Source: Octopus sinensis (taxonomy: Eukaryota). Taken from it: a DNA stretch of 64,000 bases. The notes below the pieces were generated by a model. The model worked only from the letters and a program-made list of their open reading frames with translations. It was not told where the DNA came from and did not search any database. The stretch's first letter is position 1. Every line of letters begins with the position of its first letter. The position numbers and the translations under genes are program-made. Of the stretch, positions 1 through 64,000 are shown piece after piece. Location of the stretch: positions 32,612,001 through 32,676,000 of the forward strand of contig NC_043007.1 in NCBI RefSeq assembly GCF_006345805.1, written 5' to 3'.

Positions 1-78
1 CCAACCCTTGTATGGTAGGATGTTTCATTCATTAGTCTGCTAAATGTCCATATTGTTGTTATACTTAACACATGTCAG

Positions 79-164
79 ACAGATTTGATCTGGATTTTGA
101 CCCTAAAGTCATCTTCCTCAAGAAACTTCGTGCAGTTGGAAATGAACATTTGTTACCCCATTTT
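79..164 (+). CDS. AP4M1: AP4M1 exon 2 (xRFDLDFDPKVIFLKKLRAVGNEHLLPHF)
   Basis: atgtcAG acceptor (weak pyrimidine tract), GTGAGT donor at 165, open frame, phase 1 to 0; size fits mu4 exon 2. Confidence 0.75.
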
Positions 165-3100
165 GTGAGTATATTCCTCTCTCCTGTCATCACTTTAATT
201 AATAATCTGTGTCATCATTTAGTTTAAGAAACCTATTTTGTGGTCAGTATATTCACTTGTAAATCACTGTGCAAAATGCCTTCATCTGTCGTCGTGTTCT
301 GAGCTCCAATTCCACTGAGGTCAGCTTGCTTTTCATCCTTGTGCCTGGGGTAGAAAAGGACATATGTATATTGTGTCATTTGATGATGTGGATTCAGTTG
401 TTTAATCAACTGAATTACCTGCTCCTGAAATTAGTGGCTGAGCTTCCCACAGACGTGTGTACCCTTAAGGTAGGTCTCAGGTAGAATTAACGTGGCACTG
501 TGTTTGACCATTTTGAATCACAGGAATAATCCATTTGCCAGGCTTCCATTCAGTTTCTATCTACACAGTTTTACTCACAAGGTCTGGATTAAGCCAAGGC
601 TATAAAAAATGATATTTACCCAAGATGCCGGGCAGTGGGATTGAACTGTGGAGCAAATGGTTAACGAAACATAGTTTTGAAGACAAGCAATACATTTCTT
701 GGAACAAGTGTGGCTGTGTGGTTAAAAAGTTTGCTTCCTAACCATGCAGTCTTAGGTTCAATTCCACTGTACAGCACCTTCTTTTACATACCTGGGCTGA
801 CCAATGCCTTATCAGTGGATTTTGTTGATGGGAATTGAAAAAAAGCCTGTCCCGCGTGTGTGTTCCTTGTCTTGACATTAATGATAGTTGTAAATGAGTT
901 TCACTGTTATACAAGCGGTGTCATTCCTTTCCTACATTCTGCAAAAATATGTCTGGCCATGGGAAAATATTACCTTGCTAGGAACAGGTGAGGACTGATG
1001 ACATGAAGGGCATCTGGTTGTAGAAAATCTACCCCCACAGATCCCCTCAGACTCCTGCTTACAGGGGCAAGACAGAGTTTATTGAGGCAGATTTTCTATG
1101 GCTGGATGTGCTTCCTGTTGTCATCCCATATCTGTTTCCAAATAAGGTCATATTTTCTCATGGCCAGACATGTGTTTGCAGAGTATTGGAAATAATGACA
1201 CTGCTTCTGTGACAGTGGTACTCGTTTACATGATATCACATGCTGTCAAGAAAAGGAATACCCAAACACACACACACACATATATCCACACCACGTGTGT
1301 GTGTGATGGACTTGTTTCAGTTTCCATCCTCCAAATTCACTCACAAAGCTTTGGTCAGCTTGAGGCCATCATAGTGGAAGACACTTGACCAAGATGTCAA
1401 GTGGGACTGAACCTGAAACATTGTGGTTGGGAAGCAAATATTTTAACTATGTAACCACACCAGTGTCTTACAGATTGTAATTTAGATAATTTTCCTATTT
1501 TTATTATTTTCTGAAATAAAAAGATAAAATCTTGAATCGTCTTGAATCTGTTTGAAATGTTCATATAATTTGTTAATTTTTTTTCATTGAAATTTCTCTC
1601 ATTTTAGAAAGAAGACGATGTCACATTTTGCCACATCAAGCGAAACGGACTTTTTATCATGGCTGTAACGACCTGTAACATGTCTCCTATCTTTCTTGTG
1701 GAGTTCCTTACCAGGTTAGAATCATTAAATACTGTTTTTGAATTCAGAGTAGAGTCATACAGTGGTTGTGGAAATAATTAAACACATGGATTAGATTAAA
1801 TTATGTGGGGCCAGAACCCTATGTCTGCTTCTTGTGCCAGTGGCATGTAAAAAGCACCAACAGAACGTGGCCAATGCCAGTACCCCCAAACTGGCTTCTG
1901 TGCTGCTGGCACGTAAAAAGCACCAACCGATCATGGCCAGGTGAAATGCTTAGCAGTATTTTGTCTGTCTTTATGTTCTGAGTTCAAATTCCACCGAGGT
2001 TGACTTTGCCTTTCATCCTTTCAGGGTCGATAAATTAAGTACCACTTACGCACTGGGGTCGTTGTAATCGACTTAATCCCTTTGTCTGTCTTTGTTTGTC
2101 CCCTCTATGTTTAGCCCCTTGTGGGCAATAAAGAAATAAGTACCCCCTGACTTGCTCTTGCACTGGTAGCACATAGAAAGCGCCATCTGAACATGACCGA
2201 TGCCAGGCCCGCCTGACTGGCTCCTGTGCGTGACCTTAACCAGATGGCTCTGCCGGTCTGGAAATAATCTTGACAGCAGCATTTCCTTATCATTCGATGT
2301 ATGTCCATATATGAAGTAGGAACAGAGCAAGCCTGTGAGTCAAGGCAAGCCGCAGTAAATGGAGTTATGAGCCTTGGGCCTTGCTCAAAGAAATAAACAT
2401 AATTGGTGTTTTGGCATCACATAATATGCATCTATGCTGGCCCCCACATGAAAAGCACCTGTGCCAGGCCATGTGAAGAGTATCTCTGCTGGTGCTACAT
2501 GATAAGCACAGAGTACACTGTGTGGAGCAGTTGTTGTCAGGAAGGGCATCCAGCCATAGAAACCAAACCAGAACAGACAATGGAACCTTGTGTAGCCCCT
2601 GGACTTACCAGCTCCAGTCAAACCATCTAACCCACATCAGCATGGAAAACGGATGTTAAATGCAGATGGTATTGCTGATGGCGATGAGCCCCAGGTCAGA
2701 TTGAGTGGATCTATGACCAAAGCTGTTCCAGCCATGACCACTCCATCTTTTTCCGAGCAGCTGTGCATCAGGACCCCGTCGATTGATATCTGTACACCTT
2801 TATTCTTAAGACAACATGGGTAAAGCAGACATTAAAACAACGGTGAGGATGTAATTTATAGATTCCCTTTTCCTTTTCTTTTGCTAGGTTCTTCCTGATC
2901 TGCAAAGATTTCTGTGGAGTTGTCAGTGAAGATGCTATTCGAGCTAATGTTCTCCTGATTTATGAAATATTGAATGAGATTTTGGTAAGTAGGAGTTGTT
3001 GTCAGTTCTCTGTTAATTAACATCAAACAAGCATTTCTCCCAGCTCATAGTTCTGAGCTCAACTTTACCTTTCTACCTTCTGGGATTGATAAAGGGAATA

Positions 3101-4321
3101 TCAATTGCATATAAAAGTCGATGTAATTAACTATCCCCTTCCTTATAATTTCGGGCTTTGTGCCTATTATAACAGAAAGGGTCAATGTCGGATGTGTAAG
3201 GTACTGGAATGTGATCTCATATATTTGGTCCCTCTCTCTCTGTCTCTTGCCCTTGTTTTTCCTCTGACTAATCTCATTTCTCCTCATCCCAAACAGGGAA
3301 AAAAATTTTTTCACTATATTGTGGTTTTAAATCTGCAAGCATTTTAGTCCTGTCCCTGGGCAGAACTTGCAATTAAGAACTTTTCTTTCAGTAAATAAGA
3401 TATGTTATTTTATCAAGGACCTTATTTTTGTCTGAAATTCCCTAACACGAGTGATAAGTTCACAATTTTTGACAATGTTTATATTCATTGTTTTTTTATT
3501 AGGAATTTGGATACATCCAGTTGGCCACAACTGACAAGATTAAACCATATATCCAGTCAGATCCAGTCCTTGTTTTAGCTAACAGATCTCCGGCAGAAGA
3601 AATTGCATCAAGATTGGTAAGATAATTCCTATTTCCTTGGCTTCTAAACTCCGTCTGTGTGTGTGTGTGTGTGTGTGTGTGTTAATTGTATTAATTAATT
3701 TATGAGTCTGTATATCACCATACATATGTTAACCCTTTTTGATACCAACCTCCCTGAAAGCACTCCTTGTTCCGTTTTAAAACGAGCTTAATTAAAACCT
3801 ATCAAAATTGCATGTTAATTTATGTTCTAAACACCACCTTCATAACGACAAAGTTATATTATTAAATTCTTCGTTATCTTCAAAATTAATTAAAGCAAAA
3901 TCAGTCTCTTTCAGCAGCAATATGGTAAGAAAAGGGTTTATGGTTACACTTATTCAATGTTTACAGTGCATTTATATCAGGGGTTCTCAACCTTTTTTTT
4001 TACCTATGGACCCATTTGATTCCTATTTTACTCTATGAGTGGGGACCCTCATAGCCATTCATGATTAACCCTTTAGCTTTCATAATTACTCTGTCAAATG
4101 TGTTGCTTATTTATTCATATTGTTTTGAATTAATCAAGCATTATATAGGCGTAGGAGTGGCTGTGTGGTAAGTTGCTTGCCTACCAACCACATGGTTCTG
4201 GGTTCAGTCCCACTGCGTGGCACCTTGGGCAAGTGTCTTCTACTATAGCCTCTGGCTGACCAAAGCCTTGTGAGTGGATTTGGTAGACGGAAACTGAAAG
4301 AAGCTCGTCGTATATATGTAT

Positions 4322-4364
<43 letters not shown>

Positions 4365-7300
4365 CTGTGTATGTTTGTATTTGTCCCCCCAACATTGCTT
4401 GACAACCAATGCTGGTGTGTTTACGTCCCCGTAACTTAGGTTCGGCAAAAGTGACTGATAGAATAAGTACTAGGCTTACAAAGAATAAGTCCTGGGGTCG
4501 ATTTGCTCGACTAAATGCGGTGCTCCAGCATGGCCGCAATCAAATGACTGAAACGAATAAAAGAGTAAAAGAGTATATTGTAGCTTCAAGATTTCAATGA
4601 TATGTTTTTATATTTTTAGAATGACATTGTAGTGCAGGTGTGAGAGGTTGGATGTGGCCAATTTGTATATAAAACATGTAGCATATTTGGGCTGGATATG
4701 GCTGGATTAAATGCTAAAGGGTTAAATATTAAAAGGAATTGTATAAAAAATTGTTTTTTAATATTTTGTGCATTGTAGAAATATGACCAGTTTATTGCAC
4801 TTAAATTTTAACAACAAAAACTTTATATGTACTCCCAAAAGCCATATGGATCCCCTAGGGCCATATGAACCCCGGTTGAGAACCACTGATATATATGATT
4901 AATATATATATATATGTGATTAATTACCTCTGTGATTGATTTGTTTGATTAGTTTTTGTCCTGTGTTGAGGACATAACCTGAGCTTGTTTCCTCCTGAAA
5001 TCCTTCTTTCCAGTACCTTAACTGTACACAACTCCTCAAGCCCCTCCACCCCTCTGCCCCCACTCTACTCCACCAACTCAGCTAACACAGGGTTTGAATT
5101 CTTTGTCATTTTGAATTGTTTGTACTAATCACTACCCTTGCTGTCTTGTGTCCCTGGCTGAAACACTAACTTTCCCAAATGCTGTTCTTCTCAATGACCC
5201 TATCCTTGAAGCGCCTGAAACCCCAACACTCTGCACTATACTTCTGTTTTAGGAATGTGACCATTTGGAATTCCCTCTTTCTCTCCCTTCCTTCGTTCCT
5301 TCCGTCCTGCCTTCTTTCCTGATTTTTTTCCACAGATTATTAACCCACAGACATTCAAACTGAACTTCATCAACATCATTAAGGCCCTCTTCATTGACAT
5401 TAATTATTTAAAAAGTAAGACAAACTGTGATGACTGATTTTCGTCCTATGCATGTGGAAAAGAAATGTTATACCGAGAAGAAGCAGAACACATTTGGTTA
5501 GATACTGAATAATTAATATTAGAACTGTTGAGGGCTCATAGCCTACAGGTTAAGGTTTTGCACTCAAGATCCTAAGACCATGGTTTCAATTCGTTGACCA
5601 GGTGGTACATTGTGTTTTTGAGTAAAACACTTCATCACAAATTACTCTGCAATCATTTCAACACCTGAAGTGTGGTACACCTGTACAGGTAGTGTCAGTT
5701 TGATGAAGGGAGCGCTAATGTACAGCACATACATTTGACCATTATAAACAAAACATTCCTGCAGGTTGTTCGGTAAGAAATTGCAGAACTATCTTTCCTG
5801 GACTACAAGAGACTACCGTCCAATATTAGAACTATTGGCTAAAATTTTACTCGTTTATTTATGTCAGTCATTTGACTGCGGCCATGCTGGAGCACCGCCT
5901 TTAGTATACTTCTTATTCAGAAGTACCCTGAAGACTGCACGTGGCAGTTATTACTAAGGGAGGTAATTATCTCCTGACAATCTGAAACGGGAAAGGAACT
6001 TTGAAAAATACCCAAGAAACTTATCCATTGGCAGTTAAAAGATAGTTTTTCCCTCTGTTTCAGTTTGGAATAGAAACCAGAGTGGCTCCAAGTTCTGCTT
6101 CAAGTAAACCTGTTGTTAGAACAGCTGTGGAACAGGTAAATATCTCTCTCTAGTGCTCTTTGTCACTTGTGTCAACGTATATACACAGAACATCTATGCA
6201 ACAAACTTCTGTCTTTTCTTAAACCTGAAATCCAAATGGAATAAGTATTGGTTGAGCTGTGTACGATTAGTATGATTAGTGGTATTCAAACCATATTTTC
6301 TGGCATGCAAATCGATGTAGTATATAGTGTAAACATTCAAACATCATCACTGTCTTTCCCAAATCCTGCAACATTTCATGGCTGTGCGGTTAAGAAGCTT
6401 ACTTCCCAACCATGTGGTCCTGTGTTCAGTCCCACTGTGTGGCACCTTGGGATGGTGTCTTCTACTATGGCCCCAGATTGACTGAAGGCCTGTAAGTGGA
6501 TTTGGTGGATGGAAACTGAATATATTCTGTTTGTATATATATGTATGTGTCTGTGTATGTATGTATGTTCTTGTGTATAGCCATGTTTAGAAATCAACTG
6601 ATGGTGGTTAATAAACACCATCATGCAAGAAAGGTTGTTCGTTTATAGTCTTTCGCGAGAAACATGTCCAGCGATGGGAAACCAGTAAGGGGTGGCAACA
6701 GGAAGGGCATCCAACCATAGAAAATCTACCTCAACAAATACCATCTGACCCATGCAAGCACAGCAAAATGGACATTAAAGGAGAATGGTGATTGTGATAC
6801 ATACTTATGGAAGACGTTAAGAAGACCAGAAAATTCTAATGTTATTGGTCCCAAATTTTGGTGGAGGAGGGGTTAAGTCAATTACATCAACCCCCGCGCT
6901 CATCTGGTACTTATTTTATGGACCCTGAAAGTATGAAAGGCAAATTCGACCGTGGCAGAATTTGAACTCAAAATGTTAAGGCAGATGCCTGGCATGTTAA
7001 CGATTCTACCAGTTTGCCATTCTAAATTGTAATGTTATTAACAACATCTAATTTAATCATGAATTTAATGTGTACGATGGCAATAAATCTGATGTTTAGT
7101 TAATTAGCCAGCATGTATTTAGACATCTGTGTGTCGTTATCTTACTGGTTCCATTAACATAGATTTCATCCTAAATTCAATTTACATTTATTAACTGCTT
7201 AATTAACAAACTAATACTAACTTCTAATCTTAATGTTGTTTTCCATGCTATTTATGAAATAAACTTTACCACCTATTTATGTCACCAATACTAACCGTGT

Positions 7301-7926
7301 CCGGAAAGTTTGACACAAACATTTTTGCCACAGGTAAATTCAACTCAAGAATTTTGGCCACGGGAAATTTTGCCATAGGAAAGTTCACTGCACAGGAAAT
7401 TTTGCCGCAAGACAATTTCACCAAAAAAGGACGAATTGGTTCCTTGGTATATAATTGTTTCAACCAACTTATCTATTAGATTATTATGGTAAAACTACAG
7501 AGGTGGGGAAGGCAAAATAAAGCAATCTAAAAGACAGCTAAATATAAAACAGAATTATAAAAAACATATCTATTATATAAAATCCATTCTGTCTGTCTGT
7601 GTGTCTTCTAGGATCTCAGGCATTCTCCATCCAATTGCGCTCAAATTTGATATGTAGATACCGATGGTATCAGGGTGTGTATAAGTTTTGAAAAAATTAC
7701 AAAAATCGATTCCAGGTGAGAATGCGATTGATAAAGCCGTGGGAACGTGCATTTGTACGCACAAGTACATCAGTTGAAATCTGTCTTTTGCTGGTGTCTC
7801 AAATTTAGGTTAAATCAGTGTTTCTCAAAGGGGAGGCCTATGGGATGATCGGACAATTTGTTTTGAGAAAATCTGGTTTAAATGTTTGACAACTCAGCAC
7901 CGTCCATTGGACAGGGGGGTTTGCTC

Positions 7927-7968
<42 letters not shown>

Positions 7969-10390
7969 CAATGTTTTTCAGAGCTCCAATTTCTCTAAAT
8001 CAGGTTACCTGCCGTATCTTTGAAATTGTCCATGTGGTGAAATTATCTTACAGCAAAATTTCCTATTCAGCAAAGTTTGCTACGGTGAGTTTTCCTGCTA
8101 CAAAAATGTTCTTAGAACCAGTACTAACCATTTAATTCATGCAAGACAATGATGGAGCCTCATGTGGTTGCTTGACCTGCTAAAAATAACAGCCATGTTG
8201 TCTCAAAGGGAAGGTCACATTGGATATTGGACAGTGTTGTCTTACAGTTCTATATTTAAGAGACGTGGAATTATGTACATTATTTACATTTACTCCATAA
8301 TTGCCCATGGGCATATGGTGTAGTGGTTAAGAGTGTGGGCTACTAACCCCAAGATTCCGAGTTCGATTCCAGGCAGTTACCTGAATAATAATAATAATAA
8401 CAATAACAACAATTAGAATGATAATAATAACAATAACAACAACAACAAAAAAATACTTTAGGAATAAGAACCCAGGTTCGAAATTTCCCCAAGACACCTG
8501 ATGAAGGCTGGAGGGTATATCAGCCGAAACGTTGTGTTAACAACGAAGAAGATGAGGATAAATATCCGTCGAATGTAAATAATGTAAATAATGTAAATCA
8601 GTGTTGTCTTAGACGTAAATAGGAAAATTATATGATGATGATGATGATGATCACCATCATATGTTCCGTGCTAGCATGTGTGGGACGGTACCACAAGAGC
8701 CGGCCAGTGGAAATACCTCTGACCATAGACTTGCTCAGTCAAGGCTGACCTGGGGCTAAACAGCAGCAAGAACAACTTCATTTGTGCTCACTGCAAAATA
8801 AGAGAAATTACTGTTTTTTTTTTATCTCTGTTTGTTTCAGTCATTGGACTGTGGCCATGCTGGGGCACAACCTGGAAAGGGTTTAGTTCAAACCAACACC
8901 AATTACCAAGTGGTGTTGTGAGCACACATACACACACACAAACTTCCACTCAGTTTCCATCTACCATATTCACTCACAAGGCATGGGTCAGCCTAGGGCT
9001 ATAGTAGAAGACACTTGCCCAAGGTGCTGTGCAGTGGGTCTGAACTCAAAGCCATGTGGTTGCAAAGCTAGCTTCTTAACCACACAGCCAGGCCTGTACC
9101 TACAAAACCCACATTAGTAATTACATAATATTCTCTACATAATTTATGATACTAACTATTTAAACCAAACTAATTACAATCTTCATACTAATTACTGGCT
9201 GGCGTCACATGAAAAGCACCCGTGTCACGTAAAAAAACACTTAGTAAAAAACACTTACAGATGGTCTCGTCTACCTAACCTGACTCCATAATAAGTTTTA
9301 CTTAACCCCAAGCTGGCAGAAACGTTAGCACGCCGGGCGAAATGCTTAGCAGTATTTCATTTGTCTTTTATGTTCTGAGTTCAAATTCCACCGAGGTTGA
9401 CTTTGCCTTTCATCCTTTTGGGGTCGATAAAATAAGTACCAGTTGAACACTGGGGTCGATGTAATCAACTAGTCCCTTCCCTCAAAATTGCTGCCTATGT
9501 GGCAAAATCTGAAACCGTTGTTATTATCACCTCCACCTTAGCGAAGGTAGAGGTATTGTTTTTAGTTGTGTTTGTTTGTCTGTCCATGGACAAAATATCT
9601 TAAGAACTGCTGGATGGATTTGGATGAAACTTTCAGGGATGTTTGGCCTCGTGACTGGCACCAACTGATTAGATTTTGGGACCAATCCAGTACCGGACAA
9701 GGATTCTGGATTATTTTTCCAGTTTCTTTACTTAATTTTTGAGAGCAGTCAGGTCCATTTTTAGTATTCTCGTTTGTGAGAGCAGTTGAGTTTATATCAG
9801 ACATTCTCATTTTAAAAATCATCTTTAGCTAATCGTTCAGAGGGCATTGGGGTTGCCTTGGCAGAAGTTTGTGCTCTCTGAGTGCTCTTGTTATTATTAT
9901 TATTATTATTACTTGTACTATAGAAGGAATTATCATAACAGTGGACCAGCTTATGTACTTTTCTAATGTTTTGTATTGAACTGTTAGATTGTTTTGTATA
10001 ATACATGATTTAATGCACTAAGACCGGTTTTCTCTGAATAATTGCTGCACCTTTTATGCCATAAAATATGGTAATTTGTAAACTGACTGCATCTGAGGTG
10101 CAGTTCGAGTTTGTAAAATTATATATATATGTATGTATATGTATTGAGTTTTGGTTATCTAATTTGCAGGAAAACCGAAAAAATGAAATTTTTGTGGATG
10201 TAATTGAGAAAATGATTGTTGTCATTACAAACGATGTAAGCTGCAATTACAAAAAAATTCTTCTTTCTTTTCTGCATGTTTTAATTCTTTACATTGGAAT
10301 ATAAGCCTCAGATTCATAAAAGAGGAGTGTGTGTCTGTGTGTTTCTATCTCCTTGTCTTCACATTGCATGATTGTTGTAAATGAATGTTA

Positions 10391-10428
<38 letters not shown>

Positions 10429-13400
10429 TTAACGTCCGTTTTCTATGCTGGCATGGGTTAGATGGTTTGACTGAAGTCTGGCTAGCCAGGAGGCCATACC
10501 AGGCCATACCAGGCTCCAATCTGACCTGGCAATGTTTCTACAGCTGGCTTCTGTGGTTGGATGGTTTTCCTCATGGCAACCACTTTACAGAGTGTACTGG
10601 GTGCTTTTTTTCATGCCACTGACACTAGTGAGGTCACCAAATTAATTGCAAGACAGACAAGAATAGGAAAAAAAAAAAGCCCCATCAACTAAGGGGGTGG
10701 GGGCAAGCATTTGAGAGGAGTCGTGGTTTTATGATCATTTTGGTTCATAAAGACATGACCCCTCTCAGAATTTACACCCTTGATTCAGCAATGATGAAAA
10801 TTTGGTCATTGAAATTCTAGTCTCTTAGCAACAATTTCCGTCCTTTTGTTTCTTTCGTATTTTGCCTATTTCAGTTGAGCTCTTACTTTTTCCAGCTGCC
10901 TCCGTCTTGTATCTATAGGACACACACACACACACATGTGCGCATGCATGCACATGTATGTGTATAAATGTATTTTCACCAGCATTTTACCTCTGCTCTC
11001 CATGCTAACATGACTTGGACAGGTTGCTGTGATCCAAGTCAGTTCTTATTTGCAGTTACTCTCCTTTTTAGATGAAATGGTGGACCATGTTCTTCTTATA
11101 TTGGGTTGGTGCATAATTATTGTGGATTTTTCCAACAAATCTTAATTAACAAAAACAATAACAACATCATCATTATTATCATCATTGTCGTCGTCGTTTA
11201 ACATCTGCTTTCCATGCTGGCATGGGTTGGATGGTTTGACTGAGGACTGGTGAGCCAGAAGGCTGCACCAGGCTCAATCTGATCTGGCAAAGTTTCTACA
11301 ACTGGATGCCCTTCCTAACGCCAACCACTCTGAGAGTGTAGTGGGTGCTTTTATGTGCTACTGGCACGGGAGCCAGTCGGGCGGTTCTGGCAACGACCAC
11401 GCTCAAAAGGTGTTTTTTATGTGCTACCTGCCCAGGAGCCAGTCTGGCAGCACTGGTAATGACCACGCTTGAATGTTGTTTTTCATGTGTCACCAACACA
11501 TGTGCTGGTACGGCGAAGCTGGCAACGATCACACTCAAATAGTGCTTTTTATGTGCCACTGGCACAGGAGCCAATCCGTGACCCTGGCAACAATCACACT
11601 CAGATGTGCTTTTAACGTTCCACTGGCATGAGTGCCAGTCAAGCAGTACTGTCATTGGCCACATCTTTAAATGATTATTCTGGAGCATATTCACTATCTA
11701 CTTCAATTACTGCTTCCCATTTGCTGGGCAGACGGTTAGACTGTCATTTAACCCTTTTGTTACTGTATTTATTTAGAGATGCTCTGTGTTTCTTTCAATT
11801 ACTTTAATTATGACAAATAATTTAGTTATCATTCAGCTAGTGTTAGGAACATGAATTGTGACTAAGGTTTGGTGGGAGATTTTAATTAAAAACTTATGAA
11901 AACAAGACATTTGTACTACAGAGCCAGAGCCGGTTTCAGCTGGGTTGGTAATGAAAGGGTTAAAGATGTTTTTGTTGAATAAAATTTGTTGAAAAAAAGC
12001 TGCAATAATTATGCACCAACCCAAAAGGTTCCATTTTGGCATGGCTTCTATGACTGGACGGCCTTCCTTATACCAACACAAATGCATACACATGAATATT
12101 ACATATAGGTCTTCCACAGTTTTCATCTATCAAATTCACACTACAGCTGGATGCCCTACCTAACGCCAACCACTCCGAGAGTGTGGTAGGTGCTTTTGCA
12201 TGAGGGCCAGTCGGGTGGTTCTGGCAACGACCATGCTCAAAAGGTGGCCCAGGGCTTATAGTAGAAGACACTTGCCTGAGGTGTCATGCAGTAGGATTGA
12301 AACCAAGACCACAATGCTGCAAAATATGCTTTTTAACCTCTCAGCCATGCTGGCACCTATATAGACACATCCTTCTGTACAGACCCCAAATAACACAAAG
12401 GGCTATAAGAACCACTATTATCCTCTAGTTTATTTTATACTCAGCTATTTTAAGGATTTGCTTTATTTTATTATTATTATTATTATTGATATGTTGACTA
12501 TGTTTTTTCAGGGGCTTGTGTCACGTATGGATGTCACAGGAAATATAAATGTAAAGAGTTTTTTAAGTGGTAATCCAGTAATTAAATTAGCTGTTAATGA
12601 GGATCTCACACTTGCTGAACAGGGCAAGCCAAAAGGTAAAATTGATTGATTTTTTTTTAACGACATTATTAATTTGCTGTTTTGTGTCCCATAACACATT
12701 AACTTATAAGGGAACCCTTTAAGATTTGTGTAGTGCTAGTACCATGTGAAAAGCACCCAGTACCCTCTGTAAATGTGGTTGGCATTAGGAAGGGCATTCA
12801 GCTGTGGAAACTATGCTGAAGCGGACAGCAGAGTTAGGCATAATCCTCCGGCTAATGTTGAACCATTCAACCCATGCTAGCATGGGAAAACGGACATTCA
12901 CTGACGAGGACAAGTATATCTAGAGAGGCCTTTCAATTCAGCTTTACTGATTTCTTTCTCTTTTTACTTGTTTCAGTCATTTTGACTGCGGCCATGCTGG
13001 AGCACCGCCTTTAATCGAGCAACTCGACCTCAGGACTTATTCTTTGTAAGCTCAGTACTTATTCTATCGGTCTCTTTTGCCGAACCGCTAAGTGACGGGG
13101 ACAAACATACATGCACATACATGTATACGACATGTCTACCAAATCCACTAAGTGACGGGGACAAACATACATGTATACGACATGTCTACCAAATCCACTC
13201 TCAAGGCTTTGGTTGGCCCAAGGCTATAGTAGAAGACACTTGCCCAAGGTGCCACGCAGTGGGACTGAATCCGGAACCATGTGGTTGGTAAACAAGCTAC
13301 TTACCACACAGCCATCACAAGATGATGGATCTTCATCATTCTATCTACTGTCCATTTGCCATGCTGGCATGGGGTGGATGGTTTGACCAGGGCTGCTAAG

Positions 13401-15524
13401 CTCTACTGTCTGCTTTGGCATGGTTTCTATCTATGGCTGGATGCCCTTCCTAATGCCAAACACACCTGGAAGTTACAGACTGCACCTGCTGCTTACCATT
13501 GTGTCTATTTCCAACTAGGGAAACAGGGTCATCTGAGAGTTCCATGGCTTACTCATTGCACAGGGCAACGTTACTGATTGTTTACGAATTGTGTATCTTT
13601 CAATCAGTAAGACCAATTCCCCTGTATCGATTCTTGTCAGAGCGAGTTCTTTCTATCTAATTTAGTTTGATTTATAAGTAGGGACAGGTATGGCTGAGTG
13701 GTTAAGAAGCTTGCTCTGCAGCCATGTGGTTTTAGGTTCAGTCTCAATGCACAGCCCTTTGGGCAAAGGTCTTCTACTATTGCCTTTTACTTGTTACAGT
13801 CATTTGACTGCAGCCATGCTGGGGCACTGCCTCGAAGGGCTTTTATCAACTAAAACAGATTAACCCTAGTACTTTCAGTTTCCCTCTACCAAATCCACTC
13901 AAAGCCTGAGGCTATAGTTGAAGACACTTGCCTAAGGTGCCCTGCAGTGAGATAGAACCCAGAGCCAGGTGGTTGGGAAGTAAGCTTCTTACCACACAGC
14001 CACGCCTGTACACTTCCTTTTGTCTTTTGAAATTTAGATATTTTTTCACAAAATCTCAAACAATCATACTCTTATCCATCTTGTATTAAATTCAAAATGG
14101 TTTTCTCTTCTTTTGTGCAAATGTAGAGATTCTTCTTCACCTTTAAATGGTAAAGACTTATTCATACCTGACTCTTTCAGCAGAAATAACTTTGTTTCTT
14201 CCTAGATTTCAACAGCCATGTAACCATGGAGCAATGCAGTTTCCATCAATGTGTTCGCAAAGAAGAATTCAACACTTCCCGATGTCTTATACTCAATCCT
14301 CCCATTGGTGAGGTAATCATGTCTTTTCCTTATGTTTCTACATAAAATTTGCTTTCATCGAAAAAAATATTGTCTCGAGTCAAAAGTTTTGCAATATTTT
14401 AATAACTTGTTTGCTTTATTGATCGAGTTATAACAAAAACAGCCCAGCATTCCAAGTAGGGGCCATCTGAAGCCGCCTTCCTGCCGGCTCTTTGATCTCA
14501 TTCTGATACGATTTCTCGTCCTTTGAGGGTGAAGAACTCCTTTACTGAAGCTTCCTCTTGGTTGATGAAGTGTTGCAAGTGCATCTTGTCATCATCATCA
14601 TCCAGTGTTTTAAATCTGGGTTTTGTCCTCATTAACAGGGGTGGCTGGATCTACCTCAATGCCATAGCAACCAAGGTAGGCAGGTGCAGCCCACCCCAAC
14701 CTTTGGGCTGGCTGGTGCCCAATCTCCCTTGCTATCATGAGGCTTTTTTGGAGCTGGATTTTCTACGGGGAGCATCCCCTTGCTTACCCCCCACCTCAGT
14801 TTCTAGACAGGAGTGGTCCCAAGACCAAGGCATCTACCATGATTTTTAAGAAATGTGGTGGAAAACTAGCTCAGGAAGGTAGGGATGCTACTCTCTGAGA
14901 CCCCTTTCGGAGCCCCTCTACCTTATATATTTCTTTATTGTCCACAAGGGGCTAAACAAGGACAAAGGGAGTAAGTCGATTACATTGACCCCAGTGCGTA
15001 AATGGTACTTTATTTATCGACCCAGAAAGGATGAAAGGCAAAGTTGACCTTGGCGGAATTTGAACTCAGAACGTAACGGTAGACGAAATATCGCTAAGCA
15101 TTTTGCCCGGCGCGCTAACGTTTCTGCCAGCTCCCCTCTACCTTATATGCCATCAAATACATCTTTCAAAAGCAGTAACATTGATGTACTTGTAGATAAA
15201 TAATAAATATACTGGTAGATATTCTTGTAATATTGATGGACTTGTAGATTTCTGTCTGTTTTTTACAGTTTTCTGCTATGACGTACAGACTGGCATCGGA
15301 TCCTCCTCTAAAGCCGCCATTTAGATTACAAGTACAGGAAAAGGATTTTGACTCGCCGTAAGTATTTTGTGTTTCTTGGTGTGACACAGGTGCAGTTTTG
15401 GCTGTGTGGTCTTTGGCTCAATCTCACTGTGCAGCACCTTGTGAAAGTGTCTCTTCTGCTATAGCCCTGGGCCAACCAAAACCTTGTGAGCAGATTTTAT
15501 AGATGGAAACTGAAAGTTACCTGC

Positions 15525-15555
<31 letters not shown>

Positions 15556-18500
15556 TCTTTTTATTGTTTCAGTCATTTGACTGCGACCATGCTGGAGCAC
15601 TGCCTTTTGTCGACCAGACAGACCCCAGGACTTATTCTTTGTAAGCCTAGTACTTATTCTATCTGTCTCTTTTGTCGAACTGCTAAGTTATGGCGACAAA
15701 CACAGACACGCAAACATATATATATATATACGACGGGCTTCTTTCAGTTTCCGTCTGCCAAATCCACTCACAAGGCTTTGGTCGGTGCCCGAGGCTATAG
15801 TAAAAGACACTTGCCCAAGGTGCCACGCAGTGGGACTGAACCTGGAACCATGTGGTTAGTAAGCAAGCTACTTACCACACAACCAATCTTATATATATCT
15901 ATGTATGTGTGTGTGTGTCCCCGTGTACCCTTGCCTGGACATGATGGTTGTAAGGAGCATCATGTAAGCAATGTTGTTTGTTTCCTGTCTTCCAATGGAA
16001 ACACGTCTACCTATGAGAAAGCATTACCTTGCTTGAAAGCAGGTGAGGGTTGGTGACAGGAAGAACATCCTGCCCTAAAAAAATCTGCCTCAGTGACTTT
16101 GTCTGACCCACGTGAGCAGGGAAAAGTGGACATTAAATGATGGTGATGGTTATAATGATGACCAGATCAGTGGAGTAGCTTAGAATGACACTTCATTGCA
16201 ACCTTCACAAGTTTTCCCCTGTAAATCATATTTACCAGTTGCCATGGTTCCTTGTCATATCTTCTGTGTGAGGTTCAGATTATTGTTTGTTTGGAGAAAA
16301 TAAAAGGAAAGAAAGGCCGAATGGTTGGGGCCTCTGACTAACACTTCATTGTTTCCCCTTTTAATTTGTAGCTCCAGGGACACCTGTTTGTCACTCCAGT
16401 TACTTAGTCACATCCCAGAAAACACAGAAGCCGTAAATATTGTGTTAAGAATTCCTGTGCCGGGAACAGTTTCTGGGTGAGTAGCATTATTGTTGTGTTT
16501 AATATCCTTTCTATTGTAGGCACAAGGCCTGACACTTTTGGGGAGAGGGCTAGTTGATTATATCGACCCACAGTGCGTAACTGGTACTTATTTAATCGAC
16601 CCTGAAAGGATGAAAGGCAAAGTCGACCTTGGTGGAATTTGAACTCAGAACGTAACGGCAGATGAAATACCACTAAGCATTTTGCCCGGTGTGCTAATGA
16701 TTCTGCCAGCTCGTTACCTTAATATCACTTTGATACTTAATTGTGGAAGTACATGGTCTAGTGGTTAGGATGGTGGACTCATGGTCATAAGATTGTGGTT
16801 TCAATACCTGGACTGGACTGTGCATTGTGTTCTTGAGCAAAACTTCATTTCATATTGCTCCAGTCCACTCAGCTGTAAATGAGTAACCCTGTGACAGACT
16901 GGCGTCCTGTTTAAGGGGAATGTCGTGATCTTGATTACTCACACCCCATGGAAACTGGAGAACCAGTCCTGTGAGTCCCAGCACTTGAAACAGAATTTTA
17001 CATTTACTTTGCTCATATTTAATCTCTGTAATGTCATATTGTAGATTTGTTTCCCCCAAATGAAACTAGAAACAGAATTATATTTAGTGCCACAGTCCCT
17101 TCACTGCTGGGGGTCAGGACAGACAATTGTTGTGGTGATGATGATGATAGCTGTTGGACCAGAAGCACATGTCCACAACTGTCCTCTTATCTCCAAATAA
17201 TGAATCTGTCCTTTTCTTTAATGGCATGTCACCTTTGAAGAATTCTTGATTCTTGAGATTATTTCCCCTCCCTAGAACAAGTCAAGAATTTATGTTAGTA
17301 CACCTTCTTCCCAACTAGTGATCTCTCTCTCTCTATATATATATATACTATTGGAAGTTGCTCACAAGGTACTGGAATCTTATATGTATACCTTTCTGCC
17401 TAAATAATGGATCTACAAATGTCATATCCCTACATATCTTATGTCTATCTTCATTCTCTATTCCATATCTTATCTAAAATAACTATTGCTTAACCATTCT
17501 CTCACACCATCTCCAATGAAGGGATATATAAAATATCCCGGAAAAAGCTGTAAGACTTTCTATTCATAAATGTTCTGAAATCTTTCATAGCCTTGGATTT
17601 TTATCTCATTCTGAAAAAAAAATATATATATATATACATACACAGGTGAAAAAAGCATCAGAGATGTTTTGCTCCATGCAGAAACTACAAAAGGTATTCT
17701 AATGTTCTGAAAGCTTTTCTAAATCCATTGCAATGCTGGAAACCCTTCTGCATCATCAGCCGGTATCTCAGGGTCACAAGCATTTCACCCCTTAGCCTGT
17801 ACTGTTCGCCTGAGTGGGGCAGCAAAGACTGAGCTAGTCTTCACCTATGGAAAGGGTTCCACATTCCTATTATCAAAAGCTTTTTCTTGGTGATTGTAAA
17901 GATATAAGCATCTTTTGACACCAACCCCACGTCCCCTTGCAGGGTAATGACCCATGATGTATTATTGCCTTCAGCTGCCTGGAACTTCATCTTTGCCAAC
18001 ATCCACTAGAATCGTAATTTACATTGTACCATTTCTCAAAGACCAGTAATCTAATTGACAGAACAAGATCTCCGTGATAAACTGATGCCATTTCTTCTTC
18101 ACTGTTTTAACCAGTGTTAGATATGATAAGCAATTGGAAACTACAACATGAGCCATTCCTTTTTGTAGTGGTGGGCACAGCAGTTTCTGATTCTTCTGAA
18201 TAGACCTCATGGTGGTAAACTGTAAAGTTTTTATTGAGTTCAGAAAAATCACATCTCACTTTTTTTAAAATGCACGCTACTTTTTTCTACGTTCAAGGGC
18301 TCAAGCCAGTGAGGGACCTCTACATAGTTTTTTGACCTGTTAGAAATAGCAGCAAAAGTTTCCCTCAAACCACACCTACTATCTTAGTTACCTAAGCCCT
18401 TTACTCCCTAAGGAGTGACAACTTTCCCCCACTGTTCTTGGCTGCGGGGCCACTCCCTCAGTATGGCATGGGGCCACCCATATAAATTTCCCCAAGGGAA

Positions 18501-19816
18501 GGCCTTCCTCTCCTAGACCTTGTTGGTTTTGAATTCTCATCGATATCTCTGTAACTTTGCTTTTTTCTAGGAAGGTGTGTCAGGCCAATGCAAACCCATT
18601 TTCACTGACAAAAAATGATTAATTAATTTCTTTTGAATGGTTTTTATTTTTAGACTTGTTACCAATTCCGATGTTTTTAATCCTAATCCTTGTTTTTTCC
18701 TTCTTCAACTTATTCCAGGATTAGCCAACAGCTAATTGGACCTGATCAAACTATAGAGTTAAAAGCCTCTAATAAACAAATTGTATGGAATATAAAAAAG
18801 TTTCCTGGTGGTTCTCATTTAAATGCCAATCTCAGAGTAAGTTTTGTATTTTTTGTTTTGCTTTCCTTAAGTAGCTGACAGTTATTTCTCTCATTTTAAA
18901 CAATTATTACCTTTATGTTGTTGTGCAATCGACATCCAGAATTCAGAATAGTGTAAAGAATGGTTGCTGTTGTCCAAGGATTTGATACATTTTTTTTAAA
19001 GATTAAAAGACTCTTCATCGCCGTTTAATGTCCATTTTTCCTTGCTTGCATGGGTCGAATGGAGTTTATTGAAGCAGATATTTTACAGCTGGATGCTCTT
19101 CCTGTTTCCAAGCACAGTAATATTTCCCCATTGCCAGATATATTTTCGCAGAATATTGGAAATGGATAATAGAAAATTACTATTTTTAAATCTCACAACG
19201 AGAAATATTCAGCAACAGTACTTTGGAGTAATGGCAGTCCTCAAAGTTATAAGGACACAGATCGTGTTGTATAGCCAGCTGGAGACAATGTCTCATGGGG
19301 CTAAATTACAGCAACATTCGTCCTAAACCAGGACTGCCATGTTATGTTGGCAAACAATCTTTACTCCAATGGATAACTATGGAATGTCACGACAAGGAGA
19401 CACAAACACATATATTCAGTTTCCATCAACCAAATCCACTCACAAAGCTTTGGTCAGCCCAAGGCTATTGTAGAAGATACTTGCCTAAGGTACCATGCAA
19501 TGGGACTGAACCTGGAACCATGTGGTTGGTAAGCAAGCTACTTACCACACAGCCACTCCTGTGCCTATATAGTGACTTTATAAAAACCCATCCAACTGCT
19601 TTTTTCTCTCTTTTGTTTCAGTTGATCAGCAACAGTGGTGTGAAAACTCGTTTGAAAGACATCGGACACATTGTCATGGAATTTGAAGCATCAGGTTACA
19701 CTTGCTCCGGCATCCAGATTCGTTATTTGCGTGTTTTTGACCGAGACCAAGCTTATGTGCCATACCGCTGGATTCGATACATAACAGTCAGCGATTCATA
19801 TGTTTTTAAACTGTAA
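79..19816 (+). CDS. AP4M1: AP-4 complex subunit mu-1, spliced gene, 5'-partial; join(79..164,1608..1714,2888..2984,3503..3616,6064..6135,10170..10235,12512..12635,14206..14312,15269..15357,16372..16476,18719..18836,19622..19816)
   Basis: Twelve AG/GT-bounded exons splice in consistent phase (1280 nt, entering in phase 1, ending TAA). Translation has adaptin-mu motifs: HIKRNGLFIMAVT, ICKDFCGVVSEDAIRANVLLIYEILNEILEFGYIQ, RKNEIFVDVIE, SFLSGNPVIKLAVNEDL, FHQCV..PPIGEF, MEFEASGYTCSGIQIRYLRV, YRWIRYIT. Exon sizes/phases (107, 97, 107) match the human AP4M1 exons as I recall them, favouring mu4 over mu1-3. Confidence 0.93.
1608..1714 (+). CDS. AP4M1: AP4M1 exon 3 (KEDDVTFCHIKRNGLFIMAVTTCNMSPIFLVEFLTR)
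   Basis: ttttAG acceptor, GTTAGA donor, 107 nt, longin-domain motif. Confidence 0.92.
2888..2984 (+). CDS. AP4M1: AP4M1 exon 4 (FFLICKDFCGVVSEDAIRANVLLIYEILNEIL)
   Basis: ttgctAG acceptor, GTAAGT donor, 97 nt. Confidence 0.95.
3503..3616 (+). CDS. AP4M1: AP4M1 exon 5 (EFGYIQLATTDKIKPYIQSDPVLVLANRSPAEEIASRL)
   Basis: tttattAG acceptor, GTAAGA donor, 114 nt. Confidence 0.93.
3733..3936. mobile_element. piggyBac-like MITE
   Basis: TTAA|CCCTTTT ... AAAAGGG|TTTA termini. Confidence 0.6.
4069..4721. mobile_element. piggyBac-like MITE interrupted by a family A SINE
   Basis: TTAA|CCCTTTAGC ... GCTAAAGGG|TTAA; same family as 40034-40252 in opposite orientation. Confidence 0.75.
4148..4574 (+). mobile_element. 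tRNA-derived SINE family A (about 430 bp), full length
   Basis: head ggcgtaggagtggctgtgtggtaag..gggttcagtcccactg, internal (TA)n/(TG)n, tail aaatgactgaaac..aaagagtaaaagag; many copies in the window. Confidence 0.85.
5190..5390 (+). mobile_element. degenerate CR1/L2-type LINE 3' relic
   Basis: frame reads KRLKPQHSALYFCFRNVTIWNSL then QTFKLNF, resembling the CR1 RT C-terminal F..R....WNSLP motif. Confidence 0.5.
6064..6135 (+). CDS. AP4M1: AP4M1 exon 6 (FGIETRVAPSSASSKPVVRTAVEQ)
   Basis: gtttcAG acceptor, GTAAAT donor, 72 nt, APSSA..KP linker motif of mu4. Confidence 0.9.
7297..8121. mobile_element. foldback/MULE-like MITE with long TIRs built from about 15-bp subrepeats
   Basis: 7318-7436 is an imperfect reverse complement of 8020-8110 (e.g. 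ggaaattttgc.gcaagacaatttcacca); TACTAACC direct repeat at 7289-7296 and 8122-8129. Confidence 0.65.
7569..7927 (+). mobile_element. Helitron-like non-autonomous element nested in the foldback MITE
   Basis: A|TCTATTATATAAAA..(gtct)n head; ends ..gggggtttgCTCG|T (variant of CTAG); no TSD. Confidence 0.5.
8245..8598 (+). mobile_element. tRNA-headed, hammerhead-containing SINE/retrozyme-like element (family D), copy A
   Basis: 13-bp TSD CAGTGTTGTCTTA (8232-8244, 8599-8611); A-box TGGTGTAGTGG 8316-8326; B-box GAGTTCGATTCC 8359-8370; HHR; (AATGTAAAT)n end; inverted tail copy 8245-8291. Confidence 0.8.
8493..8538 (+). ncRNA. minimal type-I hammerhead ribozyme motif
   Basis: GACAC-CUGAUGA-A-GGCUG(GAGGGUAUAU)CAGCC-GAAA-CG-UU^GUGUU: stem I GACAC/GUGUU, stem II GGCUG/CAGCC, palindromic AACGUU stem III, conserved CUGANGA/GAAA core; activity untested. 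Confidence 0.7.
9521..9892 (+). mobile_element. Helentron/HINE (DINE-1-like) non-autonomous element
   Basis: subterminal inverted motif acctccacc..ggcagaagt, (gtct)n near the 5' end, 3' hairpin gtgctctctgagtgc; second copy at 23390-23705 on -. Confidence 0.65.
10170..10235 (+). CDS. AP4M1: AP4M1 exon 7 (ENRKNEIFVDVIEKMIVVITND)
   Basis: tttgcAG acceptor, GTAAGC donor, start of mu-homology domain. Confidence 0.95.
11190..11670 (-). mobile_element. RTE-tailed SINE-like family C with internal about 62-66 bp tandem units
   Basis: tail (minus) ..acccatgccagcatggaaagcagatgttaaacgacga; tandem units ..gtgccactggcac..gaccacgctc. Confidence 0.75.
11752..11959. mobile_element. piggyBac-like MITE
   Basis: TTAA|CCCTTT ... 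AAAGGG|TTAA, 208 bp. Confidence 0.75.
12512..12635 (+). CDS. AP4M1: AP4M1 exon 8 (GLVSRMDVTGNINVKSFLSGNPVIKLAVNEDLTLAEQGKPK)
   Basis: ttttcAG acceptor, GTAAAA donor, 124 nt. Confidence 0.95.
12962..13314 (-). mobile_element. SINE family A with internal tandem duplication
   Basis: reverse complement of 4148-4574; segment ctaagtgacggggacaaacatacatg..atgtctaccaaatccact repeated twice (about 13087-13200). Confidence 0.85.
14206..14312 (+). CDS. AP4M1: AP4M1 exon 9 (DFNSHVTMEQCSFHQCVRKEEFNTSRCLILNPPIGE)
   Basis: ttcctAG acceptor, GTAATC donor, 107 nt, FHxCV and PPxGE motifs. Confidence 0.95.
14370..14590 (-). mobile_element. mariner transposon 3' relic
   Basis: minus strand HFINQEEASVKEFFTLK then (frameshift) YQNEIKEPAGR, like the mariner transposase C-terminus; TA + TIR-like ttgtctcgagtcaaaagttttgc at 14368-14392. 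Confidence 0.65.
15269..15357 (+). CDS. AP4M1: AP4M1 exon 10 (FSAMTYRLASDPPLKPPFRLQVQEKDFDSP)
   Basis: ttttacAG acceptor, GTAAGT donor, 89 nt. Confidence 0.92.
16372..16476 (+). CDS. AP4M1: AP4M1 exon 11 (SRDTCLSLQLLSHIPENTEAVNIVLRIPVPGTVSG)
   Basis: tttgtAG acceptor, GTGAGT donor, 105 nt, phase 2 to 2 bridging exons 10 and 12; A.NI.LRIPVP motif. Confidence 0.88.
16755..16985 (+). mobile_element. tRNA-derived SINE family E
   Basis: tggtctagtggttaggatggtggactc head; gttcttgagcaaaac..ctccagtccactcagctg core; related copies at about 22950-23275, 28965-29240, 60800-61045 and 62665-63002 (all -). Confidence 0.7.
18719..18836 (+). CDS. AP4M1: AP4M1 exon 12 (ISQQLIGPDQTIELKASNKQIVWNIKKFPGGSHLNANLR)
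   Basis: ttccAG acceptor, GTAAGT donor, 118 nt, W.IKKFPGG motif. Confidence 0.94.
19622..19816 (+). CDS. AP4M1: AP4M1 terminal coding exon (LISNSGVKTRLKDIGHIVMEFEASGYTCSGIQIRYLRVFDRDQAYVPYRWIRYITVSDSYVFKL*)
   Basis: long pyrimidine tract + cAG, 65 codons ending TAA, C-terminal mu motifs. Confidence 0.96.
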   Translation: MISNSGVKTRLKDIGHIVMEFEASGYTCSGIQIRYLRVFDRDQAYVPYRWIRYITVSDSYVFKL

Positions 19817-20043
19817 TTGTTGTGGGTCACCGACGCAGATATTTATTTCCTCCGAAAGTTTACCTGGATTTTAAGAGATGAACAATTACACCTTCATTGT
19901 CTTTCATCGATGCAAGATTTCTTTTAGATTATTGCTCCCTTAGCAATGGTTTAAGTTGCCACTTTTCTTTTGTTTTTATTTGTAATGCCGTCTACCATGG
20001 TTCATTGAGAAGGTCGACGCTTCTTACTTGCAATGTCCACAAA

Positions 20044-20054
20044 ATTAAAATAAA
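20044..20054 (+). promoter_or_regulatory. probable AP4M1 polyadenylation signal (overlapping ATTAAA / AATAAA)
   Basis: ATTAAA 20044-20049 and AATAAA 20049-20054, about 230 nt after the stop, followed by a T-rich stretch; no transcript evidence. Confidence 0.55.
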
Positions 20055-20790
20055 TTTTGCTTTTACTCTGTAAGGCCTAGCTACGGTTAAAGGAAATTTT
20101 GTCAGCAGGAATCTAAGTAATTAAGTCTAAGACTTCAGTAATGCAACACCAGTGCTATTAATTAATGAATAATGGTAAGGCGGCAATCTGGCTGAATTGT
20201 TAGCATGCTGGGCAAAATGCTTTGCAACATTTTGTCAGTCTTAACGTTCTGAGTTCAAATTCCACTGAGGTTGACTTTGCCTTTCATCCTTTCGAGGTTG
20301 ACAACACAAGTACCAGTTATGCACTGGGGTCGATGTAATCAACTTATCACCTTCCCAGAATTGCTGGCCTTGTGCCAAAATTTGAAATCAATAATTAATG
20401 AATAACAGTGACTATCTTTAGAGAATCGAAGACCCAAAGTTCTAAAAATTGCCCTTCCTCATTAGGACCAGAAAATACACCAGAGCTGGATATTTGTTGA
20501 TTCTCTACAAAGCTCAAGTGAGACCCATAATGAAATAAATATTGCTCCCACGTTTGTAATGGTGTTGTTATTACACCCCAAAAGAACCAAGGTTGTATCC
20601 ATAAAAAAGGCCACCTGTCTGATGATTTCAGTTCAAGCATGAGTTCACTCGTTTCTATTGCTTCAACAATCATTTCAATTCTTCAGAATTGGTTAATTGC
20701 ATATCACCTCCTGTCACTCGTTCTGTCTTGCGTGGACCATTTTCCCCAATCCTTTGTATTTCTCTTCCAACTGGAGTTGATCGACAGGGA

Positions 20791-21245
20791 TTTAACCCTT
20801 TAGCATTTAAACTGACCATAACCGGCCCAAATATTCTGCTTGTTTTATATTTAAACCAGCTAAAACTGGCCTCTCACACTTATCCTACAATGTCATTCAA
20901 AAACAAAATATAATCCCATCATTGAAATCTCGAGGCTATGAGATTAGGCTGGATTAATTCAAAACAAATGTGAATAAGTAAACATTACATTTGACAAAGT
21001 AATCTGAACGCTAAAGAATTAAGCTGACCATCACTGATGTTGAACCCTTTAGCATTTGAACTGACCATAACCGGCCCAAATATTCTGCCTGTTTTATGTT
21101 TAAACCAGCCTCTCACATCTGCCCTTCATTGTCCTTCAGAAAAATGTATAATCACATTGCTGAAATCTCAAAGTTATGAGGTTTTGCCGGACAATGTGGA
21201 TAAAACGGCTTTACATCAGATGAACTAGTCTGAATGCTAAAGGCT
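20791..21245. mobile_element. two tandem piggyBac-like MITEs
   Basis: two about 220-bp units, each starting aaccctttagcattt(a/g)aactgaccataaccggcccaaatattctg and ending ctgaa(c/t)gctaaag. Confidence 0.7.
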
Positions 21246-23389
21246 GAAGCTGACCATCAACCACATCTGTCTCAGAGCAGTTTTGAGGATCTTAGCCACT
21301 GTCCCTTCCTCTCAACAGAAACCATAAACAACAGTTTGAAAAGTTATATAATATTATTTAGTATAACAAGTATTTTAAAAGTATTGTCTTCAAAATACTA
21401 TTTTCTGGTCATTCGGTCATTCAATAATATAACAAGAAGAAATGATGTCTTAAATGTAATTATGTTAATAATAATAATTTATGGATATTATTGCAAGGTG
21501 TTTAAATTGTTAAACAGTTTCTTTTATATCAGAAACTAAACATATTTCTGAATTCTACAGAAACAAATGAAATAAAGATATATTTTAACAAAGATTTTTT
21601 TTGTATGTGATTCATTAAACTTTTCTTCTTCATCACCATTTAACATCCGTTTTCCATGCTGTTGAGCCAAAGGATTGTGTCAGGGTTTCTATGGTCGGAT
21701 GCCCTTCCTAACACTAACCAATTCACAGAATGTGCCGGGTGCTTTTATGTAGCACGAATATGGTCACCAGGTAAGTTGCACGACAAAGACCCCTCAACTG
21801 AGGTGGGGAGTAAGTATTGAGGGAGGCGCCTTTATGTCAGGTAACAAGAGTTAAAGTTATGATAGGAAGACAGAAACAGGTGTCTTGATGGAGAGGGGGT
21901 ACATGATTTACCTCAGTTACCTACAAAGTAATGTACAATACAGACAAGAAGACGAAATTTTTTTTAGCGCAGAGTTGCTGTTAGAACAGCGGAAACACTC
22001 TCTCGCTTTTACTTGTTTCAATCATTTGACTGTGGCCATGCTGGAGCATCGTCTTTAGTTGAGCAAATTGACCCCAGGACTTATTCTATCGGTCTCTTTT
22101 GCCGAACCGTTAAGTTCCGGGGACGTAAACACAGACACACAAACATATACACACACATATATATACATATATATGTTGGGCTTCTTTCAGTTTCCGTCAA
22201 CCAAATCCACTCACAAGGCTTTGGTCGGCCCAAGGCTATAGTAGAAGACACTTCCCCAAGGTGCCATGCAATGGGAACGAACCTGGAACCATGTGGTTGG
22301 TAAGCAAGCTACTTCCCACACAGCCACTCAGGCAGAATGAAAGAAAATGTCGACCCCAGTGCAATTTGAACTCATAACCTAACTAAACACAGTAAAGTAT
22401 TTTGTCTGAAGTGCTCACAATTCTACACAAAAACCCGAAGAGAATCAATTTCATTGCCAGAATGTCTTTGCCAATAACTTGGTGTTTTATTACTGAAAAT
22501 CTCTCAGCAATAAAACTAAAATTCATTTTAAACATACAAATGCATTTTTATATAACTAAATTAATAAGTTCTCCAGTAATTGTACTTAAACATTTCTTGA
22601 TTAGCTTTCCAGTTAAGAATGTGACTGGCTGCGTAAAACCAGATAAAAACCAATGTTTCGTAAAGCTACCAGTTCTGTTAATAGCACCTCTTTGCCAATA
22701 ATTTGTTGTTACTTTCAATCAAGGAACAAATTAATTCTCCTGCTGTACGGTGTCTTGCAATAAATGTTTACAACCATAATCGTTTTAACGTCCGTTTTTC
22801 TGTGCTGGCATGGGTTGGACAAAATTTACTGAGGTAGCTTTTCTACAGCTGGATGCTGTTCCTGTTGCCAAACCTCACTGAGTTCCATCTGACCCATGCA
22901 AGCAGGGAAAAATGGACATGAAATGATGGTAAGAATTGCTAAAAAGGCACTCTGTTGGTTATAAAGATAAGGATTCCAGTCGATTTGATTAATGGAACAG
23001 CCTGCTCATGAAATTAGCATTAGCGTGCAAGTGGCTGAGTACTCCACAGACATGTGTACCCTTAACGTAGATCTGAGGGAGATCCAGCATGGCACAGAAT
23101 GTGATGAGGCTGACCCTTTGAAATACAGGTACAACTGATTTTAGCCAGCTGAGTGGGCTGGAGTAATGTGAAATAAAGTGTCTTGCTCAAGGACACCGGG
23201 AATTGAACTCACAACCTTGCAATTGCAAACTGAATGCTCTAACCACTAAGCCACATGGCTTCATGATAAGAACCGCTGTATTGTATTCATTCCACACTTT
23301 TTAAATGGAACAATAAATGTTATGCACAGGCATATAATCAATGTCTATTCGGGCATCAGTGAGAATGGCAATGATGATGATGATGATGG

Positions 23390-23705
23390 AGAGCGCAAAC
23401 CTCTGCCAAGGCAACACCAACGTCTGCTCAGCGATTAGCCAGAGATTATCTTTAAAAATGAGAATACTAAAAATGAATCTGACTGCTCTCAAAAATTATG
23501 TAAAAAAACAGGAAAAAATATTCAGAATCCTTGTCCAGTACCGGATTGATCCCAAAATCTAATCAGCTCTTGCCAGTCACAAGGCCAAACATCCCTGAAA
23601 GTTTCATTTGAATCCATCCAGCAGTTCTTGAGATATCTTGTCCAGACAAACAAACAAACACGACTGAAAACAATACCACTGCCTTAGCAAAGGTGGAGAT
23701 AGTAA
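23390..23705 (-). mobile_element. Helentron/HINE-like element, second copy
   Basis: reverse-complement similarity to 9521-9892 over about 300 bp. Confidence 0.65.
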
Positions 23706-24029
23706 TAATAATAATAAATGCCCTGATGCAGTCCCAGGCAGTGGCTTTCGTGGCTTCTGATCTCAGCTGATTGGAAGTGTTATCATGTACATTGTTATGT
23801 CTTGGTATAAAAGATGGGCTACAGCAAATATTCTGTTTAGTACCACAGATTTGCTTGTCAGTTGTTTGACCGTAACCAGTTGAGCATGTCCCTTAGTGGC
23901 TGATGATATGTGCATCTCTGATCACAAGAAGAAGTAGTGGGGGAGCATCATAGCCACGTGTTGAGAGGGATTCTTTGGGGTTTGAATAATTCACCTATGG
24001 AAACATGGGTATTTTGTTCAACATCCTTA

Positions 24030-24960
24030 AACAACTCTTATTATAGGCGCAAGGCCTGAAATCTGGGGGAGTGCGGGGGGGGGGGTACAGTAGATTATGC
24101 CAATCCCCAGTGTTTCACTGGTACTTAATTTATTGAACCTGAAAGGATGAAATACCACTAAGCATTTTGCCTAGAGTGCTAACGATTCTGCCAGCTTCCC
24201 ACCTTAATAATAATAATGATGATGATGATGGTGAGGTTTTCTAATTTTGGCACAAGGCCAGCAATTTAAGGGGATGGTCTAAGACAATTATGTTGACCCC
24301 AGAACTTGGCTGGTACTTTTCTTTCCATTATAGGACTAAGGCCTGAAAATTTATGGGAGGGGTCAGTCGATAACATTGCCCCCCACCCCCCTCCACCACT
24401 AATCCTCAGCTGCTATCTATTTTATCAACCCTGAAAGAATGAAAGGCAAAGTTAACCTTGGCAGAATTTGAACTCAGAACACAGAGAACCAGAAGAAACA
24501 CCAATGATTATTCCAGCTCAGCACCAGTAACGATAATAGTCCTTTCTACTAAAGGCACAAGGCCTGAAATTTTAGGGGAGGAGACTAGTCAACTACATCA
24601 ACCCCAGTGTTCAACTGGTACTTATTTTATAGACCCTGAAAGGATAAAAGGCAAAGTTGAACTTTGGTAGAATTTGAACTCAGAACGTAGTGGCAGATGA
24701 AATACTGCCAAAGCATTTCACCCGGCGTGCTAACGATTCTGCCGGCTCACTGCTTTATTAATAATAATAATAATAAGCCTTTCTATTATAGGCACGAGGC
24801 CAGAAATTTGGGGGAGGGGGATAGTCGATTACATCGACCCCAGTGCGTAACTGGTGCTTATTTAACTGACCCTGAAAGGACAAAAAGCAAAGTTGACCTC
24901 AGAACATAGCGGCAGACGAAATACCGGTAAGCTAATGTTACTGCCAGCTCACTACCTTAT
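24030..24960 (-). mobile_element. cluster of SINE family B copies (gcctttcatcctttcggggtcgataaa domain)
   Basis: four to five partial head-to-tail copies separated by (AAT)n; same family on + at about 1938-2140, 9310-9520, 20175-20395 and 47280-47580. Confidence 0.75.
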
Positions 24961-25329
24961 CATTAATAATAATAATAATAACAATAACAGTGGAAGAGGG
25001 CAGTGTTAGTAACGTTAGTAAGTGTGGTGGTAGTAATGATACTACTGATAGTGAGAATGGTGGCTTTTCTTCCTTTGCAACAGCTGTGCTCTTGGAAACA
25101 TGCTAATACCATTTACCTTTTGGATTGTTTGACTAACATCAATACCTCGCTGCAGTTCTTCTACGGCTGACTGTCAACCGTTTCCTTTTACATCCTTTGT
25201 TTTTGCACCTCTCCATCTTCTTTCTTAATTAGTTCCATACAACATAAAAATACATGCAATTTGGACTGAGACTGTTATTGCAAACCATAACGATGTAAAA
25301 TAATAGCTTTGATAATGAAAGGAAATATC

Positions 25330-25770
25330 CATCAACCTACCTACCTATATACACCTGCATGTCTGTCTACCTGCCAGTCTGTTATCAATCTATCAATCAC
25401 ACCTATCTATCTGTCTGTCTGTTTGTATATTTATCTATGTGTGTCTGTCTGTTTATCTATCATATCTGTCTGTCTACCTATGTGCTTATTGCCAATCTAT
25501 CAATCATAGTTATTTATCTATCAACCTATGTGTCTCGCTATCTATCTATCTGTCTTTAGCAATCTAGCAATCATACCTATATATCTGTCTGTCTGTTTGT
25601 TTGTATATCATATCTGTCTGTCTACCTATTTGTCTGTTGTCAATCTATCAGCCTATCTGTTTGTATATCTATCTGTCTGTCCGTCCATCTACCTATCTTT
25701 ATCAATCTAGCAATCATACCTACCTTCTTACCTATCTACTTATCTGTCCATCCATCCATCCATCCACCTA
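25330..25770. repeat. complex (CTAT/CTGT/CCAT)n satellite
   Basis: degenerate tetranucleotide array with recurring blocks caatcta(g/t)caatcat and catatctgtctgtctacctat. Confidence 0.85.
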
Positions 25771-26489
25771 ACCAACAATATCCTTGTAGTAGCTATGGTG
25801 TTTGCAGTGTGATGATCTTAGTGGCAATGGTAGAAATGGTGCCAGCAATTGGTGGAAGAAAAGAATATATTTACATTTGAGTCACTAAGAATCTTGATAG
25901 TAACAGCCGTAACATTTAAGACATATCTATATATAAATAGCTCTGCTGTGTCAATAGTGTAAGCTGACACTCTTATAATTTAAGTCAAATGCCTAACAAA
26001 ACATCTCATACAAATTCTGCACCTCTTTGACTGTCAGCTTTTCTGCTTATTTGTGTAATTTCCATAGTTACTGGCGCCCCCGCCAATATATATACAACAC
26101 TCACTTATACAGTTTTTATCCAGACATTGCTATAGTCTTACTCCAAGCACATGAAAGTCTAATTTGTTTTCCTGAACACTGCAAGGGGGATGATCGTAAC
26201 AAAAATGTCTTGGCAGAGAAGCAGGAACCATGTCTGGTATCATGTCTAAAAAATTATGGGCAGCTTTCCAAACCTAGCTGGTGACATTTTTCAGAATTCA
26301 CAGAGACTCTTTTAAGGAATAATGACAGTTCTGGATAGTAGTGAGATATTGAGAGGGTTCCAAACTAGTTTCCAAATAAGAAAACTACTCGAGGCTTCTT
26401 AAACTGGCACAAAATGAAGCTTCGTTTATCACTGATTTATCTATCACTGATCTGGGGACAACACAGGACGCTCAGGTGTGAACTCATCA

Positions 26490-27085
26490 TCATCATCATC
26501 GTTTAACATCAGCTTTCCATGCTAGCATGGGTTGGACGATTTTGACTGAGGGCTGGCAAACCAGATGGCTGCACCAGGCTCCAATCTTGATCTGGCAGAG
26601 TTTCTACAGCTGGACACCCTTCCTAATGACAACCACTCCGAGAGTGTAGTGGGTGCTTTTACGTGCCACTGACACGGGGGCCAGTCAGGCAGTACTGGCA
26701 ACAACCTCGCTCGAATCTTTTTACACATGCCACCAGCACAGGTGCCAGTAAGGCAATGTTGGTAACGATCACACTCAAATGGTGCCTTTTACATGTCACT
26801 GGCACGGGAGCCGGTTAGCTGCTCTGTCAATGATCACACTCAAATGGTGCCTTTTACATGTCACTGGCACGGGAGCCGGTTAGCTGCTCTGTCAATGATC
26901 ACACTCGGATGGTGCTCTTGGCACCCTACTAGCATGGGCACAAGTGCTAGTAAGGCGACGCTGGTAACAATCACACTTGAATGGTGCCCTTTTATGTGCC
27001 ACTGGCACGGGAGCTGGTTAGCCACTCTGTCAACGATCACACTCGGATGGTGCTCTTTGCACCCCGCTAGCACAATGTTACACTT
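26490..27085 (-). mobile_element. SINE-like family C with about seven tandem units
   Basis: RTE-like tail at 26490-26530; 65-bp units, two consecutive ones near-identical (from 26767 and 26832); other copies at about 27745-28190, 29605-29865, 32745-33085, 48340-48595(+), 50605-50820, 53025-53285 and 56755-57180. Confidence 0.8.
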
Positions 27086-27650
27086 ATCATGGATTGCTCT
27101 GTCAAATATTGTGCTTGTACTGCAAAAACAGACCACTTGGTCCAAGAATTGAAACCGTGATCTTACAATTGAGAGTGCAACACCCCTAACCACTAGGCCA
27201 GGTGCCCTCACAGTGGTGATATGTCGTATGGCAAAATAAATAACAATGAACATTAACCAACCAACAAGAACAACAAACAACAACCAAGTGTATATTTAGT
27301 GCATTACCTGAAGATGTGTATTACACTTAGAACAAAACATACAATATGGGTAGCCATTTCGATTGAGATACAGTGGAACGAGAAAATGGTCGCATGGTCT
27401 TTTGTTCTGCCTTGATGAAATAGTGATTAAAAAAAAAACAAAAGGTTTCGTTATTTTTTTTGCAATGGATGTTCTTGGAGAGGGGGTGGGTGTATGGCTT
27501 CGTCTTTTATGACAGCTGTCGGACAGAAAGTCATTTTTCCAATAAATAAATAAATAAATAAATACATTCTTTGAAAATAAATAAATAAATATTGGCAGCT
27601 CCTCCAGTCAAAGATGGAAGTGACATGGCACCGTGTTGTAGGCTGATCGA

Positions 27651-27670
27651 TCACATCAGACGGAAGAATT
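27651..27670 (-). CDS. calmodulin-like terminal exon (EFFRLM*)
   Basis: tttttatttttcAG|AA TTC TTC CGT CTG ATG TGA; phase 1 completes the EF4 position-12 Glu. Confidence 0.85.
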
Positions 27671-30600
27671 CTGAAAAATAAAAAAAATTTATTTAATATG
27701 ATTAATCATATATATATATGTATATATATACATTGTCATCATCATCATCATCAATTAATGTCTGCTTTCCATGCTAGCATGGGTTGGACGATTTGACTGA
27801 GGTCTGGCGAACCAGATGGCTGCACCAGGCTCCTGCCTGATCTGGCAGAGTTTCTACAGCTGGATGCCCTTCCTAATGCCAACCACTCTGAGAGTGTAGT
27901 GGGTGCTTTTTATGTGCCACCAGCACGAGGGCCAGTCAGGTGGTACTGGCAACGGCCACACTCAAATGGTGCTTTTTATGTGCCACCTGCACAGGAGCCA
28001 GTCCAGCGACACTGGCAATGGCCTCGCTTGAATGTTTTTTTCACGTGCCACCAGCACAAGTGCCAGTAAGGCGACGCAGGCAACGATCACGCATGAATGG
28101 TGTCTTTTACGTGCCACCGGCCCTGAGGCCAGCCTGTTGCTCTGGCAACGATCACACTCGTATGGTACTCTAAGCACTCCACTAACATGGATGTGTAGCA
28201 AAATAAAATCCACCCCTTCCCACAAAAAAAAAAAAAATTCTGGATAAGATGCAACAATGATGAAGACGATATTTAATCGTAACAACAGACAAACATATTT
28301 TATAAAAACAATTTAATAGCAGTTACAGACACACAAAGGAATGTTCAACAATGTCAGTGTTTTAGATGCAGATATTTTGTGAAGCATCAGACAGTGACAT
28401 CATCGTTTTTCTGTTGCACCATTGCGTAACCTGCAGTTCAAGTCTACAGGGTTAAAAAAATGATGCATTTTATAAGAGAACAATTCTTAGTCTATTTCTG
28501 TCCCTCTTACACTACTCACATGATATATATATTGTCTTAGTATGCACAAATAACTCTGTTTTTATTATATTCTTTTATTTGTTTCAGTCATTTGACTGCA
28601 GCCATGCTGGAGCACCACCTTTAGTCGTACAAATCATCCTCATCTTTTAACGTCCGCTTTCCATGCTAGCATGGGTTGGACGATTTTGATGGGGACACAA
28701 ACACACCAACATCAGTTGTCAAACGATCGCAGGGGTACAAACACAAACACACACACGTATATATACACATGACGGGCTTCTTTTCAGTTTCCATCTACCA
28801 AATTCACTTACAAGGCTTTGGTCAACCCGAAGGCTATAGTAGAAGACACTCGCCCAAGATGCCACGCAGTGGGACTGAGCCTGGAACCAAGTGGTTGGGA
28901 AGCAAGCTACTTACCACACAGCTGGTTATTTGTAACCACAGTTTCCATATAGATGTTTAGTTGGAACATACACACTGGCACTCCGTCGGTTATGACGACG
29001 AGTGTTCCAGTTGATCCGATCAACGGAAAAGCCTGCTCGTGAAATAAACGTGCAAGTGGCTGAGCACTCCACAGACACGTGTACCCTTAACGTAGTTCTC
29101 GGGGAGATTCGGCATGGCACGCAATGCGACAAAGCTGGAGCAATGTGAAATAAAGTGTCTTGCTCAAAGACATAACACACTGCTGGGATTAAAAACTGAA
29201 CCCACAACCTCATGACTGCGAGCCAAATGCCCTAACTACTAAATGACACACCTTCACACAGATACACAGAGAAAATGTTTGACCATTGTCAATGTTCTAG
29301 ATACACAGGATGTGAAAGCATCAGACCATGACACAGTCATTTCATGTTGCATCATAGCGTATCCTGCAGTTCAGGCCTACAGGGTTAAAAAACGATGCAT
29401 TCATTGGTTGACAGTTGTGTGTGTTTACCATCAACCTTTATACGAGATTAGAGACGAAAGGCAAAGCTGACTCCAGTCGGATTTGAACTCAGAACATAAA
29501 TAGATGAAAGAAATGCCACAAAGATTCTACCAACTCATCAAAAACAAATAAATTAGACACATTCATATTTGCGTATATTCACATATTCTTCTTCTTCTCC
29601 ATCATCATCATCGTTTAACGTCTGCTTTCCATGCTAGCATGGGTTGGGCGGTTTGACCGGGGTCTGGGAAGCCAGGAGGCTGCACCAGGCCCAGTCTGAT
29701 CTGGCAATGTTTCTATGGCTGGATGCCCTTCCTAACGCCAACCACTCTGTGAGTGTAGTGGGTGCTTCTTACGTGCCATTGGCACAGGTCCCAGGGGAGG
29801 CTGGTGATGACCACGATCTGTTGGTGGTTTTTATGTGCCACCGGCACGGAAGCCAGTCAATGAAATGAGCAATAACGAGAGTTTCTATCAATGTAGAATG
29901 TTTTAAAAATTTTTATATTTTGAGTACAAAAGTCTTCCTTCAGAAGAACACAGTCAAAGAAATGTGTCTTTACATGGATCCTGACATTTTGGATATTCTT
30001 CTCAAGACAGACTTTTGCACCCGAATTCTAAAGTTTGTTTTGATAAGCTTTCTGCATTGCAAGACGTTTTCCTTATTTCTCATTTCGTTTGTTATTCTAT
30101 TCCTGTATCACAATGCTTCAAACAAACTACAATTCTCTTCCAACGTTCATTTATTTCTTCATTAGAAGAAAGCTGAAACGAACCCTTCACCATTCAGATT
30201 AATCTGTCAAATGCAAAGCTTATTTATTCACATTGCTTTGAATTCATCATACATTGAGATTGTTTATTATTAGAATGACATTTTAGGGTAGGTGTGAGAG
30301 GCTGGATCTGGTTGGTGTGAACTTAAAGCAGCTAGAATATTTAGATCCGATATGGCTGGTTAAATTCTAAAGGGTAAACTATTAGTGAAGTTTTGATATA
30401 CAATGGAATTAAAGTTTGAGTATACATTACAGATAAGTTAAGTGATTATTTACTAAAGATATCAAAAAAACCTCACATACCCAACTCCTTCAATTATCAT
30501 AAAGTACAAAATCCCACTCCTTAATTCTACTTGAGAGAGAGAAAGAGAAAGAACTATATCACCTTGTTCCCTTACATCTTTTATACACTTCAGCAACAAA

Positions 30601-33600
30601 TGATAATATAACAAGATCCTGATTAGGAAAGAAGGTTAAAAATTCCATTTGACTCAATGGGTGTAATTGGTTTTTTATCAGGCAGTGCCAACACAGGGGT
30701 ACTCTATCTTTTTACATAATTCAACACCTGTGTGACACCTTCACTGAGACAAGATACTGTCAGCCTTATCAATCTATGTTTGTTGGTTGCTGTGCATCAT
30801 GGTTGAGATGTGGTGATGCTGATATCCATAATTATTTAGCTACCAGCATCCTTGACACACAAATATCTATTGTCTACATGTCATCTCTCTCCTCCAACTC
30901 TCTTAAACATACCTTCACACATATACATCTGTCTATCTATCTATCTATCTATATATATATAATAAATATTTTCTTTCTTGTGTCCATGAAAAAGTTCTCA
31001 TAACATTTTCTTTGTTTATTCATACACATACACAAATAAATATATACAGACATATATGCATGTATGCATATATACACACACACACACACACACATACATG
31101 TATTAATTAACAGCTGTCCTATTTACAACTTACCCTCTTTAGACTGCAGGTGCACACACACATACACACACACAAGCAGATCATGAAACCTAAGTACACA
31201 TTCTAAATTGACACCTGACACAATACACAAATCATAAATGCACACACACAAAGTACAAATGTGTGTGTGTGTGTGCACACACAGAAACATGACATTCGAA
31301 GAACATGACTGGCAGCTGATAGGAAGAAATAATAAAAATGTCTTTGTGAAGTCAACAGCTGCCAACCTGAACGTTTTATCTTTTGTAATTGAAATCCATC
31401 CAACAAAGAATTGGCTGGATGGCAACAGGCTTCTTCTGTTTGGTTGGCACCTGAAGGAACCGCTTTGATTTGGAGCAATAAAAGATACTGAAGATTAAAC
31501 AGACATATGTGCATGTTTAGTTGTTGTTGTCATCATTATTGTGTGTGGTTAAGAAGTTTGCTTATCAACCATATGGTTCCAGGTTCAGTCCCACTGCATG
31601 GCACCTTGGACAAGTGTTTTCTGCTGTGTCCTCAGGCCGGCCAAAGCCTTGTGAATGAGGTTTGATAGATGGAAAGAAGCCCGTTGTATATGTGTGTGTG
31701 TGGTGTGGGGGTGTTTGGTGTGTATGTGACTGTGTCTCCTTGGACTATCCATGCATAATTGTTGTAGATAAATGCCAGCCCTTTCCAATATGCTGCAAAA
31801 ACATGTCAGGCCACGAGGAAAATATCACCTGGTTTGGAAACAGATGAGGGTTGATGACAAGGAATATCTGGTCATAGAAAAACGTGCTTCAACAAGCTTC
31901 CCCTGACCCATGCAGGCATGAAAAAGCAGACGTTAAAACGACGGCAAATGTCATATGGGAGTGCATACTTTGTTAGAGAAGGGAGGAAAGTGAGGTGTGG
32001 AACAAAAGAGGATGAGTGAGACTGATATAAGAAGAATAGATTTGTTCACCTGAATAGTTAATCCGTCCATCACCATCAATATCAGCATCAAGAATCATTT
32101 CATTGATCTCCTCATCCGTCAATTTCTGGCCCATGTTGGCAAACATGTAGCGCAACTCCCCAGCGGAGATGTATCCATCGCCGTCTTTGTCAAATATGCG
32201 GAATGTTTCACGGATCTCAGTTTCGTGATCAAAGTCTTCTGTCTGGTTGGACATCATGCGCAGGAACTCTGGGAAATCAATGGTGCCACTTCCTGTAAAA
32301 ATGTAGAACAAATGAAGACATCAGGAAAATCCCAGAGAACCAATCTCTCAACGATGGCAAAAGGATTTAACACCATCACCATATGTATATATGTTTGTGT
32401 GTCTGTTTGTCCCCCCACCATCGCTTGACAACCGATGCTGGTGTGCTTACGTCCCCGTAACTTAGTGGTTCGGCAAGAGAAACCGAGAGAATAAGTATTA
32501 GGTTTACAAAGAATAAGTTCTGGAGTCGAGAAAGGCAATGCTCCAGCATGGCCGCAGTCAAATGACTGAAACAAGTAAAAGAGTAAGCATCTTGTCAAGA
32601 GTGTTAATAATTCTGCTAGCTTGCCGTTTTAATAATAATAATAATAATAATAATCGTTGAATGTGCATGCATGCATGTGTCCATCTCTTGTCAGATATGG
32701 ATACGATGCACAAAAGAGAAAAAACACACCCATCACTGCTTCATCATCATTGTTTAACGTCCGTTTTCCATGCTAGCATGGGTTGGACGGTTTGACCGGG
32801 GTCTGGGAAGCCAGAAGGCTGCCCCAGGCTCCAGTCTGATCTGGCAGTGTTTCTACAGCTGATGCCCTTCTTAATGCCAACCACTCCGTGAGTGTAGTGG
32901 GTGCTTTTTACATGCCAGGGGAGGCTGGCAAACGGCCACGATTAGTTGGTGCTTTCACGTGTCATGTCACCAACACGGACGCCAGCCAAGGCGGCATTGG
33001 CATTGACCACGTTCGAATTGTGCTTTTTACGTGCCACCAGCGGCCATGATCGGTTGGTGCTTTTTACATGCCACTGGCACAGGTATCACAACTAACCCTA
33101 ACACACAAATGCATGTATATACGAGCACACGTCATCACATTTACGCATGTATTATGCAACAGGAATCCAACCCCCACAGCAAGCCAGCCGAATGGCATTT
33201 AGGGCCACACCCAATCCCTAGGTGAATTGCAGAGTGTGGCTCTTGAATACCAAGTTGCCGGATTCCATTATCATAGCTGAACATGATAAGAGGAAGTTCA
33301 ATTTCAACAGACGCAAACAGATGTAGGAGAACTCAGACACACACACGTGGCCAGCAGGGGTAGCAACTACTTCTGACTGTGTGGGTTTAGGAATTGGTAA
33401 GGCAATGGTGCATATCACGGATGGTGCGATAACAAGCATCGACAGCAGTTATGTTCTACTCAAAACACAATAGAGAGTGCTGTAGGTAAGCTGCTGTTGT
33501 TGTTGTTGTTTAACCCCAGGATAGGTCTAATTGAACAGGTTTATGGTTTCAAAGTCAATTTTAACCACAAACATCCTACCATTTTGCAGACACTGTATAT

Positions 33601-36020
33601 CTACGATTCTTCTTTGTCATCGTCATCATGATGATGACAACGATGTCTGCCGCTATGTTCGGAGTTCAAATTCCGCCGAGGTCGACTTTTGCCTTTCATC
33701 CTTTCGGGGTCGATAAATTAAGGACCAGTTACGCACTGAGATCGATGTAATCGACTTAATCTGTTTGTCTGTCCTCTCTGTGTGTAGCCCCTTGTGGGTA
33801 GTAAAGAAACAGATAATACTAATACTACTACTACTAATAATAATAATAATAATCCTTTCTGCTATATGGGGGGGGGGAGGACTAGTAGATTACATTGAAT
33901 CCAGTGTTTCACTGGTGCTTAATAAATTGTCCCCAAAAGGATGAATGGCAAAGTCAACCTCAGTAAGATTTGAACCCAGAACGTAAGGACGGATAAAATG
34001 CTGCTAAGCATTTTTGCCCAGCGTGCTAATGATTCTGCCGGCTCGTCACCTTAAATAATAATAATAATATTACTATTAGTTAGTTAGTTAGTTAGTTAAT
34101 TTGGCTCAAAAGCAAATAGCAAGGCCATGTAGGGGGACATGGAGTTAAGTACAGGGTGGTGTTCATGTGAAGAGTTCAGGCCACTTGAGGTCCAGGGAGG
34201 CTTTGAACAAAGCGGTCGTCGGCATCTTCACCATCTCGTCTGGCAGCTTGTTCCACGGATCCGCAACCCGGACGGAGAAAGCTCCTCTCCTTTGATTGAG
34301 ATGAAATCGTCGCAGGTAGAGCTTTATTATAACATGCCCATCTCTATGCTTCCATGGATTAGTCAGAATTTGTGTGGGTGAGTTTTCTATAGCTGGATGC
34401 CTCTCCTGTCAACAACCCTCACCTGTTTCCAAGGATGATAGCAAACGAGAGACACTGCTTGTTAGCTGGTGGCACTCGTTTACAACGATCATGTGATGTC
34501 AACAAGGAGAATGAAGAAGAAGAGGACAGCAAAGACAAAGAAGAGGAAGAAGAAAAGGAACAAGAGAAAGATTAATAGCAATATTTTTTCTTCTATAGGC
34601 ACAAGGCCTGGAATTTTAAAGGAGGGGGGGGGGCTAGCTGATTACAATGACCCCCCAGAGCGCCACTGGTACTTATTTTATCAACCCTGAAAAGATGACA
34701 GGTAAAGTCAGTCTTGGTAGAATTTGTGAACTTGGAACACAAAGACAGATGGAAAACCAATAAAGTATTTAGTCCGGCGCTGCAATGATCCCACCAGCCT
34801 GCCACCTTAAATAGCAGTAGCAGTAGTAGTGTTAGTAGCAGTCATGGCAACACCACTCAGCCTGTGTACTTACCATCACAATCTACTTTCTCTATCATTT
34901 CATTGACTTCACCCTCAGTCGGACTCATCCCTAGCTTCCGCAGAACATCTCCGAGCTGCCGGGTAGAGATGATGCCATCGTTGTCATCATCAAATAGACT
35001 GAAGACATCTTTGTACACTGCAAGAGAAAAAATTCCAACTTAGGAGAAGAATTGCTTCTGGACGAGAGAATCAAACAATAGTAACAACAAGAACAACAAA
35101 TGCCTGGTTTTTTTTTTTTAAATGGGATATTGTTGGTTAAACCATCACTGAGTGGCTGAGTGGTAAGCAGCTTGGTTCCCAACCACATGGTTCCAGGTTC
35201 AGTCCTTGGGCAAGTGTCTTCTACTATAGCCTCAGGCTGACCATAGCCTTGTGAGTGGATTAGGTAGACAGAAACTGAAAGAAGCGTATATATATATATA
35301 TATATGTGTGTACGTATGTATTTGTGTCTGAGCTTATCCCCCCACTAATGCTGGTATGTTTACATCCCCATAACTTAGTGGTTCAGCCAAAGGGTGCGAT
35401 AGAATAAGTACTAGGCTTACAAAGAATAAGTCCTGGGATCGATTTGTTCGACTAAAGGCAGTACTCCAGCATGGCCGCAATCAAAATTAATTGAAAGAAA
35501 CACAGAGCATCCCAACAGAAATATGGTAACGAAAGGGTTAAGGGGACCCTTTCAAGCTAATTACATTGACCCCACTGCTCTAGAAGTACTTGTTTTACTG
35601 ATCCCAAAAGAATGTAAGGTAAAGTTTACCCTGGTGGCATTTGAACTCAGAATGTAAAGAGCTGGAAGAAATGCCACTAAACATATTGTCAGACGCTCTA
35701 ACGATTCTGCCAGCTCACTGCCCATATTATTATATTTGTTTCAGTCAGTTGACTGCGGCCATGCTGGAGCACTGCCTTTAGTCGAACAAATCGACCCCAG
35801 GACTTATTCTTTGCAAGCCTAGTACTTGTTCTAAGTTACAGGGATGTAAACACAGACACACACACATATATACATACGAGCTTCTTTCAGTTTCTGTCTA
35901 CCAAATCCACTCACAAGGCTATATTAGAAGACACTTGCCCAAGGTGTTACGCAGTGGGACTGAACCCAGAACCATGTGGTTGGTAAGCAAGCTACATACC
36001 ACACAGCCACTCCTGTGCCT

Positions 36021-36051
<31 letters not shown>

Positions 36052-37026
36052 TTCAGACAAAAACACCAGGACATACAAACACATATAAGATACAGAAAAT
36101 TGCACTACTAGGCACTGCACACATCCTACGCAGAACACTTTCCATACAATAACCATCAGAGCATCACAACAAATCACAGCACATACCCAAGGCACACAGA
36201 GCTGCGCTCGGTAGTGAGGTGAAAGCACGCTATAAAAATAAAACTACTGAATAATAATAATAATAATAATGATAATAATAATAATAATAATAATAATCCT
36301 TTCTACTATAAGCACAAGGCCTGAAATTTGGGGGGAAGGGGGCAAGTTTATTACATTGACCTCAGTGCATAACTGGTACTTATTTTATCGACCCTGAAAG
36401 GACGAAAGGCAAAGCCGACCTCGGTGGGAATTGAACTCAGAACGTAAACACGGAAGAAACGCCGCTCAGCATTTTTCCTGCTGCGGTAACAATTCTGCCA
36501 GCTTGCTGCTGCCATCACCACTGACGACGACAACAACAACAACATCCTTCAAGCGCATGTTACCGTAGCCAGCCTAGGAAATCCAACCCAGAGAAGGGCT
36601 GAGATTTTGAGAGCAAGAAAAACGATCTGATTACAAGACTCCCTCCCCACAAAAACCCCCACCGATGTAAAAGCTTCATTTGTTGAAGGGTGACTACTAC
36701 ATACCCAGACAACTGCAGTACAAATATATATATAGTGGCCCCAAAGGACACTGTCATTTGATAGTTAGTGTCAGGTACAAATAGTCACAGAAAAAAAAAA
36801 ATGCCTGTGATAGATGAGGTAAAAATATACACACTTCCTTTATGTGGTATATTAAAAGTTTATGCTCTCTTATGCTTTATTTCTTTGTGTTATTAGACTT
36901 CTGCCATAGCTCCGGGTAACTTACAATTACTTGTAGAGCACTTTCGGTGAATAATAATACTTCGGGTGAGTTGAGATGTACTTTGCTGAGTTTGTGTGAT
37001 TTGCGTCATATTGCCATACATGTATC

Positions 37027-37108
<82 letters not shown>

Positions 37109-40100
37109 AGAGAGAGAGATGAATGCAATGAAAATACTGTGGAAAATGAGAGGCAGAGATGGTTAGGGAAGTAAAAAAAATTGAAGGAATTTATTTAATA
37201 ACAGCTGAACACAACCCATAATGTATGGAATGGGAACAGAAGCTGAACTGTATAGATGCAGTGTGGGTGGATGAAGATAGAGAGGCGGCGGGGTGGGTGG
37301 AGGACAGACTGCGATAGTAGAAGGGTGGGTTGAGAGGGTGGCGGTGGTGGAAGGTCACAAGAGAGTGAGTAGTAAGTTTGCTCAGCTGTGCCACCAGAGG
37401 GTATGTACCGGGTGGGCGGGTGGTGAGTGGTGGTGGTGGTAGAGAGGAGAGAGAGATCAATGCTCTGAGAAAGTAGTACTCGTTCTGAAGTGACATCAGG
37501 AGATTACTCCACCAATCACCCACCCACCCCCTGCGCCACAACTGCCAAAGTGTACAGAATCGTTCAGGAACTAAAATAAATAAATAAATGAGAGAAAAGA
37601 AAAACTCTGACATTTGGTTAAAATACTTTGTCATTGCCCCACCCCCCTGCAAACACCACCACCACCACCATCATCATCATCACCAAAACTGCCAGCATCC
37701 TCGTTGCTGCCTCTGAAGTTACAGCAGGATACTTAACTATGAATGATTGAAGTACTCGAAGCATCTTGTCTCTCTCTAGAATTTTCTCAGGAATCCACCA
37801 CAAAACTGTATCATTTGAGATCTTCTGACACACATAAACAATTGCAAACAGAATAATTTGGCAGTGACAAGGATGATGGCATCTGTAATATCTGAGAGAT
37901 ATTAGAGGACCGAGATAGCAGGGGGGGGGGAGAGAAATATGAGTTAAAAGTGAATATTAAATGTTGGAGAAATTTAGAAAAGAAAATGGATACACACACA
38001 CACATTTATACATACGCCCCATGGCCCATATGTGTGGTCTGATCAATAAGTATCTGGACTGTTGCCATAGTAACGAAGCTAAAGCATGGGGAGTGAACTC
38101 TGCTGTGCATGTGCACTGAGTTTTAACATTCTAGTCCCCTTCTGCTGTTTATAGCAATGCTTGGAAGGAAGGTGTGTAGCATGTGATCGTTGCATTGACC
38201 ATGATATAGAGAAAATTGAGCAGAGAATCTGCATCAAATTTTGCCAAAAGCTTGCAGATATCTGCTCAGAGGCCTACACAATGTTTTCAAAAGGTTTCCA
38301 TCATTTTCAACACCATCCGTGAGTTATCAGAGGATGTGCAGATTAGTTACGGTTCAGTTCAATCCATTATCACTGAAGATTTGGGTATGAGATGCATTTC
38401 TTACTTCTTTGTTGCCCACAAGGGGCTAAACATAGAGGGGACACACAAGGACAGACAAACGGATTAAGTAGATTACATTGACCCCAGTGCGTAACTGGTA
38501 CTTCCTACAATACCACAAACCCACCCCAATCTGTCAAAGAATCATGTCTTACAAGTGCCGGTGCCACATGAAAGGCACCCAGTACACTCTGTAAAGTGGC
38601 TGGCATTTGGAAAGGCAGCCGGCCATAGAAGCCACACCAAAGTAGATATTGGAGCATGGCAGAGTCCCCTCTGATTCTTCCTATCACAATCAAACCATCA
38701 AACCCATGGCTATTAAAATGATGATGATGATGAGGGAGGTGGAGGCTGATATTAAAAGTAGGATAAAAATCACTGGGATCTGAGCTTACCTCCCCACCCA
38801 GTATAACGAGAGCTGTTTATTATAATCCTGGATGACTTACCAAGTGATTATTATCAAAATTAGCAAGTTCCAAACACCTATTTAAAATTAATTGAAAATT
38901 ATCTGCTTAATTAAATTCAAAGCTCTAAATACTGCTTTTAAATTTTCAAGCAAATGGTTACTACCACCACCACCACCACTACTACTACCACTACCACTAC
39001 TACTACTACCACCACCACTACTACTGCTGCAACACCACCACCACCACCAGCACCGTATTGGTTATACAAATCAAAACAAAAGAAAACTAACTACAGAGCC
39101 ATGGGAGATGTACGGTAGTGGTGGTCGCGGTGATGGAATCAGATATTGGTACTTGGAATAGAGATAACTAGGGTGTCAAGTTAGTCAGGGTGGCTGGTAG
39201 TATTGGGGTGGATGCATGCATAGATACAAAGTTCTTGTTTCTTTTTGACTGCAGATAATGTTATCAAATATTTACTGTAATCAAAATTAGTAGGCCTAAC
39301 TACTTAGTTTGAAACGAATGCTTAAGTATCTGGTTATTCGAAAAAGGAAATCAGACATTGTTATATTCTCTGGTTAGTTGTAAAAAAGGTTTCATTTCAA
39401 AATAATCACATTCAATAATCTCCAGAACATTCCACTCAAAGGCACAGGTGTGGCTGTGTAGTTAAGAAGTTTGCTTCGCACCCAAATACTTTCAGGTTCA
39501 ATTCCCTGTGTGGCAATATCTTCTACTATAACCCTGAATTGAGTGTCAAAACCACAATGATATCAGTTAGGCAGCTGATGATGGGTATGTCTGATGTGCT
39601 TGTTGTTTGTAAAACTTTTATATTTTTTGCTCTTCTTGTTCTAAGTTGCCCTTCATTCTTGTAAGGTTGAATTTGTTTTAAGGTTTATGGTGATTTTGTC
39701 AGGATTAGAGTCCCGTTATTGATCCCACCAATAACAGAGCAGTACATATAAATAAGTGCCAGCTCACTGCCCTATAATATTCTTTTCTACTCTAGGCACA
39801 AGGCCCAAACTTTTTAGGGAATGGGTGGGGTGTGGGTGGAGGCACAGTTGATTACATTGACCCCAGTACACAACTGGTACCTAATTTATGGACCCTGAAA
39901 GAATGAAAGGCAAAGTCGACCCCAGCAGAATTTGAACTCAGAACATAAAGACAGACGAAATACCACTAAGCGTTACATCTGGCGTGCTAATGGTTCTGCC
40001 AACTCGCTGCCCTAAAGCCCGAGTATATATTAACCCTTTAGTATTTAAACCGGCCATATCCGGCCAAAATAGTTAATCTGTTTTATGTTCAGACTGACCA

Positions 40101-43100
40101 GATCCAGGCTCTCACACCTACCCTACAATGTTATTCTACATTAAGTAATTACACCATTAAAATCTTGAAGATATGAGATAATGCATGATTAATTCAAATC
40201 AATGGGAATCAATAGGCATTATGTTTGATTGAATAATCTGAACACTAAAGGGTTAAATGACAAATGTGTGTGTGTGTCTTTTTGTTTCCTTGTCTAGACA
40301 TGACGGTTGTAAAGGAATGCCAATGTGATGTTTCCAATCTTGTGAAAACATCTCTCACCATGAAGAAATATTATCTTGCTCTTAAGAACAGGTGAAAGTT
40401 AGCAACAGGAAGGGTATCCAGCCCTGATTCATGGAAGCATGGTAAAATAGTTGTCAAAACGATACTGATGTTGAGGAGGAGGATGATGATAAGGAATCAA
40501 TTTTACATAGTTTTGATGGCAAACAGTTTGGTGTTTTGTGAAAAGTTGTGTAACGAAGTGTTATCAGCTGTAATATGCCGACAAAAGAGGACTTTACAAC
40601 TTTACTTCTTCTCAACTACTTCAAGAAAGAAACCATTACAGATAACAGGAGTGTTAAGTACATACCAAAGAAACAAGATATTCTAAACTTGATAAGAAAT
40701 TCCATGCAGTGAGAGACAACACATGTACACATATAACCACTTATATACATCTATGTTTCACTATACATACTGCCATGTATGTAGATTCTCTTAATTTTTC
40801 TTCTATTTGATTCAGTTGTTTGTGGGGATCTATTCCATCTCAATCACAGATTTTTAAATTAATTTTTTTTAAACTAAACGGTTTGAAACTTTGAATACTG
40901 GTAGAATTTGTCACGTAGAATGTTTTCGAAAAATTTTATTTTTTAGAAGTTATTTCGTGTTGAAGTTGTCTATTTGGGTAATTACAACCAATCAACAACA
41001 TGTATTCAGTAGAAGAAAGCTACTGCTGTGTGTGATAGTAATCGAAAAGGAACAACTTTTGGGTCATCTCTCCTAAATGTCACCACTCTGTTCGAAGAAT
41101 CAACACCATAGAGCAAGTCCGCAGCTAGCTTTTTTTGTTGTTGACGTATATGTAGTTTCAAAATGCCTCATTTTACAACAGTGAGATGTATTGTTACTGT
41201 CATGATTTTATTTTACAACAAACAGATTTTGTCAATATAAAAGTCTTTATTAGATAAAAAAAAAAAAAACATTATCAAAACACGAAGGTAAAACAAAACA
41301 AATAGCGGCTTATACACCGGAAAATATGGTAATGGTAGTGGTAGTGGCAGTGAGAAGTCCGCTTGCTGGTTGCTAGTTGATGGGTAGAAGGGAGGGAAAG
41401 AGTAAGGAATGCACGGTGCTGACTAGAAAGGAGGAAAGGATAAAGGTGGCATTGTCTTCGAACAACATACGAATAGAACAGAGTGGTGGCATTTAGTAGA
41501 AATGACCCGGAGGTTGTTCCTCTTCGATTAATATCGCAAACAGCAGTAGCTTTCTTCAACTGAATACATGTCATTGATTGGTTGAAATTATCCAACTGTC
41601 AGACAATATCAAGACAAGGACACACAGACACAAACACACAATGAGAGTGTGAAGAAGAGTTAAAGTAAAACACACACACATATAGGCGTGTGTGGTAAGT
41701 AGCATGCTTACCAACCATATGGTTCTGGGTTCAGTCCCACTGCGTGGCACCTTGGGCAAATGTCTTCTACTACAGCCTCGGGCCAACCAAAGCCTTGCGA
41801 GTGGATTTGGTAGATGGAAACTGAAAGAAGCCCTTTGTATGTATATATATATGTATGTATGTGTATATGTTTGTGTGTCTGTGTTTGTCCCCCCACCATT
41901 GCATGACAACCGATGTTGATGTGTTTACGTCCCCGTAACTTAGTGGTTCGGCAAAAAGAGGCCGATAGAATAAGTACTAGGTTTACAAAGAATAAGTCCT
42001 GGGGTTGATCTGCTCGACTAAAAAGGCGGTGTTCCAGCATGGCAGCAGTCAAATGACTGAAACAAGTAAAAGGGTAAAGAACACACACACACACATCTCC
42101 ATGCAGGTGACAACACACAAGAATGATAAATGGTCTAAACTAAAGGAATGGAAATGACCATCATGCTGAATGGCAGTGACAACCCGTGGGAGCAGTGGTG
42201 TTAGCTCCACATCACTGGTGGCAACAAAAGGAGGGAGTAAGAGAGAAGTTGGAGCTCCAAAATCACACCCTGTCTTAAAATATAAAAAGGACATATTGGA
42301 CAGCACTGAATAAAAGACAAGATGTCAAAACTGGAATACATTTGACTTGGTCTGAAGCGGTGTTTCTTACTTTACTTTATCGGACCTTTATGGCCCATCG
42401 ATGTTTTAAAAAATCATACAGTTTTATAATTAAACATTCTTAGAAATTGTATTAAAAACGATTAAAATTATTTTGTGTATTATAGAATTATAAACCAATT
42501 TATTGCACAGATGTTAATGGCAAAATCTTGTATGGAACCCCAAGAGCCATACAGACCCTAATTGAGAGCCATTGGTCTAAACTATCAAGGACTAATCACA
42601 CCCATCACCCATCAAATTAAAAGGAGCCACTCTCACTCTAATTTTGCATCTCTATTATAAGAATTCCCATCTCAAGACCTTATTTATTTTTTAAGGTTAA
42701 GTCATGCTGCTGATTTCTAAAAAGAGTGAAATAGTACGATACGTTATCACCACTAACTAGAAATTTTAAGAACTTAGTAATAAGTAAGCAACAAAAATAA
42801 AATAAACGATAAAAAATATGAATTAGATAGGCGTGGGAGTGGCTGTGTGGTAAGTAGCTTGCTTACCAAACACATTGTTCCGGGTTCATTCCCACTGCGT
42901 GGCACTTTTGGGCAAGTGTCTTCTACTATAGCCTCAGGCTGACCAAAGCTTTGTGAGTGGATTTGGTAGACAGAAACTGAAAGAAGCCCGTCGTATATAT
43001 GTATGTGTTTATGTTAGTGTATCTGTGTTTGTCCCCACAACATGCTTGACAACTGATGCTGGTGCATTTACATCCCCGTCACTTAGCAGTTCGGCAAAAG

Positions 43101-45330
43101 AGAACGATAGAGTAAGTACTAGGCTTACAAAGAATAAGTCCTGGGGTCGATTTGTTTGACTAAAGGCAGTGCTCCAGAATGGCTGCAGTCAAATGACTGA
43201 AACAAGTAAAAGATTAAAGCTGTATTCTATGCAATATTTTTACCTTATTCCTTAATTTCAAATTCCAACCGAATACTATGAAGAAATGGTTATCTCCCTT
43301 GTATTAACTGTCTGCTAGGGGACACCACATATATATTTAGCTTTTGTCTTAATATCAATAACAAAGATGTAAGGGATGATGGTTAAGAAAAAAAAAAAAA
43401 ATCAGTTGTTGGCCAAGAGTGGGGTTAGTAATGAGTCGGAGGGAGTGGTGATGTTATTCAGCACAGCAAACAAATAAAAATATGAGAGAGGTGCAGAGGA
43501 AAAGATGTGTCAGAGAATGATAAAAGACAGAATAAGTAGTAGTAGTAGTGGTAGTAGTAGTATCATTATCATCATCATCATCATCAACAGCAGCAAGAAC
43601 AAGAAGTAATAGACTTACGACCAATCTTCTCTTCTGATAGGTACTCAGCCTAAAGACAGAGAGAAAAGTCATCTGTAAACAGTGTTTAAGAGGAAAACAT
43701 ATAATTATACATCAGTTGTGTGTGATGTATGTAGAAGGGAATAGGTGTTTGTGTGGTGGAAAGAGCCGAGGCTTGTCTTCGTTTTTATTTGACTCTAAAT
43801 AAGGCACTAAAAAGTGTTACGGAAACAGAGAAGCTGGCAGCTTTCCATGGTTGGATTAGAAACGGAGAAACGAGAGAGAGTATCAAAAATGTTTTAATAT
43901 AGTGACTGGGACATGCATTGCAATTTGCTGCAAAGGCACCAACATATAATAATAATAATAATAATGTGTACATTGCTCAGGTGCACTACAACTCATCTAA
44001 AGTGTATGTATAATCAGGTGTAGTTTCGGCGGATTTCGGAAAGCATGAGGGCCTTAAAGGATGCAGTGTCATGGCAGTCAACAACTGACGCAGGCAGTTT
44101 ATTCCATGCTTCAGCAATTCTGAGCGTGAAAGAATGTTTCCGAAAGTCATGGGAGCTGTGTTGTTTTCTGACTTTGTAGGCATGTCCACGTGTGTTAGAC
44201 ACATGGAGATCAAAAAGGTGTTCAGTGTTGTTGTTGGTGAGGTGGTTGATAACTTTGTGGGTGTTTACCAAGTCCGTCGCCAGACGCCGGAGCTTCAGTG
44301 AACAGAGTGGTTCCTTTAACGCTCAGGTTTTCGAAATATCGGAATATCCTGGCATTTTTAGAACCACCGAAAAAACTATTAGCGGCACATATGCAGACCA
44401 TAGATGTTACACTTCTGTGCCATGGTGCACTGGTTGAGGATGTCTGACAAAGAGTATAGAAAGATGTTTATGTGATGTAGTGTAGAGAAATTTCTGTGTG
44501 TATAATGTAGAGAATGTATGAGTGGCTGTGTGGTAAGTAGCTTGTTTACCAACCACACGGTTCCAGGTTCAGTCCCACTGCGTGGCACCTTGGGCAAGTG
44601 TCTTCTACTATAGCCTCGGGCCGACCAATGCCTTGTAAGTGGATTTGGTAGACGGAAACTGAAAGAAGCCTGTCGTATACATGTATATATATGTGTGTGC
44701 GTGTATGTTTGTCCCCCTAGCATTGCTTGATAACCGATGCTGGTGTGTTTATGTCCCCGTCACTTAGCGGTTCGGCAAAAGAAGCCGATAGAATAAGTAC
44801 AGGGCTTACAAAGAATAAGTCCTGGGGTCGAGTTGCTCGATTAAAGGCGGTGCTCCAGCATGGCAGCAGTCAAATGACTGAAACAAGTAAAAGAGTAATA
44901 CGGATATAAATAATTGCCATTACCATTATCACTAGTATTACCTTTTCCATGCTGGCATGAGTTGGACAAGAACACATGAGCCAGAAATCTCTGTCAAATT
45001 CTGTCTGGTTTGGCATGGTTTCTACAACCGGATGCCTTTCTTAATGTCAATCACTTAACAGTGTACTGGGTGCTTTTTGCATGGCATCAGCTATAATTGG
45101 GTAGGTGTGCACAAAAAAGATGACAGGTTCACTACCAAACTCTGCTCATTATTTTTTTCATCAAATTGGTTCTACCCATTAATATAGATTTTAAATTTTA
45201 AATTTAAATTAAAAATGTCGAAATTTGATGAAAAATGTTTCATGGCTATAAACAGCCTTTTTATTAACGGTAATTTATTGCCGAGTACCTCAGCTAGTAT
45301 ATATACATATATACATACATACATATATAT

Positions 45331-45361
<31 letters not shown>

Positions 45362-45402
45362 CATACATATATATATATATACATACATACATATATATAC
45401 AT

Positions 45403-45440
<38 letters not shown>

Positions 45441-45557
45441 CAACAATTGAGGGTAAAATTAATTAATTAATCAATTTCACCAAGTGTTCAGTTTTTTGGC
45501 TGCTATTTCTACTAAGTTCAGTATGTGGCAAAGTAATTTATTTTACTAAGCCCTAAT

Positions 45558-45602
<45 letters not shown>

Positions 45603-45815
45603 TACACATGACAAGCTTGTTTCAGTTTCCACCAGCCAAATCCACTCATAAGGCCTTTCTTGGCCCAAGTCTATTGTAGAAGAAACTTGCCCAAGGCTTC
45701 AGACAGTGGGACTGAACCCAGAACCACATGGCTGACAAGCAAACTTCTTACCACACAGCCATGCCTGCACCTATTGGTTAAAACCCTTAACATCCTGACT
45801 TATCACTCTTACCAT
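27651..45815 (-). CDS. calmodulin-like EF-hand protein, 146 aa; complement join(45813..45815,43619..43649,34874..35017,32050..32292,27651..27670)
   Basis: Spliced product [146 protein letters not shown]. It aligns without gaps to calmodulin (89/146 identical, hand count). Exon sizes 3/31/144/243 match canonical CaM intron positions. Too divergent to be the orthodox CaM gene. Confidence 0.9.
32050..32292 (-). CDS. calmodulin-like exon 4 (EF-hands 2-4)
   Basis: atttttacAG acceptor, GTGAAC donor, 243 nt, same size as CaM c.179-421; [34 protein letters not shown]. Confidence 0.97.
34077..34325 (-). mobile_element. CR1-type LINE 3' end, 5'-truncated
   Basis: minus frame [54 protein letters not shown], then a (TAAC)n tail. 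Confidence 0.85.
34874..35017 (-). CDS. calmodulin-like exon 3 (EF-hand 1 and start of EF-hand 2)
   Basis: tttttctcttgcAG acceptor, GTAAGT donor, 144 nt, same size as CaM c.35-178. Confidence 0.95.
37040..37119. repeat. (AG)n microsatellite
   Basis: about 40 near-perfect AG units. Confidence 0.97.
38031..38400 (+). mobile_element. mariner transposon 5' relic with internal deletion
   Basis: TA + TIR-like tgtgtggtctgatcaataagtatctggactg; [22 protein letters not shown] (HTH1) followed closely, in another frame, by [29 protein letters not shown] (HTH2). Confidence 0.8.
38958..39052. repeat. (ACC/ACT)n trinucleotide microsatellite
   Basis: mixed cca/cta runs. Confidence 0.9.
40034..40252. mobile_element. 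piggyBac-like MITE, intact termini
   Basis: TTAA|CCCTTTAGT ... ACTAAAGGG|TTAA, 219 bp. Confidence 0.8.
41684..42075 (+). mobile_element. SINE family A
   Basis: near full-length match to 4148-4574; further copies at about 42829-43212(+), 44520-44896(+), 61770-62160(+), 15555-15882(-), 22005-22330(-), 46363-46712(-) and 52488-52800(-). Confidence 0.85.
43619..43649 (-). CDS. calmodulin-like exon 2 ([10 protein letters not shown] + first base of L)
   Basis: ttttctctctgtctttAG|GCTGAG...GGTC|GTAAGT; 31 nt, same size as CaM c.4-34. Confidence 0.9.
43946..44305 (-). mobile_element. CR1-type LINE 3' end, 5'-truncated
   Basis: [60 protein letters not shown] (CR1 TRGH/WNxLP motifs), then an (ATT)n tail. 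Confidence 0.88.
45813..45815 (-). CDS. calmodulin-like exon 1 coding part (ATG only), candidate
   Basis: minus strand reads AACAAT-ATG|GTAAGA (A at -3, strong donor); CaM genes typically split right after the ATG; weaker ATG|GT alternatives exist. Confidence 0.55.
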
Positions 45816-46165
45816 ATTGTTTAAAAACCCTAACCTTTCATTTAAATTCCTTACTGAATATCTCTTCTCTTGTAACTTGATAACCATTTCTCTCAATCCA
45901 CCGGCACCAATTTCTCCTCTACATATTCTCCTTATAAACTCTACTTTTCTCGTTTGAAGAACTTTTAGATTGAAAACCGGTTGGAATGTAAGGCAAAAAA
46001 TATTTAACATGTATAAATGAAATTTTACATCTGCTTTTTGTTTTTTAATCTTCTTAAAAAGATTACAATAATTACTTTTATTTTATTGTGTATTTTCATC
46101 CATTTGTGTGTGTGTGATCTTCATTTAACACCCATGTTACATGCTTGCATGGGCTGGTTGTTATA

Positions 46166-46197
<32 letters not shown>

Positions 46198-48137
46198 ACA
46201 TATAATTATATGTATACACACACTCATTCATTGAGAAGAGAGGGGACAGAGAAAGAGAGAATGAATGAATGACAGTATTTGGAAGAGGTGAAGGAAAGAA
46301 AAGAAAATGCTGAATAAGATTCACTGTTCTTAATAGATATATATAATATATATACATATATACTCTTTTACTTATTTCAGTCATTTTGACTGCGGCCGTG
46401 CTGGAGCACCGCTTTTAGTTGAGCAAATTGACCCCAGGACGTAATCTTGGTAAGCCCAGTACTTATTCTATCGGTCTCTTTTGCCGAACCGCTAAGTTAC
46501 AAGGACGTAAGCACACCAGCATTGGTTGTCAAGCGATGTTGGGGGGGGGGGGACACAGACACATACATATATACAACGGGCTTCTTTCAGTTTCCATCTA
46601 CCAAATCCACTCACAAGGTTTTGGTCTTGGTCTGAGGCTATAGCAGAAGACACTTGCCCAAGGTGCTGCGCAGTGGGACTGAACCCGGAACCATGTGGTT
46701 GGTAAGCAAATTCAAAGCAACCATATTTCACAAATAAAACTTAACCTAAGGGACCCAATACTTTGTTGTTTTTACATGAATTCCCACCCTATCATTGTCC
46801 CTAATTTTACATGAATCGCTACCCCAACATGGCCCCACTTTTCTTCAACACCTCCCTGGAACTTTCCACCACCCCCAGAAGAGCAATACTGCCCACTTTG
46901 AGAACCACAGTTGTAGAGTGATATGAGGGAGTCTAGTTACTATTTCTAGCAGGTGAAGCGACCACATACAGGCCCGCCCCCCCCTCTCTGCTTTCTTTCA
47001 GTAGAGATGCCAACAGCTAAAATGTCTATCCTAACTCATAGTGCAGCTATTCTGAAGATGAGTCTAGCCATTATTTACCATTTACAAAGTACATCATTCC
47101 TCAGTGTTTGCCCAAAGCTTATCGGCAAGATGAGGGGTGAGGGTGGTGGTGGTAGTGGTGTGAGATAATGCTTACCACTCACTCTCTTACTAAAGCCAAA
47201 AAGAGAGACACTATGTGGTTTCTCAACCTGCTAGATATAACAGCCAAATCTCTCTCAAATCACTCCCTATTATTATCTTAATTTCGTCTGCCGTTACGTT
47301 CCGAGTTCAAACTCCGCCGAGGTCGACTTTGTCTTTCATCCTTTTGGGGTTGATGTAATCGACTTAATTCATTTGTCTGTCCTTGTTTGTCCTCTCTGTG
47401 TTTAGCCCCTTGTAGGTAGTAAAGTAATAGGTATTTCGTCTGCCGCTACATTCTGAGTTCGAATTCCGCCAAGGTCGACTTTGCCTTTCATCCTTTCGGG
47501 GTCGATGTAATCGACCTAATTCATTTGTCTGTCCTTGTTTGTCCCTTCTATGTTTAGCCCCTTGTGGGTAATAAAGAAACATATCTTAAAGAAAAAAAAA
47601 GAATTATACATTGGATAATGTGAATCTTTTGTACATAGAAATTATATGAAGCAGCCATGGTTGGAATGTCCATGCAAGTCTGCTTGATCTGATAACCTGC
47701 ATTGGTTTGTTTACATCCCTGTAAGTTACCAGTTCGACAAGAGATCAACACAATGAATTTCTTTGATCAAAACCCTTTCACTCGGTGCCCCAGCATGGCT
47801 GTAGTCAAACAACTGAAAAAATGTGTGGTAAGAAGCTTGCTTCTCAACCACATGGTTCTGGGTTCAGTCCTACTGCATGGCACATAGAGCAAACCTCTTC
47901 TACTATAGCCTTGGGCTGACCAAAGACTGTCGTGTGTGTATGTATCCTTGTGTCTGTGTTTGTCCCATACCACTGCTTGACAACAGCTGTTGGTTTGTTC
48001 ATGTCCCTGTAACTTAACAGTTCAGCAAAAAAGACCAATAGAATAAGTACCAGGCTTTAAAAATATATAAGCACTGGGGTCAATTCATTCGACTAAAAAT
48101 TCTTGAAGGCAGTGCCCCAGCATGGCCACAGCAAATG

Positions 48138-48285
48138 ATTATTTACATTTGATGGATGTTTGTTGGTAATGCAGCATTTCGCCTGATGTGCCCTCCAGCC
48201 TTCATTGGGTGACTTGGGGGAATTTTTCGAACCTGGGTTTTCATTCCTAATGTGTTTTTCAACCTCATTATTATTATTAGCATAA
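48138..48285 (-). mobile_element. family D copy C, 5'-truncated, decayed hammerhead core
   Basis: reverse complement reads aacccaggttcgaaa..ccccaagtcac-CCAATGA-A-GGCTG-gagggcacat-CAGGC-GAAA-TGCT..catcaaatgtaaataat. Confidence 0.7.
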
Positions 48286-49756
48286 TCATTAATCATTGCC
48301 AGTGTTACCTTACCGGCACATCGGTGGCACATGAAAAAACAACATTCGAGCGTGGTTGTTGCCAGTGCTGCCGGACTGGCTCCCATGCAGGTAGCACATG
48401 AAAGAGACCTTTTGAGCGTGGTTGTTGCCAGAACCATCTGACTGGCTCTTGTTCTAGTGGCACGTAAAAGCACCCAGCTGTAGAAACTTTGCCAGATGAG
48501 ATTGAGCCTGGTGCAGCCTCTGGCTCACCAGTCCTCAGTCAAACCGTCCAATCCATGCCAGCATGGAAAGCGGATGTTAAACGATGATGATAATGATATA
48601 TATATATATATATACACACTGAATGTGAAAGTAATATACTGACTGAGTGTCTAATTGGCTTTTGTTGTTTTTTTTTTTACTTTTGATTTGCCTATAAAGC
48701 ATTCAGCCCACACTGTAAGGTGGTTGGCATTTGGAAGGGCATCCAGCTGTAAAAACCATGCCAAAGCTGATTTCACTGGTGCTGGTGCCACATGAAAAGC
48801 ACCCAGTTCACTTTGTAAGGTGGCTGGCATCAGGAAAGGCATCCAGCTGTAAAAACCACACCAGAGCTGGTGTCACATAGAAAGTCTACTCTGTAAGAGT
48901 GGTAGGTGTTAGGGAGGGCATTCAACCATAAAAACCACGTCAAAGCTGATTTCACCAGTGCTGGTGTCATGCAAAAAGCACCCAAGCCACTCTATATGGC
49001 GGTTGGTGTTAGGAAGGGCATCTAGCTGCAAAACCCATGCCAAAACACAGTAAAGCCCAATGCAGCTGCCTGGCATGCCAGATCCTGGGCAGCTCTTCAG
49101 ATGACCATCTCCTGTCAAACTGTCCAACCCATGCCAGCATGGAAAATGAATGTTAAATGATGATGTTGATGATGATGCACACACCTACATACACAGCAGA
49201 ATAACCAGATCGACTGCTCCCACCACACAAAGCTGAAGAACATACGCAGAGTCTATTAGTTGGAAATGTACTGTTAAAGAAGAACCAAAGAGAAAATTGG
49301 CTGAGGCATAGAGGGAAACGGTAAAACATTGCTAATGTGTGTTTGATAGCGATAAGGTATCTTGATTGGATCTGTTTTTGGTCTTACGTCAGAAGTAAGA
49401 CATAATGTATTTCAAGTTGGCTAGTGGAGATCTGGACATCAACCTGTCTGTGTGAACAGGCGCACGCACACACACACAGAGAGGCATGTACGTATATTTG
49501 TATGTGTATATATATATATACACACACACACGTGTATATGTGTTTTAAACATATATATACACACGCCTATATATATATACACACCTATATATATATATAC
49601 ACCAGATAGTTGCCAGTAAAAGAGTGTATATATATATATATATATGAGTGTATTTTTCTCTTGTTAACAATTAACATGGAAAAATAGATAAACAGTTACC
49701 AGGGTAGCAAAAAATCACACAAGTAAAGAGGTTGTAACTCTTTGTTTATATATATA

Positions 49757-49985
49757 CTAGCAGTATTGCCCAGCATTGCTCGGGTTTGTTTCGACCCTTT
49801 AGAATTGGAATTTTTGAAAAAGTAAAAATTTTGCATTATGTAGCTTGTTATTCTCTTTAAGTGAACATTTTTCTGGTTGAAATACACCGAAAAATGGCAA
49901 CACAGCAGTCAAAAAATCGTAAAAAATTGGGATGTTCATAGAAAAAAAAGCACCTTCTTGATGTAAATAATTTTTGGTGTTAATT
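49757..49985 (-). mobile_element. Helitron-like non-autonomous element, 3' part
   Basis: reverse-complement match to about 55380-55603; hairpin cccgagcaatgctggg then CTAG|T. Confidence 0.75.
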
Positions 49986-50078
49986 TTTGGTTCTGCTTTC
50001 TGCTTTCTGATATCTGATTTGATTTGGTTTGATTTTGATTTTCACTTGTCTCAACGGGTCTTCACAAGTGGAGTTTTG

Positions 50079-50114
<36 letters not shown>

Positions 50115-50879
50115 CAAGGTAAGTATTCACAATCCAAGCAAACACCTACACACACAGAATTCTATAGTAACAGTCATATCTAGACAGACATATGATGTGT
50201 GGAAATAGATTAAGCCTTACAGTTGACACACGGCCAGGCAAACACTACACACACCCACTGAGCCAATTATTAGAAATGCTTAATTATACTGGATATAACG
50301 TTTTGTAATTAATTTGCCGTAGAACGGATGAGTTATTATCATCTGTGAATTATTAATGATTGAAATATTGGGTGGGTTTTTTTTTTGTAAGACTTCATAA
50401 TGGTGAAATAGATCTATTTTGCATGGCGCCAAGTTGCAAAGTACTGGACTGGAGGAAGAGAGGAAGACGATGATGACAGCTGCTGCCGCCACCACCATTG
50501 AATTAATGGCTTTGTGTTCTAGCAATGAACTGCAAGTCAACGAGGTTATCTGGCCAGCTAGAAATAGCAACCATATCTCTCACATCACATCTTTGTCAAT
50601 CATCATCATCATCATCCGTTTTCCGCGCTAGCACGGGTTGGACAGTTCGACCGGGGTCTGCACCAGGCTCCAGTCTGATCTGGCAGGGTTTCTACAGCTG
50701 GATGCCCTTCCTAACGCCAACCACTCCGAGAGTGTAGTGGGTGATTTTTACGTGCCACCTGCACAGGTGCCAGGGGAGTCCGGCATCGGCCACGATCGGT
50801 TGGTGCTTTTAACGTGCCACCTTAGAAAAAAAAAAACATTGGAGTAGTCCTGTCAAGGGGTTTAATTGGGAGTTATTTG

Positions 50880-51520
50880 ACCTTTTCTACTCTAGGCACA
50901 AGGCCCGAAATTTTTGGGGAGGGGGACCAGTCAATTAGATCGACCCCAGTATGCAACTGGTACTTATTTTATCGACCCTGAAAGGATGAAAAGCAAAGTC
51001 AATCTTGGCAGAATTTGAACTCAGAACGTAAAATCAAAGAATTACTGCTAAGCATTTCGCCCAGCATGCTAGTGTTTCTGCCAGCTCGTTGCTATTACAT
51101 TAGAAACGAATAATCTTTTCTACTCTAGGCACAAGGCCTGAAATTTTGGGGGAGGGGGACCAGTCGATTAGATCGACCCCAGTATGCAACTGGTACTTAA
51201 TTTATTGACCCTGAAAGGATGAAAGGTAAAATCGACCTCGGTGGAATGTGAACTCAGAATTTTGCCCAGCATGCTAATGTTTCTTATTTCTTTATTGCCC
51301 ACAAGGGGCTAAACATAGAGGGGACAAACAAGGACAGACAAAAGGATTAAGTCGATTACATCGACCCCAGTGTGCAACTGGTACTTAATTTATCAACCCC
51401 TGAAAGGATGAAAGGCAAAGTCAACCTTGGTGGAATTTGAACTCAGAACATAAAGACAGATGAAATATCGCTAAGCATTTCGCCCGGCATGCTAACGTTT
51501 CTGCCAGCTCGCCACCTTTA
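50880..51520 (-). mobile_element. three head-to-tail SINE family B copies
   Basis: repeated tactctaggcacaaggcc.gaaa..gatcgaccccagtatgcaactggtactta..gaccctgaaaggatgaaa units. Confidence 0.8.
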
Positions 51521-51807
51521 GGGAGTTATTTGATGATCTCACTAGGGCTGGTACCATGAAAAAAAAAAAGGCACCCAATACACTTTGTGGAGTGGTTGAT
51601 GTTAGGAAGGGCCCCCAGCCACAGCCCATGCAGCTCTCAGCTGAGTTGGAACTTGTGGAACCTTCCAGTACACACCAGCGTGGAAGAATATGGATGTTAA
51701 ATATAGTGGCTGAAGATGATGAGAATCATCATTTAACATCCCCTTTTCCATGCTGGCAAGGGTTGGACAGTTCAATCGGCCTATCACTCAGAGAGAGACA
51801 GACAGAC

Positions 51808-51844
<37 letters not shown>

Positions 51845-51845
<1 letters not shown>

Positions 51846-52232
51846 AAAACTATCTTTCATTACTAACAGAAGTAAAAGTTCTCAGAACTTTCTCCAAACC
51901 AGTTCTTGTTCTAGCAACTGTACTTTCAGAGCATCCTCCTCCACTGCTAATTAGGACACCTAGATAATAGAAACTAGCTATTACTTGAGAGAGCCCCCTG
52001 GGCATTTCAGAACATCTATTTCCTAGGCGCTCTGGTCATTCAGTGCTCCTGTGCATCTGCCAAAAACAGATTCTACCTTCTTGTGATTCCACTGCACCAC
52101 TTAGGTGTCCATAATCTGTATTGAGTACACCGTTTGGAATTCCCACCTATGTGTTGTCTACATATGGAACAGAGCCATTTACCTGAAGGGAGCACTGTCC
52201 TGTCTGTTTTCCTGCAACTTAGAACTTGGGTC
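51845..52232 (-). mobile_element. RTE-type LINE reverse transcriptase relic
   Basis: TQVLSCRKTDRTVLPSGKWLCSICRQHIGGNSKRCTQYRLWTPKWCSGI .. ASFYYLGVLISSGGGCSESTVARTRTG / WRKF*ELL; stops and frameshifts. Confidence 0.85.
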
Positions 52233-53789
52233 TTTGTTAAGTTCATTTTTATCTTTTCCTTATTTCAGTCACTGACCTGTGGACATGCTGGGGGACACTG
52301 CCACGAAGGGCTTTCTGGTCAAACAAATTGAGTGCAGTAATTATCCCTTCAAGCCTGGCATTTCTACAAGTCTCTTTTGCTGAACGGCTTAACCTATGTA
52401 GGTGTAAACAAACTAACACTGGCTGTCAAGGAGTGAGGGTGGGGTGGGGGATTAACAAACACAGATACAAAGACACAAACAAGTTCTTTTATTCTTTTAC
52501 TTGTTTCAGCCATTTGACTGCGGCCATGCAGGAGCACCGCCTTTAGTGGAACAAATCAACCCCAGAACTTATTCTTTGTAAGCCTAGTACTTATCTTATC
52601 AGCCCCTTTTGTCAAACCACTAAGTTATGGGGACGTAAACATACCAACATATATATATGTATACACATACACGACAGGCTTCTTTCAGTTTCTGTGTACC
52701 AAATCTACTCACAAGGCTTTGGTCAGCATGAGGTTATAGCAGAAGACACTTGCCCAAGGTGCCACACAATGGGACTGAACCCAGAACCATGTGGTTGGGA
52801 AGCAAGCTTGTATATAAAATTTGAGAGACACACACACATTTAAATATTCAACAAGTTTCTGGTTTCCTTCTCCCAAATTTCCTCACAAGGCATTGGTTGG
52901 TCAGGGGCTATAGTAGAAGACACTTTCCCAAAGTGCTGTACAGTGGGTACGAACCCAAAACCACATAGTTGCAAAGCAAGCTTCTTATCCACATAACCAT
53001 GCCTGCCCCACCACACATATATCATCATCATCATCGTTTAACATCTGCTTTCCATGCTAGCTTGGGTTGGACGGTTCAACCGGGGTCTGGGAAGCCAGAA
53101 GGCTGCACCAGGCTCCAGTCTGATCCGGCAGAGTTTCTACAGCTGGATGCCCTTCCTAATGCCAACCACTCCATGAGTGTAGTGGGTGCTTTTTACGTTG
53201 TCACCGGCACGGACACCAGTCAGGTGGTGCTGGCATCAGCCACGTTCAGATGGTGCTTTTTACGTACCACCAACACAGGTATCATATATATACATAACAG
53301 GCTTCCACACAGTTTCCATCTACCAAATTTACTCACAAGGCATTGGTTGGTCCGGGGCTATAGTTGAAGATACTTTCTTAAATTGCTGTGCAGTGAGACT
53401 GAACCCCCAAACCACGCCTACATCCACCCATCAAAGAAGGTCATGGCTGGAACACAGCCAGCATGATGAACGTGGGTGGGCGGGGGGATAAACAATAAGT
53501 GGTGTTTACATTTGAAGCCAGTAATGTGATTGTGGAACATTCGTTACATTCATTATAGACTCTTCACCCTCACCCCACCCCACCAACACATTATACACCC
53601 TCACAGGAATAAACACCCAGATTTAATTACAACATTGATGCACCACTGCTGTGCACCTACTGTGTACTCAGCTACTATACAGCCACCTGATCTGCTAGTA
53701 ATAGCAACCAAACTTCTTTCAAATAAACTTTGCAGAAGGAAGGATGTAACGTAGTCTTGAATATAAATATAAAGACTTGATGGTCTTAT

Positions 53790-53822
<33 letters not shown>

Positions 53823-55210
53823 CACATACACATATAGAGAAAGAGGTAAGGTTGATATATCTCTACATCTATTATGCAGGTAGGTATACATATACTATGT
53901 CATACCTTAGTACCGTGTGCACTGGGATGCGTATTGTAAGGCTGCTGATATTAAATAAAGTGTTAAATACTAATATGGTATGCAAATTAGTATCCACAGT
54001 TCACTATAGCAACTAGATTTGATGTGTATGTAAATGGATTAGCAACTTGTTTCTCTGGAGTTGGTCAAGTGATATGGACATCACTGATGAGACCCCAATA
54101 ATATCAGAAAAATGGATCAAGGCTATTTTTTTCAATTTAGAGAAATGGGCAAATTTGTATGTCTACTACGCAGGTTGACAAATATTATATCATATATCAT
54201 ATATATATATATATAATCGCAATCTCAAGCAGTAACATTATATCCACTTCACCAATCAGTGTCATAACAAAATACATTTTTAGTTCTACTTAGTCACTTG
54301 GTATGCTAGAAAAAGCAGCCAAACCTCCCTCAACTCACACATCACTGTCTCTGAAAAGGACGATGTATAGTGTAGTTCTGGTTTGGGCTTCTTGTACACA
54401 GAACAAAAGATGATATTGCCACAATTGGAATGTCTTCGATATGCTTGCTTGATTGGGTTCACCTGGGAGGTAAACTCCCAACAACACCAACATTATCATA
54501 GACACACACTTATCATATCTTAATAGCAATAAACACCAGCCACACACACATTATAGCCTTGATGGCAATAAGCACCTGTGTGTGCAACCAGCCACACACA
54601 TAGTAAAACTGCCAACCAACAACACATACGCACCTAGTTCTAAGCGTTAATAGGTTTTCTTGTTTACAAAACATTGGTCGTGCCTCCAACAACGGTAAAA
54701 CGACACCATTATCAACAGAAAAAAAAAATTATATTACTGTAACGGTAACGATAAAACACAAAAACCAGTGGCATAAAACACAAACAAGAACAAGAACAAC
54801 AACAACACGGAGACTTGTCATCAACAACAAAAATGCAAATAAAACACAAATATGTAACAATAACAACAACAACGAATGATAACAGCATCTTTTGCCACCA
54901 CCCGTTTCCGCTCACATAGATGAGGCGTAATAGTGGAAAGAGGGGGAGGTAGAGGGTGGAGAGAGAGAGAGAGAGCAAGAGGAAGAGAGGGAGGAGGAGG
55001 AGGCAAGCCAGTAAATTAGAGCTGTTTTACTCTCTCACTGATATCATTCTTTTACCCCCAGGATGTCGAGAGGTACGGTCTGGTTGACAAAAAAATAAAT
55101 AAACAGAACAAAAACACGACAAAAAAAAACAACTATAATACCAACATAAACAGTTGAGCATCCCCTGCACTTTGCCAAACGCTCAACCAGATGTGCAACT
55201 AAACAACAAA

Positions 55211-55603
55211 TCTCTCTCTATATAAAGCTGAAGTTGTCTGTGTGGCATTTTTGGTGGCCTTCAACTAACACTATCTCCTCCGAGACCCTGCAGCACAAGT
55301 TCACCAAAATTGAGATTATGATAGAAGAAGGCTTGCTCTTCCTTCCATAGAAGATAAAATTCAAATTGGACCATGTTAACACCAAAAATTATTTACATCA
55401 AAAAGGTGCTTATATTTCTATGAAAATCCCTATTTTTTAACGATTTTTTTTATTGCTGTGTTGCCATTTTTTGGTGTATTTCAACCAGAAAAATGTTCAC
55501 TTCAAGAGAATAACAAGCTACATAATGCAAAATTCTTACTTTTCAAAAATTCCAATTCTAAAGAGTCGAAACAAACCCAAGTAACGCCGGGCGATACTGC
55601 TAG
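55211..55603 (+). mobile_element. Helitron-like non-autonomous element, full length
   Basis: A|TC start, subterminal hairpin cccaagtaacgccggg, CTAG|T end, no TSD. Confidence 0.8.
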
Positions 55604-56039
55604 TGTAAGATATAGAGCAGTGTTTCTCAACCATTCTCTTACAGCTGAGAACCATAGCTTTTGATACCAACTTGTCTAAAGACTAGTGTTAAATCTATCT
55701 TCTGGTTCCTTCATCAATTATTGTGTGTGTGTCTTTGTGACTTAGCACTTCACCAAATGACACCATTAGAATAATAACCAGACTTCAAAAGAAAAATACA
55801 TGGGAACTGTCTTCTTTTATAGCCCTGGGCTGATCAAAGCATTGTCAGTGAATTTGGTTGATGGAAACTGTATGGAAGCCCATGTGTGTGTGTTTGTGTT
55901 TTTGTCTACCACCACCGTTTCACAACCAGTGTCGGTTGGTTTACACCCCACTCCCATGACTTAGTGGTTCGGCAAAAGAGATTAACAGAATAAGTACCTG
56001 ACTTAAAATAAGTACTAGGGTCAATCTGTTCAACTAAAC

Positions 56040-56367
56040 CAGGGCAGGACAACCTGAGGCCCGCGGGTCACAGACTTTTATCTTGCGGCCCGCTTGATAC
56101 TTTCTTGAAATGGGTTTACTTAAACAAACATTAAAAAAAAATTTTTTTTATCAAAAATCAAGGATTGTAATGAAAAGTAAAAATGAAAGATTCTACTGTT
56201 TTTGCAATTATGATACTTCAAGTTCAATCAACGATCATTCATTCATTATTGTAATAATAGCATGAGAAAATAAAATGCTTTCAATTCTGTCAGTATACAA
56301 GTGGCCCTTAAAAAAACTTTCTGTGATCAAAGTGGCCCCACAATGTAATTCGAGCTGGCCGGGTCTG
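56040..56367. mobile_element. hAT-like MITE inserted into a family A SINE
   Basis: perfect 8-bp TSD AACTAAAC (56032-56039, 56368-56375); CAG..CTG termini; cggcccgcgg-type subterminal motifs. Confidence 0.8.
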
Positions 56368-57607
56368 AACTAAACTCTTCAAAGCAGTGCCCCAACATGG
56401 CCACGTTTCAATGAGAGAAACAAGTAAAAGATAAAAGAAATTACTAATGAAGACAAAGATTTCTATGAATGATGAGATTCTATTTAACCTTGGTTCATCA
56501 TCATCATCATCACCACCAGGTTTATGTTTTTGCTCACTGATAACAATGATCTCCTTTTCACATTCAGATTCCAACAAAGATTCTTTTGAAAAAATATATA
56601 AGTATTGTACCTGGTTTACATATTTTATCAGTAACCCACTCCCCGACCCTTCTAAACACCCTGGGCCTCCTACAGCACCCTTGTGAATTTTTAACATCAC
56701 TCAACCCCAAGGAGATGCTTTTGCCCTGCTTAAGAAACAACGATCTAAATATCATCATCATTTAATGCCGGTTTTCCCTGCTGGCATGGGTTGGATGGTT
56801 TGACTGAGGACTGGCAAACCAGATGGCTGCACCAGGCTCCAATCTTATCTTGCAAAGTTTCTACAGCTGGATGCCCTTCCTAACACCAACCACCCCAAGA
56901 GTATAGTGGGTGCTTTTTACATGCCACCAGCATGGGAGCCAGTCAGGCGGTACTGTCATTGGCTACATTCGGACAGTGCTTTTTACATGCCACCGGCATA
57001 GGAGCCAGTCAGGGCAGCTTTGGGGGAGGACCTGGCATCGACTACGTTCAGATGGTGCTTTTTACGTGCCACTGGCACGGGGAGCTAGTCAGGCAGCACT
57101 GGCAATGACCCACGCATGAATCATGCTTATTGTGTGCCACCAGCACAAGAGCCAGTCAAGCAGCACTGGCATCGGCCACATCTGCAATTTCCATTTTGAT
57201 TTAATTTTTGGGATTTTTAGATGGAGAATAAACCAATTGAAAGGCACGACATAATGTTAAACTCAACACAGAACATGAGTACAAGAACGTGGTACAGCTG
57301 TTTTGGCCCTCCTCTCCAATTCAGTGTCACCAATTCAAGGCTGACTTATTTGATACCAAATATTCCTCTCCACGCTAATGTGTGTGAGCATCTAGTCATG
57401 TTTGTATATATAATGCTCTTTTCTCTTCACTTCTCTGTGTATATTTCTGCATGAGTGAGCATGTGTATGTGCCTCCAGTGTCACAGCATCATCATCGTTG
57501 TTTAATGTCCACCTTCCATGCTAGCATGGGTGGAACGGTGCCACAAGAGCCAGGCAGGCCAAAGCCTGCACCAGACTTCTGTGACTGTTTTGGCAGGATT
57601 TTTACAG

Positions 57608-57920
57608 CTGGGTTCCCATTCCTAAGGTATTTTTCAATGTTGTTGCTATTGCCTAGAATTGAACTTGGAATCTTGGGGTTAAGAGTGCGGGCTACCAACC
57701 CCAAGATTCCGAGTTCGATTCCAGGCAGTGACCTGAATAATAACAACATCGAAAAATACCTTAGGAATGAGAACCCAGGTTCGAACTTTGCCCAAGACAC
57801 ACGATGAAGGCTGGAGGCTATATCAGCTGAAACACTGTGTTAACAACAAACAACATAAGGACAAATAGCCATCAAATGTAAATAATGTGCATAATTCCTC
57901 ATCTCTTAAATACAGAACTG
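57608..57920 (+). mobile_element. family D copy B with 5' foldback inversion and decayed hammerhead core
   Basis: clearly similar to 8325-8590; core reads ACGATGA..GAAACACT; 57608-57680 is the reverse complement of 57697-57778. Confidence 0.8.
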
Positions 57921-58029
57921 AAATAAACTTCCATACTAAGACAAATAAAATTAAGAAGAACTGCAAAAATATTCAGTATAAAGTGGGCAAGTAATATTTC
58001 ATGCATGTGCTTCATCGTTTGGCCCTCTC

Positions 58030-58330
58030 CCACTTGGAAATGATACGATGCAGACCCCAGTTGACGAAAACTTGCCCATCCCTATCTAAACAGCATGTTA
58101 AGTCTGTGCCGAGTTAACCTTTTTTTTCTGTGACCATGTGTTATCATGGAAAGAGTCAAATAAGTGCAGCTGTTTGGATACTGATGACTTGGCATAGCTT
58201 ACATTGCAGTATTTGTATTCTTGAAAAATAGAGACACCTCTTGTATACTTTTATGGTAACACACCGTTTTCAATATGGTAGAGACAGAAGATTAACCAGG
58301 ATACTTTTTCATTCAAGAAATCACCTTTGA
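58030..58330 (-). mobile_element. highly degenerate LINE RT relic (probable RTE)
   Basis: fragments NSCTYL..KKVNSA and R*GWASFRQL resemble the YLG..ARI..W.KFREL region. Confidence 0.35.
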
Positions 58331-61300
58331 TCAGACAAATTTACAATAGTTGTGACACCCAAATTTAACATCTACTGGTAGTTTTTACCATCGAAACCAG
58401 TATATTACAAGCTGCTTTTTATAAGCGGAATAATAGGTTAAATCAAATATATTAGAACGTAGATCATTGTAAATAAGCTGGTTTGAGGACAGACATTAGC
58501 ATAGAGCAGGTAGCTACATATGTCGACTGTCTGGCATATCAGTTGCTTCTCTGGATTGTATTACAGAGTTCTTGAATGGTACATTGGAACCCATTAACAT
58601 TTAATGTAGGAAGATGCAAAGCTTCTTTGCTATTCCTGACTTGTGCTACATTCATTTCGAAGCATGGTTCTTTTACCTCAAAGTAGTAGTTCCAAAATTC
58701 CTGGTCCCTTCCTCTTACTCACCATCACAGACAGAAACCATTTTCTGCAGTGAATTCATAACAACGATATTTCACAAATATAACTTAACCTTATTAACCC
58801 TTTATTTTGCTTTATTTATTTTTTTATATCCATTGACCCGTTTTGGCTACCCCATTATCATCCCGTTTTTCTTCAACGCCCCTCCCCGGATCTTTCTACC
58901 ATCCCCAGCGGGGTGGTATCGCCCACTTTGGGAACCACTGCATTGAAGCATTAAAGTCCTCAACAGTAGCTCTACACCTTTTCTAGTCCACGCTTAAGAG
59001 CAGGTATCAATGTGTAATTAAGAAGTTTGCTTCCCATGTGCTCAGTCCTACTAATTGGCACATCAGGCAGTTGTCTTCTACTACAACCCTGGGTTAATAA
59101 AATCTCTTGAGTGGGTTTGGTAAATGGAAACTAAAAGAAGCCCATTTGTATACATACATATATACATATGAAGTTCAGTAGCACTGTGCGATACCTAGGG
59201 TATCTTCTATTATAGCCCTGGGTTTATGAAACTTTTTGAGTGTATTTGGTAAATGGAAACTAAAAGAAGCCCATTGTATACATACCACACACAAATATAT
59301 ATGTATGTGTGCGTGTGCGTAGGTGCTTCAAATAAGCATCAGAACTTCACAAGTGATGTTACTTGCCTTCAGTCTCCTACAAAAATCATGTCTGGTGAAT
59401 GTTGGTGACAGGAAGGGCACCCTGAAAATCTGCCCCAACAGATTCCAAGTGTATATATGTACAAAATCCAAGTGTACAAAACTGAACATTAAATGATGTT
59501 GATGATGATGATTTCACACAAGGTGCTCAGTTCGGAATAATAAATTCGAGACTTATTTGTAACCCCATATCTAACAAAATACACTATCCATGTGTTTTAT
59601 TTAAATAATCTAGAACTTGGAGAGATTTACTCAATATTATCAGTCTAAAAAAAGATACAGAGCAAGGGTAAGAAAAAAAAAGCAATATTACTAAATGGAT
59701 AATATTTAAATTTATGCATTAGTTTTGCAAAATTCTTGGTGTGAGATTATGTATTGAAACAGATACTGATGCATTTGGGGATGGTCATCTTTGTCAATTA
59801 AACACACACACTGTATATTTGATCTTCACTTTAGCTTTATCATTACTCCTGTTTTTAGTTGTTTTTTTTTTGTCAAAGTTCTTTTGTCACGCATTCTGTG
59901 ACCTCTTTGGCAACTTTCCATTCCATGTGGGAGATGGACATGAGAGGTGTTGGCAGTCGGTAGTCAAGTGAAGAAAGAAAGATCAACGTGGAAGGAGGAG
60001 AGATGGACACACACACACACACACATATATAGATATCAATCATCATCATGTAACTATATTCCTTGCTGGTGTGGGTCAGACAATTTGACAGAATCTAATG
60101 TTTCCAAGGACTGCATTGTATTCCAACAGCATGAGCGGGGCACCTTTTATGTGCCATCTGCCACTACCGAGGTCATTGCGTAGCTTGTAGAACTAGACCC
60201 TGGTGGGTTGGGCAGCTTCATGCTGGTGGACGAGGGATTGAACTATGAGAGGAGCAGTGCAGGTTCTTGTAGCAGTTTCTGTCTACCAAAATTCACTCAT
60301 AAGCTTTGCCCAAAGCGCCAAGCAGTGGGACTGAAGCCAAAACAGAATGGTTAAGAAGCAAACTACTTAATCAAATGCCCGATAGAATAATATTAGTCAT
60401 TAATAGTTTTTCTTTACTAGGTAATTACTTTTTAATGTTCTCTGTTTTGAATATGTTAACGCTAACGTAACCGATGTATTTTATGTAGGTGGCATTTATA
60501 AGTTATGGAAAACCAGATGTTTACGAAACATGAGGCCATTCTTAATTAAAGCACATAATATCAGTAACTGTAATTTCAAAATCTTGCAATTAATTCCTGA
60601 AAACACTTGTGTATATCTATTATTATTAATACTTTTTGTTCAACAAACTGGCGGTACGTAAAAGTACCCATTACACTCTTGGAGTGGTAAGTGTTAGGAA
60701 GGGCATCCAGCTGTGAGACCATGCCAAAACAGACACAGAAGTTTGGTGCTGGTTCCTGCGTGGCCAACCCCTGTCAAACAATGATGATGATACATACACT
60801 CCCTTTTAAAGCCTAGCCAGGCTCATGGGCCTGGTTTCCCGGTTTCTATGGCGTATGTGTTCCCCAGCCGGACGGGATGCCAGTCCATCGCAGCGTTACT
60901 CATTTTTGCCAGCTGAGTGGACTGGAGCAACGTGAAATGAAGCGTTTTGCTCAAGAACACAAAGCATCGCCCGGTCCAGGAATTGAACCACAATCCTATG
61001 ATCATGGTGCTGACACCCTAACCACTAAGCTACGTGCCTCCACACACACACATATATATATTCACAATATAGGTTAGTTAAAATATGCTTGTCACATATT
61101 TCAATTGCTAAAGGCTTCAACTAACCTAAATTGTGATTATACGTAAACACTGCTTTGTACATATATATAAGGTTAGAATAACCGTCTAAGGGATAAAAAT
61201 ATCTGTTTTACTACCAGTATAATTACCTATGTTAACCCTGGGCATACATGTGCAAGCATATTATTGCTCATATGTTACAGGCATTGACAAAGATGAACAT

Positions 61301-64000
61301 GAGTTTTTCTATCAGGAATCAAATTTAAAGCAAACAGAAAATGGAGAAATATTGGTCAACAACAACTGGCTAACATCAATTATTACTTTTTAATGCATAT
61401 TTTTCTACTATAAAAGTTGGGTCACCAGAGGGTCAATGTTATCAGTGAAAAGCAATGGGCAAAGTAGATAAAGCAGAGATTAAGCATGGTATGGGTGATG
61501 ATAAGAGGGAAAACAAGCGGATCAGAAATGTTTGGATAGAGGTAACATGAAGCCAGCCAGTTACAAGGAGCAGAAGATAGAAAAGGTGGGAGGAGGTGAG
61601 TGTAGGTCTGGGAGCCAGAAGTTGGAGTGGGTTAGAGAACCATTTCACTGGGATACAGTCTACATTGTATTAAAAAGTAATAATTGACTCTTAGTAAATT
61701 GTTGAACAATATTTCTCCATCTTCTGTTTACTTTATATATATCACGCACACATACACACATATATATATAGGCGTAGGAGTGGCTGTGTGGTAAGTAGCT
61801 TGCTTACGAACCACATGGTTCTGGGTTCAGTCCCCACTGTGTGACACCTTGGGAAAGTGTCTTCTACTATAGCCTCAGGTCGACCAAAGCCTTGTGAGTG
61901 GATTTGGCAGACGGAAACCGAAGGAAGCCTGTCGTATATGTGTGTGTGTGTATGTTTGTGTGTCTGTGTTTGTCCCCGCCAACATCATTTGGCAACCGAT
62001 GCTGGTGTGTTTACGTCCCCCGTAACTTAGCGGTTCCGCAAAAGAGACCGATAGAATAAGTACTAAAGCTTACAAAGAATAAGTCCTGGGGTCAATTTGC
62101 TTGACTAAAACGGAAGTGCTCCAGCATGGCCACAGCCAAATGACTGAAACCAGTAAAAGAGCAAGAGCAATACATGTATACATCAACATGGATGTGCTGT
62201 GAGAAAACCTGCTGTAAATTACAGAATTCATCTTGGGAAGGCAACGAGTAATAGACATATAGTGCTAGAATAAGCACAGAAGTATACAGAGGGAGAAGAG
62301 AAGTGTCCAGTGGTGAGAGCGGAATTGCAAGATCCAAGGATCAAGCTGGACATTTGCCACCCGCTGCCAATACATCTTAGGTTTTTAGCATTATACGTCT
62401 ATTTGAGATGCTTTCTCCAACAGGAATACTGCAGTATTGAGCCTTCCTTACATCATATCCACATTAAGTAAGATATACATTGCTATTCTGAATATATATA
62501 TAAGTAAGATATACATTGCTAATTCCATTACCAATTACATATCACACACACATATATATATAATCACATATATATGTACACACATACATTCACATATATG
62601 TATATACATACATTATGGTACACAAAAACACTGAGATTTCAGTATCCAATATATATATATATTTTTTTTAGACCCCCTTCGGTCATGAGTGACCATGGGA
62701 TTGCACCTAGAAAGTTACCCTCCTAGACACAAGTCCAAGCAAGGTTGTTTATGGAAGACCAGCAGTCGCCCATGCATACCGGCCTCCCCTCTCCACGCCA
62801 CCAGTGTTATCCAAGGGAAAGACAAAGGTCGATACAGCTTGGCACCTGTGACGTCGCAACTCATTTCTACAGCTGAGTGAACTGGAGCAACGTGAAATAA
62901 AGTGTCTTGCTCAAGAACACAACACGCAGCCCGGTTTGGGATTTGCACTCACAACCTCACGATCGTAAGCTCGACGCTCTAACCACTGAGCCATGCGCCT
63001 TCACACACACACATATATATATATATATATTGGATACTGGTGCCCCAGCATGGCCGCAGCCTTCAGGCTGAAACATTTTTAAGGATATATATATATATAT
63101 ATATATATAACACACATATATATATCACATATATATGTACATACACACATTCACATATATGTACATACATACATGCCGATACACAAAAACACACAGAGAT
63201 TTTAGTATCCATTACAATTATAAGATAACTGGTAGTTGGCTGAGCTTAGCTGTACATGTGTGACACCGTTATCAAGTTTGGTGCACATGTAAACACAAGA
63301 GGCTGATAATACTGCGCTGGAATTGTGCGATATGCACAGCTTACTAAAGCGGTGGCAAGGAAGGTGGTAACACCAATGTTTTGTGTAATTGCCGTTGGTG
63401 CATTAAGATTATTTATATAACAGGGATGGAATTAGTGAAATAGTGATCTTATCGTTCACTTGTTTCAGTCATTGGACAGCGACCATGCTGGAGCATCGCA
63501 TTGCAGGGTTCCAGTCAAACAAACTGACTTCAGTATTCTCCTTTTTTCACTCTTTTACTTGTTTCAATCATTTGACTGCGGCCATGCTGGAGCACCGCCT
63601 AGTCAAACAAACTAACCCCAGGATATTCTTTGTAAGCCTAGTACTTATTCTATCGGTCTCTTTTGTCGAACCGCTAAGTTACGGGGACGTAAACATACCA
63701 GCATCAGTATTTATTTTATTTTATTTTTTCAAATCTAGTGTTTATTTCATCAGTTTCATAATGCCGACCCGCTAAGTTACGGGAACACAAACACACACCT
63801 GTATATTCTTTTACTTGTTTCTGGCATTTGACTGCGGTCATGCTGGGGCACCACCTTAAAGGTCTTCAGTCGAAGAAATTGACCCCCAGGACTTATTCTT
63901 TGTAAAGCCTAGGGCTTATTCCACCAGTCTCTTTTGCTGAACCAGTAAGTTACAGGGACATAAACACACCAGTATTGACTGTCAAGCAATGGTAGGGGTA

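Follow-up and report, generated by a model that had tools for sequence, protein, structure and literature searches.

Penelope-like elements (PLEs) carry minimal type-I hammerhead ribozymes (min-HHRs), recognizable by an unpaired nucleotide that separates position 9 from 10.1, a G10.1-C11.1 pair, the absence of a helix III loop, a palindromic 15.2-16.2 segment, a helix I of 4-5 bp and a helix II of 6-8 bp (PMC4209133). Published min-HHRs show no activity as monomers and low or slow activity as dimers. PLE insertions are depicted in one figure legend (PMC8557442, Fig. 2) as comprising an inverted 5'-truncated copy, a tail of 30-40 bp confined to one of the ends and, close to the 3' end, an HHR. 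Minimal hammerheads lie dispersed by the thousands in animal genomes, apart from any PLE ORF (PMC7761336). Octopus genomes consist to about 12% of SINEs, mostly unclassified and without a known partner, and count PLEs among their recently active retrotransposons (PMC13282606). Here we analyse a hammerhead motif in a 64 kb window (the whole stretch of Octopus sinensis DNA under study) and consider it likely that a PLE-type min-HHR forms part of the consensus of a SINE-like repeat mobilized by PLEs, with the intronic copy in the window near-silent.

A minimal hammerhead motif in the window

The 46 nt at 8493-8538 (+) read GACAC-CUGAUGA-A-GGCUG-loop-CAGCC-GAAA-CG-U-U-GUGUU and divide into the following parts, assigned from the letters of the window.

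8493-8538, +, minimal type-I hammerhead motif; predicted scissile bond between U17 (8533) and G1.1 (8534)
8493-8497/8534-8538, +, stem I, four Watson-Crick pairs and one G-U pair
8498-8504, +, CUGAUGA core
A8505, +, extra A, unpaired between A9 and G10.1
8506-8510/8521-8525, +, stem II, five Watson-Crick pairs; the G10.1-C11.1 pair is G8506-C8525
8511-8520, +, stem II loop
8526-8529, +, GAAA
8530-8531, +, C15.2-G16.2, followed by U16.1 (8532) and U17 (8533)
8531-8544, +, competing hairpin GUUGU-GUUA-ACAAC over the predicted cut site; 6 bp (8530-8545) in this copy

All hammerhead core positions (C3-U4-G5-A6-N7-G8-A9, G12-A13-A14, A15.1-U16.1 and H17) are present, and the palindromic A-C-G-U at 8529-8532 has the 15.2-16.2 arrangement that permits a dimeric helix III. 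Helix I comprises 5 bp and helix II five Watson-Crick pairs, or six pairs with an added G-U in the minimum free energy (MFE) fold. The complete core, the stem I of four Watson-Crick pairs and one G-U and the stem II of five Watson-Crick pairs reported in the first-pass annotation are thus found in the letters, as is the extra A after A9, which had been set down there as an oddity but is one of the traits by which PLE minimal hammerheads are defined (PMC4209133). The motif has no helix III hairpin in cis, where a loop is impossible because only C-G separates A15.1 from U16.1. Judged by its letters, the minimal type-I hammerhead motif at 8493-8538 is complete and of the PLE kind.

Such a motif is rarely met by chance. 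A full descriptor, comprising the core, G10.1-C11.1, a paired stem II, a palindromic 15.2/16.2, U16.1, a non-G 17 and at least 4/5 stem I pairs, matched the window at 8493-8538 only, and gave 0 matches on both strands of 300 simulated first-order Markov windows of 64 kb (19 Mb); the loose pattern CTGATGA...GAAAC has a chance expectation of 0.36 per window. The comparison with Rfam hammerhead models proposed in the first-pass annotation yielded no family at the gathering score, and none even at E ≤ 10 on 8250-8700.

The carrier repeat and its integration footprints

Across the genome (2.72 Gb), 761 exact matches to the 46-mer were counted, compared with 0 for a reversed control, and the motif therefore represents a repeat consensus. 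The carrier repeat is about 280 nt long and present in at least about 5,000 copies, with 5,761 anchored matches genome-wide. It consists of a tRNA-like head with A and B boxes, (AAT)n, a body, the min-HHR, about 35 nt of further sequence, 10-nt tail repeats and an optional long tail of 31 nt. Tandem copies are only occasional and partial, most copies being single or arranged as inverted dimers. The window unit at 8245-8598 is such an inverted dimer, flanked by a 13-bp target-site duplication (TSD).

8232-8244, no strand, left target-site duplication CAGTGTTGTCTTA; the identical 13-mer abuts each end of the unit
8245-8306, −, inverted, internally deleted partner arm, its reverse complement aligned to consensus 228-278; contains the long tail, present as the reverse complement of ...GTACATAATTCCACGTCTCTTAAATATAGAACTG, together with tail repeats and a 12-nt head stub CCATAATTGCCC at 8295-8306
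8309-8598, +, full-length repeat copy, the short-tail arm; 95.6% identity to the working consensus
8309-8382, +, tRNA-like head, as read from the sequence
8316-8326, +, A-box-like TGGTGTAGTGG, a sequence match only
8359-8370, +, B-box-like GAGTTCGATTCC, a sequence match only; A/B spacing is tRNA-like
8383-8440, +, internal (AAT)n/(AAC)n microsatellite, differing in length among copies
8572-8598, +, tail of 10-nt repeats (AATGTAAATA)n, the end of the short-tail arm
8599-8611, no strand, right target-site duplication CAGTGTTGTCTTA, matching the left 13-mer and directly adjoining the unit

ARAGORN found no tRNA in the window or in the consensus, relaxed thresholds included, and the Rfam tRNA model gave none at E ≤ 10. 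What stands of the tRNA-headed SINE described in the first-pass annotation is accordingly a dispersed short repeat with A- and B-box-like motifs; a tRNA origin finds no match with either tool.

The consensus status of the motif was judged on 42 aligned copies and on 86 copies sampled irrespective of the motif. The family core is CTGANGA, the main variants CTGATGA (57) and CTGAAGA (27) differing at N7, the sole free core position, and about one-quarter of the sampled copies satisfy the hammerhead descriptor. A 3-nt deletion removing U16.1/U17 is present in 17/86 sampled copies, on both N7 backgrounds, so that an intact cleavage site may be dispensable for the spread of the repeat. Across the 86 copies, core positions decay at 3.9% and flanks at 4.7%; the core conservation above background that the first-pass annotation had suggested looking for was thus not found among the copies, a result we judge uninformative because inserted copies decay neutrally. 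Compensatory stem changes were likewise not seen within this one repeat family, whose main variants differ at N7.

The window holds further, older remains of the repeat.

57677-57938, +, older copy, about 72% identical, with long tail; core decayed (ACGATGA, C16.1)
57600-57676, inverted head-containing segment upstream of the 57677-57938 copy
48159-48259, −, older partial copy; core decayed (CCAATGA)

Both of these other copies carry C at 16.1, as had been noted at first pass, and their cores (ACGATGA and CCAATGA) are broken. The family consensus has U16.1, not the C that the first-pass annotation had named as evidence against its reading. Since C16.1 occurs in only 183 anchored copies genome-wide, nearly all of which retain U4, the broken cores are, on this comparison of copies, private decay. 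The converse idea that the two copies suggest, namely that the CTGATGA of the 8309-8598 copy arose by private CpG decay of CCCGATGA, was rejected, given that CTGANGA is the family consensus; it is also opposed by the retention of U4 in C16.1 copies and by the occurrence of C at U4 in just 6/86 sampled copies.

Dimeric insertions recur throughout the family. An inverted partner adjoins the 5' end in 21/29 of the best copies, in addition to the window unit, and in 19/19 clear pairs the long tail (31 nt) sits on exactly one arm and the short tail on the other. TSDs of 8-13 bp enclose the whole dimer in about 10/19 units, the window unit among them. Both arms are 3'-anchored and the dimers are head-to-head; the arms come from different template variants in some pairs (L004 and L029, which differ at N7, and L022, which differs in the deletion) and from one template in others (L013 and L028). 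A single insertion typically leaves a dimer that is enclosed by one TSD and bears the long tail on one arm, the layout that has been published for PLEs. As read from these sequence footprints, the repeat integrates in the PLE manner, which is newly found here.

PLEs are abundant in the same genome, with 4,846 GIY-YIG candidates and open frames of up to 883 aa, and they look recently active; head-to-head truncated PLE pairs are present (for example, C15:17222472(-)/17222815(+)), and min-HHRs sit in the PLE 3' UTRs, at a distance of about 60-90 nt from the 3' terminus. BLAST of the repeat consensus against 50 PLE loci (30 + 20 GIY-YIG loci, an incomplete sample of the PLE families) returned microsatellite matches only, and local alignment of the repeat to PLE 3' UTRs did not outscore shuffled controls, its best z of 3.4 falling short of the null maximum. 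Three negative-filter genome scans, which looked in foreign context for the HHR, for the start of the body and for the terminal tail, recovered only the repeat's own indel variants and junctions. Across the 50 PLE loci and these scans, no PLE or other ORF-bearing element sharing the repeat's 3' domain, motif or flanks was found, and no LINE sharing its tail turned up in the terminal-tail scan. The 10-nt tail repeats would also suit a stringent LINE partner, which speaks against mobilization by PLEs.

Cleavage prospects, host gene and rival readings

Between two copies, the intermolecular helix III (an ACGU duplex) is predicted at 4 bp and −1.7 kcal/mol; the helix III duplexes of PLE motifs in the same genome are predicted at −8.3 and −4.6 kcal/mol. 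The MFE fold of 8480-8552 takes the competing hairpin in place of stem I, and the designed hammerhead fold of the 46-mer has −11.2 kcal/mol versus −12.6 for its MFE fold. Copies truncated at the predicted cut are not enriched, with 3 independent junctions versus 3 at a control 10 nt downstream, and junctions at G1.1 are mostly leak-through from the 3-nt-deletion variant. A search directed at the cut-site junction turned up a 46-nt satellite with a unit beginning at G1.1. The 64 kb window contains no second intact motif. On these fold models, cleavage by the lone intronic copy is probably poor or nil.

The copy is intronic to an AP-4 mu-like gene, for which the following exons were located.

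1626-1727, 2865-2984, +, upstream exons of the AP-4 mu-like gene; collinear tblastn hits
12494-12676, 14202-14330, 19607-19813, +, downstream exons, mu-homology domain; PF00928 matches

The last exon (19607-19813) has AP-4 mu-1 as its best PDB match. The PF00928, PDB and tblastn evidence agrees with the first-pass placement of the motif sense to AP4M1, in that the HHR-bearing arm (+) is within an intron of a + strand gene. The further suggestion that the ribozyme could cut the AP4M1 pre-mRNA gained no support: such cleavage is unlikely because no second intact motif is nearby, and the single motif present combines a helix III of 4 bp and −1.7 kcal/mol with a competing hairpin and no truncation excess. 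The host gene is probably unaffected, since the copy resembles an ordinary intronic insertion.

More generally, we think it very improbable that the motif works as a self-cleaving ribozyme, cutting the RNA of the repeat and the AP4M1 pre-mRNA after U17 (8533), whether as a monomer or as an intermolecular dimer. Such activity would draw on an intact core, stems and non-G 17; partner RNAs exist, given the 761 identical copies and the one-quarter or so of sampled copies meeting the descriptor, and the precise cut-site deletion (17/86, both N7 backgrounds) and the satellite starting at G1.1 are possible footprints of it. Helix III is, however, impossible in cis and in trans is limited to those 4 bp at −1.7 kcal/mol, the cut site is occluded by the competing hairpin, activity is absent from the monomers and low in the dimers of published min-HHRs, the window lacks a second intact motif, and exact cut-site junctions number 3 versus 3 at the control, with the satellite search having been aimed at its junction. 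Quite unlikely, too, is a resemblance without catalytic meaning, with the stem II region serving as the 3' recognition structure of a LINE-mobilized SINE, or the core being a relic or a product of chance. Chance accords poorly with a full descriptor that has 0 matches in the 19 Mb simulation, and the motif reproduces idiosyncratic PLE traits (the bulged nucleotide and the palindromic 15.2-16.2); the 3'-anchored inverted dimers, one-arm tail and single TSD fit the description of PLEs and not LINE/SINE pairs. A LINE with a matching tail was not found either, just as no PLE with the same 3' end was found and Rfam gave no match, two absences that lend this explanation some weight, along with 10-nt tail repeats that vary in number as for CR1/L2-type partners, the want of covariation or conservation beyond the flank rate and the spread of a deletion variant without U16.1/U17.

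Two readings that assign the motif a role in mobilization have a small but real chance of being correct. In one, the motif acts as a fold, not a nuclease, its three-way junction or the dimer thereof binding the PLE enzyme or pairing template RNAs. Pairing of templates would account for the two-armed insertions, which are dimers with arms sometimes from different template variants and sometimes from one template; the palindromic ACGU is a dimerization element by design, and it is acknowledged that what the HHR does in PLEs has yet to be established. This proposal is purely inferential, however, the 4-bp contact is weak and the deletion variant is common although its ACGU is destroyed. The other reading, likewise doubtful, is that of a Pol III-headed SINE family mobilized by PLEs, in a SINE-PLE partnership like that of SINEs and LINEs, with a min-HHR that is functional in vivo. 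ACGU dimerization would then join two template RNAs and/or cleave them, and the 3-nt deletion (17/86) and 46-nt satellite would reflect jumps of the reverse transcriptase across cleaved ends.

Under the reading we favour, a SINE-like repeat with a PLE-type min-HHR in its consensus, the repeat would be a non-autonomous element copied by the PLE reverse transcriptase/GIY-YIG endonuclease, and its hammerhead-bearing 3' module would descend from, or mimic, a PLE 3' end. The active fold would be reachable only if ACGU paired with its counterpart in another copy, as in other min-HHRs, and this dimeric fold would be weak because helix III has 4 bp. For the repeat, the motif may serve to process multimeric or dimeric transcripts, or may offer a fold that the PLE enzyme recognizes. 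The intronic copy in the AP-4 mu-like gene would be young, at about 4% divergence, and decaying neutrally; alone, it should be catalytically near-silent and leave the host pre-mRNA unaffected.

If true, a SINE family with PLE footprints and a PLE-type hammerhead would offer a concrete partner hypothesis for part of the octopus SINE expansion and would account for dispersed minimal hammerheads remote from PLE ORFs. Its 761 identical motifs, together with the N7 variant and the variant deleted at the cut site, would also make it a natural system for testing the role of the PLE hammerhead. For the AP-4 mu-like host gene, the insertion is probably without consequence.

Comparison with known systems

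The literature on octopus, SINEs, PLEs and hammerheads that we searched yielded no description of this repeat family; Repbase and most subscription journals lay outside its scope, and an earlier description may exist. Like classical tRNA-derived SINEs, the repeat has A and B boxes, a dispersed high copy number, TSDs of variable length and a tail built of short tandem repeats, and it falls into subfamilies. Unlike those with a LINE partner, it has no LINE-derived 3' region that we could find and forms inverted dimers of two arms, only one of which has the 31-nt tail, and its head is not recognized as a tRNA by ARAGORN or Rfam.

It shares with metazoan non-LTR retrozymes (PMC7761336; bioRxiv 10.64898/2026.07.22.740005) a non-autonomous, hammerhead-bearing nature and a proposed dependence on PLEs. 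Retrozymes are tandem units of 170-400 nt with canonical hammerheads, loop-loop contacts and circular RNAs (PMC7761336; bioRxiv 10.64898/2026.07.22.740005), whereas the octopus repeat has a Pol III-type head and a minimal motif and is rarely tandem. The tRNA-SINE/retrozyme hybrid that was first proposed is therefore not the best description of copies that are mostly dispersed inverted dimers with TSDs and not tandem circle-forming units. By its features, the repeat can also be likened to Sm-alpha and Sj-alpha of Schistosoma (Ferbeyre 1998; Laha 2000; both as summarized in PMC6765202), which are short non-coding retroposons with a Pol III-type promoter and a type-I hammerhead. According to that summary, they have a canonical hammerhead that cleaves in vitro and are largely tandem, whereas the octopus motif is minimal, known from sequence and carried by dispersed inverted dimers.

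The min-HHRs of PLEs differ in residing in the pseudo-LTR of an ORF-bearing element, the carrier here being non-coding, about 280 nt long and headed by a tRNA-like segment, and in a helix II of 6-8 bp compared with 5 (or 6) here; the intermolecular helix III of the octopus repeat, ACGU, is the shortest possible, compared with AGCGCU or ACAUGU in PLEs of this genome. In the remaining traits, the motif agrees with PLE min-HHRs as characterized by Cervera & de la Pena 2014 (PMC4209133) and Lunse et al. 2017 (cited in PMC6765202): it has the CUGANGA/GAAA core, the unpaired nucleotide, G10.1-C11.1, no helix III loop, the palindrome and an open helix I of 5 bp, and, like them, it is dispersed in thousands of genomic copies and lies tens of nucleotides from the 3' end of its element.

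The hammerhead motif and its repeat family

On sequence comparison we class the motif at 8493–8538 as a minimal hammerhead of the type found in Penelope-like elements (PLEs). It belongs to the consensus of a SINE-like repeat that is abundant in octopus and bears PLE-type insertion footprints. The first-pass annotation had described an apparently intact minimal hammerhead, inferred to self-cleave, in a tRNA-headed SINE; its observation is confirmed and its interpretation partly supported. The motif reads as reported, in letters and coordinates (GACAC CTGATGA A GGCTG GAGGGTATAT CAGCC GAAA CG T T GTGTT), and in hammerhead numbering comprises:

8493–8497 paired with 8534–8538, +, stem I
8498–8504, +, C3–A9
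8505, +, extra A
8506/8525, +, G10.1–C11.1 pair, part of stem II (five Watson–Crick pairs)
8526–8529, +, G12–A15.1
8530–8531, +, C15.2–G16.2
8532 and 8533, +, U16.1 and U17

A loose CTGATGA...GAAAC pattern has a chance expectation of 0.36 per window. The full descriptor (paired stems, G10.1–C11.1, palindromic 15.2/16.2, U16.1 and a non-G at 17) finds this motif as its sole match in the 64-kb window and nothing in 300 simulated 64-kb windows. The comparison with Rfam hammerhead models proposed earlier returned no family at gathering score or at E ≤ 10, a silence expected of a motif that lacks the helix III hairpin.

The motif is the consensus of a repeat. Within the 2.72-Gb assembly (window at C11:32612001-32676000), 250 nt around it retrieved copies at 86–90% identity, with 2,426 first-look candidates; the exact 46-mer occurs 761 times, versus 0 for its reversed control, and anchoring the search pattern in sequence beyond the motif gives 5,761 matches. 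A 278-nt working consensus derived from 42 oriented copies, to which the window copy is 95.6% identical, is organized as follows:

1–74, head with A- and B-box-like motifs
between head and motif, (AAT)n, then body
145–190, hammerhead motif
3' of the motif, ~35 nt of further sequence
3' of these ~35 nt, tail repeats (AATGTAAATA)n
beyond the tail repeats, in some copies only, a further 31 nt CATAATTCCTCATCTCTTAAATATAGAACTG (long tail)

The 'tRNA-headed' label draws solely on these box-like motifs, because the head was not recognized as a tRNA by ARAGORN or by the tRNA model of Rfam. The searchable literature, of incomplete coverage, yielded no earlier description of the family or of any SINE with a Pol III-type head that has PLEs as its partner.

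Paired insertions and the host gene

Integration architecture is the main new point on this repeat. An inverted partner, often 5'-truncated, abuts the 5' end in 21 of the 29 best copies; inverted and tandem arrangements also occur at additional loci. The 31-nt long tail is carried by one arm, with 10-nt repeats ending the other, in 19 of 19 clear pairs, and direct repeats of 8–13 bp surround the whole pair in approximately 10 of these 19 units; since they enclose both arms, each pair is a single insertion. The window unit comprises:

8232–8244 and 8599–8611, target-site duplication CAGTGTTGTCTTA
8245–8306, inverted arm: long tail, tail repeats and 12-nt head stub
8309–8598, +, full copy

PLE insertions have been described (PMC8557442) as an inverted, 5'-truncated copy beside the element, with a 30–40 bp tail at one end only and the hammerhead lying close to the 3' end, an architecture that the octopus units match; PLE copies in this genome also form head-to-head truncated pairs (for example C15:17222472(-)/17222815(+)). 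From these two likenesses we infer that PLE machinery mobilizes the repeat. A PLE sharing its 3' end, which would complete this picture, did not turn up among 50 PLE loci, nor did three negative-filter scans of the genome reveal one.

Arms of a single insertion differ at the free core position 7 (N7) or by a 3-nt deletion in loci L004, L029 and L022 and have private variants in common in L013 and L028, so that either two RNAs or a single one may have served as template. A second, tail-less kind of inverted arm, at 57600–57676, precedes an old copy (57677–57938) and consists of head and body (consensus ~37–133); this kind, also present in L010, L012 and L021, resembles the outcome of snap-back copying more than it does another 3'-primed arm. 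Directly downstream of the window unit, at 8632–8760, lie a (GAT)n/(CAT)n run and then a different abundant repeat (...CGTTTAACGTC.GTTTTCCATGCTAGCATGGGTTG.ACGG...), which recurs beside PLE copies (L038:2480-2700, and L072 after ~1230).

Exons of an AP-4 mu-like gene span 1626–19813 on the + strand:

1626–1727, 2865–2984, 10038–10241 and later, +, tblastn hits, approximate human AP4M1 query
6064–6135 and 18720–18827, +, further collinear hits with that query, which are weak like the three listed above
12494–12676, 14202–14330 and 19607–19810, +, mu-homology-domain exons (PF00928, profile match)

Among solved structures, the last exon matches AP-4 mu-1 best. As collinear + strand exons and hits lie on both sides of the unit, it is intronic with its hammerhead arm sense, in agreement with the sense orientation within an intron first proposed. 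With no other intact motif in the 64-kb window, the pre-mRNA offers no partner for a cis dimer. Most likely this copy is an intronic insertion that behaves neutrally.

Variation among copies and predicted activity

Among 86 copies chosen irrespective of the motif, the core reads CTGATGA in 57 and CTGAAGA in 27, the sole common variant landing on N7; six carry C at U4, and 21 still satisfy the full descriptor. Core conservation above background, a check suggested by the first-pass annotation, did not emerge: non-CpG substitution rates (core 3.9%, stems 4.3–5.6%, loop 7.2%, flanks 4.7%) are those of neutral decay after insertion. Nor is C16.1, raised there as a possible consensus state, more than a minority variant, limited to 183 anchored copies genome-wide, nearly all of which retain U4; the broken cores of the two other window copies are private decay.

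Fold predictions and junction counts point to weak activity. In the isolated 46-mer the designed stems I and II are reachable (−11.2 versus a minimum free energy of −12.6 kcal/mol); in natural context the minimum-energy fold places a GUUGU-GUUA-ACAAC hairpin over the predicted cut site. Were cleaved RNA often reverse-transcribed, copies beginning at G1.1, the base 3' of the predicted cut, should be common, yet three independent junctions there, versus three at a control 10 nt downstream, show no excess. One of the three is a 46-nt satellite of at least 45 units (L092:235-2301; G000:C30:3578934-3581000 and beyond), preceded by an inverted long-tail arm, whose unit GTGTTAACAACAAACAAGATGAGGACAAATATCCGTCAAATGTAAA spans G1.1 to the first tail repeat; it is suggestive of a cleavage footprint, but came from a search aimed at that junction. 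At the predicted cut site, 17 of the 86 copies, and loci such as L003, L009, L022, L023 and L028, lack exactly 3 nt (consensus 181–190, GAAACGTTGTGTT to GAAACGTGTT), which removes U16.1/U17; other indels across the sampled 87-nt stretch are confined to a few copies each. A template jump over a cleaved junction via GU microhomology would yield just this deletion, but slippage or descent from a sub-lineage accounts for it equally well. Its frequency is similar on both N7 backgrounds (CTGATGA 10/57, CTGAAGA 6/27).

Comparison with PLE minimal hammerheads

Cervera and de la Peña defined PLE minimal hammerheads by a nucleotide between 9 and 10.1 that stays unpaired, a conserved G10.1–C11.1 pair, no helix III loop, a short helix I and a palindromic 15.2–16.2 through which two copies jointly form helix III (PMC4209133). 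The octopus motif has all of these traits; the extra A after A9, present at 8505 as first noted, is therefore a hallmark and not a flaw. Such motifs are dispersed in thousands across animal genomes (Cervera and de la Peña and a later review), single ones reportedly showing no activity and dimers little (PMC4209133 and later review).

A GIY-YIG profile search of the octopus genome gave 4,846 candidates with open frames of up to 883 aa and a C-terminal endonuclease. Their 3' UTRs hold minimal hammerheads 60–90 nt from the 3' end, for example TTGATAAGGTTC...GAACCGAAACATGT, a published U3–A8 variant, and CTGATGAAACTAC...GTAGTTGAAAGCGCT. The U3–A8 form lies ~60 nt from the 3' end of a PLE family of many near-identical copies with frames up to 883 aa (L038:2370-2470, L037 on the reverse strand, L068:1269, L069:1196), which terminates in (TA)n, fitting a microsatellite target preference. 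At least six further types (L071:1497, L079:1467, L083:1473, L084:1417, L072:1088, L074:492, L076:3298, L039:977, L085:768) have the palindromes AGCGCU, AGCGUU, ACGAUCGU or AGUACU, most with a bulged base after A9. Predicted dimer helices are much stronger for the PLE palindromes (AGCGCU −8.3 and ACAUGU −4.6 kcal/mol) than for the ACGU of the repeat (−1.7 kcal/mol).
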